Part shown: positions 1-64,000 of the stretch, piece by piece | Layout: the number at the start of each line of letters is the position of its first letter | Position numbering within the stretch: position 1 is the stretch's first letter | Assembly: GCA_004431415.1 (NCBI GenBank) | Contig: QPMI01000603.1 | Coordinates: forward strand, 1-64,000 | DNA length: 64,000 nt | From: Cyanophora paradoxa CCMP329 | Taxonomy: Eukaryota > Plantae > Glaucophyta | Reading direction: 5' to 3' | Made by a program: the position numbers and the translations under genes | Notes under the pieces: generated by a model | Database searches by the model: none | Seen by the model: only the letters and a program-made list of their open reading frames with translations | What the model was told of the DNA's origin: nothing

Positions 1-107
1 CGATTGATCGCATCTGCGCGGGCAGCAGACTCCAGGCTTCGATGCCCGCGGTTTTAGCGTGATAGCAACGCCAGAACAGCGGCTCGGCGCGGGGGTGCGG
101 GGGACCA

Positions 108-3100
108 TGTCACCCAGCACGAGTTCCGCAGCGACGAGACGCGGCATCGAGGGCCTCGCTCGCCGCATCGCCGCCGGATATGATCATCAAGTTCGCTTCG
201 TGGGGAAGGTGCACTCGCTTCGCAGGGAGATCATCCAACGTTGCTCTGTCTCACGACCGCGCACGTGCAGATCCAGCCACACGGCGAGTCACGCCGCGAT
301 CCGCCCTCCGGCCGCCCGCGTGACGCGCTTGCGCAGGAATCTTCCTCGCCCTCGAGCGGGGGACGCTGCGGGTGGCGTACATCAGCGCCAACGGGGGCCG
401 CCTGGCGGGCGGGGCGGGCGGCGAGCTGGAGGCGGCGGGGCTGCTGGGGAAGCCGGCGCGGGCGCTGCTGGCGGAGGCCTCGTGGCCCCTCGTGGAGGAG
501 GCCCTCGCCCTGCCCCCCGACGAGCTCCGCCTGGCGCGCCCGCCCCGCGCCGCTCGGCTCCCTGCCCCTCCCCACCGCGCGGCGCCCCGCAGCTGACCGG
601 CGCGCCGCGCCCCGCAGGCGGCGCCGCTGCGGCTGCAAGCGGCGGATGGGAGCTGGTGGCACGCGACGGTGCGTGCGCAGCCGGCGCCGGGGCGAGCGGG
701 CGGGGGCGAGCGGGCGGGGGCGCGCGGGGGCAGATGTTCGCGCCGCGGGAGGGCCTGGTGGCGCTGGAGCTCGAGGAGGCGGGGGCGGGCGAGCCGGGGC
801 GGCTCTACGCCGTCATGCGGGAGATCCACGCGGCGACGGAGGCCTTCGCGGCGGCGCGCAGCGAGGAGGAGCTCTGCCGGCGCGCTCCCGAGCTGCTCCT
901 CCGCATCGCCCCGGGCCCCTTCCACCGCTGCATCCTCCTCGACTTCGACCCCGTGCGCCGCCCCCGCGCCCCGCAGCGAGCCGGCGCCGCCCGCCTCACG
1001 CTGTGCCGCCAGGACGGGAACGGGCGGATGCGGGCGGAGGCGGTGTCGGCGCCCGAGCACGCGCGCTTCGCGGACCTGCGCTTCCCCGCCTCGGACATCC
1101 CCGCCGTCGGCCGCGCCCTCTTCCGCCTCACCCGCGTCCGCATGATCAAGGACGTCCAAGCAGGTCCCCGCCGCCCCCACCCCCGCCCCCGCCGCCACCC
1201 GCCGCCCGCCCCGCGCCCCGCCCGACGCCCCGCCGCAGAGCAGAGCGCGATCCTGGGCCTGGACGAGCTGGGCGGGGAGGCGCTGGACCTCTCCGCGTCG
1301 CTGCTGCGGGCCCCGACGGCCTGCTGCAGCGAGTACCACAGCAACGTCGGCATCTACGGCTTCTGCCTGTGGCCCATCGAGGCGGCGGGGCCCGACGGCG
1401 AGCCCTACCTCTGGGGCCTCCTCAACCTCCACGCCTGCCGCCCCGGAGGCCAGCTCCTCGGTCCGCCCCCGCCCGCCCCGCCCCGTCGGTCTGGATGCGC
1501 GGCCGACGCGGGGGTCCCGGGCAGAGCTGGAGGTGCGGCACGCGCTGCTGCTGCTCGTGCAGGCCTTCCAGACGTCGCTGGCGCGCATCCACTCGGATGA
1601 GGCCCGCGCCACCGCCCGCGCCGCCAAGGCCGCCCTCACCGCCGTCCGCCCCCGCCCCGCCCGCGCCGCGCCCACGGGCCGACGCCGATGTCGCGGGGCG
1701 CCTGCACAGATGCTGGCGTCGGCGCGGGAGGAGGCCGGCGGGGCGGACGCCGGCGGCTTCCTGCGGGACGCCCTCCCCCGCCTCGCCACCCTCGTCCCCT
1801 CCCACGGCGGTCCGCCCCGCCCCGCCCCGCCCACCTCTCTTTCTGGCCGCTTACCCCGCGGGGGGCGGCAGCGTGCGCGGTCGTGGGCGGTGCGGTGCAC
1901 GCGTGGGGCCACGTGCCGAGCGAACGCGTGGTGCGCGCGGTGGCGGCCCGCGCGGCGGCGGCGCTGCTGCGGGGCCCCGGGGCGGACAGCGCCGCGGCGC
2001 CGGCGAGCCTGCAGACGGAGAGCCTGCGGGATTTGCTGTGGGAGGGCGAGGGGGGCCCGCCGGCCGGGGCGGAGGCGGCGGCGCTGGAGGCGGACCTGGC
2101 GGCGTGGGGCGGGGCGCTCCTCGTGCCGACCTCGCCCTCGGGGGACCTCCTCGCGTGGTTCCGCGAGGCGGAGGCGCAGAGCGTGACGTGGGCGGGGGCG
2201 CTCGAGGCCCGGAGCGCGCCCCTGGGGCAGCTCGCGCCCCTCACCCCCTGCAACTCCTTCAGCAGCTGGACCCAGATCCTCCGCGACCGCTGCCGCGCCT
2301 GGGAGGCCCGCCCCGCCCCACCCCGCCCGCCCCGCCCCGCCCCGCTGAGGCGGGGGCAGCGGGGGGCGGTGATGGCGGGGGAGAGCGCGGGGGCGGCGGT
2401 GGGCGAGCTGCTGCAGGTGGCGGAGCGGCTGCGGTCGCGGCGCGAGATCGACTCGCTGAACGAGCGGCTGCGCGGCTCGAACGCCGGCCTCGAGCGCGCG
2501 GCGGCCGAGCTGCGCACCCTCGTCGCCAACGCCCCCATCCCCGTCTTCGCCGTCGACCCCGAGCTCCGCGTCGCCGAGTGGAACCCCGCCTGCGAGCAGG
2601 TCCGGATCCGTCCCTCCAGGCGGCGCTCTCCGTGCCGGCGCCCGCCCGCCCGCCTCCGTGACACGCGCGCTCGTCCGCTCGCGGCAGGTCTTCGGCGTGC
2701 CGCGGGCCTCCATCCTCGCGCGGCCCTTCCTGGAGGCGCTGGTGCCGGGCCCGTACCGGGCGGCGGTGGGGGAGGCGGTGCGGCGGGCGATGGAGCAGCA
2801 GGCGACGCAGGAGTTCGAGGTCGCCCTGCTCCGCGGCGACGCCCCGCGCCCCGAGGCGGCCCCCGCCCCCGTGCCCCTCGCCATCTCCACCCCGGGGCCC
2901 GAGACCTTCTACTCGGTGCCCGTGCCCGCCCACCTCCTCACCCCGCCCTGCCCCGCCCCCTCCGCCTCCTCCCCGCGCGCCCCCGTCCCTCTCCGCCACT
3001 CCGCCGCCGCCGCCGCCGCCGCCGCCACGTCCCGCGCCTCCTCGGCCCACGCCTCCCCCTTCCTCCGGCCCCTGCCTCCGGGGCCGCCCGACGCCGCCGG

Positions 3101-6100
3101 CGCCGCCGCCGGCGAGACGCAGCTGCAGGAGGCGCCGAGCCCCGGGGCTCCGTCGCCGTCGCCGTCGGCGTCGCGGGGCGGGGGCACGCCGGCGCCGGCG
3201 GGGGAGCAGATGATGGAGGTCTTCGTGCGCGCCGCCGCCCGCGTCGACGCCGCCGGCCGCGTCACCGGCGCCGTCCTCGTGTCCGCCCCCGCCCGCCCGC
3301 CGGCCCCCTCCAGCCGCTGCCCTGCGCGCGTCTGACGGGGCGGGGCGGGGCGGGGCGCAGGTGCCAGGACCTGACGGCGCAGCGGGAGGTGACGCGGGTG
3401 CAGACGCGCCTCGCGGAGGCGGCCGCCGCCAACACCGCCAAGACCTTCTTCCTCGCCGCCCTCTCCCACGAGAGTCCGCCCGCCCCCGCCCCCGCCCGCG
3501 CCGCGCCGCCGGCCGAAGCTCACGGGGCCGCCGAGCAGTGCGGACGCCGCTGAACGGGCTGCTGGGGATGCTGCAGCTGGCGATGGAGGCGGGGCGGGCG
3601 GGGGGCGAGGCGGAGCGGGAGGAGTGCATCGCCAAGGCCATGTCCTCCGGCGAGTACCTCGCCGCCCTCATCGGCAACGGTCCGCCCCAGCCGCCCCCCG
3701 AGCGCCCCCCCTCCCCCGCCCCCTCACGCGCCCCCCGCAGTCCTGGACCTGTCGCTGATCGAAGCGGGCAAGCTGGTGCTCAAAGCGGAGCCCTTCTCGC
3801 TGCCCGCCCTCGTCCGCGTGCGCCCGCCCCGCCCCGCCCGCCCCGCCCCACCCCACCCCGCCCCGCCCCACCCCACCCGGGCCGGGGCCGACGGGGCGGG
3901 CGGTGCGGGGGCAGTCTGCGATCGCGCTGCTGGCGTCGAAGGCGGCGGAGAAGCGCCTCTCGGTCGCCGTCGCCCTCGCCGACGGCCTCCCCGCCTCCTT
4001 CCTCGGCGACCCCGACCGCGTCCGCCCGCCCCGCTCTGCCCTGCCCGCCCCGCCCCACACGCGCCTCACCGCCCCGCCCCGCCCCGCCCCGCAGCTCAAG
4101 CAGGTCCTCGTGAACCTCGTCTCCAACGGCGCGCCCCGCCCCGCCCGCCGCCCCGCTCCCTCCGCCGCGGGGCCGCTGAGGCGCGGGGCGGGCGGGCGCG
4201 CAGCGATCAAGTACTCGCACCGCGGGGAGATCCTCGTCCGCGTCGCCCCGGGGAGCCCCTCGACGCGCCGGGCCCCGGCCCGGGCGGCGCCGGCCCGGGG
4301 CCGCTGAACCTGCAGCCGCGGGGCGGGCCGGGGGCGGGCCGGGGCGGCGGGAAGCCGGCGGCGCCGCGGGCCCTCTCCGTCCGCTTCGAGGTCGTCGACC
4401 AGGGCGTCGGTCCGGCCCGCCCGCCGCTCCCCCCGCCCCGCGCTGCGACCCACCCCGGCACGTCGGGCCGCGCCGCGCTCACGCGGGGCCCGCTCCGCCC
4501 TGCCCTCGCAGGGGTGCGGGCGGAGGACCAGGAGCGCCTCTTCCAGCTCTTCGTGCGCCTCGGCAGCGGCCCCAGCCAGGAGGACCCCGGCGGCACCGGT
4601 GCCCCGCCCCACCCCGCCCCGCCCCGCCCGCTCCCGCGCAGCGCGCGCGCACACACACGCACTCACGCCCCGCCGCCCGCCGCCAGGCCTCGGGCTCGTC
4701 ATCTGCAAGGTGCGGGGGGGCGGGGCACGGGCCCGGCCCGACGCCTGCCCGCCGCTGGCTGAGGGGGCGGGGCGCAGAACCTGGTGGAGGTGATGGGCGG
4801 CCGCATCGGGGTCGCCTCCCGTGTCGGCGCCGGCTCCACCTTCTGGTCCGCCCTTCCCTTTCCTTCTGCCCACGCCCCGGTTTCGATGGCTCCGCACGTG
4901 CTCGCTGCAGGTTCACGGTGCAGCTCGAGCTGGGCCCCGCCTCCCGGAGGCCAGGCCGGAGGACGCCCCCGCCGCCGCGTTGGCGCGTGCGGGGCCGGCG
5001 GGGCGGGAGGCGGGGGCGGGGGCGGGGGCGGCGGAGGAGGCCGGCCCGGCGCGCGTCCTGATCGTCGAGGTGCGCGGCGCGGCGCGGCGGGCCGAATCGC
5101 GCTCGGCGGCTGGCTGCCTGTGTGCGGGCTGACGCGGGCGCTGCCGCGCGCGGGGCGGCGCAGGACAACGCGTTCAACCTGGAGGTCTGCCGGAAGATGC
5201 TCACCCGCGCCGGCCACGCCGTCGAGGCCGTGCGCGCCCTTAAGCTTCCTTCCGCCCCGCCCCGACCCGCCCCGCCCCCCCGCCCCTCCTCACCGGCCCG
5301 CAGGTGCTGAACGGGCTCCAGGCCGTGCGCCTCTACAGGGAGCGCCTCGGGCTGCCCCCGCCCTCCCCGCCCCTCTCCGGCGCCGACGGGCCCGCCCCCC
5401 CGCCGGCCCCGGCCCGGCCCCGGCCCCCGCGGGGGAGCGCCGGCCCTCCTTCGACGTCGTGCGCGGCGCCCCGCGCAGCGCGAGCGGCCCGACCCCTCTG
5501 ACCCCCCGCCCCAGATCCTCATGGACTGCGAGGTCCTGCCCCCCCCCCCCCCCCCCCCCCCACCTTTCCCCCCCCCCCCCCCCCCCCCCACCCCACCCCC
5601 GCCCCACACACACACACACACCCCGGCGCGCTTTCCCCCTCCCGCCCGCGCTCGGCTGACCGGGCGCCTCGCCGCCGGCTTTCTCTCACCAGATGCCGGT
5701 CATGGTGCGCGGCCCCGGTCCGGGGCGAGGCCGGTGTTGTCGCGGGGGCCTGACGGGGCAGCGGGGCCCGGCGGCAGGACGGACTGACTGCGACGCGGGA
5801 GATCCGCCGCGCGGAGGCGGAGGCGGAGGCGTCGTCTGCCAATGGCGGGGCCGGGGCGGGGCGTGTGCGGACGCCAGTGGTGGCGCTGACGGCGCACGCG
5901 CTGCTGGAGACACGGGCGAGCTGTCTGGAGGCGGGAATGGACTGCTACATGACCAAGCCCCTCAACCGCGCCGCTCTCCTCGACGCCGTCGCCCGCTTCA
6001 CCGCCCGCCGCCGGTGCCTGCACCCTCCGCCCTCGCGCCTCGACCCCGCCGCGGCGGCTCAGCGGCGGCATGCAGGCGCGGCGAGGCGATCGAGCCGGAG

Positions 6101-6659
6101 GGCTTCGGGCAGGGCCCCGCCGACCTCCACTCCCTCCGCGCCCTCGACGGCCCGCCCCGCCCCCGCCCCCGCCGCCCTCCGCCCCGCCCTGCCGCCACGG
6201 CTGAGGCGGGGGCGCAGCCGGCCCGGCGCTGATCGGCCCGCGCGTGGAGGTGGCCGAGGCGGCGCAGCGGGCCCCGGGCGCCGCCACGCCCCTCGTCCTC
6301 TCCCCGCCCCTCGCCGGCCGCCCCGGGCCCTCCTCTACATCTCCCGCGTCCGCCCCGCCCCGCCCCGGCCTCCGCATCCGACCGCCGCCGCCGCTGACGC
6401 CGGCGCCGCCGCAGGTGCGGGCCGGCGGGGCACGGGGCGGCGCGGGGCCCCTTCTCGGTCCTCGCCGCCGCCTCGGCGCGCAACAGCGGCCCCGCGGGGC
6501 CGCCGCCGTACGCGCTGCCCCCGCGGAGCTCGGCCCCGGCGCCGGGCCCCGACGCAACTCCTCCGGCGGGGCCGCCCACAGCGCCGGCGAAGAGGCACCG
6601 CGCCGGCCCCCGCGGTGCGGCCGCCTGCCCGCCGCCGCTGCGCTCCGCCCGCGCCGTGA
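108..6659 (+). CDS. Intron-rich phytochrome / hybrid sensor histidine kinase (PAS-GAF-PHY-PAS-HisKA-HATPase_c-REC); gene ends approximate
   Basis: Motifs are spread over frames and separated by short GC-rich GT/GC-AG introns. PAS: IQPHG-IFLALE..VAYISAN (~281-392). GAF: RFPASDIP (~1080), LDLSASLLRAPTACCSEY (~1283-1336), LWGLLNLH. PHY: WFRE..VTWAG..TPCNSF..W (~2156-2310). PAS: APIPVFAVDPELRVAEWN. HisKA after splicing: FFLAALSHE-MRTPLNG. HATPase: LKQVLVNLVSN-AIKY, VVDQGVG, GTG-LGLVICK, MGGRIGVAS. REC: VLIVE-DN, LMDCE-MP, VVALTA..AGMDCYMTKP. Confidence 0.9.
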
Positions 6660-7555
6660 CGCCGCGCCGGCAGGGGGAGCCCGGGCCCGGCCCGAAGCGG
6701 CAGCGCACGGACGCCTGACCATCGCACCGGCGGCCGGCGCGCCTCCGCGGCTTCGAATTCGCCCTCGCGTCTTCGCGTGCACTTGCGCCTCCGAGGGCCC
6801 GCCGCGGGCCGCGACTGTGCACACCGAGTGCACGCACTTGGTGCCGTCACACTCTCTCACCGCGGCGGACGCCCTCGCGCCCCTTTTGTCCCTTCAAGCC
6901 TTTTCGCACCTTTTTCTTAGTCAGCTTTGCGATCGATTCTTATCGTTTCCCGAGGACTCTTCCCTCTGCTCGCGGAGTCCTCGAGTTTTACCGAATGTTC
7001 TGCTTCGCAGCAAACTTATTCTCTAGATCTTCCCTCGTGTCTTGATTTTTACCACCCTCTCTACGATATTCTGCCAATTGCAAGCCTACGGTCAAATGCA
7101 ATGTACTTCGTACGAATTCTCTTTGCATCTCGTATCCGGATCCAGTTATTCACATACAGCTTTTTGAATTTCGTGCAGAGTGTCTTGCATTCTTGATGCT
7201 GGATGTTACGTGGCTGTCAAACCGTGTACTTTCGTCAAATATTTCGGCCATATTGTTTTTGTGAATCATATTTCGGCCATAGCTAGATATAGGTGCTGAG
7301 GATCGATCCTCTTATATTATGCTATCTACGATCTATGCGGATGCCATGATGATAGGAGCAATGAAAAATATTTGTATATCACTCGTCATGTATTAATATT
7401 TGATCGCTCTTCTGTAGTTCTTCTTTTGCAGCGGCGTTTTTGAGTGTAAGAGTGTAATCATGGACTCAGGATTGCTGCATGGATCATCGGATTGCGGATG
7501 CCTGAATTCAGCACGGTCGGGAATCCCAATTTACGTACGCCAACTCGTCCGACCC

Positions 7556-7681
7556 CCCGCCCCCCCCGCCCTCCAGCGCCCCGCCGCGCCCCCGCCCTCC
7601 AGCGCCCCGCCGCGCCCCCGCCCTCCAGCGCCCACCCACCCGCGCCTTCCAGCGCCCCGCCTCCGCGCCCCGCCTCCGCCA
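7556..7681. repeat. Short GC-rich tandem repeat (CGCCCTCCAGCGCCCC unit, ~4 degenerate copies)
   Basis: The motif recurs at ~27-bp spacing. Confidence 0.6.
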
Positions 7682-9068
7682 GAGTAGTATGTATATATAG
7701 CCATTCACGGATCCGATCTCGGACTGCTGGATCAACTTCAATTTGAAACTGATCAGGAGTTCTTGGAAATTCGACCGTCGGACCTGGAATATTAATGAAT
7801 GGAAATGAATTCGAATCGAACAACCAGGCATGCGCGTGCTTATGGATTATCGATTTGAAGACCTGCAGAAGAGCTGTGGCGGCGCGGGCCGGGCTGCAGG
7901 GGTTTCGTCTGTCCGGTTCGGCTCGATCACACTAGGGGGAGCGATTGGCAAGAGACCGAAGCATTTAACACGAGCTAGTACGCCTCTTAATTGTTTTTAT
8001 AATGCATACTGGCATATCTGATGCTCAGTCTCTCGCGGACGCGGTACAAAATTTCCTAGATGTATGGTGATACAAAGACGACGAGGGAAAGCCGACTTTG
8101 CGGCGAGTTAGCCGAGCTAGCAGTGCGCCCGGCCGGCGTCGTATTTCCCCGGGGGGAGCGGGGGGGGCCTGGGCGGGCCTTGAGCTGGCTCGAGCAGTCG
8201 AGGGCTGAAGAGGGGGCCGGGGCCCGGCGGGGCGCAGCGACCTCCGAGGCTGATTTTTTTTCTGCAAACTTGAAAAGTGGACGTCGCATTGATACACGTG
8301 CACCACGGCACATGTATCAATGTTCTACGTGACGTGCCCTTCCGACCGATCAACTATCTAGCCGAGGATGCTAGCTAGGTGCCGGCCATGTGTCGCTCAA
8401 TATGGGAGGTTCGCCTGAGTGGGGGAGCCGTGGTTTTCGGTGATAGCCGTAACCAGACCCGCGCACCCACCCCTTGATCAACTCCTCCATCCCTCATGAG
8501 CCCTGGAAGTGAGATGTCGATGTCTCGCAGTTCGCCGCCCTCCCTTGCCACCGCTCCTCCACCCCTTCTACTGCGCACTCCGCCTCCTTCTTCCTCCTCA
8601 CCTGCGCCCCAGGACCCCGATTAATCGGTGTCCCGTTTTGTCGAGGTGTCAAGGTTTTTTTGTCAGCGACCTCCGAGGCTGAGGCCAACTTTCGCGCGGC
8701 GAGGTTCTGACGGGAGACCAAAAATGGTTTTCATATATATCGGCTGATCTAGAATTTCTCGCGCCAGTCCCTCGCTGTGCTCCGCTTTAATTTCGGCTGA
8801 ACTTATATGGCGAATTCGCAGTTGTCGCTGCGCATGTAGCTGCCAGCTGCACTGCGGCAGGCCAAGGGCGATAGCCTAGTAGCTACTAGGCTATAGGACA
8901 ACCCCCTAGGCCTGTCGTTATAGCTGGCCCATGTCCCCCACGCGCGGGTTCGCATGTGATTTCTCAGGAATGAAATTAAATCGACACGCGCAATCCAAAC
9001 GGCGGGGCGCGCATGCGCATGTACAGGGCGGTGTGTGGGTCCCGGTGTGGCCAGACGCGGCGAGGGGC

Positions 9069-9815
9069 TCAGAACGCGGCGTCGAGGCCGTCGGCTTCAC
9101 CGGCGAGGGCGGCGGCGTCGGCGGCGAGGTCCGCCTCGAGGAGGTCCAGCTCGTAGTCCGCCTGCATCTCGTAGGCCGCGGAGGAGTCGTCCCCGGACAC
9201 GAGCTCGCCCAAAGCCGGCGCCAGCAAGTTGAGCGCGCCGATGGCGCTCTGCTCGAAGCGCGCGTGCATGCGCGCGCGTCAAGGCGACGTCGACGAGATC
9301 GAGAGGCTGGGAAGGCTGGGAAGGAGACGCGGACCGAGACCTCGCTGTGGACCGCCGCCTGCTCGTCGGCGGAGAGGGCGCCGAAGGCCGCGAAGAGCGA
9401 CTCGGACACCTCGTCGATCTGCGCGCGCGCCGCGCAGGAATTCTTAGCTACATAGCACGTGGGTTTTGATGGTCGAAACGGAAGTGTTTAATTTTAAAAC
9501 GATATCTCTTTGATGGCGACACGCACGGTGGACTCGTCAACCTGATCGGGGAGACCAATGGACCCCACCAACTGTGCGTGCGCGAAGGCAGCAGGCAAAA
9601 GACGCCCACGCATCACAATCAGTCAAGCGCAGGTGTACGGGGCAATTGGAGGTTGAGGGGTTCGACGGCGCCGGCGTCGCGCGCGCGCGCACCGTAACGA
9701 GGTGCGGATACGTCTGCGCGAGGGACTCGTGGTTCTCCTGCACGTACTGGACCACGGCGCGCTGCTGCTCGGGAGTCCCGAGGAGGGCTTGGAGCTGACC
9801 AAGGCTGCCCGACAT
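9069..9815 (-). CDS. Putative small spliced host gene, acidic/alanine-rich, unknown function
   Basis: Three protein-like segments (MSGSLGQLQALLG..., IDEVSESLFAAFGALS..., HARFEQSAIG...DGLDAAF*) with host-like GC3 and plausible GT..CAG boundaries between them. No family recognised. Confidence 0.4.
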
Positions 9816-11603
9816 GCTTCCTGCTATCGCTGGTTTCTGTCAAAGTGTTGACCGTTTTGATCTGACGATCGGCGGCTACGTAAACTAGGCTATATATATA
9901 GCTATATAGCTAGCGCTGCAGCGCAGCCGCAACCGCAATAGATTCGCGTCGTCTCGAGCTCGCGATCGCAGCGCTACGTATACTACGCTAGCGCAAATTT
10001 GAATAATAAAGCTGCACAATGCAATTGCAAACGCCGCGGTGCAACAACAGCAATAATAATATACGTTGACTCGGATCATGATGCCCGGCCTTGACGTTAA
10101 CATGCAATCCGATGATCGAAGGGCGAGCCAGCTCGAGCTCGAGCCAGCTCGCTCCAGCCTCGAGCCCGCTCGAGCTCGAGCCGGCTCGAGCCAGCCTACG
10201 GGGGGGTACCCCATGGCCGGTCCTTGGCCTCTAGCTAGCTAGCTCGTGCGGATACATGCAGAATGTATATGTTACAGAATAGAGCTCAGCGGCTCGAGGC
10301 AGGCTGCAGGAATTATGTGGCACAATTTAAGTTGTGCCACAGTACTAGTGGTGGCCGGACGGTTGGTCTAGATCTAGTTCTTGCAATTGATGGTATACGT
10401 ATATACGTATCTCTAGCAGAGTCTAGCTCGAAAGAGCTCTTTTTCGTGTCTGTCGTCTTCGAATTCTGTCGACGTCCTGAGATCCGCTCTGTCTGGTTCA
10501 CTTATCATATCGGATCTGCTCGAGCTCGGTCTGGTTCGCTTCTCGTCTCTTTTCGATCTGCCTCTAGATCTGTGCCTTTCCTCTTTTATTGTCGATTTTG
10601 GCTTTTGGTTTTGTCTTGTTTCGTGCTTTATAATTTTGTCTTAGTTATTTTGCTTCTTTTGTCTCTGTGTCCCCTGGGGAGCCCCCGGCCCACAGTGCTG
10701 GCCATGGTGTCTAGAGACTGTGGCCCGGCGGCCGGGCGCGGTAATTCACCAAAAACAAAACTCTAGATCTAGCTATATATAGCTACTAGTACTGTAAACG
10801 TACGAATATATATATCCGCCAGCGTTTAATTTCGACTATATTCGCCAGACCCTAGGCCTTGCGTTGTCGAATATTTGACGCTGGCGAACTGAGCCTTCGC
10901 ACAGAAAAAGGGGTACGAGCGATTGCCCCGTCTATGGCGAAGGTCGCGGCGTGGCCCGCGTGGGCCGCGTGGCGAAATCAAGATGCTGGCGGACTAATTT
11001 TCGAAAGGATTTTCGGGTTTTGTCGAATTAAAGTGCTGGCGGATATTAGTACGTGTACAGTAGTTCCTTCGTAAATTCTCGGGAATGGGCTTAAGCTTGG
11101 AGCCTTGGACAGCCTTGGAGCCTTGGACGTTTTCTTTTCAGGCGCCGGAACTTCGGAACTTGCCGCGCCCGGATCGGAAGGCCCGGATGATGGGCCGGAT
11201 CGGGCCGAACCGGCCGCGGCCGGAACGGCGGCCCCCTCAGGGCCTCGGCCGGGGGGGGGGGGGGGGGGCCGGGGGCGGCCGCCGGCCGGCGGCCGGCCGG
11301 CGACCGGGTTCCGGGGGGTTCGAATCATTTTTCAAGCGCCGGATGCCGATATGTTTGGCGCGGCCTTCATGCCCAGCTGATCATAACTCAAGTGACGCAT
11401 CTGGAGTTCAGACGCCGTGACGCAAAATTTGACAAAAACCATTTTTCAGGCTTCGGATGCCGTTTTTGACGCGGCCTTCAGGAGCGTGATCCACGGTCCA
11501 TCATCCTGGATTCATCCACCGTGCCTCTGCCTCGGCCTCCAACTTGGCAACTTAAATTAGGCTCCAAGTACCGTAGTACAGTACAAAGTTACGCGATTGG
11601 CAA

Positions 11604-11850
11604 AACATCTGACAAAAAAAACAATCCGGCGGCGGACGCCGCCGTCACGCCGGACGGGCGGCGCGTGAAAAATGTTTCGAGCCCCCGCTAGACGAAAACT
11701 CTGACAAAAAAACCATCCGGCGCCGGACGGGCGGCGCCTGAAAAATGTTTCGAGCCCCCGCTAGACGAAAAATCTGAAGAAAAAAAACCATCCGGCGCCG
11801 GACGGCCCGGGGACGGGCGGCGCCTGAAAAATGTTTCGAGCCCCCCGCCT
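11604..11850. repeat. Degenerate host tandem repeat (TGAAAAATGTTTCGAGCCCCC x3, AAAAAACCATCCGGCG x3)
   Basis: Three copies of a ~75-85 bp unit are visible. Confidence 0.6.
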
Positions 11851-12160
11851 GCCAGGCTGAAACAACTGCAGCTGTTTTTCTCGCTTGCCTTTTCTTCCTA
11901 TAGCTACGAGGGCCCGGGGGACCGGCGGGGGTCCGACGGTCGACGAGTCCATATATACACGAGTTGATATACACATATATACACGAGGGCGCCGCCGGCA
12001 GTTGATATATACACGAGTGGGATCGCGCCGAGCTCCAGTGCCTCCTAAGAGCCCTTCTCCATTTTCCTGGGTATTTAAGCAGCGATCAGACCCCGAGGCA
12101 GTCAGTCAGGCAGCTTCTTCAAGTCGCCGAGCCTCGGAGTCGCCGGGTTCGTAGCGCGTC

Positions 12161-12988
12161 ACACATATGAATATTCATATTTTAATCCCTCGGCGTTCCG
12201 CCTCAGGATTAAAATATGAATATTCATATGTGTGATTCGATGTTATATCAATAAAATCGATTAATTTATTTGAATTTTCACATGAATTTTCATATTTTTA
12301 TATGCATTTTCAATTAATTTAATCGATGTTATATCGATAAACTCGATTAATCGATATTGTATCTTAATTGTAGTTAATCGGAATTATATCAATAACTTCG
12401 ATTGATCTTAATTGAATCCTAATTGAATCTAATCGGAATTATATCAATAAATTCGATTAAATCATGTTCTTTTCCGATTAAATCAATTAAATATTTAATT
12501 TTGTTACCATAAGTGGTCTAAGTTGACTCACTTTTCATAAACATTTTGAACTCTTAGTCTCCATGAATTTCTTAAGATGACTCAACTTAGTCAACTTAGT
12601 CAACTTTGTTACCATAATCAATCAGGGTGGACTCACTTTTAGATCAACTTTGAAATCTCAATCAAAATCAACTTATATTTCAAAAGTGGATCTTCTAAGT
12701 GGACTCAAAATGTTCACTTTGTGATACATGTTAGCTCAAATCCTTACTGTTTATGGTCAGGGTTGACTAAGTGGGGGGAGTTGACACATTTTTTGAAATC
12801 CTTTTTAGAAAACTTTAGGTCCCAAATATTTCCTGTGAAATTTGAGTCAACTCAACCCACTTAGTCAACCCTTGCATTGAATTCGTAACAAAATCCATAT
12901 ACTATTACTACTTTTACGATTAATATGAGTCAACCTTGAGTCCACTTAAATATAAATATAATATAATAGGGGAATCAAGGGAGATGCT
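12161..12988 (+). repeat. Left TIR of outer PLV, with a 73-bp terminal hairpin and GTTGACT/AGTCAAC iteron-like motifs
   Basis: Reverse complement of 50190-51018, with roughly a dozen substitutions plus small indels. Hairpin arms are 12161-12188 and 12206-12233. Confidence 0.95.
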
Positions 12989-13580
12989 TACTAAATGCAG
13001 TGTTAGATTGATGATTTCACATATGTAATCACGATTATCTCTAAAGTAGATTTGGGTTGATTATTCGATGTTATCAGGTGATTGAGTTGATAAGTATTTG
13101 ATGTAGATCTTTAACTCTTTCGTTATAATCGAATTTAATCGAATTAGTTTTGAATTTTCAAAATCGGTTTAATCGTAATAGCGATGTATACACATCGAGA
13201 TTCGTAGATGTGATTGCAATTTATTGTTATGTATGATATTGGTGATTATATTGAATCGTTGGTGTATCGATTTGATAACTTCCTGGTGATCTGTATTAAA
13301 AACTCACGTTTAATGGATTTTAATCGAATTTAAAATCAAAATTCAAAATCGGTTTCATCGCGATTTGGAGTCACAGGTATCGAAAATCCTAGATGTGATA
13401 GTAGCGCTGTGACCGCCTTAAAATGCTCGATTTTATGACGTTTTAAGCGCATCGATTTGAGCATGTGGTGTTGAGATATCGTAGCAAACGTGAATAGTGA
13501 GTTTCTAGACGGGTACAGCATTAATCTAGAAAAAACCGCGTTTTTTTTTACTTTTCAAGTTTCACGGCGAACGAAGTAAA

Positions 13581-13654
13581 GGTTCCCGGTCGGATTTGAA
13601 CCTCGTAGTTCTGAGTCAGTAATCTAGCGCTTTATTCTCTGAGCCAAAAACGGC
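13581..13654 (-). pseudogene. Degenerate tRNA-like sequence with Pol III A/B-box-like motifs
   Basis: Minus strand reads TGGCTCAG..AAAGCG..CTAGA TTACTGA..GGTTCAAATCC with tRNA spacing, but the acceptor, anticodon and T stems pair poorly. Confidence 0.35.
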
Positions 13655-13879
13655 TTGCCATCTAGTCGACTCCTGGGCTAGTGTTTCACCAAGTCTACTA
13701 TGGCAAGTGACTTTTGCATCTTCAAACTGTTATATCTCATCACCAGATCATCAAAACGCAACGTTCTGCATATCGCTGTGAAGCGCTTGATAAGATCTAC
13801 AAGACTATGTGTATATCATGTGCATATATGTATATCAGTCATACATATATTTGGAAAAAACGAGTTTTTGCCTAGCAAA

Positions 13880-15265
13880 CTAGCTAGTTTTGGTCCTTTC
13901 TCTTAGTGTTCTCTGAGGTTTAGGGGCTGTATATGACTCCTTAGTAGTCTGAAAGTCATTATACCATCTCTGGCTATTAACCTCAGAAAGTTTCTGTGTC
14001 CCTGCTATAGTGAGCTTTTTGAGTTCCCTATTAACCTTGCCAGTCTTCTCCTTTCTAGCCTCTATCAAAGGCTTATCTGGGACTTCATTAGCAGCTTCTA
14101 TGCCTTCTCTCCTTATAGCAGCATCAACCTTGGCTTCCTCTTTGGCTTGCTCTAATGCATCCACTGTAGGTGTTTCCAGATACTCAACTGAATTCACAGG
14201 TAACAGCTCATGGAAAGCAAACCTGTTTTCTATGATCTCACCAGTGGGACTCCTTAGCTTAAACTTAAAGCCTTCCCTACTATCAACAGTGTAAACCATC
14301 CTAGACCAATTGTTACCCTGTTTAGCAAAGGGGTTCTTCTCAACTTTCACTCTAACAAACATGCCAGGCTGCATGGTATCAAGGTAAGCTATTGATTTCT
14401 TGAATCTTTCATCTTCTAATCCCACTATATACCTATAATGCTCCTCTGTAGTTTCGCCTGGCTTCATCTTAGTAGCTGAGTGAACTGTATTATTGTAATT
14501 ATACTCAATATCACCTAACACATCAAAGAATCTAGCTGTGTTATTAGCTATGCAATAGTTTGTGATCAGTCTCTTAATCTGCTTGTTAAAGGCTTCAATT
14601 CGACCTTGGCTTCTATGGTCAGCAGTTCCACTCACTTGGTGTTCTATGAATTTACTAGATAAATACTCCTGGAATATTCGATTTTGGAATTCACTCCCAG
14701 CATCTGATTGAACTTTTACTATGGGTCTTGCCACTCTCATTTCAAGCTGTTTAAATGCAGCTAATGTAGTGAGAGCTGATTTATCCCTTATAGGTATGAT
14801 ATACCCAGTTCTCAGTGTAGATTCCATTGCAGTCATAAAGGTATCATAGCCATTGTTTTGTTTCTTATAAGCTGGGAAAAAGAGCAAATCAATCACATAG
14901 GTATCAAGGGGTTGCCTAATTGGGACCATGGGATCTCTCTTCCTAGATATAGCAGGTGCATTGATCTGAACAACTTCTTGTTTTTTATAGAACTCTTGCA
15001 ACTGCTTATAGGATTCATCAGGTAACTCAGCCCTCATAGCTTGAAGCCCTTTGTAACCAGTTCTCACATCATAGAATCTCTTGGCAATCTTGCTGGTTTC
15101 TTTCACTGCAATAGCAACTGGGATCTCTACTGGGACAAGCTCTTTCATCTCTGACTTTTTTACAATTCGAGATTCTCCCTTTTCCTCCTTGGGAACTGTG
15201 ATAGGCAGTAGGTTACCTTGTAGTTGCTCAGTGGTTCTCCTAACTATTCTTCCAGTTGCTGGCAT
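13880..15265 (-). CDS. Retroviral-type (rve, DDE) integrase of outer PLV
   Basis: YVIDLLF, VQSDAGSEF, GRIEAFN triad; YNNTVHSATKMKP; WSRMVY SH3-like C-terminal region typical of Polinton integrases; consistent with the 6-bp TSD. Confidence 0.92.
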   Translation of the reverse strand: MPATGRIVRRTTEQLQGNLLPITVPKEEKGESRIVKKSEMKELVPVEIPVAIAVKETSKIAKRFYDVRTGYKGLQAMRAELPDESYKQLQEFYKKQEVVQINAPAISRKRDPMVPIRQPLDTYVIDLLFFPAYKKQNNGYDTFMTAMESTLRTGYIIPIRDKSALTTLAAFKQLEMRVARPIVKVQSDAGSEFQNRIFQEYLSSKFIEHQVSGTADHRSQGRIEAFNKQIKRLITNYCIANNTARFFDVLGDIEYNYNNTVHSATKMKPGETTEEHYRYIVGLEDERFKKSIAYLDTMQPGMFVRVKVEKNPFAKQGNNWSRMVYTVDSREGFKFKLRSPTGEIIENRFAFHELLPVNSVEYLETPTVDALEQAKEEAKVDAAIRREGIEAANEVPDKPLIEARKEKTGKVNRELKKLTIAGTQKLSEVNSQRWYNDFQTTKESYTAPKPQRTLRERTKTS

Positions 15266-15268
15266 CTC

Positions 15269-18200
15269 TTAATTAAAAGGAACAGAATTAATACCATCTG
15301 GTAAGATGTATCTCTTTGCATCAAAGCAGTTTAGGGCAACCCTTCTACTCACAGTGTCTATTATTGTGTGATCTGCCCTTCTTTTCTGCTTTGCAGTCAC
15401 AGTCTTGCTGATACCTGCAAATAAACACTGTTTAAAATCATTAAATTGGAGTTCCTCAGTTGAAGTCCCAGAGAGCTTACTCCTCTCAATCTCAGCAGTT
15501 CTGAAACTGTAAACTTTAGCTCTCAGACCCACATACTCCAATATAGCAGAGCCAGGCATTTCATTTTTGTATTTACCTGGGGTCATTCTGGAATCACCTC
15601 CAAGGTCTAATGCATAGGATATATTCTCTATATCTTTTGTAGGGTCTTAGATTCGATATATAGACAAAAGGAGTCAGTATCATGGAATAGTAACTTTGCT
15701 TTTGTCCATTGGGACCTTACAGTATCATAGAAGAACTTGTAGTTATGCAGTTTGGCTGCATCCAGAACATAAGCCCCAATAGCAACTGGCTTATCTAGCT
15801 TCACATGCTTTGTGTAAAACTCAAAGGCAACTGCTTTTTCGTTTATGGGACTTGTTGATTTCACCAATGGGGAGGCTGCATATTTCATAAACAGTTTCTC
15901 ACTGTTTGCAATCTTAACCACAGATCTACCTCTGCAAGATTCAATGCATTTCCCATAGATTGAGTTATTCATGAGTTTATAGAAATCAGCCTCGAATTTA
16001 TTCACTGCTTTCCTTCTCATCTCAGTATTCAGCTCAATGTAGGGTTTCATTACAGGAGCCACAGTAAATGATAGGACCCTGTGAACCTTCTTTAGTTTCA
16101 CCCCTTTGTCCAACAGATACTGTAGAAGAGGCTCAGAAATCACATAGTTGGTCACAGAACCAAAGGTTGCAGTTAGCTTAGGGGTCTTATCAAGCTCTTC
16201 TCCTGAGAGATCTAATAGGCTCTTTTGATATTGTGATAATTCTGCATATTCTACTATTTTCTTGTTAATAATTAGGGGAAATCACTGTGGTCTAGATATA
16301 GCCTAATTGGGTAATCCAGATCAACTTCCAGGAAACTGGATCTGTTATCTTGTGGGTTGAATTCGGTCTCCCATCTAAAATCACCAACTGGGATTGGCTG
16401 ACTCAAACAGTAGCCATACAAGTTGTTAGCATCAAACAGCATTATATGGGAGTTCTCACCATCAGCCTCAGCATACCTACAAGGCATTGTTGCAAAGCCA
16501 CCCCTGATTCCCCTCTCAACAAATTCGTATTGCTCTACATCACTTATAAGCTCTATTTTTGCCTTGGTGGTCCTAAGCATAGCATCCCAAGATAACCCAG
16601 GTGCAGATACATAATGAACTGGGTCCAATCCATATACTGAGTGTGAAAGCCTTCTGAAAGCCTGGAATTTGCTCATTAACTCATCTACATCAGCAGCCCC
16701 AAAGTCCATAAAATTACTTGCATCAATGAACTTGTAAAGACCCCATTGCAATGAAAGGTATTGATCAAAGTTTTTCGAAAGGATTTCGATTCGCTTTTTA
16801 TCACCCATGCCTGCTATTTTTCTGAAAATGAATGTCCCACAGTCATCCATTTGGTCAACAACCACTGCTACTTTTGTTTGCTTTGAGATTCTCCTATGGA
16901 GATTGCAGTTTCTGCATGCAGGTGCAATGTAATTACCTGTGTGGTGATCATGATCCCTGCATTTGAAGTTTTCCTTGGTGAACCTCTCACTGCAAAGGTA
17001 ACAGTGTTTGGTAGCTCTGTAAATAGCCTTTTGCTCATCTGTGAGTTCATTCATGGGAATATTGGTGAACAGGAAATCGATTAGCTCTCTTGCTTTGGAC
17101 TCCAAGCATTCAAACAGACCTCCCATTGGATCCTGACCCTCAAATCGAAACTCCTGAACATCTGCCCCAGTGACTATTCTAATGTTGACTGCTGAGACTT
17201 CCCTCTTGGATTTCGATGCATCAATGGGGATGCTTCTATGTTCAATCTTGCAGTAAACCACAACAGGAAGCCAGACAGTTTTCCTGAGGTTTTTCAGTCC
17301 AAACTCTATTGTGGTGTCAGGCTTAGGGGTGATTCCCTTTGAGAGTCTCCAATCAATGCATCTGTTTGAGTCCACATGAGCAGTGAGTTTAGCCTCAGAC
17401 CTGAATCGAGATAAGCATGTGTCACAGTAGTGTAACTTTTGATCATTGTATGTTTCATGGTTTACTTTCAATAGCCTTGAAAGGGACATGATTGTAATAT
17501 AGTGACCATTCCCTTCATCATCTTGGATCAGCATGAGATTAACCTTATGCTTTCTGCCTGGGTTACTGGATTGATGCAGGGGATAAATAACCTCTCCATC
17601 GATTCCAAATATATTAATGCTAATGCCTGCATTTTGAGCCTCGAATTTATCAATAATATCAGCATCACAGGCAACAGGGAATGGGATGTTATCGAAATTG
17701 AGAGCCAGCGGATTATAAGCGATTGCTGAGTATTTCCATTTGCGATATTGTGAAAGCTCATTCCTCTTATGGGAGTTTATCGCTTTTCTGTGAATATATG
17801 CCAAAATTGCATTTTCGAAGCAGGAATCATCAATATTTCGAATATTCACAGTGGCTCTCTTCCTAGCAATCCACTCTGGGGTTTGTAGAAAGCATCCACC
17901 AGTTGGAGCATAACTCATAATAGCCACTCTGAGTATTTCGATTCTTTCCAAGCGATAGCTATCAACCACATTCATCTGCTCTTGACACATTTGGGCTGCT
18001 TTATTCAGCTCAGTTCGAATATTTCTCGACCTGGTTAATACAAAATAATCACTGTAAATGTATTTCGATATCCAAACCTGCGGATTGCTGACTTTTACGA
18101 ACTTGCAGATAAAAGACAAGCGAACCTTGATTGCCCTGAATTGATCTAAACCCTGCTTTAATCGATTAGGAAGGGATGTAGCAATTCTGTCCAGGAATTC

Positions 18201-18512
18201 AATCACATCTACAACAACTTCCCTTCTGGCTCTGTAAGTGAGCCAGCGATATAATTCATTCATGGCTGTTCCATCTTCTGCCTCAGGTTCTATTTGCCTT
18301 AGGCGATCCAGTTCATCCAAGGTTTCAATTTTATCATATAGGTTATTTGCTTTTCTGGTTAATCTGGCTAAAGTGGGTCTACCCTTTGCAATTAAATCTA
18401 TTTCCCGGTCATATTCAGCCTCTGTAATTTCATGGGCTGCATAAAGTGTTCCCAGCAATCCCATGAGTTCCCATTTCTTCTCCCTTATGAGTTTGTTGGT
18501 AATTCGGGGCAT
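15269..18512 (-). CDS. polB: Protein-primed family B DNA polymerase of outer PLV (three frameshifted pieces: 16272-18512, 15628-16155, 15269-15586); exonuclease domain degenerate
   Basis: RGIRGG, DANNLYG, KLMNNSIYGK, HDTDS and KVY motifs; N-terminal Zn-finger and EndoVII-like CxxC..RDHDHHTG..CxxCN; collinear with the intact PolB at 35399-39367. Confidence 0.92.
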
Positions 18513-18573
18513 TATTCCTAACTTGTTCCTATTCTAAGGGGATATTTTATTTTAGAGCATTTTAAACGCATTT

Positions 18574-18924
18574 TCAAAATATTTTAATGGATCCATTGGC
18601 TTCCTCTGAATGGAATCGCAAAAACCTATTAATCCTAAATCGGGATTTCGGTTTTTGTAAATTGACTATCCAAGGTTCAAAGAGATACATGTAATATGCT
18701 TCTCTGTTCATTAGGTCTTCATGCCCACCCTTCTTACTTGAGTACAGGACTGAGAACTTCACATCAGAAGCCTTGCATAGGTCTGCTGTAGATGGCATTT
18801 GACCTGATTTGTGTTGTCGCCATCTTTTTTGTAGTGGCTGTGAGGTTCTCCCTATGTAGAGTTTGTTCATTTCCTCACTTTCAATCATATAGATTGATCC
18901 AGAATCATGATCTGTTCCAGTCAT
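18574..18924 (-). CDS. GIY-YIG endonuclease
   Basis: SIYMI..LYIGRT..LQKRWRQH..E..N motif pattern. Confidence 0.85.
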   Translation of the reverse strand: MTGTDHDSGSIYMIESEEMNKLYIGRTSQPLQKRWRQHKSGQMPSTADLCKASDVKFSVLYSSKKGGHEDLMNREAYYMYLFEPWIVNLQKPKSRFRINRFLRFHSEEANGSIKIF

Positions 18925-18975
18925 TTCGAACTACTAACATATAAATATATTTTTCTATCTCTTAAATCATTTTTT

Positions 18976-19157
18976 GGTTGACTTAGTGGGTGGAGTTGAG
19001 GCACTTTTTATTTCTTTTTATGGCAGAGTCCTCTCTTAGAATCTGTGAAAAAATGAGTCAACTCCCCCCACTTAGTCAACCTAATCGATTAACACACCAA
19101 AAATAAAAGACTGTTTGGGTCTTTTATGATAAATTTGAGTCAACCATGAGTCCACTT
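18976..19157. promoter_or_regulatory. Internal copy of TIR inverted-repeat motifs (candidate origin / protein-binding site)
   Basis: GGTTGACTTAGTGGG (18976)..CCCACTTAGTCAACC (19067)..GAGTCAACCATGAGTCCACTT (19137) match 12761, 12856 and 12927 in the TIR with similar spacing. Confidence 0.6.
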
Positions 19158-19167
19158 TTGAGTAAAC

Positions 19168-21759
19168 CTAAACTTCAACATCAGAATCATAATCTGATGC
19201 ATCAGGATCAGCAGCAGGTAGGTCTTGTTTCATCCTTGGATTAGCTTCTTCCTCAATAGTTTCATCATCTACAAGCTTCATCTTTCTGAATTCCTCAAAT
19301 ACTTGTGGGAATAGGAAATGATAGTATTGCTTACCATTTGTAGTTTTCACTTGGATATATGTCACACTTCTCATTTCAGTATAATACCTGCGACTATTAT
19401 AATCGTTTTTATATTTATTGCTGGTAATGAACTCCTGGAACCATTTCCAGGTTTCCACAAGGCTACCAGACTTGCATTTATTCTCGGAAATTAAGCCTCG
19501 ATCCACAAGCCACTTAGTGAACATAAGGATGATTGGAGCGCACACCTGTTGGGCTAAATAGTATTTATTTGTAAGGGTCTATCAGCAATCCAGTTCACAT
19601 CCTCACAGTCAACTTTGGTTCTCAAATAGTGGGCAATGTTTCGAATATTGCAGTGATCATTTAGCCATTTTACAAGTGGAAGGAAGTATGACCTATCCTT
19701 TGCGAATTTCTTACTAACTTCAACAACCACAAATCGCCTATCTCCAGCTTCAATTTTCACTGGAATGTTGTTATTGCTGGTGAATATAATCCTGGCAAAG
19801 TTGCTTTTTGTGTATGAATCTATCCCTTTGTGTTCAATTACAATCTTATCAGAAGTTATGAGATCTTTGAGCATATCATTATTTTCGAATGTGTCCTTGC
19901 CTGAGGCTTCATTCACAACAATCAAGATCTTATCCTCTCTATTGTGGGCAAATCGACCAAACAGATCCTCTTTTGGCTTTCCAGTTGCATAACTCAGGGC
20001 ATCTCCAAGTATCTTCTTTTGGAAAGTATCAACCAACACATTCTTACCAGTTCCCTGTTCACCAATGAAGATTAAGGATACTCCATTGAGTTCCCCAGGC
20101 TTTTGCAGCATGTGGGCAAACCATTTCAACAGATATTCATAGGTATTTTGATCCTCACCAGACATTAAGAACAAGTGATCTAGGAAAGGCTTAATCATCT
20201 CAGCAGTTACATCCTCTGGAGCATTTTCGAATTGCTGATGGTCAACCTTCATTCCTGGATAGAGGTTGAATACAGATTTGCATTTCGCACTGAGAGTAGC
20301 AGGAGGTGGGAGGAAATCCATGTAAGTTGATCTTGTGGCTGTTGGATCCACAATCCATTTTCTAAATGATTGCTCCCATTTCTCTTTCTCATTATCTGTC
20401 CCCTCATTCACAATCACCTTATGCATCAAATGGGGGAAATGCTTTGTAGAGAGCTTCCCAATATCTTTGGGCATCCAGCAAAGTAGTTGTTCATCCCAGA
20501 GCATCACACAACCAACATTTTCAACATGATGCATTCGAGCATTGAAATACCTCTTATGCACATTGTAATGTTCAGCCAAAGGAGGGATACTTGCAGTCTT
20601 GTAATCGATTTCATCTGTGTCCTCTGGTAGGAATGCATACTTTTTGGGGAAGAGTTCCTTGAAAAGCTCATTGTTATCTTTGCTCAACCAATAAACCAAG
20701 GATTTGAAGGTCAACACTTTGCCAGGCTCAGCCTTCTTCTTGCTTCTGCGAAGCTGTGTAAACTTCTCCTGGCATTCATCATAATCATACTTGTCACTCT
20801 GTTCTGAGAATTGGTGGAAGAGTTCAGCTTGCATTTTAGGGGTGAACTTGTTGTCTTCCCCAACATTGATGATGACCAGTCCTACATCAATCCAAGTTTT
20901 ATACTCATTAGCTCTCTCACCATTCAGACCCATTATAACACTTTGTAGCAGTTCGAAAGTAACAGGATTTTCGGGTTCAGTGTCTTTTTCAGCTTCTACC
21001 TTCTCAGTCTTCACTTTATCACTTTTTGGCTCCTTTTTAACTGGTTTTGGCTCAAGGCTATAATTTGCGAATGCAGAAATATTCGATTCATCCACAAGTT
21101 TAGTAGAAGCTGAGAAGAAAGATACAAAGAAGTCCTCATTTCGCATTAACACTTTGTCACAGTCAACGAATTTCTTAAAGCAAACGTTTTTATCAACATC
21201 TTTCTTTGATTTATTTTGAGCATCCAGAGTCTCACCTTTGCAGCAATTGAGGCAGATAAGGTTCTGTGTGGAGCTGTAAACTCCACTGTCATAATCCTCA
21301 TTTTTCACCAATCCCATAGCTTTGAAAAGCTTGGGATATCTTCATGTTTGCATGCAAGCGATTTAATGATAAAGTGGGCTGAGATCTTGAACTTGGTGAC
21401 ATCCTCCTTGATCAAATAAACCCTTCTATGGCGAACTGCAACAGCAATATCGTTAATCGAAGTGGTCCAGATCGCTTCCATAGCTTATCTCTCATCTCTC
21501 TTACAACAGTTTCCGCCTCAGCATAGTTTTCAGCAATGTTCTCCTTCAAATCAGCGAATTTATCCAGGTCCAGGTAAACTCTGGTGACTTGTTCAGGCTG
21601 AATGCATTCAGCCCAGGTCTTAACCTTGCTATTATCAATGGCTTCAAGGGCATCTTCAGCAGAATCAAATACATGGGTGACCTTGTTGCGATCACCAATG
21701 AGAGTACTAAGGAATGTAGCATTTTCAACAGGGGTGGCGAATTTCTCGATTTTGTTCAT
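19168..21759 (-). CDS. Primase (AEP-like)-PriCT-2-superfamily 3 (D5-like) helicase, frameshifted (21412-21759, 19554-21317, 19168-19545)
   Basis: RVYLDLD at the N-terminus; YKTWIDVGLVI..FHQFSEQSDKYD (PriCT-2-like); Walker A GEQGTGKN, VNEA, IFTSNN, DRRF. Confidence 0.85.
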
Positions 21760-21977
21760 TTTCGATTTTGGGGGACTTCTACCTTTAACGAAGAAAATAA
21801 TTTCGGAAGGAGGAATTGTCTTTTATATATATCCTATTATTTGCCAAGTCCTTAAGTAGTTTTGGGTCGGGATACTGTCTCGATATATAGGTACAGTTTT
21901 AAAAAAGAGGGAAGAAAGCTGTCATTTTTTTGCCTCCGATCAAATCGATTTCTACAAAATTTGTTTCGATCGAGAAT

Positions 21978-22304
21978 TTATTCTTCGATATATTTCCGAG
22001 GTCTTCCAACCGGTTTATGCTCTTTGGGTTTCTTGGGCTGTTCATCTTTCTTCTTGTGGTAATATTCCAGCGCTTTTGCCTTTTTCTGCTCGCGATATTC
22101 TTCATTTTCCCTGTATTTCCTCTGGTGTCTGAGGGCAATCTTTTTGAGTTCTTCTGGTGTGTGAACTGTAGCGGCTCCTTGGGATAATCGTTCCTCCTTC
22201 TTTTTATGATAGGCTTCGCGTTTTCTTTGGGCATCTTGCTCCCTTTTCAGTCTCAGCTTCTCTGCTTTTTCATCATCTGTGAGTATCTTGCGGATATTCG
22301 GCAT
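21978..22304 (-). CDS. Small basic protein with C-terminal AT-hook-like GRPRK
   Basis: ATG-initiated and K/R/E-rich; YRENEEYREQKKAKALEYY..PVGRPRKY; paralogous to 22457-22702. Confidence 0.65.
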   Translation of the reverse strand: MPNIRKILTDDEKAEKLRLKREQDAQRKREAYHKKKEERLSQGAATVHTPEELKKIALRHQRKYRENEEYREQKKAKALEYYHKKKDEQPKKPKEHKPVGRPRKYIEE

Positions 22305-22456
22305 TTCTCTTTAATAGTAGATACGAAAATAATTTTTCCTCAATACAACCTATCTACTTTTTCCTTAAGTCATTTTTTGTTGCAAACACCAGTTCCTGTC
22401 TGTAAACTTTTATAGCTGCCTCAGTAGCATACTGAGACCGCTTTTTCTCAATTATT

Positions 22457-22702
22457 TTATAGACCTGGGGGTCCATTGCTACTATCAGTAGGCAAATAAT
22501 ATTTAATCGGTCTCCCTCTTGGTCTCTGCTCCTCTTTTTGGGCTTTTCTGCGATAATAGGATGCCAAGGCTTGCTGCTTTTTATACTCTCTATAGGCTGG
22601 GTCCTCTCTATATCGTTTCTGCATTGCTAGAATGTGTCTAATAGAACCCTCAGTAACAGGTTCATCACTGGTAAACTCGATTAAACTAATAGTGTCCTCC
22701 AT
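22457..22702 (-). CDS. Small basic protein with AT-hook-like RGRP
   Basis: YREDPAYREYKKQQALASYY..RPRGRPIKY. Confidence 0.6.
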   Translation of the reverse strand: MEDTISLIEFTSDEPVTEGSIRHILAMQKRYREDPAYREYKKQQALASYYRRKAQKEEQRPRGRPIKYYLPTDSSNGPPGL

Positions 22703-23018
22703 TTATATTCCCAGAGAAAACGTTTTCTGCTGGCAGAGAACTTCTCCTTGGATACTCCTGCTGCTCATATGTATACTCTGTGGGGTCTGCTGGCATTGAC
22801 TCCACAGAAACTGTTGATCTCCTTCTCTCTCTTGCTTCTGAGGCATTATCCTCATTATCTGACATCTCAAACTCCACTCTTGTCTCACAGCATCCACTGT
22901 GGCAATTGCTCACCACATGCAGACTGAACATCTCGAAAAACTTTCGTATTATATCCATGTCTCTAATAAAACAGATAAAATTAAAGCCAAACTCGTCTTT
23001 TATATACTGTTGGGGCAA
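22686..23018 (-). CDS. Hypothetical viral protein (start may be ~22959)
   Basis: ORF fills the gap in a co-oriented gene run; no motif recognised. Confidence 0.35.
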   Translation of the reverse strand: MPQQYIKDEFGFNFICFIRDMDIIRKFFEMFSLHVVSNCHSGCCETRVEFEMSDNEDNASEARERRRSTVSVESMPADPTEYTYEQQEYPRRSSLPAENVFSGNINGGHY

Positions 23019-24126
23019 CTCCCTTTTCTACTTCAGCTTTAGTGGCACCAGGTTCAATGGTTCCCTTTTGGGTCTTTGTTTTCATTTCATCTACTGCTTG
23101 CTCATCGATTTGGTTCTCTTTCTTAGCAATAAACTGTTTATCTGGGACACCAGTAATGCCCATTTTATAAACTTCCTTTCGAAGCATCTCCTTGAGCTTG
23201 GCTCTCTCTTTCTTCTCAGTAACATACTGCTCTAAGGCACTGGATTTGGCTTCCAGATCTTTGAGTTTAGCAGTCATCTCATCCCATTGAGCCTTGGGAA
23301 TTCGATGAACATTCTGAGTGGGAGCAGTCTTGTATGTGACTTCACCAGCCATAGACTGGATTACCTTGTCTGATTCCTTACTAAGACCTTCACCTTTGCG
23401 AGCCAGTGATAGATCTTGCAAGCCTAAACCTTTATCATCAGCAGCACCAATAATTCGCCTGGCACCCTCAGCAACAGCTTTCATTTTTGAGGCTTCTGGT
23501 GAGATGTTTCTGTATTTAACTGAGTAGCCAGCAGAGGACCAAACGATATACTGATAGGAGTGGACATATTCTTCAAACATTTTGTAAAAGTCCTCCTTGT
23601 TTCGCATTATATTGTATTCTTCCTCTATGGCTTCAAGTTCTTTGCGATTAGCAGCACTCAGGAAAACAGCATAATCAGAATTAACTCGAATAGTGGAAGA
23701 GACTTTTCTGAGTTTCTGTGTAATGCAGATAATGGATATTTTCGAATGTCTGCCCCTACTGTACAGAGATGACACCACCTTGTCTCTGGTTAAATCAATT
23801 ATCTCATTATCAATTAAATCATCTAAAACAACACACATGTGGTTGACAGGTTCACCTTTTTCGATTTTCTCCTGCCTTTCATCCAAAAGCTTTGAAATAT
23901 AACCAGCATCCCATTTACCAAGTTCTACTGTTGCCACCTCTGTCCAAAAATGATTGAAGCTGGTCCCACTCACAACTAGGACAACATCAACTACTTTGGC
24001 ATCATGTAATTGCTTTAACCAATACTTTACACATTCGCTTTTTCCCGTACAACTTTTGCCTATAAAAATGGCTCTGAAAACACCTTTTATCATTTCAGAA
24101 ACATTAAACTCTTCTAAATCTTGCAT
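22981..24126 (-). CDS. A32/FtsK-HerA-like genome packaging ATPase with charged C-terminal extension
   Basis: Walker A GKSCTGKS, Walker B VVLDD, RGRHSKISI..Q..IRVN; ATG chosen at 24126 (MQDLEEF). Confidence 0.9.
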   Translation of the reverse strand: MQDLEEFNVSEMIKGVFRAIFIGKSCTGKSECVKYWLKQLHDAKVVDVVLVVSGTSFNHFWTEVATVELGKWDAGYISKLLDERQEKIEKGEPVNHMCVVLDDLIDNEIIDLTRDKVVSSLYSRGRHSKISIICITQKLRKVSSTIRVNSDYAVFLSAANRKELEAIEEEYNIMRNKEDFYKMFEEYVHSYQYIVWSSAGYSVKYRNISPEASKMKAVAEGARRIIGAADDKGLGLQDLSLARKGEGLSKESDKVIQSMAGEVTYKTAPTQNVHRIPKAQWDEMTAKLKDLEAKSSALEQYVTEKKERAKLKEMLRKEVYKMGITGVPDKQFIAKKENQIDEQAVDEMKTKTQKGTIEPGATKAEVEKGVAPTVYKRRVWL

Positions 24127-24190
24127 TGTTGTAGATCTTCCTAAATAAAGACAGATAAAAATAATGCAGGGTGACTGAATATGGTCAGAT

Positions 24191-25561
24191 CTAAAGATTA
24201 ATTCTACGAAGACCTGAGCCATCTATAATGAGGAAACTATGCATGAGAGCGCGAACATTAACATCGATTACCTTATCTGAAGGCATGTAGAGGGTGAGGA
24301 ATGAAGATGAGGAATTTGTCAGGTCAACAAATCCACTTTGAGCGATATTTCGAATTGCCTTCTCTCCATCAATGCAGAAACTCATACCCGAAAGGACATA
24401 TTTATCTGCAACCTTGTCCATGTTAGAGCATTTGAAGGCATCAGCAATAAGCTCAGCACCTTTGAGTAGGGAAATTGGCTCAGTGGCATAAAGTCGCTGT
24501 CCATTAATTTCAACAGTGAAAGTAATATCTTTGGAGTTGGCATAGGTCTTAAGAACACTGTGGGAGCCATTGGATTTGTCAACAGTTTCATGATCACGAA
24601 CTGAAACAAGCAGAGCATATACAAGACCTGAGATTTGAGAGAGGTTAATTCGATTGGGTTGGGCATTGCCCTTGGCAGAGAAAGCACTAGCATCTACAAA
24701 TCCAATATCAAGGGAGGGAATAGCCATGCCAGTAGTCTTTACTTTTTCAATTACAGTAGCAAAAAGCTCATCAGAAACATTAATAGCATGCATGTAAAGG
24801 CGAGGAGAAGTAATAGAAATGACAGGGGTTGTTGCACCAAGAGTAAAGTCTGTGATGTTTTGACCAACATTTGCCAGAACAGTTTCAGCAGGGGCAGTTC
24901 CAAGACCATCATCTTTTGAATAATCTACATCAGCTGCTGCAACAGTAAGACCACGACCACCATAGGAAGTTTCAACATAACCCTTTCCAGCATCCTTAAA
25001 CCAAACAGTAACAACCATTTCACCAGATAAAGCACCAAGGGGAAGGTAGTGATTTAGCCAAGGCACAGGGATTTCAACAAAGAATGAGCCACCAAGGCGG
25101 TTGGTTCCATGAGCAGGAATGCCATGAACCATGCCCATTGATCGCTTCTTTTTAGCTAGTTGATCCTCCGAATAATAGACCAGGGGGAAATGCGCAAGGA
25201 AATCAGAGGGAATATGATAGGTGTAAGATCCATAGGTAATTTCAAGTCGCTGAACTAAAGCACCAACTGGGCGAGTGTATCCATTACGAACTAGGTCAGT
25301 GTCACCAGCAAAAGTGATGGCTGGAAGGTCGAAAGCAAGTTCGAGTTTTCCACAGAAATTGTAGCGAGGTAGCTTGAAGGAAATGCGATTTCCAACATTA
25401 TTCTCAAAAGTATTGCTGGGATTCACAACAACTAGAACTGGCTTAGACTTGGATTCGAGACCAAGCATAAGGGAGTTATCCAGGAAAAAGGCTTTCGCCT
25501 CCTCTGGGGTTGTTAGGGCTTCTTTCAGCGAAAGTCTTTGAAGAGTGGAAGTGATATCCAT
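24191..25561 (-). CDS. Major capsid protein (double jelly-roll, inferred) of outer PLV
   Basis: ~456 aa, between the ATPase and the mCPs; FKLPRYNF..LELAFDLP, IPVPW..YLPLGAL; visibly homologous to 31647-32873 (GFVDLTNSSSS vs GYQDFFNSSSS). Confidence 0.8.
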   Translation of the reverse strand: MDITSTLQRLSLKEALTTPEEAKAFFLDNSLMLGLESKSKPVLVVVNPSNTFENNVGNRISFKLPRYNFCGKLELAFDLPAITFAGDTDLVRNGYTRPVGALVQRLEITYGSYTYHIPSDFLAHFPLVYYSEDQLAKKKRSMGMVHGIPAHGTNRLGGSFFVEIPVPWLNHYLPLGALSGEMVVTVWFKDAGKGYVETSYGGRGLTVAAADVDYSKDDGLGTAPAETVLANVGQNITDFTLGATTPVISITSPRLYMHAINVSDELFATVIEKVKTTGMAIPSLDIGFVDASAFSAKGNAQPNRINLSQISGLVYALLVSVRDHETVDKSNGSHSVLKTYANSKDITFTVEINGQRLYATEPISLLKGAELIADAFKCSNMDKVADKYVLSGMSFCIDGEKAIRNIAQSGFVDLTNSSSSFLTLYMPSDKVIDVNVRALMHSFLIIDGSGLRRINL

Positions 25562-25614
25562 TATATTCTCTTTTATTATACTGCAACATAAAAAATCTAC
25601 CAATGATCCTTAAT

Positions 25615-26625
25615 TTATGCGAAGTTTGTAATAACTGGATAGGAAGGGTGAAGCTGTGACATTCTCATCTTAAAGTATTCATAAACTGGGTCTCCTGCTG
25701 GCTCATCACCATAGCGAATTTCAAAGGTCAGATGAACAGGTTGACCCTCAAAATCAATTGGTTCATTTACAGCATTAACAATATCAACCGAGAAAGTGGA
25801 TAATCCAACCTTTTTGTTATAGTATTTATAAAGTGGATGAGCCTCTGTTGAATTGTAAACAACATGCTCACCATAATCTTTGTCAGGAACCACTATTTTA
25901 TGGAAGTAACCAGTCAGAAGACCATCCCCACATTGAACCAGATCACCCAGCTCCTTTACTCTCACAAACAAAACACTGTCCCTGGTCTTCTCAGGCTCAA
26001 AAGAAGATATAATGCCATTCACTCGACCATCAGTAAAGATTCCATCAGTGAGAGCATCATAGACCTGTGATTGGATTGGGGAGTTACCATATCTTCCAGG
26101 ATCAAGACCCAGCAGTCTAGCTGAACTCAACAGCTTTTGGATTGTTTGTTGGCTTGGGTTCACAGCTACTGAGAAAGCCAAGTAAAATGGTACTGCTGAG
26201 TGGAATATAATTCGTTTCAGTGATTCATCCCATTTGCAGCGAATGGATGGTTGGGGATTTCTGCCTTCGAATTTAGAGTTAATTACATTCACCAGCTGCT
26301 GGTGGCTTTGGATGGGGGTGTTTCGACTTATAATGAATTGTTTCCATTGTTCATAGTCAGCAGCTGGGCGAACTGTTGGAATTCCTGAGCTTCCAGCTCC
26401 AGGAGTTTGTTCAGAATAATAAATGCTAAATGCATTGTCAACTGTGACATCTCCTGCTTTGGTTTCACCACTCACCATAGGGATACTGTTATAAAATTCG
26501 GCTGAGACCAGTCTCACAGCCCTCACATTCTCATAACTACTGGGGAGTCTAGCCACAAAGCTTGATGTGGGACCATCACCAGAGATTGTATTAAATGAGC
26601 TAACCTCGATGTAATCCACAGGCAT
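25615..26625 (-). CDS. Minor capsid (penton-like) protein 1
   Basis: N-terminal YIEVSS..SSFVARLP..NVRAVRLVSAEFYNS and C-terminal IVN..PIDFEG.PVHLTFEI pattern of PLV/virophage-type single jelly-roll proteins. Confidence 0.7.
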   Translation of the reverse strand: MPVDYIEVSSFNTISGDGPTSSFVARLPSSYENVRAVRLVSAEFYNSIPMVSGETKAGDVTVDNAFSIYYSEQTPGAGSSGIPTVRPAADYEQWKQFIISRNTPIQSHQQLVNVINSKFEGRNPQPSIRCKWDESLKRIIFHSAVPFYLAFSVAVNPSQQTIQKLLSSARLLGLDPGRYGNSPIQSQVYDALTDGIFTDGRVNGIISSFEPEKTRDSVLFVRVKELGDLVQCGDGLLTGYFHKIVVPDKDYGEHVVYNSTEAHPLYKYYNKKVGLSTFSVDIVNAVNEPIDFEGQPVHLTFEIRYGDEPAGDPVYEYFKMRMSQLHPSYPVITNFA

Positions 26626-26654
26626 TCTTCTTTTATCTATATTTATATATTAAA

Positions 26655-27585
26655 ATGAATCGACTTGTTAATATTGATAGCAGGGATAGAAGCCAAGGAC
26701 AAAATGAAAACTCTTACAGGGTCACCCTCACAACTCCAGTAGAGAGACCAAGGGAATGCAGGGTTCTATATGCAGAGATTCCAAACAGTATCTATAACAG
26801 TGTGGGGACTGATCATTTAACAGTTGATTTTAACTACCAAGATGGTTCATATAACCAAGTGATCACACAACAAGTGTATCCCCTTCCCAGTGGCTACATC
26901 AATCAGGGTCATTTTGGGGTCACACACCCTTATAATTATGGGCTGAACTATTCAAGCTTCCAAACTATTGCAGGCAAAACAGTAGCTTTTGAGTTCAAGA
27001 TATTCTACAACCCAACAACCTATAAAGTGGAGTTTTACAGTAACCATGAGTTTCGTTTTATTGCAAGCAACCAGAGAATAGGAAAGCTTTTGGGTGTAAG
27101 TTCTACTGAATACACTAATGGGTATTATAGCACTCCTCCTGTTGGTGGATCTCCATATCGACCTGAGAACCTTTTAAAGTATGATGGCAAACCTATTACA
27201 CCTGATCACCCAGCATGGGGAATCACCTTCTCAGGACCCAGACTCTCCTCTAAGCCCTTGCAATATTATTTTGACAGCAGGAAGATGTCTGATATGAATG
27301 CTGAGCAGTATCTGTACATGCATATTAAAGAGCTGTCCCCTTTGCCAGCAGACACAATATAATTCCAAAATCGCAACCACAAAACCAGGGAGCTATCCTT
27401 AGATTGCAATTGAGTAAAGATATAGGGGCTATGTTTACCATAGTGGTGAACATGCAGAATTTATTCAAATCAATGACAGAAACCTGGTGATAAGGGAACT
27501 CACTGTGGAGTTTAAAGATTACTTTGGTGAACTGATTGATATGAATGGAATCGATAATTCTTTTCAGTTGGAGTTTATCGAATAA
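26655..27585 (+). CDS. Minor capsid (penton-like) protein 2, frameshifted near 27350-27480
   Basis: LVNIDSRDR..YRVTL..AEIPNS; C-terminus LTVEFKDYFGELIDMNGIDNSFQLEFIE* continues in another frame to 27585. Confidence 0.72.
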
Positions 27586-29109
27586 AGGCACCTGTAAAGT
27601 CAACTCTCATTGTGGGAGCATTCACATACACAAGGGGATAAATGCGAATATATCTTATTCTCAGAGAATAACCTATGTAAAAAGCATCCTTGATGCTGAG
27701 AGGGAACCCACTCAATAGAGCCACATCACCAGAGTTGTGAGCATTGTTAATGTTCTCACAGACATATATTTTGTTTTGCCCATCTGATCGAATAAAAGAC
27801 CAGTTGATCCCATCAGTGGATGTTGCCACATTGAAAGTCTTAATAAAAGCATTGGTGTCCCCTGATCCATAGGCAATCACAGAGGAGAGTTCAAAAGTAT
27901 ATGGAAAAGCAACTTGAAGGTATTCAGTGGGGTTTTCCCATATCTGTTCAGGAGCATAGGCTCCAGCTTCCCAGCCAAATGCTGAAGGTCTAGCCATGAA
28001 AGGCTCTTTACCTGTCACAGAGGATGAGGCAGTAAAGGCATCATCTGCAAGCTGATACCAATTGGCATCCAAAGGAGGTGATGTAGTGAGAGTGGATGAA
28101 ATGTAAGCCTTTGAAGGGTTCTTCAGTTCATAGTTTGCTACTAGTAGGCTGCAAAGCTTATTAATCATATCATTGTTTGCTGCTATGTAGGTTTCAGTGA
28201 ATGCAAGCATGTCTGGGATTTTAGAAGTGTCATCCAGGGAGCTTACTATATGATTTGGAAGTGGGACTGATAGCCTATAGTATCTCCCATAATCCTGATC
28301 ATAGTTGTAGGGTAACAACTCCTCCATCTTATCAAGGGCAGAAAGCTCACTTGCAGCCATGAGCATGTTAATCAATGGGCTTCCATCTGTTGAGGCAATC
28401 CATGAGAGAATGCCCCAGCTGTTCACAGTCTCATAAGCATAACCCACATAATCAGACTCTAAATGTGGGTCCACCTCTCCACAAGAGATGCTTATTACTA
28501 TAATATCATCATCATCACTGTAAATCTTCTTTGCATGGCTGTAACCACACACACTGGGATTATTGTTTCCCGAAATGGCACCATCAATGAGACAGACAAA
28601 TACTCCCCGATTGAAATCAACAATGCTTACAGGAGAGAAATATGTAGGAGCAGCAGAGGTAGCCCTAGCAGCAATCTTACAAGGCAGAAAGCTGTAATTG
28701 TTATCATTTGTGATAAATATTGGTTTCATATTCTGAGTATCAAAGGATGTGATCACAATGTCCTTTAGGGAATCCTGTATTAGTGATTCCCCAGTAACTG
28801 AATTGATTGCAGTCTCCAAGGGTCCCACATCATACTTTGTGTTAAATAGGGCATTTTCAATGATATTTCGAGGATTTGCGAAAATCAAAGGCAGTTGAGT
28901 TAGGTAAATATTGTGTAAATCGTTTGCTGTCAGTTTAGGTTCACCTGGTCTATCAGGATGCCTTATATTCAAACCTATTGCAATGATCCCACCAGTGGAA
29001 GTTCCACTCACAAGATCCACAAGATCGATTATTCTCCTGCCAGTTCGATTTTCGATTTCTTTTAGCAGCCTGGTTATGATAATGCCCCTTGCACCCCCGC
29101 CAGAAAGAC
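27575..29109 (-). pseudogene. Patatin-like phospholipase fused to a C-terminal F5/8 type C (discoidin) domain; separated from its first codons by the nested PLV
   Basis: GGGARG, GTSTG and DGA patatin motifs; EYLQV..F..STDG.NW..IRYIRIYP..MRVDFTG discoidin pattern; native start lies at 41144. Confidence 0.88.
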
Positions 29110-29445
29110 AAAAAATGGTGTTTTGGGCGTTCTGCCCCACGACACCATTTATCGTCTCATATTTCACAAAATCTCAAAAATCCTTACCATAAGCCTATCT
29201 ATCGATTAATTTCACACGATATCCACACGATACACCACGATATCCGCACGATATCCACACGATAAACAGCAATACCACACGATATCCAAACGATAAACCA
29301 CGATATCCACACGATTACACACGATATCTCTCGATTGTCGTACTTTAATCGAAAAATATCCCACAAAAACTAATTACCATAAACCAAAATTTCAATTACC
29401 TGTATTCACCACATCGAATTCGTTTTAAACATATAAAGATTTATC
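29110..29445 (+). repeat. Left TIR of inner PLV, with terminal hairpin and tandem CACGATA(T/A) repeats
   Basis: Reverse complement of 40781-41116; AAATGGTGT..ACACCATTT hairpin; ~10 ACGAT-core repeats at 29214-29328. Confidence 0.95.
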
Positions 29446-29500
29446 GACAGACAAAAAATGACGTCCTTAAATTTAAAAAACGTTTTACTGAGTATCCACA

Positions 29501-29929
29501 ATGACAACCGAAACGTTTTCTGAATGCTATTTCGGGAATAATTACGATGATGAATCTTTCGGAATAATCAATAGTGTCTATAAAGGACTAAAAGAGTATA
29601 AAGGTGTTACACAGGAAATGATACATAAATGTTTCTTGTCTAACAGACTCGATGAATTAATCCATAAGAAAAACAAATATTTTTCTTGTCTTTCATACCA
29701 GAGGTTCAAAGCGAAGGGATTAGTTATTGGAAAAACACATGAAAAAGAAGTATCCGATAAATTCGAAATACTCGATGATAATCATTGTGCATACTGTAAA
29801 CATAATAACTTTGGTAAAAATATGTTACGCTCACCAGATTGTTGTGTTTGCTATAAAGTAATATGCAAGAACTGTGCTTATTTAGCCAAAGATGGTGTTT
29901 ATGAAGAAGTTCACACAAACTGTCGCTAA
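29501..29929 (+). CDS. Hypothetical protein with C-terminal Cys-rich Zn-finger-like region
   Basis: CAYC..CCVC..CKNC..HTNC; preceded by CAAAAAATGACG. Confidence 0.65.
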   Translation: MTTETFSECYFGNNYDDESFGIINSVYKGLKEYKGVTQEMIHKCFLSNRLDELIHKKNKYFSCLSYQRFKAKGLVIGKTHEKEVSDKFEILDDNHCAYCKHNNFGKNMLRSPDCCVCYKVICKNCAYLAKDGVYEEVHTNCR

Positions 29930-29978
29930 ACCGAGCAAAAAATGACGCCCCGCAAAAACAAAACCACAACCTGTAACC

Positions 29979-30266
29979 ATGGCGATTACAAAAGAATATT
30001 TCGCGAATCATTTGGGATTTTACGTTAATCCTGATTTATCGGAAGAAGAACGCATAAAAGCAATAACAGATAAGGTGTTTACCGATACAACCGGGTGTAA
30101 TCTTTCGAAGGTTTCAAGTTCAGCAAGAAAAGCAATTAGAAAAGCAAACGAAACCTACATACAACCATCGTATAATGAAACTATCAATTTAGCAGAAGCC
30201 CGACATGATCGTAATTTAATGAAATTGAAGTTAAGAAAGAAGCTTGAAGCTCGCAAGAACCAGTAA
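29979..30266 (+). CDS. Hypothetical protein
   Basis: ATG ORF preceded by the CAAAAAATGACG motif. Confidence 0.55.
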   Translation: MAITKEYFANHLGFYVNPDLSEEERIKAITDKVFTDTTGCNLSKVSSSARKAIRKANETYIQPSYNETINLAEARHDRNLMKLKLRKKLEARKNQ

Positions 30267-30319
30267 AAAACACGCATTAAAAATTGATTACCTTTTTTAG
30301 AACTTAACAAATCTTACAA

Positions 30320-30799
30320 ATGGAACAAATCATTTATTTCGGGAATACCACACAAGAACCACCAAACTATTATGGTTGTTATCTGTTGCTCGTAACACCA
30401 TTTAACATTGAAAGAGCGGGATATAGAAACATTTTTGAGTTCAGAGATTGTGGAGCAAAATATGATGAAGATATTAAGTATTGGTATGTTACATATAAAA
30501 ATCATCGACTTCTTAAAAGGTTCCCAGTTGTTGACCCAGTAGAAGTTGACCCTGATTTTCATAATCACATAATGACCCTGAAGTTTCGTAAATATTTCGT
30601 TGGTGATATCAAGGTAAGATTACCAGAGTTCGAAGAAAAACGTATATTTACCCAGGCATCATTGCGTAAATACCTTAAAAAACAAGGCTCTTTATTTGAT
30701 AAGCGACACCGTTTATGGTATGTCACCGATCCTGAAAGTGAGATATGCAAGATCTTTAAAATGTTTGATTGTGAACATCTAACATCTCTACGTCGTTAA
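30320..30799 (+). CDS. Protein with two degenerate DUF5710-like repeats
   Basis: GAKYDEDIKYWYV and GSLFDKRHRLWYV resemble the GARWD..W repeats of 40422-40760. Confidence 0.55.
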   Translation: MEQIIYFGNTTQEPPNYYGCYLLLVTPFNIERAGYRNIFEFRDCGAKYDEDIKYWYVTYKNHRLLKRFPVVDPVEVDPDFHNHIMTLKFRKYFVGDIKVRLPEFEEKRIFTQASLRKYLKKQGSLFDKRHRLWYVTDPESEICKIFKMFDCEHLTSLRR

Positions 30800-31548
30800 A
30801 CCGTAATAGTCGTGGGTTCATTACTAATTCTTATTGATTCTCTCTTTTTTATCGCTCGTCTCTTTACAAACTTGCGAAACGCTTTCATGTCATCATCTGT
30901 TATAATTGCACGGTCTGTGTATACTTTGATGTCATAACCTTGTAACCCAGTTATAACGGTCTGATAATTGTAACCCCAAAGTCTATGTAGTTCTTTATAA
31001 GTCTTTTTATCTAATCCACCGTTATATTCATCGAATGCGCAGTTAAACTCTTTCTCATTTCCTAAGATGTTAAAGAATACCACAAATTCCACATTACGAC
31101 GAATGGTAGTAGAAATAGAACATATACGTTGGACATTGAAAATAACGGTTATACCATAATGTCTTCCGCTCGTTACCAGTTTGGATAACACAGCCGAATT
31201 ATGCATATCCAAATTAGATCCAATCATGTCATCTAAAATTATTACCAAACTATTACGCTTCTCATTGTTTTCGATTCGTTTCTTTTGCATACTAATTAGT
31301 TTCACTACCACATTATCATCCCATTCCTCATAGATGTTACCAGGATGAGTTATATCTTTGAATTGACCGGTAAACGCAGTGGAACTAAATACTACAATCT
31401 GATCGATCTTATCGCGCAGTTCATAAAGTAGATATTTACAATACGTTGTCTTACCAGAATTGGAGCGCCCGGCAAGCAAAAAACGCGAAGGTAATTTAGC
31501 AGTTTTAACCGGGTCGAATTCGGGAATATCATCTAAATCTATATCCAT
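30796..31548 (-). CDS. Packaging ATPase of inner PLV
   Basis: GRSNSGKT, IILDD, SGRHYGI..Q..IRRN. Confidence 0.92.
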   Translation of the reverse strand: MDIDLDDIPEFDPVKTAKLPSRFLLAGRSNSGKTTYCKYLLYELRDKIDQIVVFSSTAFTGQFKDITHPGNIYEEWDDNVVVKLISMQKKRIENNEKRNSLVIILDDMIGSNLDMHNSAVLSKLVTSGRHYGITVIFNVQRICSISTTIRRNVEFVVFFNILGNEKEFNCAFDEYNGGLDKKTYKELHRLWGYNYQTVITGLQGYDIKVYTDRAIITDDDMKAFRKFVKRRAIKKRESIRISNEPTTITV

Positions 31549-31646
31549 TACTGTGTGTCCGTTACAGTAATAAGATAAAAAACAAAATCACACGCTAACC
31601 TATACGCGATTCGCAGGCTTCCTACTTTAAAGAAAGAAAAAGAACT

Positions 31647-32873
31647 TTAAAAGTTGGAAACTTTCAGTGTCGAAATGTTATAGCCATTGAGAACCATGAC
31701 ATTGTGACGGAGCGCGTAAATATCCACCTGAACCGGCGCCTCATCGGTGCAACCAGAAACTACAAGATCCATGTAAGAACTTGAAGAATTGAAGAAGTCT
31801 TGATAACCCATGACCGAATTATGGAGAGAATCCTTACCGCTCTTGCTTAGGACAACACCATAAACACATCCATCCTCAAAACCAAGATCAGAATTGCCCA
31901 CAGTGCATCCCTTGTAGTGAGACGGGATATGGTTTACAGCAGACAGGAAACCGCCAATAGGTTTGTTTGAGATTTCAAGCGATCGGTTGTTATGGAAAAT
32001 TTGGAACTGTTCAATTTTCACATTGGAATAGTAACCAGAAAGAGTCGAATGTGTGTATTTATCAAGCTCATTGGTTTCACGAACAGTCATAAGAATTGAA
32101 TGAACCAGACCGGAAACACTCGCAAGTGTAACCTCGACATTTTGCCCATCATCCGCCGCTTTAAGCGCTCGGGTCTTCTTGTGGATCACTTCCGTAATCG
32201 GGATGCGAATACCTCCTTGTTCATTCGCCGTCTTTAAGAGGTTCTCAGCTTCCGCAGAAGCAATATTAACGAATTGACAGATTAGCGCGCAATCACCCAT
32301 AGTGACATTTCCACCAGCAGGAACCAAAACTACTGAATTCTCGCGAAAATCTACCTCGATAGTGGGCATGTCCGCAAGAACGCAAAGGGGGAAATATGCA
32401 TCATCCCAGAATTGGGCAGGAATCTTAATGATATATTCCGTAGATTCGTCAGTGCTAAGGCGACTAATTTCACGGAAATATCCAAGAGAAGCGCGCATAG
32501 TAGCCATGGTTGCTGTGTCATTGTCTACCAGAGCATTAACAGTGATCCAATCACCAGGGATGATATACTTAAACCCACCATGGACAAAACGAACCTCTTT
32601 AATGTAAGAAGCGCCACCATTGGGAAGAGTGCAAGCAACACCACCACCGGTAGTAACCTTAAAGTAAAGCGAAACGCCACTTAGTAGTTGCTTGCGTGGT
32701 AGATCAAAATAAGCGGTCGTTTTGAAACCGAAAGTGTTACCACGTGGGCGAACCTGTTCAAGGAACGGCTTATACTTGGGGTTGGTTCCGATTTGAAGAC
32801 CGGGAGATAGATAAATTTGATCCGATCCGGGAGTAACGAGGAGTTCCTTTAAAGTTGTCCCAGCAAGCGACAT
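31647..32873 (-). CDS. Major capsid protein of inner PLV
   Basis: 408 aa next to the ATPase and mCP; YFDLPRKQLLSGVSLYF, YFPLCVL; homologous to 24191-25561. Confidence 0.8.
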   Translation of the reverse strand: MSLAGTTLKELLVTPGSDQIYLSPGLQIGTNPKYKPFLEQVRPRGNTFGFKTTAYFDLPRKQLLSGVSLYFKVTTGGGVACTLPNGGASYIKEVRFVHGGFKYIIPGDWITVNALVDNDTATMATMRASLGYFREISRLSTDESTEYIIKIPAQFWDDAYFPLCVLADMPTIEVDFRENSVVLVPAGGNVTMGDCALICQFVNIASAEAENLLKTANEQGGIRIPITEVIHKKTRALKAADDGQNVEVTLASVSGLVHSILMTVRETNELDKYTHSTLSGYYSNVKIEQFQIFHNNRSLEISNKPIGGFLSAVNHIPSHYKGCTVGNSDLGFEDGCVYGVVLSKSGKDSLHNSVMGYQDFFNSSSSYMDLVVSGCTDEAPVQVDIYALRHNVMVLNGYNISTLKVSNF

Positions 32874-32925
32874 GTCTTATGTTTAAAATACGAAAAGAAA
32901 TTTTTAAATTACATTATTAAACAGA

Positions 32926-33831
32926 ATGACGCGTTACTATCTTAATATTGATTCCCGGGATCGGGATGATGGAACCCCTACAAACTATTCTTATAAACTT
33001 CCCCATCCAATCCAAAATGTTAAAGCATGCCGTGTTACCAATTTCGAAATGTTTAATAACATTTACAATCTAAGCGAAAATGGAGCGCTTGTAACATCCA
33101 CACTCGATGGACAAGGAGTAACCAAAACGAAAAACAACGTGATTTCGAAAGGGACTTACACAGCGGATAGTTTGGTGAATTATCTAAATGCTCTTCTGAT
33201 ATCTCAGGTCTACGGTGCAGCAGGGACTACATACACCCGTCATTTCAATGTGTCTTATGATCCAATAACAATGAAACTAAGGATTATTGGTGAAGTAGCA
33301 TTTACCATACGTTTCGGTAGCATGATTTTAGCCAATTTCCTCGGTTTCCCGGATCCATCACTAAATGGCTCGGCGGGTGTAGGTTATCCATCTACTCCTC
33401 TCGATTCACCGCAGCAAGTAGGTGCTTATACTTATAATCACTATCTCGACAGTGTCATACCGCTCGACCTTTTGTTTAATTCTTACATCCTTCTACATGT
33501 CGATCCACTCAAAGGTAATTACGTAAGCAAGAATACCAGCGACGATAAAGCGTTAGCTAAAATTGAAATTGACCAGACGGTAGGTAGTCTCCTAAAATAC
33601 GATTCTACCAATAACTCTATGATCATCCATGAGCAAAACGGATTAGTGGAAGTTGAGACGCTTAAAGTGCGTTTGACGTATTGGAATGGTAACGAAACGG
33701 ACATTACCACGGATTGGTCAATGACTCTCGAACTGATCACCGAAGATGAAAAGGATCTTACAAAAGCGGCATTGAAAAACGTTATAAGGGATTTGGAAAA
33801 TGTCTATTTACCGTTTGGTCGTAATATGTAA
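32926..33831 (+). CDS. Minor capsid (penton-like) protein of inner PLV
   Basis: YLNIDSRDR..NYSYKLPHPIQNV..FNN; C-terminal LKVRLTYWNG..DWSMTLEL. Confidence 0.78.
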   Translation: MTRYYLNIDSRDRDDGTPTNYSYKLPHPIQNVKACRVTNFEMFNNIYNLSENGALVTSTLDGQGVTKTKNNVISKGTYTADSLVNYLNALLISQVYGAAGTTYTRHFNVSYDPITMKLRIIGEVAFTIRFGSMILANFLGFPDPSLNGSAGVGYPSTPLDSPQQVGAYTYNHYLDSVIPLDLLFNSYILLHVDPLKGNYVSKNTSDDKALAKIEIDQTVGSLLKYDSTNNSMIIHEQNGLVEVETLKVRLTYWNGNETDITTDWSMTLELITEDEKDLTKAALKNVIRDLENVYLPFGRNM

Positions 33832-33863
33832 TTTTGTATAATAAATTTGTTTCTTTAATTCAA

Positions 33864-34610
33864 ATGGCTCGTAAGACACAACCGAAGAATTTCTTAGCGA
33901 AACCCGTCGAACAAGCGGAACCGGAACGGAAGCATTACAAGAAATCGAAAGGAACCGCAGCATACGGAACCGCTGATATCGAAAAGAATATTAATAATAC
34001 GATTAATTCCAGTGCTGTGGCGCCAGTAGACGACATTAACGATGGTAACGCCTTAGTTGAGCAAGTGCCGCTAAACCGTATGCCGGGTGCAAAGCGTGGA
34101 ATTAAGAAAGGACAATTTAAGAGCGCGACAATCGATAAGGTCGATAAAAAGTCGACTCTTCTTAAACTCCTCGATGGTGGCGAGCGTCTGTATTCCACAT
34201 ATTCGGAAAAAGACCACCGTAACCGCTACTTTATCAGAGCAACCACCGGTGGACTAAAAACGATCACATACAAACACGCTAAAAGTCTCATTGATGGAAT
34301 CGCCGATGAGACACAAAAAGAGAAGAAGATAACGGAGCAACCGATAACCAAAGAGAAGGTAGACAAGAAACCCGATGTTACGTTTGATGTGCTACCCGAT
34401 CCTATTAAGGTTACCAAAGAATCGCCAGCGGAATTAATCGCTAAGACGATCGATTACCAAGAATCCAATAAAACGGATTTGCCGGTGTTAAATAAGTCAA
34501 TCTTGCGGGTTGCTACATCACAATCTGACCCGCTTAACTCCATTCCTAATGCGGCGCCAATGCTTTCCGGATTCGCTAAATTGGGTCTCCGTCCAGGCTA
34601 TCGCCGTTAA
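33864..34610 (+). CDS. Lysine-rich hypothetical protein (possible core/virion protein)
   Basis: ATG at 33864 (MARKTQPK); follows the mCP; basic composition. Confidence 0.6.
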   Translation: MARKTQPKNFLAKPVEQAEPERKHYKKSKGTAAYGTADIEKNINNTINSSAVAPVDDINDGNALVEQVPLNRMPGAKRGIKKGQFKSATIDKVDKKSTLLKLLDGGERLYSTYSEKDHRNRYFIRATTGGLKTITYKHAKSLIDGIADETQKEKKITEQPITKEKVDKKPDVTFDVLPDPIKVTKESPAELIAKTIDYQESNKTDLPVLNKSILRVATSQSDPLNSIPNAAPMLSGFAKLGLRPGYRR

Positions 34611-34943
34611 GGATCATTCTTACGTTAAAAATTTCTTTTCAAAGAATAGCGTTAAACATCCATCTCCGAATTTTAGCGCTCACGTTTACTTATTTTTATA
34701 AGTGGCGTTGTAGAGAAGTTGTGATATCCATGTATCACGCTTTTTAATCACCTGTTCTACGGGGTTCAATCGTAGAATCGAGGAAGCGAAGACTTTCGGC
34801 TTATTTTTCCGGCATCTTCTTATTATCGATGCGCAAAAAATGACGGTGGGCAAAAAATGACGATGTTCTAAGAAAACGTATAACCGACAAGAAAAAGGAC
34901 TTAAAGATTTCTTGCTATATATTAGAAGAGGAACAGCAAGAGA

Positions 34944-35198
34944 ATGCCGGTCAGCGAATCACAAAAGCGTGCTATTGATCGTTTCCGCAAGTCCGAGAAA
35001 GGACAGGAGTATTTGAAAAAGTATAATGTAAGATTGGCTAAGCAAATGAAAGACCTTTACAATTCCGATGAGACTTATAGGGCTATGAGAATTATAGATA
35101 GTTCCCAGAGACATTATGTAGCTAATGCTATTTGCTTTGTAAAGTATCTGTATGGAGTTCCGCGAACCAATCGTGGGCGTCCATCAATTCATTGTTAA
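34944..35198 (+). CDS. Small basic protein with C-terminal RGRP
   Basis: MPVSESQKRAIDRF..YNSDETYR..NRGRPS; two CAAAAAATGACG motifs upstream. Confidence 0.6.
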   Translation: MPVSESQKRAIDRFRKSEKGQEYLKKYNVRLAKQMKDLYNSDETYRAMRIIDSSQRHYVANAICFVKYLYGVPRTNRGRPSIHC

Positions 35199-35398
35199 TC
35201 GTTTTTCTCGGCGCGCTTGCTCTGAGAAGACAAATAAGCGCAAACGCGCTATACCCTTTGAGTTATTTTTAGAACCATTTGTACGATGGTTCACCCTTTT
35301 GTTATTTTTATAAAATGCCCGTCGCCAAAAAATGACGTCATGCTGAAAAAATGATTTAAAGAAATATTTTGTAGGATATATAATAAGAACGCCCAAGG

Positions 35399-38300
35399 AT
35401 GCCTCGCGCTGTTAGCTATCGGAACGCAAAGACAAGAAAGACGATCGATGAGAGAAGTAACTATGGTTATGCGAATGGGTTTCTGAGTGAAGAACAGTAT
35501 GATGCTTTCCGCTACTTTGCCTTTCAGAAAAGACCTCGTGGTAGTGGATTGGAGGATATCTTGTATTCGATTAATGATATCATCGCTCGCGGTGAAGCCC
35601 GACAGAATACCGAAGATGAAATTAACCGTTTCGGGAATATTGAGGCAATCGAAGAGGGGAGTAAGAAGACGAAAGCGGAGCGGATCGCTGAGAAGCGAAA
35701 CAAGAGAGCGGAGAGGAAACAGAGGAAGAAGGAGAAGCGAGCAGCAAGAACCACTAAGAATGTTGTGAAGCAGAAGGAAAAGGAACGATTGGCGAAGGAT
35801 CGTAAATATCGCAATGAGACCGAAATTATGCAAGCCATGAATAATCTTGTGGTTGAGATTACATGGAAAAATCAGAGAACTAATAAGATCGCATCGGCTC
35901 ATGAATTCGTCGACAGAATAATAGGATGGGATCGGTTCTATGAGCATCACCGAAATGCTGTAAGAGAAAGACGGGGTATTAAATTCCATCTGACCGTGAC
36001 CGCAATTTATAAGAAACCGCTTCTACTCAATGGAAGACCTACGGGTATGTTTGGATATGATACGTTCACAGGAATCCCCACGCGATACTTCCTTATCCTT
36101 AATGAGCGTGAAGTAGTTAATACTGTTGATACATCAATAGACGAACTACAAGAAATTCTCGAATCACACCCCAGTGGTAAGTTGGACAATATCATAAAGT
36201 TCCAGCTACAAATTCTAACTTATCAGCCAATCGCCGGTAGCTCTTACATTCCGCTTCCGAAGGAGATCGAAGCGAAAAAAGCGGTGATCAATCCACAGAA
36301 CGACGACCAGAAGTGTTTTGCATGGGCAGTTACTATTGGACTACATCACCATGAATTATCGCATAAACACCGCTACGATGTGAAGCGATACAGGAAGTAT
36401 GAGAAAGAGTTTAATTGGGATAGTTTCCAGTTTCCGTTGAAGAATAACCCGCGCGAATACGAAAGGGCTTCTAAGATGATCGGGCGACCAATTAATGTAT
36501 ACTCTCTCGAAACCGATAAGGAAACGAAAACATTACGGGTTGTTCCAATTCATGTGTGTATGGATCCAAACAGACAACATGAGACTATTGACATTCTTGT
36601 TTGGGGTGATGAGAAAACAGACACGATGCATTACGGTTACATTTCCAGTCTGTCGCGTCTCATTCCCAGTTCACACCACGGGACTACTCACTATTGTAAG
36701 GCATGTTTAAGAGGATTTACCAGTGAGAGAATCTTAGAAAATCACATTAAATACAACAAGTGCTATGATCGCCCAAATGCGACAGTTGATACCATGCCTG
36801 ATCCTGATTCGGTTATAAGTTGGCGTCCACAGGAACACATAGATAAGACGGTTAGACATCCAATGTTCATTGTTGGTGATTTCGAATGTATCTTACAAAA
36901 GGTGCAAGAGAAACGAGGCGATAACACAGATGTTTACCAGAAACACATACCAAGCGGATACAAGATTATGGTAATTCACAAGGGGGAGATCATTAAGCAG
37001 GTCTTGTATCGGAAGCAAAACCCAGAAAATGATGATGAGGTTACGGAGCATTTCATGCAAACATTGCGTTTCATGGAGTCTGACCTTCTCGACAGGTTGC
37101 GAACTGTTGAGCCAATGGTAATGACCTCGGAAGATAAGGACGATTTCAGCGGCTCTTTCTCGTGCTACATCTGTAATGAGAATTTCACAGCAGCCAATAA
37201 AAAGGTTCGCGATCATGACCACACAACCGGTGAATATCTCGGGGCGGCTTGCAATCTTTGCAATCTAAGACGTCGTATTAAGCCAAAGATTCCGGTAATT
37301 TTCCACAATCTGAAAGGTTACGATGGTCATTACATTCTGAAAGCTATGAGAGATCCGACAAATACCAGTGGTGAAATTCGTTGCATTGCGCAGAATTTCG
37401 AAAAGTTTGTAACCTTTGATGTTGGATCTTACAAGTTCTTGGATTCTCTGAATTTCATGGCTTCCAGTCTCGACAGTCTCGTTAAGAATCTTGGTAAGGA
37501 TAATTTCAAGTTCACGAATGAGTGGTGTGATTCCATGAAATACACCAAACAACAGCGTGAATTACTGATGAAAAAAGGACATTTCCCTTACGATTACCTC
37601 GACAGTTTCGAGAAACTCAATGAGACGCAATTACCACCAAAAGATGCGTTTTATTCGAAACTTAACGACACAGCAATAAGCGACAATGATTATGAGCATT
37701 GTGTGAAGGTTTGGGATGCTTTCAAGTGTAAGACACTCGGAGACTATCACGATATCTACCTTGCTACCGATGTATCCCTACTTGCGGACGTATTCGATAC
37801 ATTCCGCAATGTTTGCTATGAGCAATATGAAATTGACCCGATCCATTTCATCTCGGCTCCTCACCTGTCGTGGTTTGCAATGTTGAAGTATACCGGAGTT
37901 GAGATAGAACAACTCTATGACCCGGATATGTATAGGTTCTTTGAGATGGGAATTCGTGGTGGGACATCTATGATTTCCACACGATATGGAGAAGCGAATA
38001 ACCCATACATTGCGTCTTACGATCCATCGAAGCCGACGAAGTATATCATACCTTGGGATGCAAATAATCTTTATGGAAAGGCGATGAGTTTCAAGCTTCC
38101 CTACCGCTACTTTGAGTGGATTGGCGACATAGATAATTTCGATTACATGGGGTTCGATTCAGAAGGAGAACAAGGCGCGACATTGGAAGTGGACTTAGAA
38201 TATCCCGCTCATCTACACGATCTACATAACGATCTTCCGTTAGCTCCTGAGTCGCTTGTAGTTACACGTGAAATGCTTTCAGCCACACAGTTGGAGATGA

Positions 38301-39367
38301 TCGGTGAGGAGAAGTTACCAGAAATTCGCAAGTTGGTGCCGAATCTGATGGACAAAAAGAACTATATCCTCCACATCAAGAACTTGCAGTATTACGTGAA
38401 GAAGGGCATGAAAGTAACGAAAGTGCATCGTGGTGTTATTTACGATCAGTCCGAATGGTTGAAACCTTACATAGACCTTAACACAAAACTGAGGACACAA
38501 GCGCGAAACGATTTCGAAAAAGATTTCTACAAACTCATGAATAACTCAGTTTTCGGCAAGACCATGGAGAATGTGAGGAAGCGCAGTAACATTAAGTTGT
38601 GCTGTGATCCAAAGAAGCAACTGAAACACAACGGTAACCCATTGTTGAAGACAATGAAGATCATTAATGAGAATCTCACAGCCATTGAGTTTTACAAGGG
38701 TTCCATTACGTTGGATAAGCCGATTTTCGTTGGTCAAGCCATCTTGGATATTTCGAAACTGATTATGTATGAGTTCCACTACGATTACATCATGGAGAAG
38801 TATGGTAAGGATCGTGCGAGACTTCTGATGACTGACACCGATTCGCTATATTACGTGATAGAAACCGAAGATATCTATAAGGATATGAATAAAGACGCGT
38901 ATTGGTTTGATCAGTCAGATTACAGCAAATCACACATGTGTTACAACCCGACAAATAAGAAGGTTCCGGGGTTGTTCAAGGATGACAGCAGCGATTACAT
39001 TGTTACACGGTTTGCGGGATACAAGCCTAAGGCATATTCGTATGAGAAGGAGTTGAATGTTAAGGCTCTTTGTCTCGAAAAAGACTCGGAGAAGAAAACT
39101 GTTAAAAAGTTGAAGGGAGTTCAGAGGTCAGTAGTGCAGAATAGGTTAGAGTTCCAGCAATTCTACAACACTGTCATGGATCCTATGCAGGAGCAAGAGC
39201 AAGTAACAGTTAGAGGTTTCCGATCAAAGAACCACGAAGTAACAACGCAGGAAATGAAGAAACGGGCATTTAATGCGCTCGATACTAAGAGGTATCTTTG
39301 TGAGGATCTCTACCATACTCTTGCGATTGGGCATTATCGTGCGGTTAGCGCAAACAAAACCAAGTAG
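35399..39367 (+). CDS. polB: Protein-primed family B DNA polymerase of inner PLV, intact
   Basis: 1322 aa; ExoI GDFEC, ExoII HNLKGYD, ExoIII YLATD, GIRGG, DANNLYG, KLMNNSVFGK, TDTDS, KAY; EndoVII-like RDHDHTTG. Confidence 0.96.
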   Translation: MPRAVSYRNAKTRKTIDERSNYGYANGFLSEEQYDAFRYFAFQKRPRGSGLEDILYSINDIIARGEARQNTEDEINRFGNIEAIEEGSKKTKAERIAEKRNKRAERKQRKKEKRAARTTKNVVKQKEKERLAKDRKYRNETEIMQAMNNLVVEITWKNQRTNKIASAHEFVDRIIGWDRFYEHHRNAVRERRGIKFHLTVTAIYKKPLLLNGRPTGMFGYDTFTGIPTRYFLILNEREVVNTVDTSIDELQEILESHPSGKLDNIIKFQLQILTYQPIAGSSYIPLPKEIEAKKAVINPQNDDQKCFAWAVTIGLHHHELSHKHRYDVKRYRKYEKEFNWDSFQFPLKNNPREYERASKMIGRPINVYSLETDKETKTLRVVPIHVCMDPNRQHETIDILVWGDEKTDTMHYGYISSLSRLIPSSHHGTTHYCKACLRGFTSERILENHIKYNKCYDRPNATVDTMPDPDSVISWRPQEHIDKTVRHPMFIVGDFECILQKVQEKRGDNTDVYQKHIPSGYKIMVIHKGEIIKQVLYRKQNPENDDEVTEHFMQTLRFMESDLLDRLRTVEPMVMTSEDKDDFSGSFSCYICNENFTAANKKVRDHDHTTGEYLGAACNLCNLRRRIKPKIPVIFHNLKGYDGHYILKAMRDPTNTSGEIRCIAQNFEKFVTFDVGSYKFLDSLNFMASSLDSLVKNLGKDNFKFTNEWCDSMKYTKQQRELLMKKGHFPYDYLDSFEKLNETQLPPKDAFYSKLNDTAISDNDYEHCVKVWDAFKCKTLGDYHDIYLATDVSLLADVFDTFRNVCYEQYEIDPIHFISAPHLSWFAMLKYTGVEIEQLYDPDMYRFFEMGIRGGTSMISTRYGEANNPYIASYDPSKPTKYIIPWDANNLYGKAMSFKLPYRYFEWIGDIDNFDYMGFDSEGEQGATLEVDLEYPAHLHDLHNDLPLAPESLVVTREMLSATQLEMIGEEKLPEIRKLVPNLMDKKNYILHIKNLQYYVKKGMKVTKVHRGVIYDQSEWLKPYIDLNTKLRTQARNDFEKDFYKLMNNSVFGKTMENVRKRSNIKLCCDPKKQLKHNGNPLLKTMKIINENLTAIEFYKGSITLDKPIFVGQAILDISKLIMYEFHYDYIMEKYGKDRARLLMTDTDSLYYVIETEDIYKDMNKDAYWFDQSDYSKSHMCYNPTNKKVPGLFKDDSSDYIVTRFAGYKPKAYSYEKELNVKALCLEKDSEKKTVKKLKGVQRSVVQNRLEFQQFYNTVMDPMQEQEQVTVRGFRSKNHEVTTQEMKKRAFNALDTKRYLCEDLYHTLAIGHYRAVSANKTK

Positions 39368-39375
39368 ATATATAA

Positions 39376-40435
39376 ATGGATCAGGTGCTTAGTTATAGCA
39401 AATATCGACAGAAACTAATTAATGATGGTGTTAAATTTGATGAGGAAGAACTACGAAAACGTTTTAAAAATCGTGAAATAGACCAGATCTTTAAGAAACC
39501 CAAAAGCAGAAGACATTTCTTAGAATCGTTGCCCTCCTAATTCGTTCCAGGTTGACGTGATATTTTTCAAGAACTACAAAACAGGAAATAATGGAATCGA
39601 CAGGATGATGGGATTTATTGACATATTAAGTCGTAAAGCGTTCGTGTATCCATTCAAAATGGGAGACTCAAAAGTAGAGATTCTTAACAGGTTCAAAGTT
39701 GAAGCAGGTAAGGTGAATGCGATCGCAGGAGATAATGAGTTTTCAGCTGAAATGTATCGTAAATGGTGTGAGGAGAACAATGTAACACTTTATACAGACG
39801 TTGCAAAGAATGACCACATAACAGTAGGCGACAAATTGGGGATTATCGATAGGTTCACAAGGACATTCAAGCAATATTTAAGAAAGGCGATTACATCAAG
39901 TGGAAACCCAAAGTGGACAGAATACTATAAAGACGTTTTAACAACTTACAATAATTCACCGCATGTTTCTTTAAAGAATGATTCACCCAATGCAGTTTAT
40001 GGTAATAACGAAAAGGAGTCGTTCATATATTTCAGGGACGCTGTTCATAATAAGAGAATTAAAGATGGGATGCCCACTTTTAAAGAGGGTGATTATGTTC
40101 GTGCTGTGACAGAAAAGAAGGTATTCGATAAAGAAGGTGCAAGATACACGAAGCAGGTTTACAAGGTAGCAGGTAAAGTAGGTAATCGATTTAGTTTATT
40201 GGAAGAGAACGAAGGAGAGACACCCAAAGAAGTGCGTAGAAACTTTAAGATGAATGAGTTACAAAAGGTGGATAAGGACGCAATTGTTAAGATTCCCACA
40301 CAAAAACGTGTAGAGAGAGTTAGAAAAACAACGAAAGTAAATAGATTAGTAGCAAAAGAAGGGATTAAACCAAATAGAAAGGTTGTAGTTCGAAAGAAGT
40401 ATAATTTAAGGAGCGGTGCCGCTACTCGTCGATAA
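39376..40435 (+). CDS. rve integrase of inner PLV (frameshift near 39520-39540; main ORF 39557-40435)
   Basis: FQVDVIF, IAGDNEF, GIIDRFTRT (third acidic residue is D), YNNSPH; upstream ATG at 39376. Confidence 0.85.
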
Positions 40436-40760
40436 ATTTAATTGGTTTGTATTTTTCGAAAACCTCGCTATGGTGGATACCACGCATAAACCACGTTCCA
40501 TTTTCATTATCCCATCGTGCGCCGTATTGTTTTGCTTCTTCTTTTTCGCTGTAAGGAACCGTAATATATACAATTTGATCGATTCCTTTTACTTCTTCTT
40601 TTGAAAGTTGTTTAAATTTTGTGAGTAATTCACTGTCTTTTTTGGTTGTATACCAAAGGTGAGTATCCGGATCCCATCGACCACCCATTTGTTTAACTTC
40701 TTTACGATCCTCGTAACGTGAGACAATATAATAACGGGTTGTCTTTGGTTTTGATTCCAT
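40422..40760 (-). CDS. Tandem DUF5710-like domain protein
   Basis: YEDRKEVKQMGGRWD..W and VPYSEKEEAKQYGARWD..W. Confidence 0.75.
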   Translation of the reverse strand: MESKPKTTRYYIVSRYEDRKEVKQMGGRWDPDTHLWYTTKKDSELLTKFKQLSKEEVKGIDQIVYITVPYSEKEEAKQYGARWDNENGTWFMRGIHHSEVFEKYKPIKFIDE

Positions 40761-40780
40761 GTTTTTTTACAAAAAGTTAA

Positions 40781-41116
40781 GATAAATCTTTATATGTTTA
40801 AAACGAATTCGATGTGGTGAATACAGGTAATTGAAATTTTGGTTTATGGTAATTAGTTTTTGTGGGATATTTTTCGATTAAAGTACGACAATCGAGAGAT
40901 ATCGTGTGTAATCGTGTGGATATCGTGGTTTATCGTTTGGATATCGTGTGGTATTGCTGTTTATCGTGTGGATATCGTGCGGATATCGTGGTGTATCGTG
41001 TGGATATCGTGTGAAATTAATCGATAGATAGGCTTATGGTAAGGATTTTTGAGATTTTGTGAAATATGAGACGATAAATGGTGTCGTGGGGCAGAACGCC
41101 CAAAACACCATTTTTT
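40781..41116 (-). repeat. Right TIR of inner PLV
   Basis: Reverse complement of 29110-29445. Confidence 0.95.
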
Positions 41117-41144
41117 AAAGACTTAAAACGACCTTGAGAGGCAT
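41117..41144 (-). pseudogene. Orphaned 5' end of the patatin gene (MPLKVVLSL)
   Basis: ATG CCT CTC AAG GTC GTT TTA AGT CTT T joins across the TSD to CT GGC GGG GGT GCA AGG GGC, giving MPLKVVLSLSGGGARG. Confidence 0.9.
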
Positions 41145-41187
41145 CTTTTACTTATCAGGAATTTTATAAATCCATATAGTAAAAGCC

Positions 41188-44100
41188 ATGAGCTTCAATT
41201 ACCCACCAAATCTAGAAACCATTCAAGATGATAATGCAAGCAGCACCAAGCATGTGAACTTTGATAATATTAAAGTAAAGGGTTCAGTTTCAATTGACCA
41301 CAGCTCTGATAATTCATCAAAGACTCAATCAAGGGAGCATGCTTTATCTGTGAATCAAACCGATCCAGATAAAGAGGATGTCAGTGTAGCCTTTAGTTTG
41401 GGTAATGTGAAAGCAAACCAAGTGGCAGAGATCAAAGCAACAAGAAGGAGACCTAGGAAACTAAAAACCAGTGGCACTCACCCAGATATACCTTCCAGGT
41501 TCGATAGTGGTCGATTGATTTTCAATGTTCAAGATGAGCAGGGCAAACAGAACACAGCTTTGCGAATTTACAATGAGGGCAGCACTGCAAAAGCTGAGGT
41601 CCCCAAGTATTGCAAGTGGGTCCCATTGCCAACACAAATCAGGTCTCCTACACAAATGATGTATACCCAAGGATATTACATATGACTTTGCGAGGAATGA
41701 GCCTTTTGGGTTTTTTACTCCAAAAGATGTCCATCAAAAAAAGCCATCAATTACAATCAACAGTAGCCCCAGTCAACCAGTAGCAATCCATTTACATCCT
41801 GATTTAGTCGAAATGGATAGGCACCTTTTGCCTTTGTATAGCAATGTGAAAGACCTTGGAATTAGAACCAGGCAATGGCGAAATATCCATGGCAGCAATG
41901 TGTATGCAAATGGGGAGAAACTTGTGAGTGAGAAAACTCTAAGGGAAATAATTGAGCATTATGGTCCCAATGGACCAACAGTTCCATTCCCTATTCCATT
42001 TCCAAATGGACCTCCCGATTTAACACCAAAGAAACAGCCTGGAAGAGAATACACAGCAACTGAAGATGTAGCCTTTGGGCAGCATATTGTTAGTTGGGAG
42101 CAAGTTCGCAATAAACCTATAATTGAACCCAGAAAGCAAATAGATGAGCAGTATTTACCTCCTGAAGTCGATATATTAGAGCTTGATGAATATCAATTCG
42201 TTCCAGATGAGGAAGAGTATTTACCAGATGGTTTCGACCCACAAGAATATGAGTATGATCAGTTTGACCCCAATGAGGAGGAGATACTCCAGATGGTTTT
42301 GACCCACAAGAATATGAGTATGAACAGAACTATGAACCTGATGAGGAGTATTTACCAGATGGTCATGATCCACCAGCTGTTGACTATGAGCAACCTTATG
42401 AACCCATGAGGAATTGTTACCAGATGGATTTCGACCTGAGATCTGGGAGTTCTTCCCTGATTATGAACAAATTAATAATAAACCTGCAAAGTATCCCCCA
42501 GAGGATCACAATCATGATTGGGATGAGATCTTAGGCAAACCTCAAAAGTATCCACCAGAGGATCACAGGCATGACTGGGGTGATATCGATGGGATTCCAA
42601 CTGAGTTCCCACCAAGCAAACATGAACATACTTGGGATGAGATTAATGACCAACCAGAATTCGCAAAGGTAGAGCCTCTTGATAACTTGGGGGTTTCTCT
42701 TTATCAGACTTGTAATGTCCCAGAAAGAATCTTTTTGAATGAACACTATGTACATGTGAATGGGACACTTGCGAATTCAGCTATGAGAGGACCACTTCAT
42801 ATTAGGACATTACCAGGCTCTTATAATCCACCACCTGAACCAGGAGCAACCATACCAAATATCTTTGTGTCAAGCTACATGGAGGCTGACATTCCCACAG
42901 ATACATTCAGAGTCCCAACAGACCCAGCAACCTACCAAAATTACAACTCTGCTATACAGGTTCATGTAGCAGATGTAAGCAGTTTAGATGGCTCAAGACC
43001 AATGATAGTATTCAGCAGAGATAAATATTCCTACATTCCCATAGTGGGAACTGCAAATGATAATTATGGGAGAGCAGAGCTTGCATGGATTAAAACCAAC
43101 TATGGTGGGTTCTGGAATCCAATCAGAGGATGGCTGCAAAAAACATACACAATGAAAATATTTCGAGAGTGGTCACAGAGGATTATTTAGAAGAGCAAGG
43201 ATATATTGATGAAGGTGAACTCACAAATATTCTTTCTCTTTTTGTGATCAAAAATGACACAAACCTTACAGTCACAAGTAACATTTACACCAGTAACCTT
43301 TATACAAGTAATATTTTCACAAGTAACCTATGGGCAAGTAATATTTACGGAAGTAATCTAGAAGTTGACTATTTGACTGTGAATATTGAAGCGAATCTAC
43401 CAAATCATCCTACATCCAATGTAGTTTTAGGTTGGATCGATAACCACACCCACACAAAAGATGAAATAACAGATTTTGCACATGAGCATTTATGGGAGCA
43501 TATAACAAATCCACCATTAACCTTCCCACCCAGTCCCCATGAGCATTTATGGGAACATATCACGAATCCACCATTAACCTTTCCACCTGATCCACACAGT
43601 CATGATTATTCCCAGATCACCAACTGCAATCACAGACACCCTTGGAGTGAAATCGATCAACAACCAGTGTTTGCACAGTTGAATGCAATCGGAAATGTTT
43701 TTAATGGAGTCACACTTTACCAATCGAGTAATACACCTGAAAGATTGTATTTGAATAATCATTATGTTAGTCTCAATGGGACTTTTACAGGTCAAACAGG
43801 CACTCCAATGGAGGGAACTCTTGCAGTAAGATTACCCAGGGATCCAATCGTAAATGGAGTTTATGATGGTGATTTTAATGTAGGAGTAAATGATACTTTC
43901 CCAGTATCTATGTTACGAATTATCACCCAGGTGAAACAGGACAAGTAGCCGATTTTTCAGCAGCTATTCAAATAAACGTTACAGATCAAAGCGCATATGA
44001 TGGAGCAAGACCTAAAATTGTGTTCACAAGGAGAAAGTTGTAAACTACCTTCCTGTTGTGGGACAACCCACAGATGATCATGGGAAATGTGAGATTGCAT

Positions 44101-47100
44101 GGATTAAAACGACATCAGGTGGAGCCTTAGAAGTCAATCAGAGGATGGCAGCAAAGAACTTACACAATACAACCCTTTCAGGAGTAGTGACAGATGATTA
44201 CCTTACCAATAAAGGATATCTTACCTCTGCAGATTTAAGCAGTTATGCAACAGATGCAGAGTTAACAACAGCTCTTGCAAACTATTTGCCTCTTACAGGT
44301 GGAACCGTCACCGGAACTGTGAATGCTACCACTTTACAAATTGGCGGAACCACAATTCCGAAAGGTTTTGAATTCGATCAGTTAGATAGTGTTTCGACAG
44401 ATAGGAGCGCGAATAATTGGACTGTAAATTGGACAGGGCATAGAACGGGACTAACCGGATGTTATACGACACCTGAGAATGATGCAGATGTTACGGGTTG
44501 TTGGATGCGTTGGACAATCCCAGAGGGTATGAAATCGTTTTACATTCAACTCTTACTATGGGATAATTGTAGATATTTCGATATATACGGACAAACCGTT
44601 AATAACCATCAACATTTCCTTAGACGTGTTCATAACTATCAAGCACTCCAAAATACAGCAGTTCAAGATGGAACGTATCCCGCTATTGTGTTTACTTCTA
44701 TAAATTGTGAGTTTTACAGTAAAGTTTATGTTCAAGGGCGAAAAGGTCGCATTTATCTAACGGGTGTTTTCGGTTGGAGTCGCCAAAGAGCAATTGATAA
44801 TGATGTTGGATTATTGCATTACGATAATATCGCTTTTAATCCTGTCGGCAAATATTCCGATTTTGATGTAGTGACAGCTTGGAATGATGCAAGCATTGCT
44901 ATGGTCGGAAGTTGGCAAACCAATTGGAAACCTACAACGGATAACCCCGTAGCAGGATTTTATAGCACTATACAAAATGATGAGACCAGTAGTGACTACG
45001 TGCAAGTTCAAGTTCCGACAGGAATGAAGACTTGTCACATTCAATACTTATGTTGGACGAATGCGAGATATTTTGATATTCAGGGATACCGCAACAGTCG
45101 ATGGAATCATATTATGAGAGTGAATACTTACCAAAATGTATCAAACACAGCCGATACATTATGGCACGACAGTTTATTATGGACTTCTGTATTTTGCGGG
45201 AATTTTACACATATTAGAGTTGTGGCAAGAAAAGGGCGTATTCATATAGGATATTTTGCATGGACAAAAGAGGTTGGAAGAACAGCACCAGCTAATGGTA
45301 TGATAAGTTGGGATAATATTTACAGTCGTCCAGCGTTAATTACAGCCGCAGACCTTCCACAAACAGCGACATGGGCTGTCTCCACTTGGTTAAAATCAAC
45401 AGATAATGTCCCACGATTTTGGTTTGGAAATGGTGGAACTACATATATTCGAGGTTATGAGCATAGCGATGGTGTATCGGTCGAATTCAGAAACTCAGCA
45501 GATGCATGGTTATTAAAATCGTATTCAAACGGCAACCTTACAGTTAACAATACTTTGACAGTTCCGACCATAAGTGCAACAACCATAGATGTTGCAACAT
45601 TAAAAAGAAATGGTTATGAAACTCCAAAATTCTACGCTTTTGATGACACAGTAGCAGGTGGTGCTTATCATTCAACAAATGGTAATTGGACAATTGGTAA
45701 TGGGTGGCAATGGGATCCAGGATATAATTACGGAAGTTATGCCCTCAACAATGAATACGATGATCAAGTAACAACTACATCTTGGATTCAATACACAATT
45801 CCCACAGCATTGGTTAATGGGACAGCATTTCTCACTCATTTACCATGGAATACGTCCCGTTACTTTGAGATTTGGGGAGTCCGTAGTAATGGAAACATAG
45901 TATTTATTACAAGAGTAAACAATTATCAACCACATAACAGCTATCCAGATAATTACCACGACGGAGTTAATAATGTCCCAATCTTCCTTGCCGGTCGATT
46001 TACTCACCTCCGTATTTATCCGAGAGTCGGAAGAGTTCATATTATGGGAATAGGTTTTACGCATGATCGAGCTAATAGTAGTTCATATGGTGGTCACACC
46101 GGTTTTATTCATTGGAATAATGTTTATAGTAAACCTACTATTCCTACATCCTATCTGTCGTTAACAGATGTCACTAATTCAATCGGAAATATTACCAGTT
46201 TTGATACTTGGAGTGGGACAGGCTCCCCCGGTCTATCATTTAGTGGATCTTGGGGAACAGGTTGGACGGCTTCTTATTCTAATCCTGTGGACGGATTTTA
46301 TAGCTCTATCGAAAATGAAACCACAAGTGGTGATTGGGCGCAAATTGAAGTTCCAGCAAACATGAAAACATGTCATGTTCAATATTTGTGTTGGACAAAT
46401 ACAAGATATTTCGATATTGGAGGTTATCGATCGGGTCGATGGTTCCACATTATGCGTATAAACTGTTACCAGACGGTCTCTAATTATGGAACCACTGATT
46501 ATCATGATGGGTTGGCGTGGGCTTCCTTTGCTTGTGATTATTTCACACATGTTCGATTCGTTGCAAGAAAAGGACGGTGCTATATCGGTATGGTAGGGTG
46601 GACGAAAGAAAAAGGAAGAACCTCACCCGCAAATGGTATGATTAGTTGGGATAATATTTTTAGTAAGCCGCTGTCGGCAACTTGGTTTTCGGGAAATTGG
46701 ATTCCATCCGGCGATAATTATGATAGAATGTATTTCGCAACAGGTTCTACTACATACCTCAGAGGATATGGTGATATACCAATTCAGTTTAGAAATGAAA
46801 GCGACGCCACGATAGCTTATTTCTATCACAGTGGTTGGGCGCAAATTACCGGTTATCTGTCAGAAGGAAGCGATAGAAGATACAAAACAGATATTAAGAA
46901 GATAACAGGCGCGCTTCCAGCATTAGAAAGATTAGAAGGAGTTTCATTTAAAAGAATTGCTGACAACAAAAAGAAGGAATGTTTAGGATTAATAGCACAA
47001 GATGTTCAGAAAGTGATACCTGAGGTGGTTTCAGAAGGAGTAGATGGGTTTTTAGGAATTCAATACACAGGGTTAGTCCCTGTTCTCATTGAAGCCGTTA

Positions 47101-47189
47101 AAGAATTATCCCAGAAATGCAAACATTTAACGCAAACATGTGAAAATCTCCAAAGTCAAATAGATCAAATTAAAAATGTCACAGTATAA
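41188..47189 (+). CDS. Large fibre/adhesin-like virion protein (probably one ~2000-aa gene broken by frameshifts) ending in a peptidase S74-type intramolecular chaperone
   Basis: Abutting ORFs 41188-41685, 41813-42409, 42414-43190, 43130-43948 and 44058-47189; HxHxWxEIxxxP repeats; internal duplications that cross the ORF junctions; C-terminal SDRRYKTDI..LGLIAQDVQKVIPEVV..IEAVKEL. Confidence 0.75.
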
Positions 47190-47192
47190 TAA

Positions 47193-47501
47193 ATGGCGAC
47201 CTATCCACTTGGTGGATCTCCTTCTACTTCTTCTGAGCCTGTCACTCTTGCATTCGATACCATTAAACTTGTAGCCGCACTACAAACTGTCGAAAAAACA
47301 ATTCAGCAAACTAACAAACTGTCCCCAGTTGTTCATGAATATAAAACCCTCTTGGTTAATGTCCTTGCCAAATCAGCATATGGTGACCCTGTTGCTAAAT
47401 ACACTGAGTGTGATAACAATATTAAAGCAATGACATCCAACCTTCAAACACTTTCAGTTGCCTACCAATCCCTTGGATCGAATTTAATCACTTTGGCTTG
47501 A
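47193..47501 (+). CDS. Hypothetical protein
   Basis: ATG 3 bp after the fibre stop, in a co-oriented cluster. Confidence 0.55.
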   Translation: MATYPLGGSPSTSSEPVTLAFDTIKLVAALQTVEKTIQQTNKLSPVVHEYKTLLVNVLAKSAYGDPVAKYTECDNNIKAMTSNLQTLSVAYQSLGSNLITLA

Positions 47502-47540
47502 TTGCAGTTTATTTTTCTTTCCTTCTTAGTAAAAGAAGCA

Positions 47541-48385
47541 ATGGGTGAATATAATCGAGTTCAACTTCCAATATATTCCCTTGGATCCCCTGCAATGCAC
47601 TTTCGCCAGCATGAAGTTAATGATGAGGTTCGTGGTTTAGAATCCACAGAGAGACCCAATTCCAATGGTAACTCCTTTGATAAAAATTCGATTATTCGAG
47701 TTAAAGAGCTGAGAGCTGATAAGAATTCAGGTGTGGTTAAAACAACTCGACTTCTTGTCACAAATGCTAACTTTTTCCAGCCTACAAATGGAGGTCCTGA
47801 TGCTTACAGTGTTGATCTGAAAGCCCTGGATTTCGATAAGAATTCTGCAGCTGTTACTGTGAGATCAGGAGGAGCATTTATTGGGGTGGCTGCAGAGTTT
47901 CAGGTCAACTCTCATCCTCAATTTCGTATAATGATGTCCCAGATACTCTTGAGCAGAATGTTGAAGACCCCCAACGAATTCGATTATATATACCAGTTGC
48001 ACAACAGCCACTTATTCAATTTTACCAAGGTTATACTGTCACACTTGAAAACTCTGAATTGATTGAAGGAACCAAAAGAGTAATGAGAGGGCTGGTCATT
48101 CCTTCTGCAATGCTTTCTTTATGTAGAGCCAACAATAACCAGCCAGGTCACAGATACAATTTCAGTGTTCAAGGATATGATCATTTCGGCACAGGGTTCT
48201 GTGTTTATAATAACAATTTCACCTATGATCTGTTTGTTACAGATATTGGAAAATATACAATTACAGTTATGGGTATCAGAACAGATATAGCTGCTGTCTC
48301 AGCTCTTAGAGGTGTTACTCCTGATACTCTTTCTCAAACAGGGTTTTACATGGAGCCAGATGTGATTGATGAACCCACCCCATAA
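47541..48385 (+). CDS. Hypothetical virion-type protein, paralogue A (frameshifted)
   Basis: ELRADKNSGVVKTTRLLVTNANF..SGGAFIG; ORFs 47502-48062 and 48059-48385. Confidence 0.55.
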
Positions 48386-48407
48386 AAGATATATCCTTTA
48401 ATGTAAA

Positions 48408-49257
48408 ATGGCTGAGCAACCCCACTTGAACGAATTATTACACCACAGCTATCATTAGCTGCCCCAGCAAACCATGTTCTGCAGCATGCTACCTTTGATG
48501 ATGTGGAAGGTCTCCAATCAACAGAGGTCCAACCTACAATGAACACCTTTGGTTCCACCCACAAACTGAGATTACAGGAACTCAGGTGTGATAAAAATAA
48601 TGGAATAGTTAAGACAACTAAGCTACTTGTCACAAATGCAAACTTTTCTGCTCATTATGGAGACCCAGATAGCTATGGAGATCCTCTGTCTACTTATTCT
48701 TTTGAATCTAGGTCGGGAGCTATTAACTGCAAATCGGGGGGAGCTTATATTGGTGATGGTCTTAGGGTTGGTGGGGCTGTTGGAGCGCCTTTATTTGTGA
48801 ATGATCAACCCAATCCCATTGATCCCAATACAAGAATTCGAACCTATGTCCCCAGCATGAATGCCCATACATTATAAAGATATTCCCCATTGTTGTAAAT
48901 GAACAAACAGCAGTAGTAGACTCCCTTGTTGAGATTGGTGACCACTACAAGGTGGTTGTGGATATCCCACCAGATGTTTATGCTCTTTGTCAAGTAGAGG
49001 GTGGAACTCCTAATTTTGCAGTTGTGATCACCCATATGATAATTTTGGTATTGCTTATCATGGAGTCAATTTCGGTTTGGAAGACTATCAGTTTCTGGTT
49101 AGAGCCACCAAGTTTGGTATCTACAAGTGTGTATTATATGCTGAGAGAACCGATTTTATTGCAAGGCAGAATACCTATGCTGAGTATTATGGGACAAATC
49201 GATATTTCCCCATTTTCGGGCAGGATACTGCTCCATAAGAATATTGGTTATATATAG
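48408..49257 (+). CDS. Hypothetical virion-type protein, paralogue B (frameshifted)
   Basis: ELRCDKNNGIVKTTKLLVTNANF..SGGAYIG; ends approximate. Confidence 0.5.
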
Positions 49258-49260
49258 AGT

Positions 49261-49533
49261 ATGGATAGTAAAACAAAAAAGTTTATTGATGCTGCTATGA
49301 CAGTTCATGGTAAAGATAAATTCGATTACAGTGAGACACATTACATCAAAGCTCAAGAGAAAGTATCTGTGAGATGTTTGCAGTGTAATAAAGTGATCCT
49401 TACCTATCCCTTTAATCATGTGAAGGGATCAGGGTGTAGGGACTGTAACAAAAGAAAGAGTCAAGCACACAGGAAAAGAGCTACTTCATCAATCAGAGTA
49501 GAGTATAGGGATATTTGCATTAGGTTTGACTAG
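49261..49533 (+). CDS. Zinc-ribbon protein (DUF723-like, as found in viral endonuclease-associated repeats)
   Basis: FIDAAMTVHGKDKFDYS..Y..KV.V.CxxC..P.NH.KGSGCxxC. Confidence 0.7.
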   Translation: MDSKTKKFIDAAMTVHGKDKFDYSETHYIKAQEKVSVRCLQCNKVILTYPFNHVKGSGCRDCNKRKSQAHRKRATSSIRVEYRDICIRFD

Positions 49534-49556
49534 TTAATTTTTCTAAGGTATTCTTA

Positions 49557-49955
49557 ATGGAGACTAAATACAGAGGCTTTCATGTTATGCTTGATTACAA
49601 GGCTAAATCAGCTATAGCAACAGGTTATGAGCATGTTAGCTTCCTAGGTAATTGGATTATGGGAACCCTTGAACAAGCAGTATTGAGACAAGGCATAAGA
49701 ATTGTTCATAAACACTGTGAGATATTTGATGGGAAACTATCACCTCCTGGATTTGCATTGGTTATGCTGTTAGATGAAAGCCATTGCACAGCTCATTGTT
49801 ATTCCAATGAAGGCATGTTAGCAATTGATATATTCAGTTGTGGTAAAGAAGCTCAGCATAAAACACAAGCAGTTGCAGATGAGATCGATAAAACAATGAA
49901 TTTCTTAACATTTGAGAAGACTGAGAGACATAAACATGATAGATTCCCGTTTTGA
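49557..49955 (+). CDS. speD: S-adenosylmethionine decarboxylase proenzyme (small prokaryotic-type, pyruvoyl-dependent)
   Basis: 132 aa; G.H.MLD, PPGF..MLLDESHCTAHCY (ES cleavage site), AIDIFSCG. Confidence 0.85.
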   Translation: METKYRGFHVMLDYKAKSAIATGYEHVSFLGNWIMGTLEQAVLRQGIRIVHKHCEIFDGKLSPPGFALVMLLDESHCTAHCYSNEGMLAIDIFSCGKEAQHKTQAVADEIDKTMNFLTFEKTERHKHDRFPF

Positions 49956-50189
49956 TGGGTTTCTATAATGATAAACAGGGTAATTTACCTTTTTTATTAC
50001 AATGGCAATCGTTAAAAAAGGATATAATATATCCTTTCCTACAATAGCTTTCTACAATGATTATTGTCCGGATTCCGGTTATTGTTTACAGTAGAAATCT
50101 AAAGTATGATGTAGCCAAAATATGAATGCATCCTACGATTGAATTTGTTACAATTTCGAATACTATTCGATTTCCTTACAATAAAACTC

Positions 50190-51018
50190 AGCATCTCCCC
50201 TTGATTCCCCCTATTATATTATATTTATATTTAAGTGGACTCAAGGTTGACTCATATTAATCGTAAAAGTAGTAATAGTATATGGATTTTGTTACGAATT
50301 CAATGCAAGGGTTGACTAAGTGGGTTGAGTTGACTCAAATTTCACAGGAAATATTTGGGACCTAAAGTTTTCTAAAAAGGATTTCAAAAAATGTGTCAAC
50401 TCCCCCACTTAGTCAACCCTGACCATAAACAGTAAGGATTTGAGCTAACATGTATCACAAAGTGAACATTTTGAGTCCACTTAGAAGATCCACTTTTGAA
50501 ATCCAAGTTGATTTTGCTTGAAATTTCAAAGTTGATCTAAAAGTGAGTCCACCCTGATTGATTATGGTAACAAAGTTGACTAAGTTGACTAAGTTGAGTC
50601 ATCTTAAGAAATTCAAAGAGACTAAGAGTTCAAAATGTTTATGAAAAGTGAGTCAACTTAGACCACTTCTGATAACAAAGTTAAATATTTAATTGATTTA
50701 ATCGGAAAAGAACATGATTTAATCGCATTTATTGATATAATTCCGATTAGATTCATTTAGGATTCAATTAAGATCAATCGAAGTTATTGATATAATTCCG
50801 ATTAACTACAATTAAGATACAATATCGATTAATCGAGTTTATCGATATAACATCGATTAAATTAATTGAAAATGCATATAAAAATATGAAAATTCAGGTG
50901 AAAATTCAAATAAATTAATCGATTTTATTGATATAACATCGAATCACACATATGAATATTCATATTTTAATCCTGAGGCGGAACGCCGAGGGATTAAAAT
51001 ATGAATATTCATATGTGT
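50190..51018 (-). repeat. Right TIR of outer PLV
   Basis: Reverse complement of 12161-12988; terminal hairpin 50946-51018. Confidence 0.95.
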
Positions 51019-51459
51019 CGCGTCGAAGGCGCGCGCGCGCAGCGATAAAAGCTATAAGTCGTATGCATATCTTAACCGCATACGTGCTCGCCCGCAGTCA
51101 GCTCAAGTCTTAGCATCAAACCCCCGATCACCATCATGGGCGGTGCGTGTCTTGCATTTGGCTGACTTCGCATCGACCGTTGCTGATCATGATCATGGCA
51201 TTGTATTAATATTTCGAATCTGGCCTTCGAATCCGTGAAAACAGGCAGTGCGCTCTCCCGCTGTTCTCGATAATGAGTACTTTAAATTTGATCAATCAGC
51301 GCTTACTCACTAACGCAATATTCCCCTCGCGCGCGATCGTTTTTCAAAACAGGGTATGGCACGATGTCGAAGGTTCTCGAAAACGACGCCCAGGCACGTG
51401 TCCATGCGCACAGATTCACGGCCATGCATATGCCTGAACTTCATCTGGTTCGCAGACTG

Positions 51460-51963
51460 TTTACGCCTCGCTTCATTCGGAATCAGAGAAGCCTAGCTAG
51501 CCTAACTTGCCTACGACTATTCTAAAGGGATGCACGGTATAGCGCATCGGGAGTGGCCCTGAAGGTACGGCAGCTGGATGCTGCTTTCCCGAGACCTAAC
51601 GTGGGGATAACACGTCGGCGACCGACCAGGGCGGGTCGCCTTATGCTCTTTCGGCCGCTTCCTTCCGGAGGCGGGTGAAAGCTTACCCCTGCTCCGGACC
51701 GGAGCGGCGGTAAGGCTGAGTAATCCCGTACCCGTGCGGCGGGTACCGGATTCTCGTGGCCGAGGCGGAGGTTTTGGCGTACCCTGAGCAGGGTACGCGT
51801 TCAGCTCGAGCCACGCCTGACGGGGCCTGGCGGGGCGAATGCTGTACCCCGGCGCGGGGTACGCGATTCTACCCGGGCCGGTAAGCGGTCCCGGGTACCG
51901 CCGCCGAGGCGCGGGGTGGCGATTGTGCGTGAAAACATCGCACGAGTGCTGTACCCCTACCAA
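51460..51963. repeat. 504-bp direct repeat, copy 1
   Basis: Near-identical to 52381-52884. Confidence 0.95.
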
Positions 51964-52380
51964 GATTGCCAGGGTATTCTACGGATACTCGTAGCGCGTT
52001 GGAAAAGGATAGAGCCGTCGCATCCACAAACAGCCGATTGTGAAAACGCGGGGAGGAGGGCGGGAGCGATTTCGCTTCGCCGCTGGGTGCCTGGTCAAGC
52101 TGGCAACCAAGGACGAAGTTATGCCGAAGGGCAGCCGAAGGAATGGCCGTACCCCGGCCTTCGTTCGCTTCGGGGCGCGACCGAATCAAATTCTGAGTTC
52201 TCCCCGGAGTCGGTGCAGAACTCGAATTCTGCTATACCGTGCTCGAGGCCCGGACCCGCCGCTTAGGCCGGTCCGGTCGCTCGGTCCTTCTAGCTAAGGT
52301 AGGCAGTTGGCGCTCTGGCTTCTCTTCTATTCATTCCGTCGGCGCAAAACTCGGTTTACGCTTAATTGCGCAAACCCCGA

Positions 52381-52884
52381 TTTACGCCTCGCTTCATTCG
52401 GAATCAGAGAAGCCTAGCTAGCCTAACTTGCCTACGACTATTCTAAAGGGATGCACGGTATAGCGCATCGGGAGTGGCCCTGAAGGTACGGCAGCTGGAT
52501 GCTGCTTTCCCGAGACCTAACGTGGGATAACACGTCGGCGACCGACCAGGGCGGGTCGCCTTATGCTCTTTCGGCCGCTTCCTTCCGGAGGCGGGTGAAA
52601 GCTTACCCCTGCTCCGGACCGGAGCGGCGGTAAGGCTGAGTAATCCCGTACCCGTGCGGCGGGTACCGGATTCTCGTGGCCGAGGCGGAGGTTTTGGCGT
52701 ACCCCTGAGCAGGGTACGCGTTCAGCTCGAGCCACGCCTGACGGGGCCTGGCGGGGCGAATGCTGTACCCCGGCGCGGGGTACGCGATTCTACCCGGGCC
52801 GGTAAGCGGTCCCGGGTACCGCCGCCGAGGCGCGGGGTGGCGATTGTGCGTGAAAACATCGCACGAGTGCTGTACCCCTACCAA
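52381..52884. repeat. 504-bp direct repeat, copy 2
   Basis: Near-identical to 51460-51963. Confidence 0.95.
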
Positions 52885-53069
52885 ACAAGAGTCAGGTCAC
52901 AGCCAGTTGAAAGAGCGTCGGGAAGGTCTCTGAGGGTGCCGCGCAGACCAAGCGGGTTCGAAGAGACAAAAATTGTATTATAAAGAGTCAGGGCTACAAT
53001 GGTGTCACACTCCTAGTGAACATTATGTAGAGGCCGGCCGCGGGTGAGAGAGGCGCCGGCGGCGCCGGC

Positions 53070-54035
53070 TCAGAAGCCGAGGTCGGCCAGGTCAGAGGAC
53101 AGATGAAAGAGGTAGTCCTCAATATATCCTTGGGGCACGGAAGAGTACAGTGCCCAGCGGCCATGCCGTCGGATCCAAGTGGCCGGGAGGCCCCGGCGGG
53201 CCGCGGCCGTCGCGCCACCGCGGCGCAAGCTGTGGCCCGAGAAGTCGGTCGGGTCGTAGCCGATGGCCTCCGCGGCCTCTTTCACGAGGCGGCGGACGAA
53301 ACCAACGGTGATGGCCGCGGCGGGATCGGAGAGGCGGGGGAAGAGGGGGGTCCCGGGCGCCGCCTGCACCGCCGTGCTCGCGACGTACGCGCACAGCAGG
53401 CGGACGGGGCACGAGGCGGGGCATTTGCCCGGGGTGAGGTAAACCACCGCGCCGTGAGCGGTCCTGTCGGTTTTGGAGCGCCGGATGTGGAGGGCGATGC
53501 GGGGGGAAGGGAGGAGTGAGAACTCGAGGTCGTCGACCCGCAGCGCCACCAGCTCCGCTCCCCGGAGGAAGCCCGCGATGCCGGTCGCGAGGACGGTGGC
53601 GTCGCGGAGGCGCCGGGGAGGGGCGCGTGACAGGAACGATGGGGTGGTCAACCACGCGCGCAGGTCGCCGGGCAAGAAGGCGCGGCGTTGCGCTACGGGG
53701 CGGCCCAGGCGGGCCTGCATGCCTCTCCATGCGGTCGAGTACATGAACGAGCGGGGTCTGGTGGGGTCGACGAGGCCGCGAAGTTTGAGTTCGCGCCACA
53801 CGTGGGCGGCGAGGCCTTTAACGGTGCTCGCCGCGAGGTCTTTTCCGGAATGGCGGCGTCGCTGGGTGGCCGCGTCGGCCAGGAAGAGGAGGATGGACCG
53901 TTCTGCGTCCGGCGCGAGGCCGTGGCGCTCGACGAACTCGAAGTAGCGGCGGGCCGCCCACCGTTGGCCCGCTGACGTGCCGGGGGCGAAGGCCGCCCCC
54001 TGCCAGGCCGCGAGCTCCGCCTCCGCGGGTACCCC
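53070..54035 (-). CDS. Tyrosine recombinase (DIRS/Ngaro-type)
   Basis: GFLRGAEL (R), RSKTD (K), CPV, GHSLRRGG (HxxR), HGRW, GYI (Y); the frame stays open upstream of the 53801 GTG to ~54035. Confidence 0.9.
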   Translation of the reverse strand, partial: GVPAEAELAAWQGAAFAPGTSAGQRWAARRYFEFVERHGLAPDAERSILLFLADAATQRRRHSGKDLAASTVKGLAAHVWRELKLRGLVDPTRPRSFMYSTAWRGMQARLGRPVAQRRAFLPGDLRAWLTTPSFLSRAPPRRLRDATVLATGIAGFLRGAELVALRVDDLEFSLLPSPRIALHIRRSKTDRTAHGAVVYLTPGKCPASCPVRLLCAYVASTAVQAAPGTPLFPRLSDPAAAITVGFVRRLVKEAAEAIGYDPTDFSGHSLRRGGATAAARRGLPATWIRRHGRWALYSSVPQGYIEDYLFHLSSDLADLGF

Positions 54036-54814
54036 GGCACTTTTGGCTCACCCACGCATTGCGTCGAAATTTGAGTCATTTTTCGACGCAGTGCTCCGAA
54101 ATTTCACGCAATGCTTGAAAATGCGTCGGGGTTTCAAGCAGCGCTTGAAACCCCACGCAGTGCGACGCAGCTGCCCGAAACTTCGAAGCACCGCGACTGC
54201 GCCAAATTCCCACTGCGTCTGGCTGCGTCGAGCGATGCAGCCTGGCAGCGCTAGCAGGCGTATCCTATAGCTAGTACTAGTAGCTCGTAACCCATGCGGA
54301 TTGCGGATTCAATGATTGCAGCGCGCGCGCTCGGGATCCACTGGGGCAGATCCGAGTGCGCGGGCGGATTGCAGCGCGCGCGCGGCTGTACCAGTACCGC
54401 AGTACTAGTATATACGTATACGTACGTGCATGCTTAGTTTGCTCGCGCTTCTGGGCCGCTGGGCCGCGGCCGGGCCACAGCGGCGACAGGCCCGTGGCCA
54501 GCTATTGTGAATCCGTGGCATGCGCTGTTCATAAAAAGATGATGAACTGGAAGTATACAGGCTGTCCGGGATCCGAAATCTATCCCACGCACCAGCCCTG
54601 AAGCCCGAATCCGAGCGCTAGCTAGTTGCCGAGAAAACGAAAACTAACTGCAATCAGCTGCCGAACAGCGGGTAGTGCTGCTGTCCTGCCTGCAGCATCG
54701 TCCGCCGGCGGCACAGGCAGAATGCGCCCTCGCCGCACTCGCTGCGGCAAGTCACCGCGCTCGCTGCGCTCAGAATAAGCGGACTCCTAGCTTAAAGAGA
54801 GAAGTGGGAAGCAA

Positions 54815-57580
54815 GGGACGTCTGCGCACCGAGGAGAGGGTAGCAGTCCCGCTTCCTCCGCATCCAGCATCCCTTGCCCGTGCCCGACGTCGAAGGCAGA
54901 GCGCTCGCTGCGCACGGAGAGGAATGTCAATCTAATGAAAAGAGAATGCGCGCCGATTAACAGACCGCACCTGCGGCCGAGCGCCCACACCATGGACTGG
55001 AAGAGCGCCTCCTCTGGCCAAAAGGGCGGAGGCGTTGATGGCGCTCGCCGCGCTGCGGCATCACGGTCAGCGCGCGGATCGAACGAAGATAAGCGAGTGG
55101 TGACCGGCAAACGGACCGCTGTGCACCACAGCAGGGTGAGTGAGCAGCAGGCCGGCTCGCGCCGCGTCCGGGCCGGTCCGGCATCCCTCGACCGCGATGC
55201 CGAAGCTGCGTTCGGAGCGTCAACCGAAAGAAGAGAAGAATGCGCGCCGGCAAACGACCGCACCTGCCGCACCTGCGCCCCAGCGGCCGCAAGCACAAGA
55301 ACTCCGAGGCCGCGGCCGTCCAGAAGCCACGCGTCCGAGAACGGCACCCGCTCCGCTGCGCACGCGGCCGGCGTCACAAAAACATCAACGCGAGAGTAGC
55401 GGAAACAAGAGCGAGCACCTGGCCTGCGGGAGAAGACGCTAGGCGAACTGGATGGTGGTGCTCTGCTCGCGCGGGCCAGTCACCCGTTCCCTGGACCGCC
55501 AGCGGAATGAGGGATTGGGGCAAAGGAGATGAAACGAAAAAGCACCTTGCTTCGCATCGGCAGCCGCCTTCTCCTTTTTGCGCGAGCCGACCAAAAGAAG
55601 GAACACTTGGCGGCGGCGGCCGGGCTAAGAATGCAGATCAAGGGCGCTTGAAGAGGCAAGAACGACGCGTACACGAGCGCTCTTCGCCACGAGCGGGCGC
55701 CCGCCGCCCTGGGCAGCGCTCTGCTTTTGAAATCAGGCCGGCGACAGGCGGGGGACGCGAGAGGATGCAAGTAGGCACCTTCGAACGTCGTTCGCGCTCG
55801 AGGCTCGTCAAGTTCGCGGCAGCTGTGCGGACTCCGTTTGACCTGTTTGAAATTGTGGAGTAAGGGAGACCAGGATGCGCTGCGGTGGAGAGCCCAGCGC
55901 CGACGCACCGAGATTGCATTGCGTCCCGTGCTGGAGGCCGCAGCCAGTTCTTGCCCTGCGTGCTCTTCAAAGTGCAAGGCCGGAATTCGGGGTACACAGC
56001 TGTTGGGCGAAAGCGGCAGCGACACCAACAGCGATATCGATCGAGGATGCTTGAGGACGCCCTTCGGCTCAGCTTTCCGAGGAAGCCTGAGCGGTCCCAT
56101 GCTCCTTCGCAGCTCGCTCGGCCGCGGTGCCGAGCACGTTGGCGGAAGCTCGCAGATGCGGCGCGCGGCCCTTTCGTTAGCTATAGCTAGGCGCATGTGG
56201 CCCGTGTTCTCGCAGCTGCATGTCTATGCCCTGGCGTGGCCGTGTTTCCGTGCGGCGCCGCGTTCACGGCCTGCCTTCCTCCCACAAACCGACGACGTGC
56301 GTCTATGCCGTGCCCTCCGCGTTCCACGCGTGACGTACAGCTCACTCGATTTCGCAGGGATCGCCGGCGGTGAGCCCCGTCGGCCCAGTTGGTTGGCCCT
56401 GCGCCCAAGCCGAGCCAAGGTGCGGCTACCGCCTGGACGGGGTGCGGGATCAGACGGGCTGCATCCCGTTTCTCGCTGTTGATCTCTCCTTCGTAGCGGG
56501 CGATGGCGTGCCGGCAAGCTGCTGGGCGGCGATCGCGCCCTGCCGAGCGCGTCGCCATCGCCGGGGGTGGGCCACCGGACCATAGCTTTGCGTCAGCGGC
56601 GCGCGAACGCATGTCTCACGATTCTTGCTTGCGTTCCAGGCGCTGGATCGCGCGCGCCGTCTCCAGGCTCCGAATTCTGGACCCCTCTTCCACAGCTTGG
56701 TGAGGCTCAGGCCTAGACGAGGTGAGTTGAGCGGTCTGTGTGCGTACGCGTCGCTGACAAGGCGCTCCTGTCGCGCAGGATGATCGAGTCCCGGGGCGAT
56801 GGTCGGAGGGAGCGGAGGGCGGCAGCATGGATTGCACGGCGGGGCGTAGGATCGGCGGGCGGCGGCCCGGGGCGCACGCCTCGCGCGCCGCCGGCTGCCC
56901 GCCCGCCCCGGCCCGCCCCGGCGCCGTCGCTTCGCCCGCCCGGCGCCTTCGCCCCGCTCCGCCCCGTCGCTTTCGCCCCGCCCCGCAGAGTCGGTGCGCC
57001 GTGCTGAGCGCCCTGCCCGGCACAGCCCGGCCTGCCTGCTGCTGACGCCCTCGCAGCTCTCGAGGATTTTGAATTTTCGGGGCGTCCCGCTGCCGCGGGA
57101 GAGGATCTTCGAGCGCCCGCCGCCCCCGCCGTCCTCAGGGGACAGCGCCGGGGGTCGCGGAAGCTCAGCAGGCGGCGGCGCGGCTCACCTGGCGGGGCGG
57201 AGGCGCGGCGGGCGGCGGCACGGCTCGCCGGGAGGGGCGGCGGCGCGGCGGGCGGCGCGCAGCTCGCCGGCGGGGCGAGGGTGCGGCGGGCGGCGGCGAA
57301 GCTCGGCGGGCGGGCGCGGGAGCGGCGGGCGGCGGCGCGGCTCGCCAGGCGGGGCGGAGGCGCGGCGGGCGGCGCCGCGGCTCGCGGGGCGGGGCGGAGG
57401 CGCAGCGTGCTGCGGCCCGGCTCGCCGCACGGGTGGAGGCGCGGCTGGCGGCGGCGAGGCTCGCCAGGGGGGCGGAGGCGCAGCAGGCGGACAGGACGGC
57501 AGGCGCGGCGGGCGGCGGCGTGGCTCGCGGGGCGCCGCGGTGGCGCGACGCGGCTTCGATTCGTGATCACTGATCATGAG
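54815..57580 (+). repeat. Left arm of large inverted repeat
   Basis: Long stretches are the reverse complement of ~60945-64000; identical shadow ORFs occur on opposite strands (e.g. 55480-56196 vs 62779-63540). Confidence 0.9.
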
Positions 57581-57608
57581 CGTGATGATCTCTTGTCATT
57601 CAATTTAA

Positions 57609-60600
57609 ACAGATCCGAGGCTGCGCTGCCCTGCAACTTGGCACAAATGAAGTGTTGGCAATTGGGGCCCACTATTGCTTGGCGAGGCACCAGCACCTTT
57701 TCAGCGCTTGCCACTATTAAAATCAAATCTAGCGCCTTTGATATAGTCCAGGTACGCTTCTCCAGTCAGTGAAAAGGCCGGGATCTTTTCCTGGCTTCAT
57801 GATCAATTCTCATGATCATCATGAACACTGCATGCATGGGTGCTCAGATCCTCACTGCGAGCCAAATTGAAACTCGGGGCCCATATTGCATACGCCCGCG
57901 AGCATGCTGTTGGGGTTCTCGAGGGCGCTGGATTTGATTATGAAGTCGGTTGAAGACAGATCCGAGGCTGCGCTGCCTGCAACTTGGCACAAATGAAGTG
58001 TTGGCAATTGGGGCCCACTATTGCTTGGCGAGGCACCAGCACCTATTCAGCGCTTGCCACTATTAAAATCAAATCTAGCGCCTTTGATATAGTCCAGGTA
58101 CGCTTCTCCAGTCAGTGAAACGGCCGGGATCTTTTCCTGGCTTCATGATCAATTCTCATGATCATCATGAACACTGCATGCATGGGTGCTCAGATCCTCA
58201 CTGCGAGCCAATTGCAAATTGAAACTCGGGGCCCATATTGCATACGCCCGCGAGCATGCTGTTGGGGTTCTCGAGGGCGCTGGATTTGATTATGAAGTCG
58301 GTTGAAGACAGATCCGAGGCTGCGCTGCCCTGCAACTTGGCACAAATGAAGTGTTGGCAATTGGGGCCCACTATTGCTTGGCGAGGCACCAGCACCTTTT
58401 CAGCGCTTGCCACTATTAAAATCAAATCTAGCGCCTTTGATATAGTCCAGGTACGCTTCTCCAGTCAGTGAAAAGGCCGGGATCTTTTCCTGGCTTCATG
58501 ATCAATTCTCATGATCATCATGAACACTGCATGCGCATGCATGGGTGCTCAGATCCTCACTGCGAGCCAAATTGAAACTCGGGGCCCATATTGCATACGC
58601 CCGCGAGCATGCTGTTGGGGGTTCTCGAGGGCGCTGGATTTGATTATGAAGTTGGTTTAAGACAGATCCGAGGCTGCGCTGCCCTGCAACTTGGCACAAA
58701 TGAAGTGTTGGCAATTGGGGCCCACTATTGCTTGGCGAGGCACCAGCACCTTTTCAGCGCTTGCCACTATTAAAATCAAATCTAGCGCCTTTGATATAGT
58801 CCAGGTACGCTTCTCCAGTCAGTGAAAAGGCCGGGATCTTTTCCTGGCTTCATGATCAATTCTCATGATCATCATGAACACTGCATGCATGGGTGCTCAG
58901 ATCCTCACTGCGAGCCAAATTGAAACTCGGGGCCCACATTGCATACGCCCGCGAGCATGCTGTTGGGGTTCTCGAGGGCGCTGGATTTGATTATGAAGTC
59001 GGTTGAAGACAGATCCGAGGCTGCGCTGCCCTGCAACTTGGCACAAATGAAGTGTTGGCAATTGGGGCCCACTATTGCTTGGCGAGGCACCAGCACCTAT
59101 TCAGCGCTTGCCACTATTAAAATCAAATCTAGCGCCTTTGATATAGTCCAGGTACGCTTCTCCAGTCAGTGAAAAGGCCGGGATCTTTTCCTGGCTTCAT
59201 GATCAATTCTCATGATCATCATGAACACTGCATGCATGGGTGCTCAGATCCTCACTGCGAGCCAAATTGAAACTCGGGGCCCATATTGCATACGCCCGCG
59301 AGCATGCTGTTGGGGGTTCTCGAGGGCGCTGGATTTGATTATGAAGTCGGTTGAAGACAGATCCGAGGCTGCGCTGCCCTGCAACTTGGCACAAATGAAG
59401 TGTTGGCAATTGGGCCCACTATTGCTTGGCGAGGCACCAGCACCTATTCAGCGCTTGCCACTATTAAAATCAAATCTAGCGCCTTTGATATAGTCCAGGT
59501 ACGCTTCTCCAGTCAGTGAAACGGCCGGGATCTTTTCCTGGCTTCATGATCAATTCTCATGATCATCATGAACACTGCATGCATGGGTGCTCAGATCCTC
59601 ACTGCGAGCCAATTGCAAATTGAAACTCGGGGCCCATATTGCATACGCCCGCGAGCATGCTGTTGGGGGTTCTCGAGGGCGCTGGATTTGATTATGAAGT
59701 CGGTTGAAGACAGATCCGAGGCTGCGCTGCCCTGCAACTTGGCACAAATGAAGTGTTGGCAATTGGGCCCACTATTGCTTGGCGAGGCACCAGCACCTTT
59801 TCAGCGCTTGCCACTATTAAAATCAAATCTAGCGCCTTTGATATAGTCCAGGTACGCTTCTCCAGTCAGTGAAAAGGCCGGGATCTTTTCCTGGCTTCAT
59901 GATCAATTCTCATGATCATCATGAACACTGCATGCATGGGTGCTCAGATCCTCACTGCGAGCCAAATTGAAACTCGGGGCCCACATTGCATACGCCCGCG
60001 AGCATGCTGTTGGGGTTCTCGAGGGCGCTGGATTTGATTATGAAGTCGGTTGAAGACAGATCCGAGGCTGCGCTGCCCTGCAACTTGGCACAAATGAAGT
60101 GTTGGCAATTGGGCCCACTATTGCTTGGCGAGGCACCAGCACCTTTTCAGCGCTTGCCACTATTAAAATCAAATCTAGCGCCTTTGATATAGTCCAGGTA
60201 CGCTTCTCCAGTCAGTGAAAAGGCCGGGATCTTTTCCTGGCTTCATGATCAATTCTCATGATCATCATGAACACTGCATGCATGGGTGCTCAGATCCTCA
60301 CTGCGAGCCAAATTGAAACTCGGGCCCACATTGCATACGCCCGCGAGCATGCTGTTGGGGTTCTCGAGGGCGCTGGATTTGATTATGAAGTCGGTTGAAG
60401 ACAGATCCGAGGCTGCGCTGCCCTGCAACTTGGCACAAATGAAGTGTTGGCAATTGGGGCCCACTATTGCTTGGCGAGGCACCAGCACCTTTTCAGCGCT
60501 TGCCACTATTAAAATCAAATCTAGCGCCTTTGATATAGTCCAGGTACGCTTCTCCAGTCAGTGAAAAGGCCGGGATCTTTTCCTGGCTTCATGATCAATT

Positions 60601-60935
60601 CTCATGATCATCATGAACACTGCATGCATGGGTGCTCAGATCCTCACTGCGAGCCAAATTGAAACTCGGGGCCCATATTGCATACGCCCGCGAGCATGCT
60701 GTTGGGGGTTCTCGAGGGCGCTGGATTTGATTATGAAGTCGGTTGAAGACAGATCCGAGGCTGCGCTGCCCTGCAACTTGGCACAAATGAAGTGTTGGCA
60801 ATTGGGGCCCACTATTGCTTGGCGAGGTACAAGCACCTTTTCAGCGCTTGCCACTATCAAAATCAATTCTAGCGTTTTTGATATAGCCTAGATACGCTTC
60901 TCCAGTCAGTGAAAAGGCCGGGATCTTTGCTGGGC
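57609..60935. repeat. Satellite array, ~9.5 copies of a ~347-bp unit
   Basis: ACAGATCCGAGGCTGCG recurs at 57609, 57956, 58308, 58662, 59009, 59357, 59710, 60056, 60401 and 60749. Confidence 0.96.
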
Positions 60936-60944
60936 CTCATGATC

Positions 60945-63900
60945 ATGATCAGTGATCATGATCATCATGAGCACTACACCGCCTGGCGACCCGCGCCACC
61001 GCCCGCCGCGCCTCCGCTCCGCCCCGCGAGCCGCGCCGCCACCCCTGAGCCCCCGCCCCGTCCGACGAGCCGCGTCGCCGCCCGACGCGTTTCCGCCCCG
61101 CCCCGCGAGCCGCGGCGCCGCTCGCCGCGCCCCGCCCCGCCCGGCGACCCGCGCCGCCGCCCGCAGCGCCTCCGACCTGCCCGGCGGGCCGCGCCTCCGC
61201 CCGCCGCGCCTCCGCCCCGCCCCGCGAGCCGCGGCGCCGCCCGCCGCGCCTCCGCCCCGCCCCGCGAGCCGCGCCTCCGCCCGCCACGCCTCCGCCCTGC
61301 CCGGCGAGCCGCGCCTCCGCTCGCCGCGCCTCCACCCCGTGCGGCGAGCCGCGCCTCCGCTCGCCGCGCCTCCGCCCCGCCCTGCGAGCCGCGTCTCCGC
61401 CCGCCGCGCCCCGCCCCGCCCGCGAGCTGCGCCGCCACCCGCTGAGCCCCGCCCTGCCCGGAAAGCCGAGTCGCTGCCCGACGCGCCTCCGCCCCGTCCG
61501 GCGAGCCGCGTCGCCGCCCGCCGAGCCTCCGTCCCGCCCCGCGAGCTGCGCCGCCGCCCCCGCGCCCCCGCCCCGCCAGTGAGCCGCGCCGCCACCCTGC
61601 CCGGAGAGCCGCGCTCGCCGCGTCTCCCACCTGGCCGGAGGGAGCTGTGCCACCACCCGCTGTCTCGCTGAACCCGCCAGGCAAGTTAAGCGGGGGAGAG
61701 AGGGGGGAGGAGGGAGAGCCGTGGGCGAGGGAGGGCATACTCCGAGGGCGCTTCGGCGCGGCGGCGGCAGGGCTCTTGCGGCCGCGGGGTGCACAGGCAG
61801 CCGCGAGGGCGGGCGCGGGCGCTTGTCGTTGTGCGGCGCGGCGGGGCGGCGGGGCGCTCGAAGATCCTCTCCCGCGGCAGCGGGACGCCCCGAAAATTCA
61901 AAATCCTCGAGAGCTGCGAGGGCGTCAGCAGCAGGCAGGCCGGGCTGTGCCGGGCAGGGCGCTCGGCACGGCGCACCGTCTCTGCGGGGCGGGGCGAAAG
62001 CGACGGGGCGGGGCGGGGCGACGGCGACGGGGCCGGGCGAAGCGACAGCGCCGGGGCGGGCCGGGGAGCCGGCGGGGCTGCACGGGGCTGCACGGGGCGT
62101 GCGCCCCGGGCCGCCGCCCGCCGATCCTACGCCCCGCCGTGCAATCCATGCTGCCGCCCTCCGCTCCCTCCGACCATCGCCCCGGGACTCGATCATCCTG
62201 CGCGACAGGAGCGCCTTGTCAGCGACGCGTACGCACACAGACCGCTCAACTCACCTCGTCTAGGCCTGAGCCTCACCAAGCTGTGGAAGAGGGGTCCAGA
62301 ATTCGGAGCCTGGAGACGGCGCGCGCGATCCAGCGCCTGGAACGCAAGCAAGAATCGTGAGACATGCGTTCGCGCGCCGCTGACGCAAAGCTATGGTCCG
62401 GTGGCCCACCCCCGGCGATGGCGACGCGCTCGGCAGGGCGCGCTCGCCGCCAGCGGCGTGCCGGCACTCCATCGCCCGCTACGAAGGAGAGATCAACAGC
62501 GAGAAGCGTGCGGCAGTTCGCCTGTCCCCCGTTCCCGGCCAGGCGGCCGCCGCACCTTGGCTCGGCTTGGGCGCAGGGCCAACCAACTGGGCCGACGGGG
62601 CTCACCGCCGGCGATCCCTGCGAAATCGAGTGAGCTGTACGTCACGCGTGGAACGCGGAGGGCACGGCATAGACGCACGTCGTCGGTTTGTGGGAGGAAG
62701 GCAGGCCGTGAACGCAGCGCCGCACGGAAACACGGCCACGCCAGGGCATAGACATGCAGCTGCGAGAACACGGGCCACATGCGCCTAGCTATAGCTAACG
62801 AAAGGGCCGCGCGCCGCATCTGCGAGCTTCCGCCAACGTGCTCGGCACCGCGGCCGAGCGAGCTGCGAAGGAGCATGGGACCGCTCAGGCTTCCTCGGAA
62901 AGCTGAGCCGAAGGGCGTCCTCAAGCATCCTCGATCGATATCGCTGTTGGTGTCGCTGCCGCTTTCGCCCAACAGCTGTGTACCCCGAAATCCGCGGCCT
63001 TGCACTTTGAAGAGCACGCAGGGCAAGAACTGGCTGCGGCCTCCAGCACGGGACGCAATGCAATCTCGGTGCGTCGGCGCTGGGCTCTCCACCGCAGCGC
63101 ATCCTGGTCTCCCTTACTCCACAATTTCAAACAGGTCAAACGGAGTCCGCACAGCTGCCGCGAACTTGACGAGCCTCGAGCGCGAACGACGTTCGAAGGT
63201 GCCTACTTGCATCCTCTCGCGTCCCCCGCCTGTCGCCGGCCTGATTTCAAACGCAGAGCGCTGCCCCAGGGCGGCGGGCGCCCGCTCGTGGCGAAGAGCG
63301 CTCGTGTACGCGTCGTTCTTGCCTCTTCAAGCGCCCTTGATCTGCATTCTTAGCCCGGCCGCCGCCGCCAAGTGTTCCTTCTTTTGGTCGGCTCGCGCAG
63401 AAAGGAGAAGGCGGCTGCCGATGCGAAGCAAGGTGCTTTTTCGTTTCATCTCCTTTGCCCCAATCCCTCATTCCGCTGGCGGTCCAGGGAACGGGGTGAC
63501 TGGCCCGCGCGAGCAGAGCACCACCATCCAGTTCGCCTAGCGTCTTCTCCCGCAGGCCAGGTGCTCGCTCTTGTTTCCGCTACTCTCGCGTTGATGTTTT
63601 TGTGACGCCGGCCGCGTGCGCAGCGGAGCGGGTGCCGTTCTCGGACGCGTGGCTTCTGGACGGCCGTGGCCTCGGAGTTCTTGTGCTTGCGGCCGCTGGG
63701 GCGCAGGTGCGGCAGGTGCGGTCGTTTGCCGGCGCGCATTCTTCTCTTCTTTCGGTTGACGCTCCGAGCTCAGCGAGCGCTGCGCCGTCGCGGCGACCGC
63801 GTTCCGGGCGCTCTCAATCTCGGTGTGGGCGCTCGGCGACAGGTGCGGTCTGTTTATTGGCGCGCGTTCTCTCTTCTTTTGATTGACATTCCTCTCCGTG

Positions 63901-64000
63901 CGCAGCGAGCGCTCTGCCTTCGACGTCGGGCACGGGCAAGGGATGCTGGAAGCGGGGACGGGCCTCCTGCTCTCTCCTTGCTGCGGTGCGCAGACGTCCC
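60945..64000 (-). repeat. Right arm of large inverted repeat (runs off the window)
   Basis: The window end (GGTGCGCAGACGTCCC) is the reverse complement of 54815 onward; includes a GC-rich minisatellite at 60980-61640 mirrored at 57170-57550. Confidence 0.9.

Follow-up and report, generated by a model that had tools for sequence, protein, structure and literature searches.

A short motif at the apex of the terminal hairpins of two nested polinton-like viruses in Cyanophora paradoxa

Introduction

The terminal hairpins of parvoviruses and AAV have a fold-back tip, a small apical stem and a three-base loop. When hairpin priming is followed by terminal resolution, an asymmetric loop becomes inverted. 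In Halocafeteria seosinensis, terminal palindromes have been described for endogenous virophage subtypes 1, 2, 5 and 6 and for subtype 4 of the polinton-like viruses (PLVs); the same preprint already covers palindromes beside the target duplication, viruses nested inside others and a model of hairpin priming (bioRxiv 10.64898/2026.07.28.741278). The ends of Polinton/Maverick elements are of the 5'-(AGT)2, (AG)3 and (AC)3A types (PMC8097293), and such tip repeats serve jump-back priming by protein-primed polymerases (PMC5175343, PMC8097293). In the adenovirus ITR origin, a core at 9-18 is bound by pTP-polymerase and an NF-I site is located at 25-38 (PMC2794291).

Here, we describe the ends of two nested PLVs in a stretch of 64,000 nucleotides from the glaucophyte Cyanophora paradoxa CCMP329 (assembly GCA_004431415.1, contig QPMI01000603.1, positions 1 to 64,000), hereafter called the window. 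As in the Halocafeteria elements, going by the preprint, a palindrome lies inside the TIR beside the target duplication, an rve integrase is encoded and one virus is nested in another; the role of the hairpin is a proposal there. Palindromes in Halocafeteria are found mainly with non-pPolB replicases, whereas the inner virus of the window carries a hairpin and has an intact pPolB. Furthermore, the stems differ here while the apex is shared, and no inversion was found. The main text of the preprint contains neither a shared loop or apex motif nor loop orientation, and its supplements may list palindromes. With Polintons/Mavericks, the two viruses have in common TIRs, a 6-bp duplication, pPolB together with an rve integrase and a tip repeat, and the ACACA of the outer tip resembles the AC type. 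They differ in having no AGTAGT tip, no protease among 28 ORFs scanned and a capsid of a rare family. The part of the Polinton/Maverick account considered here (PMC8097293) describes neither an internal 11-nt box nor terminal hairpins.

The likeness to adenovirus consists of a box that is short and conserved and lies 10-40 nt inward of a protein-primed end, and a tip repeat is present here. However, the motif does not match the sequence of the adenovirus core as published, its distance to the tip varies and the viruses described here integrate. NF-I sites have a dyad spacing like that of GGC-N5-GCC, and NF-I is an animal protein. All three features of parvovirus and AAV ends named above recur at the locus, but no Rep/HUH gene and no flip-flop were found, and the viruses are double-stranded with a pPolB. 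A literature search returned no report of an apex motif common to different families, nor of a loop-orientation test; papers retrieved with the exact 11-mer were, judging by their titles, unrelated.

Results

Two related polinton-like viruses, one inside the other

An AT-rich block (30-43% GC) is embedded in the GC-rich host DNA of the window, and two nested elements were delimited there by their inverted repeats (Table 1). Both elements are polinton-like viruses. TIRs combined with target duplications of 5-6 bp are a trait of PLVs; here, TIRs of 830 and 336 bp and two 6-bp duplications were found. Replicase and integrase, a further PLV trait, are encoded by both viruses, as is an A32 packaging ATPase (Pox_A32, E 1e-11 and 3e-14). 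The putative capsid proteins, candidates for the double jelly-roll major capsid protein of PLVs, have no Pfam match; they are mutual homologues of 408 and 456 aa that adjoin the ATPase. These capsid-like proteins (24191-25561 and 31647-32873) belong to a rare family with 8 relatives among 1.84 billion representatives, the nearest relative carrying the label Cyanophora paradoxa in EukProt, which points to a glaucophyte alga as the probable host. A word-indexed protein search gave no match to the inner capsid protein.

Table 1. Positions of the viruses, their genes and their terminal elements in the window
Feature	Positions	Strand	Remarks
Outer polinton-like virus	12161-51018		38.9 kb; delimited by inverted repeats
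Inner polinton-like virus	29110-41116		12.0 kb, nested in outer virus; delimited by inverted repeats
Outer left TIR	12161-12990	+	~830 bp; partner ~50190-51018
Inner left TIR	29110-29445	+	336 bp; 100% to 40781-41116
Outer target-site duplication CGCGTC	12155-12160		second copy 51019-51024
Inner target-site duplication AAAGAC	29104-29109		second copy 41117-41122; within outer patatin-discoidin gene
Outer left terminal palindrome	12161-12233	+	28-bp perfect stem, 17-nt loop, flush with tip
Outer right terminal palindrome	50946-51018	-	identical, loop orientation the same; motif 50977-50987
Outer apex motif GGCGTTCCGCC	12192-12202	+	31 nt inside outer left tip
Inner left terminal hairpin	29113-29150	+	9-bp stem, internal loop, 4-bp apical stem; three unpaired A at tip
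Inner right terminal hairpin	41076-41113	-	motif at 41090-41100
Inner apex motif GGCGTTCTGCC	29126-29136	+	16 nt inside inner left tip
Shared TIR word TTACCATAA	12504-12512	+	also 12609, 29184, 29374 (twice per virus)
Shared TIR word ATCGATTAATTT	12256-12267	+	also 29201
Outer rve integrase	13880-15265	-	Pfam E 2.6e-4, below Pfam cut-off
Outer polymerase homologue, Endonuclease_7 domain	15269-18512	-	three frames; exonuclease part worn
Outer primase-helicase (PriCT_2 + DUF5906)	19554-21759	-	first part in other frames
Outer A32 ATPase and putative major capsid protein	22981-25561	-	ATPase 22981-24222; capsid protein 24191-25561
Inner A32 ATPase and putative major capsid protein	30796-32873	-	ATPase 30796-31548; capsid protein 31647-32873
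Inner polymerase	35399-39367	+	DNA_pol_B_2 with Endonuclease_7 domain; single open frame, 1322 aa
Inner rve-type integrase	39375-40435	+	first part in other frames in this assembly

With regard to the association of palindromes with non-pPolB replicases, the outer virus has a primase-helicase and a worn pPolB, the inner virus an intact pPolB only. In the outer polymerase, the exonuclease motifs are worn, a gap spans ~90 residues and the reading frame is interrupted, and the ends of the outer virus are intact. This worn homologue lies beside an AEP-like primase with PriCT_2 and an SF3-like helicase (15269-21759, reverse strand). A replacement of the replicase is possibly under way in the outer virus. 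The frame breaks in the outer polymerase, the inner integrase and the outer primase may be assembly errors.

The outer virus additionally encodes a GIY-YIG nuclease, and further genes of this virus code for a 1014-aa fibre-like protein with a Peptidase_S74 chaperone domain (44145-47189, forward strand) and for an S-adenosylmethionine decarboxylase (49557-49955, forward strand). The inner virus is inserted a few codons into the outer patatin-discoidin gene (27575-41144, reverse strand). Patatin-discoidin fusions have been mentioned for glaucophyte or rhizarian PLVs, and a limited term search of the supplements of that study found no terminal sequences for this host (PMC12220804). In a Pfam scan of 28 ORFs, a selection that leaves out ~30 shorter or overlapping ones, neither a maturation protease family nor an HUH/Rep nickase family was detected. 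No Rfam family matched within 12000-51200. At 54858-63955, a GC-rich fold-back was found, the ~2.7-kb arms of which enclose 40-bp repeats and a 346-bp unit repeated 9.6 times in tandem.

According to the initial annotation, the inner terminus was otherwise unrelated to the outer one. This turned out to be wrong: capsid protein (24% identity, E 1e-21), integrase (23%, E 4e-12) and polymerase (26-36%) of the two viruses are homologous, and the TIRs share further words. Both polymerases fall into one clade with five database proteins (FastTree 0.973; SH-aLRT 99.7). The two TIRs have 11 9-mers in common, compared to 2.9 expected (6/1000 shuffles), and this excess is inflated by AT-rich repeats, because 8 are also shared on the opposite strand. 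Since the viruses are related, the shared motif requires no helper relation, and common descent accounts for it more simply than helper use.

The ends fold into hairpins that are centred on one motif

The hairpins and their motif are a real feature of the window. As had been annotated, the ends of both viruses are hairpins with a common apex motif: GGCGTTCYGCC occurs without mismatch exactly four times in the window, once at each virus end, and the stems are centred on it (stem and motif centre at 12197 and 12197 in the outer end, at 29131.5 and 29131 in the inner end). With one mismatch, one match was found in the window, located in GC-rich host DNA. The 28-bp perfect stem of the outer terminus does hold the palindrome that had been noticed in it, which spans 16 nt (12165-12180). 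Its 17-nt loop can be written as CTC-GGCGTTCCGCC-TCA and contains a 4-bp stem with a TTC loop. The shorter hairpin described for the inner terminus, with the apex motif at its top, was likewise found: the 9-bp stem is perfect (arms 29113-29121 and 29142-29150) and is followed by an internal loop and by a 4-bp apical stem, GGGC/GCCC around GTTCT. The best folds at the apex differ in register, with a 3-nt loop in the outer and a 5-nt loop in the inner end. Around the motif, the likeness between outer and inner ends reaches 15 of 20 letters. Short repeats are located at the tips themselves, ACACA in the outer and AAAAAA in the inner virus.

When folded, both tips performed better than their controls. 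The outer tip reaches -29.5 kcal/mol (z -14), a value found in 0/200 shuffles, and the inner tip reaches -11.2 kcal/mol (z -4.1), with 0/1575 interior 46-nt windows folding as well. The outer stem, flush with the tip, exceeds the length of at least 20 bp that characterizes Halocafeteria-type palindromes in TIRs beside a duplication, whereas the 9-bp inner stem would fail the 20-bp palindrome filter of the Halocafeteria preprint. A fold-back artefact of the assembly was rejected, because short-read contigs reproduce the outer hairpin without differences and also the inner apex. The inner apex also has an 11-nt match ahead of the start of the inner polymerase (35387), no more than expected by chance.

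The overall probability that the shared apex motif arose by chance is ~0.001-0.04, depending on the null model. A 10/11 match anywhere in the two tips was observed in 36 of 1000 shuffles, and a 15/20 match between them in 7 of 1000. If two apical 4-bp mini-hairpins are taken as the null, the chance is 0.001-0.003 at 36-80% GC and 0.012 at 100% GC.

Copies of the ends in short-read contigs

The outer tip has a depth of ~2000-fold compared to 22 for the single-copy flank (run X1), corresponding to ~87 ends; the inner apex, at 69-fold, corresponds to 3-4 ends. Other insertion sites and flanks exist for the inner-virus family. The outer family also occurs with an empty site: contigs with the outer patatin-discoidin gene and no inner virus were present in all four runs examined. 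A sibling TIR family is represented by ~11 ends, roughly three times as many as the inner one, and agrees with 29130-29192 in 55 of 63 letters. Its 5' part differs, and in one contig (run X13) it reads AACT in place of GGCG; this commoner family appears to have changed the motif. Another variant of 29130-29192, from run X17, differs at 12 of 82 letters. In four runs, a single-copy contig agrees with the outer tip as far as 12196, where the TTC loop has its first T, and runs on into other DNA. This departure, a break or an insertion, is a weak hint of cuts at the apex.

Both outer ends in the window have one loop orientation. Among the ~87 outer ends no inverted-loop form was found, and inversion amounts to at most 13% and may be nil, an estimate from one run (X18), from contigs only and from 32 of the 346 pieces listed. 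Two 31-letter words of the inverted junction had depths of 20 and 7.5, compared to 50 and 50 for the normal junction (X18). The same two words occur in the window at 12160-12190 and 12159-12189, and ordinary flanks yield them as well.

A third carrier of the motif

We assembled 108 polymerase loci, namely 20 plus 8 new ones from IMG/VR and the best 80 of 548 from metagenomes. Removal of two duplicates left 106, in most of which true ends are absent. IMG/VR searches with the inner capsid or the inner polymerase alone found no relative, and the capsid and integrase alignments were too variable for an IMG/VR locus search. The 810 kb of the 106 loci contain 7 matches to the motif with one mismatch, of which only that of one contig (L070/L218) lies at an end. 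This 17-kb contig comes from another sample and encodes a polymerase, an integrase, an adenain-like protease and a capsid unrelated to those of the window. Its motif, GGGGTTCTGCC on the inward strand, agrees at 10 of 11 positions and lies 16 nt inside a step in GC content from ~50% to 20%. This offset is that of the inner virus, with the tip position being approximate, as it was set by eye from the GC step after the motif had been seen. The motif is continuous with a TIR, the inner 98 bp of which are confirmed at the other, shortened end; the left TIR is incomplete, hence no target duplication can be read. With 14 candidate tips, the probability that any of them shows such a match by chance is 0.002-0.004.

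The L070/L218 end has no long stem and forms a 4-bp mini-hairpin only. Therefore, the recurring feature is the sequence and not the long stem, and the placement at a hairpin apex, expected for the TIRs of related PLVs in the initial annotation, does not hold as a general rule. Of 100 loci compared, its integrase takes first place in likeness to the outer integrase and second place in likeness to the inner one; of these loci, its polymerase, which carries the same Endonuclease_7 domain, takes third place in likeness to the inner polymerase. Because the capsid module is unrelated, the box goes with the end module. For the same reason, packaging, one of the roles initially proposed for the motif, is disfavoured and the least likely of them. 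Two quick trees placed L070 nearest to the polymerase clade of the window with weak support (0.654; 48.5). A position as sister of this clade was dropped, as a fuller tree (25 sequences; the outer polymerase and six others omitted) disagrees.

Thirteen other candidate tips were found via AGTAG starts or TIRs, some of them uncertain. In 2 of the 13, the best match within the tip, 7/11, lies at offset 16 (P ~0.003, post hoc). In L089 (732-760, reverse strand), an element with an AGTAGT tip carries GGGGTACCAGC at an offset of 16 nt from the tip, in agreement with the L218 motif in 8 of 11 letters. Hairpins near ends that do not contain the motif were seen in L105 (17-74, 27-bp stem), L072 (1-80) and at the 3' end of L087. 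The 6-letter core of the motif showed no enrichment at 189 contig ends (9 occurrences, 7 expected), and recurrences of the core at L074, L211 and L214 were rejected on this ground. Three IMG/VR pattern scans of 66, 43 and 61 loci yielded no additional carrier. In the first (66 loci) there was no long stem, the best arm score being 7.5 compared to 30.5 and 11.5, and in the second and third only the L070 contig was near window-like genes. Of the conserved cis signal at the ends that had been postulated, the part that stands is a match above chance in the window and a third carrier; on the other hand, 0/13 other candidate tips reach a 9/11 match.

Discussion

Terminal hairpins are already known, and the apex box shared by the two viruses is probably real. 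The best reading is that of a lineage-restricted end box. From the sequences compared here, we see about an even chance that the motif is an inherited end-recognition box, recognized in each virus by the replication and integration proteins that it encodes itself and most likely used for protein-primed initiation. The protein-primed polymerase would be the most likely reader, at the time when copying starts at the tip, and protein priming by slide-back or jump-back would be possible on the tip repeats (A run; ACACA). In this view, the box would play the part of the conserved core of the adenovirus origin and could be read either as a short dyad (GGC-N5-GCC) or as a mini-hairpin, and the long stems would be lineage-specific additions that present or protect it. 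However, the worn, interrupted outer polymerase beside intact ends points to the integrase or the primase-helicase as the reader. A common end sequence has been proposed as the likely site of action of both pPolB and DDE integrase (bioRxiv 10.64898/2026.10.13.758929).

Several observations count against an inherited end box. Only three carriers are known, two of them from one genome, and their distances to the tip vary (31 nt in the outer virus, 16 nt in the inner virus and 16 nt in L070/L218 with its approximate tip), whereas the adenovirus core is fixed. The other candidate tips, the core counts and the pattern scans provided no further carrier. The motif does not demonstrably follow the polymerase tree, in which the placement of L070 is weak, and the sibling TIR family reads AACT for GGCG in the X13 contig.

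Next in rank, and unlikely in our estimation, is a signal for excision or integration. At the junction of virus and host, the palindrome would be extruded into a cruciform, whose apex would be recognized and whose base would be cut by the integrase or by the domain resembling endonuclease VII that is fused to the polymerase; extension over the nicked hairpin would then restore the end with its loop orientation unchanged. Cruciforms are a substrate of T4 endonuclease VII, and an Endonuclease_7 domain is present in both polymerases. It is also in line with such a signal that the outer stem ends exactly at the target duplication, that a single loop orientation was found, that the L070 integrase is among the closest to both window integrases and that the single-copy contig, present in all four runs, departs from the outer tip within the TTC loop. 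However, L070 has the motif and the same domain but no long stem, and Endonuclease_7 is common in these polymerases, whose ends are without the motif. A sequence search of the PDB gave no endonuclease VII match and only Hpy99I (E 0.34), and the three tips have no terminal letters in common that an integrase could use.

A chance likeness, with GC-rich mini-hairpins at both ends for structural reasons and letters that agree by accident, comes after this and seems rather improbable to us. The frequency of 10/11 matches in shuffled tips (3.6%) is compatible with it, self-complementarity dictates half of the motif, most related tips are without it, the sibling family seems to have altered it and the finding was selected after the fact. 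What argues against chance is that both stems are centred on the motif, for which the apex-aware null gives 0.001-0.012, and that an independent third carrier has it at the same offset (0.002-0.004).

Parvovirus-type self-priming, the model of the Halocafeteria preprint, would have the 3' end fold back and prime, with the apex as the site of a resolving protein. We regard it as a poor prospect. The outer 3' end does pair flush over 28 bp, and the outer virus, with its primase-helicase and worn polymerase, resembles palindrome-bearing non-pPolB elements (bioRxiv 10.64898/2026.07.28.741278). Against this, the inverted-type junction word has a depth of 7.5 versus 50 (X18) and is also produced by ordinary host flanks, three T are unpaired at the inner 3' end, and the HUH/Rep family is absent among the 28 ORFs scanned. 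It has to be considered that contigs drop rare variants and that asymmetric resolution or a single copy burst also leaves one orientation.

Very improbable, finally, is helper exploitation, in which the inner virus kept or copied the outer apex to use outer proteins, or the outer virus uses those of the inner one: motif and further TIR words are shared, the viruses are nested, the inner one has no primase-helicase and the outer one no intact polymerase frame, but the inner virus is not a satellite without own capsid or replication genes, the ~87 outer ends face 3-4 inner ones, empty sites and other inner flanks exist, a further carrier of the motif comes from a different sample and has a different capsid, and nesting of such viruses is common (bioRxiv 10.64898/2026.07.28.741278). 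The use of outer-virus proteins by the inner virus, as suggested in the initial annotation, is unsupported, since the inner virus has its own capsid, A32 ATPase, intact 1322-aa polymerase and integrase, and the outer polymerase is the worn one. If proteins are shared, the direction could be reversed, with the outer virus using the inner.

Returning to the inherited end box, its role might reach further than the three carriers. GG.GTTCYGCC could be the conserved origin or end box of a whole lineage of PLVs, travelling together with the polymerase-integrase module between capsid modules that are unrelated. It would be recognized in the form of a mini-hairpin and, at palindromic tips, would guide a cruciform cut by the endonuclease VII domain. 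We consider this improbable and place it between a chance likeness and hairpin self-priming. If true, a lineage-wide box combined with a cruciform cut would explain how a provirus leaves the chromosome without inversion of its ends, and such a box would let co-resident viruses share replication proteins. A short motif on ends that otherwise differ offers a well-defined target for assays of binding, initiation and cleavage, for which the locus provides two natural substrates and two sets of proteins. That many copies show one and the same loop orientation provides a first data point against the simple model of hairpin priming proposed for such ends.

What the first reader, a model, noticed from the sequence alone, without database searches (positions are those of the whole stretch)
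16650..17280. Outer PolB has lost its proofreading exonuclease while polymerase motifs are intact
Seen, comparing the two PolBs in this window: ExoI IVGDFEC becomes VVYCKIEH, and ExoII HNLKGYD becomes DQMDDCG. About 100 aa between FxDxxNFM and FxxFR (containing KGHFPY and ExoIII YLATD) are replaced by 13 aa, in frame. DANNLYG, KLMNNS-GK and DTDS are kept. Targeted loss of all three Exo motifs looks like evolved inactivation, not random decay. Inference: an error-prone polymerase, or one specialised for priming.
Basis: partly seen in the sequence, partly recalled or inferred. Interest (0 to 1): 0.7.

Follow-up and report, generated by a model that had tools for sequence, protein, structure and literature searches.

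The report
Proofreading-dead Polinton polymerase with helicase partner
A virus-like element integrated in an alga-like genome carries a DNA polymerase that has lost its error-correcting site while keeping its copying motifs; a distant relative shares the same loss, and the element also encodes a helicase that likely helps the polymerase open DNA.

Summary
The loss is real and inherited. The outer PolB (18512-15269, minus strand) of a 38.9-kb Polinton-like element is a pPolB2-type enzyme with an HNH insertion. The first ExoI Asp is Lys, ExoII is one codon short, and 111 aa holding KGxxPY and the ExoIII Tyr shrink to 13. Corrections: the ExoI Glu and the ExoIII Asp position survive, and the assembly splits the gene into three ORFs; short-read contigs show the first break to be an assembly error and the second probably so. 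A full-length relative (P0001, 45% identical) has the same deletion and lacks all four acids. Copies in the host are under purifying selection (21 of 28 variants synonymous). The Exo fold survives as a scaffold (phi29 match, Z 11.6). The element also encodes a primase-SF3 helicase and ends in 28-bp hairpins; the nested element with an intact PolB has no helicase. Exo loss with helicase gain is known from mavirus and Tlr1-type PLVs; I found no report of it in pPolB2. Error-proneness and helicase dependence are inferred, not tested.

The parts
12161..51018 (.). Outer Polinton-like element, low-GC island
   Evidence: GC about 0.40 against mostly 0.5-0.8 in flanks; TIRs; identical 6-bp target-site duplication at 12155-12160 and 51019-51024
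12161..12972 (+). Left TIR; begins with a 73-nt hairpin (28-bp stem flush with the end)
   Evidence: z -11.2, 0 of 200 shuffles; 13 differences between TIRs in 812 bp
50208..51018 (-). Right TIR with the same terminal hairpin
13880..15265 (-). rve integrase
   Evidence: PF00665 E 2.6e-4, below the curated cut-off
15269..18512 (-). Exo-minus pPolB2-type polymerase, about 1081 aa; three ORFs in the assembly (breaks near 16275 and 15635)
17463..18512 (-). N-terminal region: likely terminal-protein domain (aa 1-205) and vOTU protease (aa 206-350, Cys231 and His337 kept)
   Evidence: Cys in 239 of 239 and His in 246 of 247 homologs with a residue there (motif positions); domain names taken from PMC11161782; weak OTU fold hit E 0.03
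17238..17261 (-). ExoI remnant: first Asp replaced by Lys422, Glu424 kept
16878..17042 (-). HNH / EndoVII zinc domain inserted in the Exo fold, motif kept
   Evidence: PF02945 E 2.3e-4, below cut-off; motif kept in outer, P0001 and inner; 53% identical to P0001
16836..16856 (-). ExoII remnant, one codon shorter, H-N and Y-D pattern lost
16668..16709 (-). Deletion junction: 98 aa net lost, including KGxxPY and the ExoIII Tyr; Asp608 (16691-16689) in the ExoIII position
16413..16433 (-). Pol motif A (DANNLYG)
15949..15978 (-). Pol motif B (KLMNNSIYGK)
15670..15684 (-). Pol motif C (HDTDS)
18574..18924 (-). GIY-YIG endonuclease
   Evidence: PF01541 E 8.5e-11
18976..19157 (+). Direct, 70%-identical copy of the inner part of the left TIR (12761-12947)
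19168..21759 (-). AEP-like / PriCT-2 / SF3 helicase gene, about 862 aa; three frame breaks in the assembly that short-read contigs do not share
   Evidence: PF19263 E 3.6e-21, PF08707 E 4.1e-9; Walker A/B, motif C and Arg finger; AEP DxD, SxH and D kept, Arg of FRL not kept; indels at full depth at two sites and about half at the third, in 3 DNA runs
22981..24222 (-). A32-type packaging ATPase
   Evidence: PF04665 E 1.3e-11
24191..25561 (-). Likely major capsid protein (inferred from size, position and similarity to the inner counterpart)
   Evidence: 24% identity, E 1e-21, to inner ORF 31647-32873; no Pfam or PHROG hit
29110..41116 (.). Nested inner element with 336-bp perfect TIRs and a 6-bp TSD; no helicase gene found
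35399..39367 (+). Inner pPolB2 with all Exo and Pol motifs intact (internal control)

Best explanation
The outer element's PolB is a Polinton pPolB2-type polymerase whose proofreading motifs are disrupted by substitutions and a 98-aa deletion shared with a distant relative, and it likely works as a non-proofreading replicase helped by the element's own SF3 helicase. Shown: the lesions; their presence in short-read contigs and in a 45%-identical full-length relative; purifying selection; intact Pol A/B/C, HNH and vOTU motifs. Predicted (AlphaFold): the Exo domain still folds, as a catalytically dead scaffold that carries the HNH domain and probably still lines the template channel. Inferred: no 3'-5' exonuclease activity, lower fidelity, weakened intrinsic strand displacement, and unwinding supplied by the helicase, as proposed for mavirus. 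Initiation is probably still by the terminal-protein domain released by vOTU.
For: Homolog census (268 rows other than the outer ORF and P0001): ExoI Asp 254 (12 gaps), ExoII Asp 264, ExoIII Asp 263, ExoIII Tyr 260, Lys of KGxxPY 266. The outer protein lacks the ExoI Asp, the Tyr and KGxxPY. P0001 is one open 1083-aa ORF with the same 22-aa spacer, and Q/K/gap/N at the four acid positions. Outer and P0001 form one clade on the polymerase domain alone (SH-aLRT 99-100). Identity outer vs P0001: polymerase 52%, vOTU 56%, HNH 53%, Exo remnants 28-36%. Among host copies, 21 of 28 variants in 16600-17300 are synonymous, against 20% expected (pN/pS 0.086, p 9e-10). First frame break: the contigs differ from the assembly at full depth in 3 of 3 DNA runs. 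Model pLDDT 82-98 over aa 401-660; aa 413-746 match phi29 polymerase 3-302 at Z 11.6, rmsd 4.2, and DEDD nucleases at Z about 8. Helicase contrast: the outer element has one; the inner element and 0 of 19 viral loci (18 scored, all Exo-intact) show one; 0 of 47 large ORFs from 17 of those loci hit a helicase family. PMC11161782 (passages) reports that Exo loss goes with helicase gain. PMC4974454 (passages and section 12) names the catalytic acids and Tyr, and places the Exo domain in the tunnel that forces strand displacement. The four Exo-minus proteins rank 1, 3, 4 and 21 of 166 in root-to-tip length.
Against: No activity was measured. Glu424, Asp608 and possibly Asp556/557 remain in this copy, so weak residual activity is not formally excluded. 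The helicase link rests on one element: no genomic context was obtained for P0001, P0183 or P0198, and the Exo-intact control loci are partial. In one search, copies diverge just upstream of the PolB start (loose ends at 18549 and 18555), and summed contig depth is several-fold higher over integrase-PolB than over the helicase. The tool warns that depth is no copy number, but the PolB may also sit in other arrangements. The second frame break is contradicted by only about 40-50% of summed depth in the three DNA runs, and contigs describe the family, so this copy could be broken there. Two preprints (passages) describe pPolB plus D5-like primase-helicase as transient states of replicase replacement. 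Long branches depend on midpoint rooting and on how the homologs were selected.
Confidence: 0.6

Rival explanations
1. Division of labour: the Exo-dead pPolB only primes (terminal-protein nucleotidylation and short extension) or marks the ends for the integrase. Bulk synthesis is done by the AEP-SF3 primase-helicase or a host or giant-virus polymerase, possibly from the fold-back hairpin ends.
For: The same element carries an AEP-like domain with DxD, SxH and D on an SF3 helicase. Both ends form a 28-bp hairpin flush with the terminus. bioRxiv 10.64898/2026.07.28.741278 (passages) finds terminal palindromes mainly in elements with non-pPolB replication genes and proposes hairpin priming.
Against: The whole polymerase domain, thumb included, is as conserved as any part of the protein (52% to P0001). 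The AEP lacks the Arg of the FRL motif seen in 4 AEP-type homologs among 19 aligned. Both ends carry the same hairpin orientation, so no flip-flop is seen in this one copy. The inner element also has a smaller terminal hairpin (z -4).
Confidence: 0.2
2. Mosaic by chance: an integrase-PolB-GIY module with a non-proofreading polymerase has recombined into an element that already had an AEP-SF3 replicase. The two replicases work independently, and Exo loss is tolerated (or favoured as a mutator) without any helicase partner.
For: The module lies between the left TIR and a 70% copy of its inner part. Copies diverge just upstream of the PolB start. bioRxiv 10.64898/2026.10.13.758929 (passages) reports frequent replicase exchange and elements with two replicases.
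Against: No helicase in the inner element or in 19 viral loci with this PolB type; the published pattern of Exo loss with helicase gain. GC and GC3 do not separate the modules.
Confidence: 0.15
3. Decay of a dead copy or an assembly artefact.
For: The assembled gene has two frame breaks; the element is interrupted by a nested insertion.
Against: The same deletion is in an intact 45%-identical protein; contigs bridge it; pN/pS is 0.086; the first break is absent from the contigs.
Confidence: 0.03

Closest known systems
Polinton pPolB2 with HNH insertion (Jeong et al., bioRxiv 10.1101/2023.08.22.554363; passages read)
   Same: Integrase-linked protein-primed PolB with an HNH domain inside the Exo region and Pol A/B/C motifs; the nearest homologs are of this type.
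   Different: That survey (20,702 pPolB1 and 1,331 pPolB2) reports conserved Exo motifs in all taxon groups; here they are disrupted.
Mavirus-type pPolB with separate SF3 helicase (Krupovic et al. 2024, PMC11161782; pMVRE group 1, PMC13215967; passages read)
   Same: TP-vOTU-polymerase without proofreading, plus a separately encoded DUF5906 SF3 helicase and an rve integrase.
   Different: Mavirus keeps only a remnant of Exo in a 617-aa protein (weak fold match, 10% identity). Here most of the Exo fold and an HNH insertion are kept in about 1081 aa, the sequence groups with Exo-intact pPolB2 homologs, and the helicase carries an AEP-like domain and PriCT-2.
Tlr1-like pPolB-SF1 helicase fusions of PLVs and transpovirons (PMC11161782)
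   Same: Exo loss coupled to a helicase.
   Different: There the helicase is SF1 and fused, and Exo is absent altogether; no fusion here.
phi29 DNA polymerase D12A/D66A exo-minus mutant (PMC4974454, section 12)
   Same: The ExoI first Asp and probably the ExoII Asp are the positions lost, within a retained fold (Z 11.6).
   Different: Here the loss is natural and adds a 98-aa deletion. That KGxxPY is the phi29 Lys143 (Kx2hxA) motif is my recall, not a call result.

Membership tests
Polinton pPolB2 (HNH type) | Pol A, B, C motifs | tested here: met
   also in P0001
Polinton pPolB2 (HNH type) | HNH/EndoVII domain inserted in the Exo region | tested here: met
   PF02945 E 2.3e-4, below cut-off; zinc and DHxH...CxxCN motif kept
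Polinton pPolB2 (HNH type) | Conserved ExoI, ExoII, ExoIII | tested here: not met
   a derived member by descent, not a canonical one
Polinton pPolB2 (HNH type) | N-terminal TP domain and active vOTU | tested here: inconclusive
   vOTU Cys and His kept; OTU fold hit only E 0.03; the aa 84-202 fold matched Y-family little-finger domains, and no terminal protein was listed
Polinton pPolB2 (HNH type) | Placement with named pPolB2 reference sequences in a tree | not tested
   The trees held database homologs only, without named pPolB1, pPolB2 or mavirus references
Mavirus-type Exo-less pPolB | Exo reduced to a remnant in a short (about 620 aa) protein | tested here: not met
   About 200 aa of Exo plus HNH is kept and folds; length about 1081
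Mavirus-type Exo-less pPolB | Separate SF3 (DUF5906) helicase gene | tested here: met
Mavirus-type Exo-less pPolB | Virophage-type capsid module | tested here: inconclusive
   The capsid candidate has no Pfam or PHROG hit
Tlr1-like pPolB-SF1H | SF1 helicase fused to the C-terminus | tested here: not met
   The gene ends after the thumb, as in P0001; the integrase follows
Polinton / Polinton-like virus | Long TIRs and 6-bp TSD | tested here: met
Polinton / Polinton-like virus | rve integrase and A32 ATPase | tested here: met
   (rve below cut-off, A32 above)
Polinton / Polinton-like virus | Double jelly-roll capsid protein; maturation protease | tested here: inconclusive
   Candidate 24191-25561 was not folded; no protease among 34 ORFs scanned
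Exonuclease-dead family B polymerase | No 3'-5' exonuclease activity | not testable with these tools
   Needs an assay

The most novel reading that the evidence does not exclude
A Polinton lineage caught midway through changing its replication mode. Its pPolB2 has given up proofreading while keeping a dead Exo scaffold, it has gained a primase-SF3 helicase, and it has 28-bp fold-back ends that could self-prime. Protein priming and strand displacement would be giving way to helicase-driven, hairpin- or primase-primed synthesis. With the second Exo-deleted pair (P0183, P0198), this may have happened more than once within pPolB2.
Probability: 0.2. Interest if true: 0.75.

Novelty: new variant of a known kind. 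Interest (0 to 1): 0.52.

Why it matters
Krupovic et al. 2024 proposed, from two groups (mavirus, Tlr1-type PLVs), that losing the exonuclease of a protein-primed PolB is compensated by gaining a helicase. Both groups are end states with the domain almost gone. This lineage is a likely further case in the HNH-bearing pPolB2 family, described as Exo-intact in a large survey, and it shows an intermediate state: fold kept, catalytic site dismantled. An Exo-intact, helicase-free element sits nested in the same locus, so the pair gives a matched comparison for assays of fidelity and strand displacement, and for the mutation load of the two families in one host.

Tried and rejected
No whole genome is held, so sibling loci could not be read directly. 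A single-sequence fold of P0001 failed (pLDDT 32) and was not used. Searches for more Exo-minus relatives with genomic context found none. Viral contigs: searches gave only L001, which is Exo-intact; one search gave 18 loci, 17 scored and Exo-intact, L009 frameshifted and unscored; searches gave nothing. Metagenome contigs: one search gave nothing; one search gave 62 loci, of which 32 reach the Exo region, 30 show at least one Exo motif and 2 are fragmentary. The alignment-based homolog search returned no hit although its own members are in the database, so I treat it as a failed search, not as absence. A DNA-pattern search for the junction was not run, which leaves the number of relatives open. 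One origin against two for the four Exo-deleted proteins is unresolved: the trees place two pairs apart, but the AU test does not reject one clade (p 0.46, quick tree; the careful tree did not finish). P0162 (55-aa spacer) was set aside as a probable gene-model error, since it keeps ExoII and the ExoIII Asp. Foldseek against PDB gave no hit at E<=0.001; the sequence search of PDB reached phi29 only at E 0.47. No RNA holder is listed; this says nothing on expression. TIR divergence (13 of 812 against 0 of 336) was rejected as a fidelity test because the outer element is older. Loss of the Lys before G in 'KLSG' was not pursued. Earlier scan findings: nothing. Paper searches 62 and 63 served only as background.

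Full report
Setting. The window holds a low-GC island (about 0.40, against mostly 0.5-0.8 in the flanks) in a GC-rich eukaryote whose flank has a phytochrome domain (PF00360), so the host looks algal rather than animal (inference). The island is a 38.9-kb element, 12161-51018, with 812-bp TIRs and a 6-bp target-site duplication. A second element, 29110-41116, with 336-bp perfect TIRs and its own 6-bp duplication, is inserted in it and splits a patatin-like gene. Each element has a PolB, an integrase-like gene, an A32 ATPase and a capsid candidate (the inner integrase call rests on my reading of the sequence, with no Pfam hit).

Observation. The outer PolB runs from 18512 to 15269 on the minus strand. 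Against the inner PolB, ExoI reads Y-C-K-I-E, ExoII reads DQMDDCG, and 111 aa between the FxDxxNF and FxxFR anchors are 13 aa. Among 268 other pPolBs (hits plus the inner PolB), the ExoI Asp is kept in 254 (12 gaps, mostly truncated proteins), the ExoII Asp in 264, the ExoIII Asp in 263 and the ExoIII Tyr in 260; the spacer median is 116 aa against 22 here. Two corrections. First, Glu424 of ExoI and Asp608 at the ExoIII position survive, and the ExoII register is ambiguous; what is clearly lost is the first ExoI Asp, the KGxxPY segment and the ExoIII Tyr. Second, the polymerase motifs are present but spread over three ORFs in the assembly.

Artefact or decay? Short-read contigs from three DNA runs differ from the assembly by a one-base indel in a homopolymer run at the first break, at full depth. 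At the second break they differ at about 40-50% of summed depth, with loose ends that fit the same indel, and the one X15 contig also differs there. The three breaks in the helicase gene behave alike. The breaks are therefore most likely assembly errors, with the caveat that contigs describe the family and drop rare variants. The Exo deletion, in contrast, is bridged by contigs (X2 16629-16745 and X15 16437-16773, 0 differences), and no indel or joint is listed in 16600-17300. Of all 28 variants listed there, 21 are synonymous, against 20% expected; pN/pS is 0.086, p 9e-10 (variants pooled over four runs, not independent events). One loose end at 16843, read by eye, continues as a more diverged homolog that also lacks the Y-D of ExoII.

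Relatives. P0001 (Logan, 1083 aa, one ORF, 45% identical) has the same 22-aa spacer and has lost all four acid positions. It pairs with the outer protein on the polymerase domain alone (SH-aLRT 99-100). Identity is 52-56% in the polymerase, vOTU and HNH parts and 28-36% in the Exo remnants: relaxed, but maintained over a long time. Two more proteins among the 268, P0183 and P0198 (with cluster member P0269), have different deletions of the same segment (spacers 40 and 34) and lack the ExoI Asp and the ExoIII acid. They form their own pair elsewhere in the tree, but one origin for all four is not rejected (AU p 0.46). The four rank 1, 3, 4 and 21 of 166 in root-to-tip distance, which fits faster evolution but depends on rooting and on hit selection.

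Structure. An AlphaFold model of the 746-aa ORF on a 60-sequence alignment has mean pLDDT 83.5, and 82-98 over aa 401-660. Residues 413-746 align with phi29 polymerase 3-302 (Z 11.6, rmsd 4.2, 240 aligned) and with TREX1 and RNase T (Z about 8). In BFVD the best matches are adintovirus PolBs; mavirus PolB is a weak match (E 8e-5, 10% identity). So the Exo core is predicted to persist as a scaffold carrying an HNH domain with its motif intact.

Partners. The outer element encodes an AEP-like/PriCT-2/SF3 helicase of about 862 aa with Walker A, Walker B, motif C and an Arg finger. The AEP keeps DxD, SxH and D but not the Arg seen in 4 AEP-type homologs among 19 aligned. The inner element has no helicase. 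None of 19 viral loci with this PolB type matched the helicase (18 scored, all Exo-intact), and 0 of 47 large ORFs from 17 of them hit a helicase family; these loci are partial. Both outer ends fold into a 28-bp hairpin flush with the terminus (z -11). A 70% copy of the inner TIR segment lies between the integrase-PolB-GIY block and the helicase.

Mechanism. In phi29 the ExoI, II and III acids bind the two metals and the ExoIII Tyr orients the water, and the Exo domain helps form the tunnel behind strand displacement (PMC4974454, passages and section 12). Losing the first Asp, the Tyr and 98 aa should abolish proofreading and may weaken displacement (inference). The simplest working model is a protein-primed, non-proofreading replicase assisted by the SF3 helicase (0.6). 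Rivals: priming only, with AEP or hairpin-primed synthesis (0.2); a chance mosaic of two independent replicases (0.15); decay (0.03). That the loss itself is real and inherited I put at about 0.95, and that exonuclease activity is absent at about 0.9.

Known work and novelty. PMC11161782 (passages and section 5) describes Exo loss in mavirus pPolB (with a separate SF3 helicase) and in Tlr1-like pPolB-SF1H fusions, as independent events. PMC13215967 and PMC12721341 (passages) repeat this. bioRxiv 10.1101/2023.08.22.554363 (passages) defines pPolB2 with an HNH insertion and reports conserved Exo motifs across taxa. bioRxiv 10.64898/2026.07.28.741278 and 10.64898/2026.10.13.758929 (passages) describe terminal palindromes, two-replicase elements and replicase exchange, with no mention of the exonuclease. 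PMC10120064 (passages) notes artificial frameshifts in assemblies of such elements. Searches showed no report of an Exo-minus pPolB2; the library lacks most subscription papers, and I read no supplements, which may hold such sequences (notably the datasets of PMC13215967 and of the mosaicism preprint). Verdict: a new variant of a known kind, interest 0.52.

Noticed in passing
window 12161-12233 and 50946-51018: Both ends of the outer element form a 73-nt hairpin with a 28-bp perfect stem flush with the terminus, in the same orientation at both ends; a possible self-priming end.
   Followed up: partly
window 18976-19157: A 70%-identical direct copy of the inner part of the left TIR, so the integrase-PolB-GIY block lies between two TIR-like segments; a possible module boundary or shared regulatory motif.
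   Followed up: partly
window 29104-29110 and 41117-41145: The inner element inserted into the N-terminal Gly-rich motif of a patatin-like gene of the outer element; the start of the gene lies beyond the right end of the insertion.
   Followed up: partly
proteins P0183, P0198, P0269: A second pair of pPolB2-type proteins with a different deletion of the same Exo segment and loss of the ExoI Asp; possibly an independent loss.
   Followed up: partly
window 19168-21759: The AEP domain of the primase-helicase keeps three catalytic motifs but lacks a conserved Arg; several of its helicase homologs (P0281 and others) carry a different N-terminal domain that looks PolA-like (recalled motifs).
   Followed up: partly
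window 49557-49955: S-adenosylmethionine decarboxylase-like gene (PF02675 E 1.8e-11) in the outer element.
   Followed up: no
window 44145-47189: A 1014-aa fibre-like protein with an internal repeat and a C-terminal S74 intramolecular chaperone.
   Followed up: no
window 15450 (run X15): One contig matches the PolB 3' part and then continues in sequence resembling the 13440 region, suggesting a deleted variant without the integrase.
   Followed up: no
L019:4439-10000: An 1854-aa Exo-intact PolB with a C-terminal extension that has a weak PriCT-2 hit; the same locus has a Sputnik-type capsid gene.
   Followed up: no
window 1688-3553: A host gene with a phytochrome domain in the high-GC flank.
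   Followed up: no

Follow-up and report, generated by a model that had tools for sequence, protein, structure and literature searches.

A compact Polinton-type virus nested in a larger Polinton-like virus of Cyanophora paradoxa, most likely an ordinary accumulation of viral insertions

Known Polinton-like viruses and nested elements

Cyanophora paradoxa is rich in endogenous viral sequences, as the supplement of PMC10120064 lists 366 MCP hits for this alga, about 7% of the genome by table arithmetic. These hits form one cluster of 272 and another of 94, neither belonging to a named group (Tables S2 and S4). The passages of that catalogue dealing with C. paradoxa give no element map, no 12-kb size and no nesting, and the word "nested" occurs 0 times in its main text. 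Polinton-like viruses (PLVs) with patatin-discoidin fusions and contigs with an adintovirus-like PolB and integrase are described for glaucophytes in parts of PMC12220804 and PMC8502044, the former giving 14 to 40 kb as the usual, descriptive size range of PLVs. The nesting of viral elements is also known: in the relevant sections of a preprint on Halocafeteria seosinensis, five PLVs and nine virophages are nested in other viral elements (bioRxiv 10.64898/2026.07.28.741278), and in Cafeteria, Ngaro retrotransposons reside in endogenous EMALE virophages, sometimes within their genes, according to passages of PMC8547959.

Here, we analyzed a window of 64,000 nucleotides of C. paradoxa CCMP329, in which a 12-kb element lies inside a gene of a larger PLV. 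Both capsid types had already been catalogued from a glaucophyte, and PLV-in-PLV nesting had been reported elsewhere, so the inner element is an unusually compact addition to an already known kind. By eye, the C. paradoxa MCP in row 24 of Table S2 agrees with the inner MCP over 46 consecutive residues, and that in row 107 with the outer MCP over 33. P0001 corresponds to row 106 and has 59% identity to the outer MCP (PMC10120064, tables as far as used here). Like the Halocafeteria nests, both elements have TIRs, TSDs and terminal palindromes within the TIRs, but the host and the capsid types differ; moreover, in the sections cited the palindromes favour non-pPolB replicases, whereas here terminal hairpins are found on two elements that code for a protein-primed family B polymerase (pPolB). 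The Ngaro case is likewise one of a mobile element in an endogenous virus, although Ngaro is a retrotransposon that, unlike the inner element, has no capsid, and its site preference has been measured (PMC8547959, same passages). The most likely explanation of the locus is an ordinary pile-up of viral insertions and not one virus living off another.

Boundaries of the inner element and the empty site

The nesting of the 12-kb element in the larger PLV is real. The inner element proper spans 29110-41116 (12,007 bp, just under the usual PLV size range) and is bounded by TIRs at 29110-29445 (plus strand) and 40781-41116 (minus strand) that are exact reverse complements across 336 bp, with a predicted terminal hairpin at 29113-29150 whose apex, GGCGTTCTGCC, lies at 29126. 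The hexamer AAAGAC is found on the plus strand at either end, at 29104-29109, where it corresponds to codons 8 to 10 of the outer patatin gene on the minus strand, and at 41117-41122; with k tested from 4 to 11, a duplication appeared only at k = 6. The earlier note had already described the TIRs and the 6-bp TSD, and was also right about the nesting, although the span that it gave (29104..41144) starts at the left TSD and ends at the patatin ATG instead of at the ends of the element. Its claim that excision with one TSD restores the interrupted gene exactly was borne out in silico, as removal of the element plus one hexamer yields an open ORF of 518 codons (41144 to 27575, minus strand), beginning as had been quoted and with GGGARG at 11 and GTSTG at 43.

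The corresponding empty site is present in public contigs as a joint that skips 12,013 bases and shares 6 letters. It was found in contigs of two of the three DNA runs (X2, depth 4871; X3, depth 1999) and of run X20, and as loose ends in the third DNA run, X1, and in X14. Together with the TIRs and the TSD, it supports a true integration rather than a chimeric join, as first proposed; boundaries, TSD and empty site are demonstrated. The filled junctions are known from the window sequence alone. No contig bridges the left one in any of four DNA runs, in an assembly type that drops rare variants, and the right one is absent among the loose ends of the public-run contigs, where a single-copy junction flanked by deep repeats can easily drop out. 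In the public runs, the empty-site contigs by themselves account for the depth at 29099-29105, and the sequence of the dominant TIR contig deviates from that of the window at three positions (29180, 29196 and 29197). The insertion may also be missing from the publicly sequenced samples. In run X20 the interior of the inner element has no contig cover, and this run carries no information on its expression.

Gene content of the inner element

(i) Structural and packaging genes. The inner element codes for an A32-type packaging ATPase of 250 aa (30796..31548, minus; PF04665, E 3.4e-14; 29% identity to the outer ATPase), whose Walker A motif is the only one in a six-frame scan. Adjacent to it lies the 408-aa MCP (31647..32873, minus; 24% identity to its outer counterpart), a double-jelly-roll capsid protein by its predicted fold. 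Folding from the single sequence gave a pLDDT of 30, and a model built from 6 sequences was used instead (pLDDT 63.5, pTM 0.70; best match the PBCV-1 capsid, E 1.2e-17, TM 0.63); the Atlas score to Capsid_N clusters was 0.98. Among 1.84 billion protein representatives, only 4 are related to this capsid family, and a word-index search found no homolog. Neither the MCP profile nor the integrase had a match in PDB sequence searches. Relatives with genomic context were found neither for the inner MCP in viral_contigs or metagenome_contigs nor for the inner PolB, P0004 or the outer MCP in viral_contigs, and a search for the TIR tip pattern retrieved no relatives. The 301-aa product of 32926..33831 (plus) is a probable minor capsid (penton) protein, judging from its position and its homology to the outer ORF 26655 (29% identity over 145 aa). 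The next ORF (33864..34610, plus; 248 aa, Lys-rich) has no match in Pfam, PHROG, NCBIfam or Atlas, and may or may not be a cryptic fibre or core protein.

(ii) Replication and integration genes. The pPolB (35399..39367, plus; 1322 aa; PF03175, E 5.5e-12) has a vOTU Cys/His domain, ExoI to ExoIII and polymerase motifs A to C that all align with Polinton PolBs, preceded by a putative TP domain assigned from its position. It is 39 to 45% identical to the best 120 of 3,113 matches, including named cnidarian and mollusc Polinton/adintovirus PolBs. The probable rve/DDE-type integrase (39376..40435, plus) is frameshifted near 39524-39537; it has no Pfam match, but it matches the outer rve integrase (E 1.6e-19, 24% identity) and, weakly, an IS481 DDE domain (E 2e-4). 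Its third catalytic position is Asp, while the outer integrase has the usual Glu. With this substitution and the frameshift, the integrase of this copy may be dead.

(iii) Small ORFs. Next to the left TIR, a 142-aa Cys-rich ORF (29501..29929) and a 95-aa ORF (29979..30266), both on the plus strand and without family, have the word AAAAAATGA 47 and 41 nt upstream, respectively. They are followed by a 159-aa DUF5710 ORF (30320..30799, plus) that a deeper run-X1 contig skips (528 bp). An 84-aa basic ORF (34944..35198, plus) is preceded by two AAAAAATGA words, and a 112-aa ORF with two DUF5710 domains in the domain search (40422..40760, minus) closes the gene set.

All five core genes that the earlier note had listed (PolB, integrase, ATPase, MCP and mCP) are therefore present, the mCP as a probable one, although it did not mention the frameshift of the integrase. 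That there is no recognisable helicase held as well, with the ATPase's Walker A motif as the sole one, and no fibre was recognised in family searches with the ORFs. None of the 11 ORFs matches an adenain/Ulp1 maturation protease, with small family-less ORFs remaining; the note was correct to this extent, but overlooked the vOTU Cys/His domain within the pPolB. The lack of a protease was rejected as a difference between the elements, as both pPolBs have this domain and a recognisable maturation protease is found in neither.

The inner element has the TP-vOTU-EXO-PALM pPolB layout, the TIRs and the 6-bp TSD of Polintons. It resembles Polintons/Mavericks and Alpha adintoviruses in its pPolB clade and domain set (OTU), probable rve-type integrase, ATPase, TIRs, TSD and lack of a helicase, and differs from them by having no adenain/Ulp1 protease gene. 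Its capsid lies outside the Maverick-Polinton column of Table S4 of PMC10120064, the near relatives of its MCP being placed, by eye, in unnamed "iterative HMM" clusters and not in the Maverick-Polinton-Adintovirus columns of the tables used.

The outer element and its broken lipase gene

The outer element (12161..51018; 26,845 bp without the insert) has TIRs of about 810 bp, ending in a 73-nt terminal hairpin with the apex GGCGTTCCGCC, and is flanked by the TSD CGCGTC (12155-12160 and 51019-51024). Domain matches identify an rve integrase (13880..15265, minus) and a fibre with an S74 chaperone (44145..47189, plus), and the MCP has 456 aa (24191..25561, minus). The pPolB (15269..18512, minus) and the SF3 helicase with PriCT_2 and DUF5906 (19168..21759, minus) are each split into three frames. 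The window contains several one-base frameshifts, and the one-base gaps in the outer genes are missing from deeper public contigs, which suggests that it contains assembly indels. The polymerase retains its vOTU and polymerase motifs, but its exonuclease is eroded and partly deleted, with loss of the Asp of ExoI, of ExoII and of about 85 residues including ExoIII. These motif states are demonstrated, and the helicase, the fibre and the exonuclease-dead PolB are as the earlier note had described them.

The insertion splits the patatin-discoidin gene into its 5' end, with the start codon and first codons (41123..41144, minus), and the rest (27575..29109, minus), in which the next in-frame ATG, at 28729, lies past the glycine loop and the catalytic Ser. 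Both pieces have Pfam patatin matches, and an F5/8 discoidin domain was also found. The idea that the inner virus disables the lipase of the outer one is correct for the copy in the window, where the gene is broken. As a strategy it was rejected, since a single copy of a deep family was struck, the contigs with the intact allele being 60 to 79 times deeper than that of the inner variant; the loss would be a by-product of the insertion.

Integration sites and copy abundance

Contigs with the empty site are 60 to 79 times deeper than the contig matching the inner variant, a depth that suggests but does not measure copy number. By this measure the outer family greatly outnumbers the inner one, so chance insertions into it are to be expected. 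An unlikely but serious alternative is that the inner family, like the Ngaros in mavirus-like elements, actively prefers endogenous viruses as insertion sites; these would be its safe harbours or shuttles, and its replication would still rely on genes of its own. Of the type 1 Ngaros, 91% are within EMALEs (passages of PMC8547959). The window copy does sit in a PLV, and GC is low in each of the four further flanks that were seen. The recovered ones (GC of 53% and 46%, plus a two-contig consensus with 24/30 A/T) are all poorer in GC than the window's own host flanks, a reference of only 25 kb, with P ≤ 0.0005 for host-like pairs and about 0.02 for virus-like pairs, so they may reflect real targeting of viral DNA and not a mild bias. 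However, GC-rich flanks may be under-assembled in short-read contigs, and two of the flanks may be both ends of one insertion. Furthermore, of the four flanks the two that are individually resolved match nothing in the window, even with up to 3 mismatches allowed, and among the joints listed for three DNA runs none connects an inner end to another position in 8 kb of outer DNA. The proposal that the small PLV targets the outer family is thus unsupported (0/2 resolved flanks match the outer element), and a preference for AT-rich DNA, which had been offered as the alternative, fits the low-GC flanks better.

Replication modules and shared motifs

More ambitious, and rather improbable, is the view of the 12-kb virus as a hyperparasite specialised on other endogenous PLVs of its host. 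Its integrase would aim at viral DNA, and the shared apex and promoter word would allow it to be activated together with them and to use their fibre or their machinery for end processing. As a plain satellite of the outer virus, borrowing its helicase and fibre and perhaps lending proofreading, with apex and promoter word acting in trans, it is very unlikely. Helicase and fibre were indeed not found inside, and the shared terminal and promoter-like motifs are real, though short. The TIR tips have a common 11-nt hairpin apex with one mismatch, which arose in 9 of 20,000 random draws if prespecified and in 86 of 2,000 for any 11-mer, and the TIRs share 37 8-mers against 18.3 in simulations. The word AAAAAATGA, picked after seeing the data, lies 20 to 200 nt upstream of a start codon at 6/6 inner and 3/4 outer sites. 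It fits the giant-virus early motif WWWWWTGW, while the exact mimivirus word AAAATTGA has no upstream enrichment (1/3 inner and 0/3 outer sites). As no RNA polymerase is recognisable in either element, the promoter word would be read by a third party, giant virus or host, and a common reader explains the sharing.

The polymerases do not appear complementary either. According to passages of PMC11161782, mavirus is built with a pPolB lacking the exonuclease and a helicase of the SF3 type encoded separately, loss of the exonuclease accompanies gain of the helicase within one genome, and TP-vOTU-EXO-PALM polymerases are strand-displacing and mostly helicase-free; parts of PMC13215967 assign DUF5906 to pMVRE group 1. 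The outer element has this mavirus-type module and also resembles mavirus and pMVRE group 1 in its rve integrase and GIY-YIG (same sources), although its capsid is of PLV type and related to the inner one. The outer virus therefore needs no partner, and the inner kit is complete by motifs. Each kit being a known whole, they are alternatives and not halves, and complementary polymerases were rejected.

The two lineages are also distant. Identity is 24% for the MCP and integrase, 29% for the ATPase and mCP and 26 to 41% by segment for PolB, and at the DNA level there is a single match of 89 bp. With penton-like proteins and capsids so different, a shared fibre would be a poor fit. Nor do the two elements agree in their outermost 15 nt, on which integrase and terminal protein would be expected to act. 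CpG is depleted only in the outer element (observed/expected 0.41, against 1.25 inside; C at codon position 3 before G in 81/1228 and 149/760 cases, respectively), which points to different histories. A satellite or hyperparasite pair, as the earlier note envisaged, is unsupported.

Integrity of the inner copy

It is highly improbable that this copy is a defective family member moved in trans by an intact sibling, its position then being uninformative about the outer virus. The integrase frameshift would fit, as would family deletion variants in public contigs, some cutting both ends of the MCP gene, but the TIRs are 100% identical, the frames of the 4-kb pPolB, MCP, mCP and ATPase are open, and the window likely has assembly indels. 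An assembly chimera of two repeat families, to which the one-base frameshifts might point, is scarcely credible, as exact TIR ends would not arise at both joins, the 6-bp duplication has the length typical for the integrase class and the predicted empty site is identical to that in independent contigs.

Proposed history and significance

We consider it fairly probable that a compact, autonomous Polinton-type virus landed in an abundant outer PLV through target size and a probable AT bias. Equipped with genes for a polymerase, an integrase and a capsid, it would have entered one outer copy, likely recently and likely by an integrase of its own family, the landing place reflecting the large target that the outer family offers in a GC-rich genome and the AT-rich bias. 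We infer that it replicates without the outer virus: after excision, the self-processing pPolB would copy it from the TIR ends by protein-primed strand displacement, the A32 ATPase would package the DNA into the double-jelly-roll capsid, and re-integration would generate the 6-bp duplication. A giant virus or the host would read the promoter word of both elements.

The locus provides a clean, fully resolved PLV-in-PLV case with an observed empty allele, and an intact-looking, capsid-encoding Polinton-type genome of just 12 kb, under the usual PLV range. It also brings together, within a single host, both of the known replication designs, a proofreading polymerase without helicase and an exonuclease-dead polymerase with one, and the CpG contrast offers a cheap marker for the time that each lineage has spent in host chromatin. 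Were the hyperparasite reading true, this would be the first virus parasitising Polinton-like viruses instead of giant viruses. If viral DNA proves to be truly targeted, parasitism would gain a further level, directly testable in a culturable alga.

Nested integration and the empty site

GC-rich DNA flanks a 39-kb island in the window (GC, 0.70 to the left and 0.63 to the right), and the island itself is at about 0.39. The outer element, a Polinton-like element (PLV) at 12161 to 51018, has TIRs of ~810 bp that are 98 to 100% complementary in two blocks, with CGCGTC duplicated at both sides. The inner element (29110 to 41116) has TIRs identical across 336 bp and AAAGAC at both sides, six being the only duplicated length among k values of 4 to 11. 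Once the empty site is restored by script, the patatin-discoidin gene is open over 518 codons; its glycine loop lies at 11 and its catalytic Ser motif at 43. Such fusions are described in glaucophyte PLVs (PMC12220804). The filled junctions were seen in the window sequence. The empty site was found in public runs of the same organism: of the three DNA runs examined, X2 and X3 show it as a joint, whereas X1 has loose ends there. It is present in X20 and X14 as well, so the intact allele is observed, beyond mere computation. Words of 25500 to 35400 were present at 0.57 to 0.62 in 19 runs of one organism (at least 17 studies), one of which may be the source of the window. Exact TIRs, the 6-bp duplication, and the empty allele bear out the earlier note's true nested integration, as well as its proposal that the inner element splits, and so disrupts, a lipase gene.

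The host flanks contain a GC-rich, intron-rich gene with a phytochrome PHY domain (107 to 6722; E value, 1.4e-11), ~5 kb from the outer virus, and a tyrosine-recombinase-like ORF (53070 to 53744; PF00589; E value, 6e-6) that perhaps belongs to an element of the Crypton or DIRS type. The phytochrome domain, taken with the viral relatives cited below, would suggest an algal host. At 54858 to 63955 is a long inverted repeat (foldback), its arms flanking ten tandem copies of a 346- to 354-bp unit (57530 to 60969).

Gene content

(i) Inner element. Eleven ORFs cover 10,453 of the 12,007 bp. The pPolB (protein-primed PolB; 1322 aa) retains the vOTU Cys and His, ExoI to ExoIII, and polymerase motifs A to C, and is 39 to 45% identical to the best 120 of 3,113 matches, coral adintovirus PolB among them; an adintovirus-like PolB plus integrase has been reported from Cyanophora paradoxa (PMC8502044). 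The major capsid protein (MCP; 408 aa) has a predicted double jelly roll fold (pLDDT, 63.5), an identity corroborated by Atlas; the top PDB match of the model is the PBCV-1 capsid (E value, 1.2e-17), and four relatives at 25 to 28% identity were found among 1.84 billion representatives. An A32 ATPase and, likely, a penton gene are also encoded. The integrase (39376 to 40435), probably of the rve type, is frameshifted in the window sequence, and its third catalytic position is Asp (a DDD-like triad), where the outer integrase has the catalytic Glu. The gene list proposed earlier (PolB, integrase, ATPase, MCP, and mCP) therefore stands, with the integrase frameshifted and the mCP as the likely penton. 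The absence of a recognizable helicase or fiber also stands, as the single Walker A motif is that of the ATPase and no fiber was recognized among the ORFs. Neither was a maturation protease; morphogenetic modules without one, and a PLV size range of 14 to 40 kb, are described in PMC12220804.

In public contigs, the capsid module (30671 to 34672) is several times deeper than the inner pPolB, suggesting relatives in which the same capsid genes go with different replication arms. Low-depth contigs skip both ends of the MCP gene (31593 to 31818 and 32690 to 32880) in three of three DNA runs, and contigs in X1 skip the DUF5710 gene (30267 to 30796); these are deletion variants of the inner family.

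(ii) Outer element. The outer pPolB has the vOTU and polymerase motifs, with its exonuclease eroded and partly deleted. The element also encodes an rve integrase, an SF3 helicase, GIY-YIG, an ATPase, an MCP, two penton-like genes, and fibers. An S-adenosylmethionine (AdoMet) decarboxylase gene lies at 49557 to 49955 (PF02675; E value, 1.8e-11). Deeper contigs lack the one-base gaps seen in the window at 27336, 27424, 41600, 41665, 42402, and 43899, so some outer frameshifts are likely assembly errors or copy specific.

Replication, terminal motifs, and CpG content

The TP-vOTU-EXO-PALM arrangement is the Polinton polymerase layout, helicases are absent from most pPolB viruses, and helicase gain accompanies exonuclease loss within the same genome, as in mavirus (PMC11161782). 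The outer helicase belongs to DUF5906, typical of mavirus-related group 1 (PMC13215967). Each element thus holds a known, complete replication kit (Polinton type inside, mavirus type outside), which removes the basis for the complementary replication genes proposed earlier. The core proteins common to both are 24 to 41% identical, and similarity at the DNA level comes to one 89-bp stretch. Replicases are reported to be swapped freely among capsid types (bioRxiv 10.64898/2026.10.13.758929).

The terminal and promoter-like motifs that the earlier note calls shared are indeed common to both elements, though short. A predicted hairpin (z scores, −4.0 and −12.3) opens the TIRs of both elements (12161 to 12233, outer; 29113 to 29150, inner), and its apex, GGCGTTCYGCC, is common to both and confined to the four element ends (by chance, 9/20,000 if prespecified and 86/2,000 for any 11-mer), but the first 15 bases of the TIRs are not alike. 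A Halocafeteria preprint reports terminal palindromes and ties them mainly to non-pPolB replicases (bioRxiv 10.64898/2026.07.28.741278), whereas here both hairpin-bearing elements code for pPolB. Start codons follow AAAAAATGA at six of six inner and three of four outer sites, and the shorter word AAAAATGA precedes them at three of nine, the motif having been picked post hoc. AAAAAATGA is consistent with WWWWWTGW, the mesomimivirus early motif also present in PLV Gezel-14T (bioRxiv 10.1101/2022.07.28.501842), and similar to the chlorovirus AATGACA (PMC5294985). As neither element shows an RNA polymerase, a common outside reader of this word is the simplest reading.

The CpG observed/expected ratio is 1.25 in the inner element versus 0.41 in the outer, falling to 0.10 to 0.15 in the outer integrase and PolB bins; the outer left TIR region (1.4) and the host flanks (1.1) are not depleted. 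C at codon position 3 before G occurs at 149/760 inner versus 81/1228 outer junctions. The inner lineage has not undergone the CpG loss of the outer one, as would be expected after a recent arrival or under a different lifestyle.

Landing site and lifestyle

The satellite or hyperparasite relationship of the earlier note is not supported: both replication kits here are complete known designs, the core proteins are distant, and the CpG regimes differ. PLVs have been framed as satellites of giant viruses (PMC11296320). A literature search of nonsubscription papers turned up no PLV dependent on another PLV and no account of this nest.

Chance landing in a large target would account for the nest. 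Capsids nearly identical at the N terminus to both MCPs are among the rows listed for Cyanophora paradoxa, with 366 MCP matches in clusters of 272 and 94, or 7.3% of 99.9 Mb on an arithmetic reading of unlabeled columns (PMC10120064); a genome so rich in these elements should contain several nested copies by chance alone. In Halocafeteria, 5 PLVs and 9 virophages are nested in other viral elements (bioRxiv 10.64898/2026.07.28.741278). Summed contig depth is ~6,000 to 24,000 in outer bins and ~50 to 2,000 in inner bins, and the contig exactly matching the inner variant is 60 to 79 times shallower than the empty-site contigs. Depth does not equal copy number, but these figures leave little doubt that the target offered by the outer family is large.

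Against this reading count the other flanks of the inner family, all low in GC (53%, 46%, and a two-contig consensus with 24/30 A/T). Of the four such flanks seen at the inner TIR tip in four runs, two were long and present in every run, a third was shared by X2 and X14, and a fourth came from X1. Their GC probability is P ≤ 0.0005 for host-like pairs and about 0.02 for virus-like pairs, in a test weakened by short-read bias against GC-rich flanks, nonindependent ends, and a 25-kb host reference. An insertion bias of the inner family toward AT-rich or viral DNA is nonetheless likely. True targeting has a precedent in Ngaro (PMC8547959); here, the two resolved other flanks matched nothing in the window with up to 3 mismatches allowed, and no joint linking an inner end to another position in the 8 kb of outer sequence examined was listed.

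The inner element works as a Polinton does and differs from one in its missing maturation protease and its capsid clade, two features for which we place it among PLVs broadly defined. On balance, we consider that a compact Polinton-type virus, probably autonomous, inserted into a target that was abundant and AT-rich.
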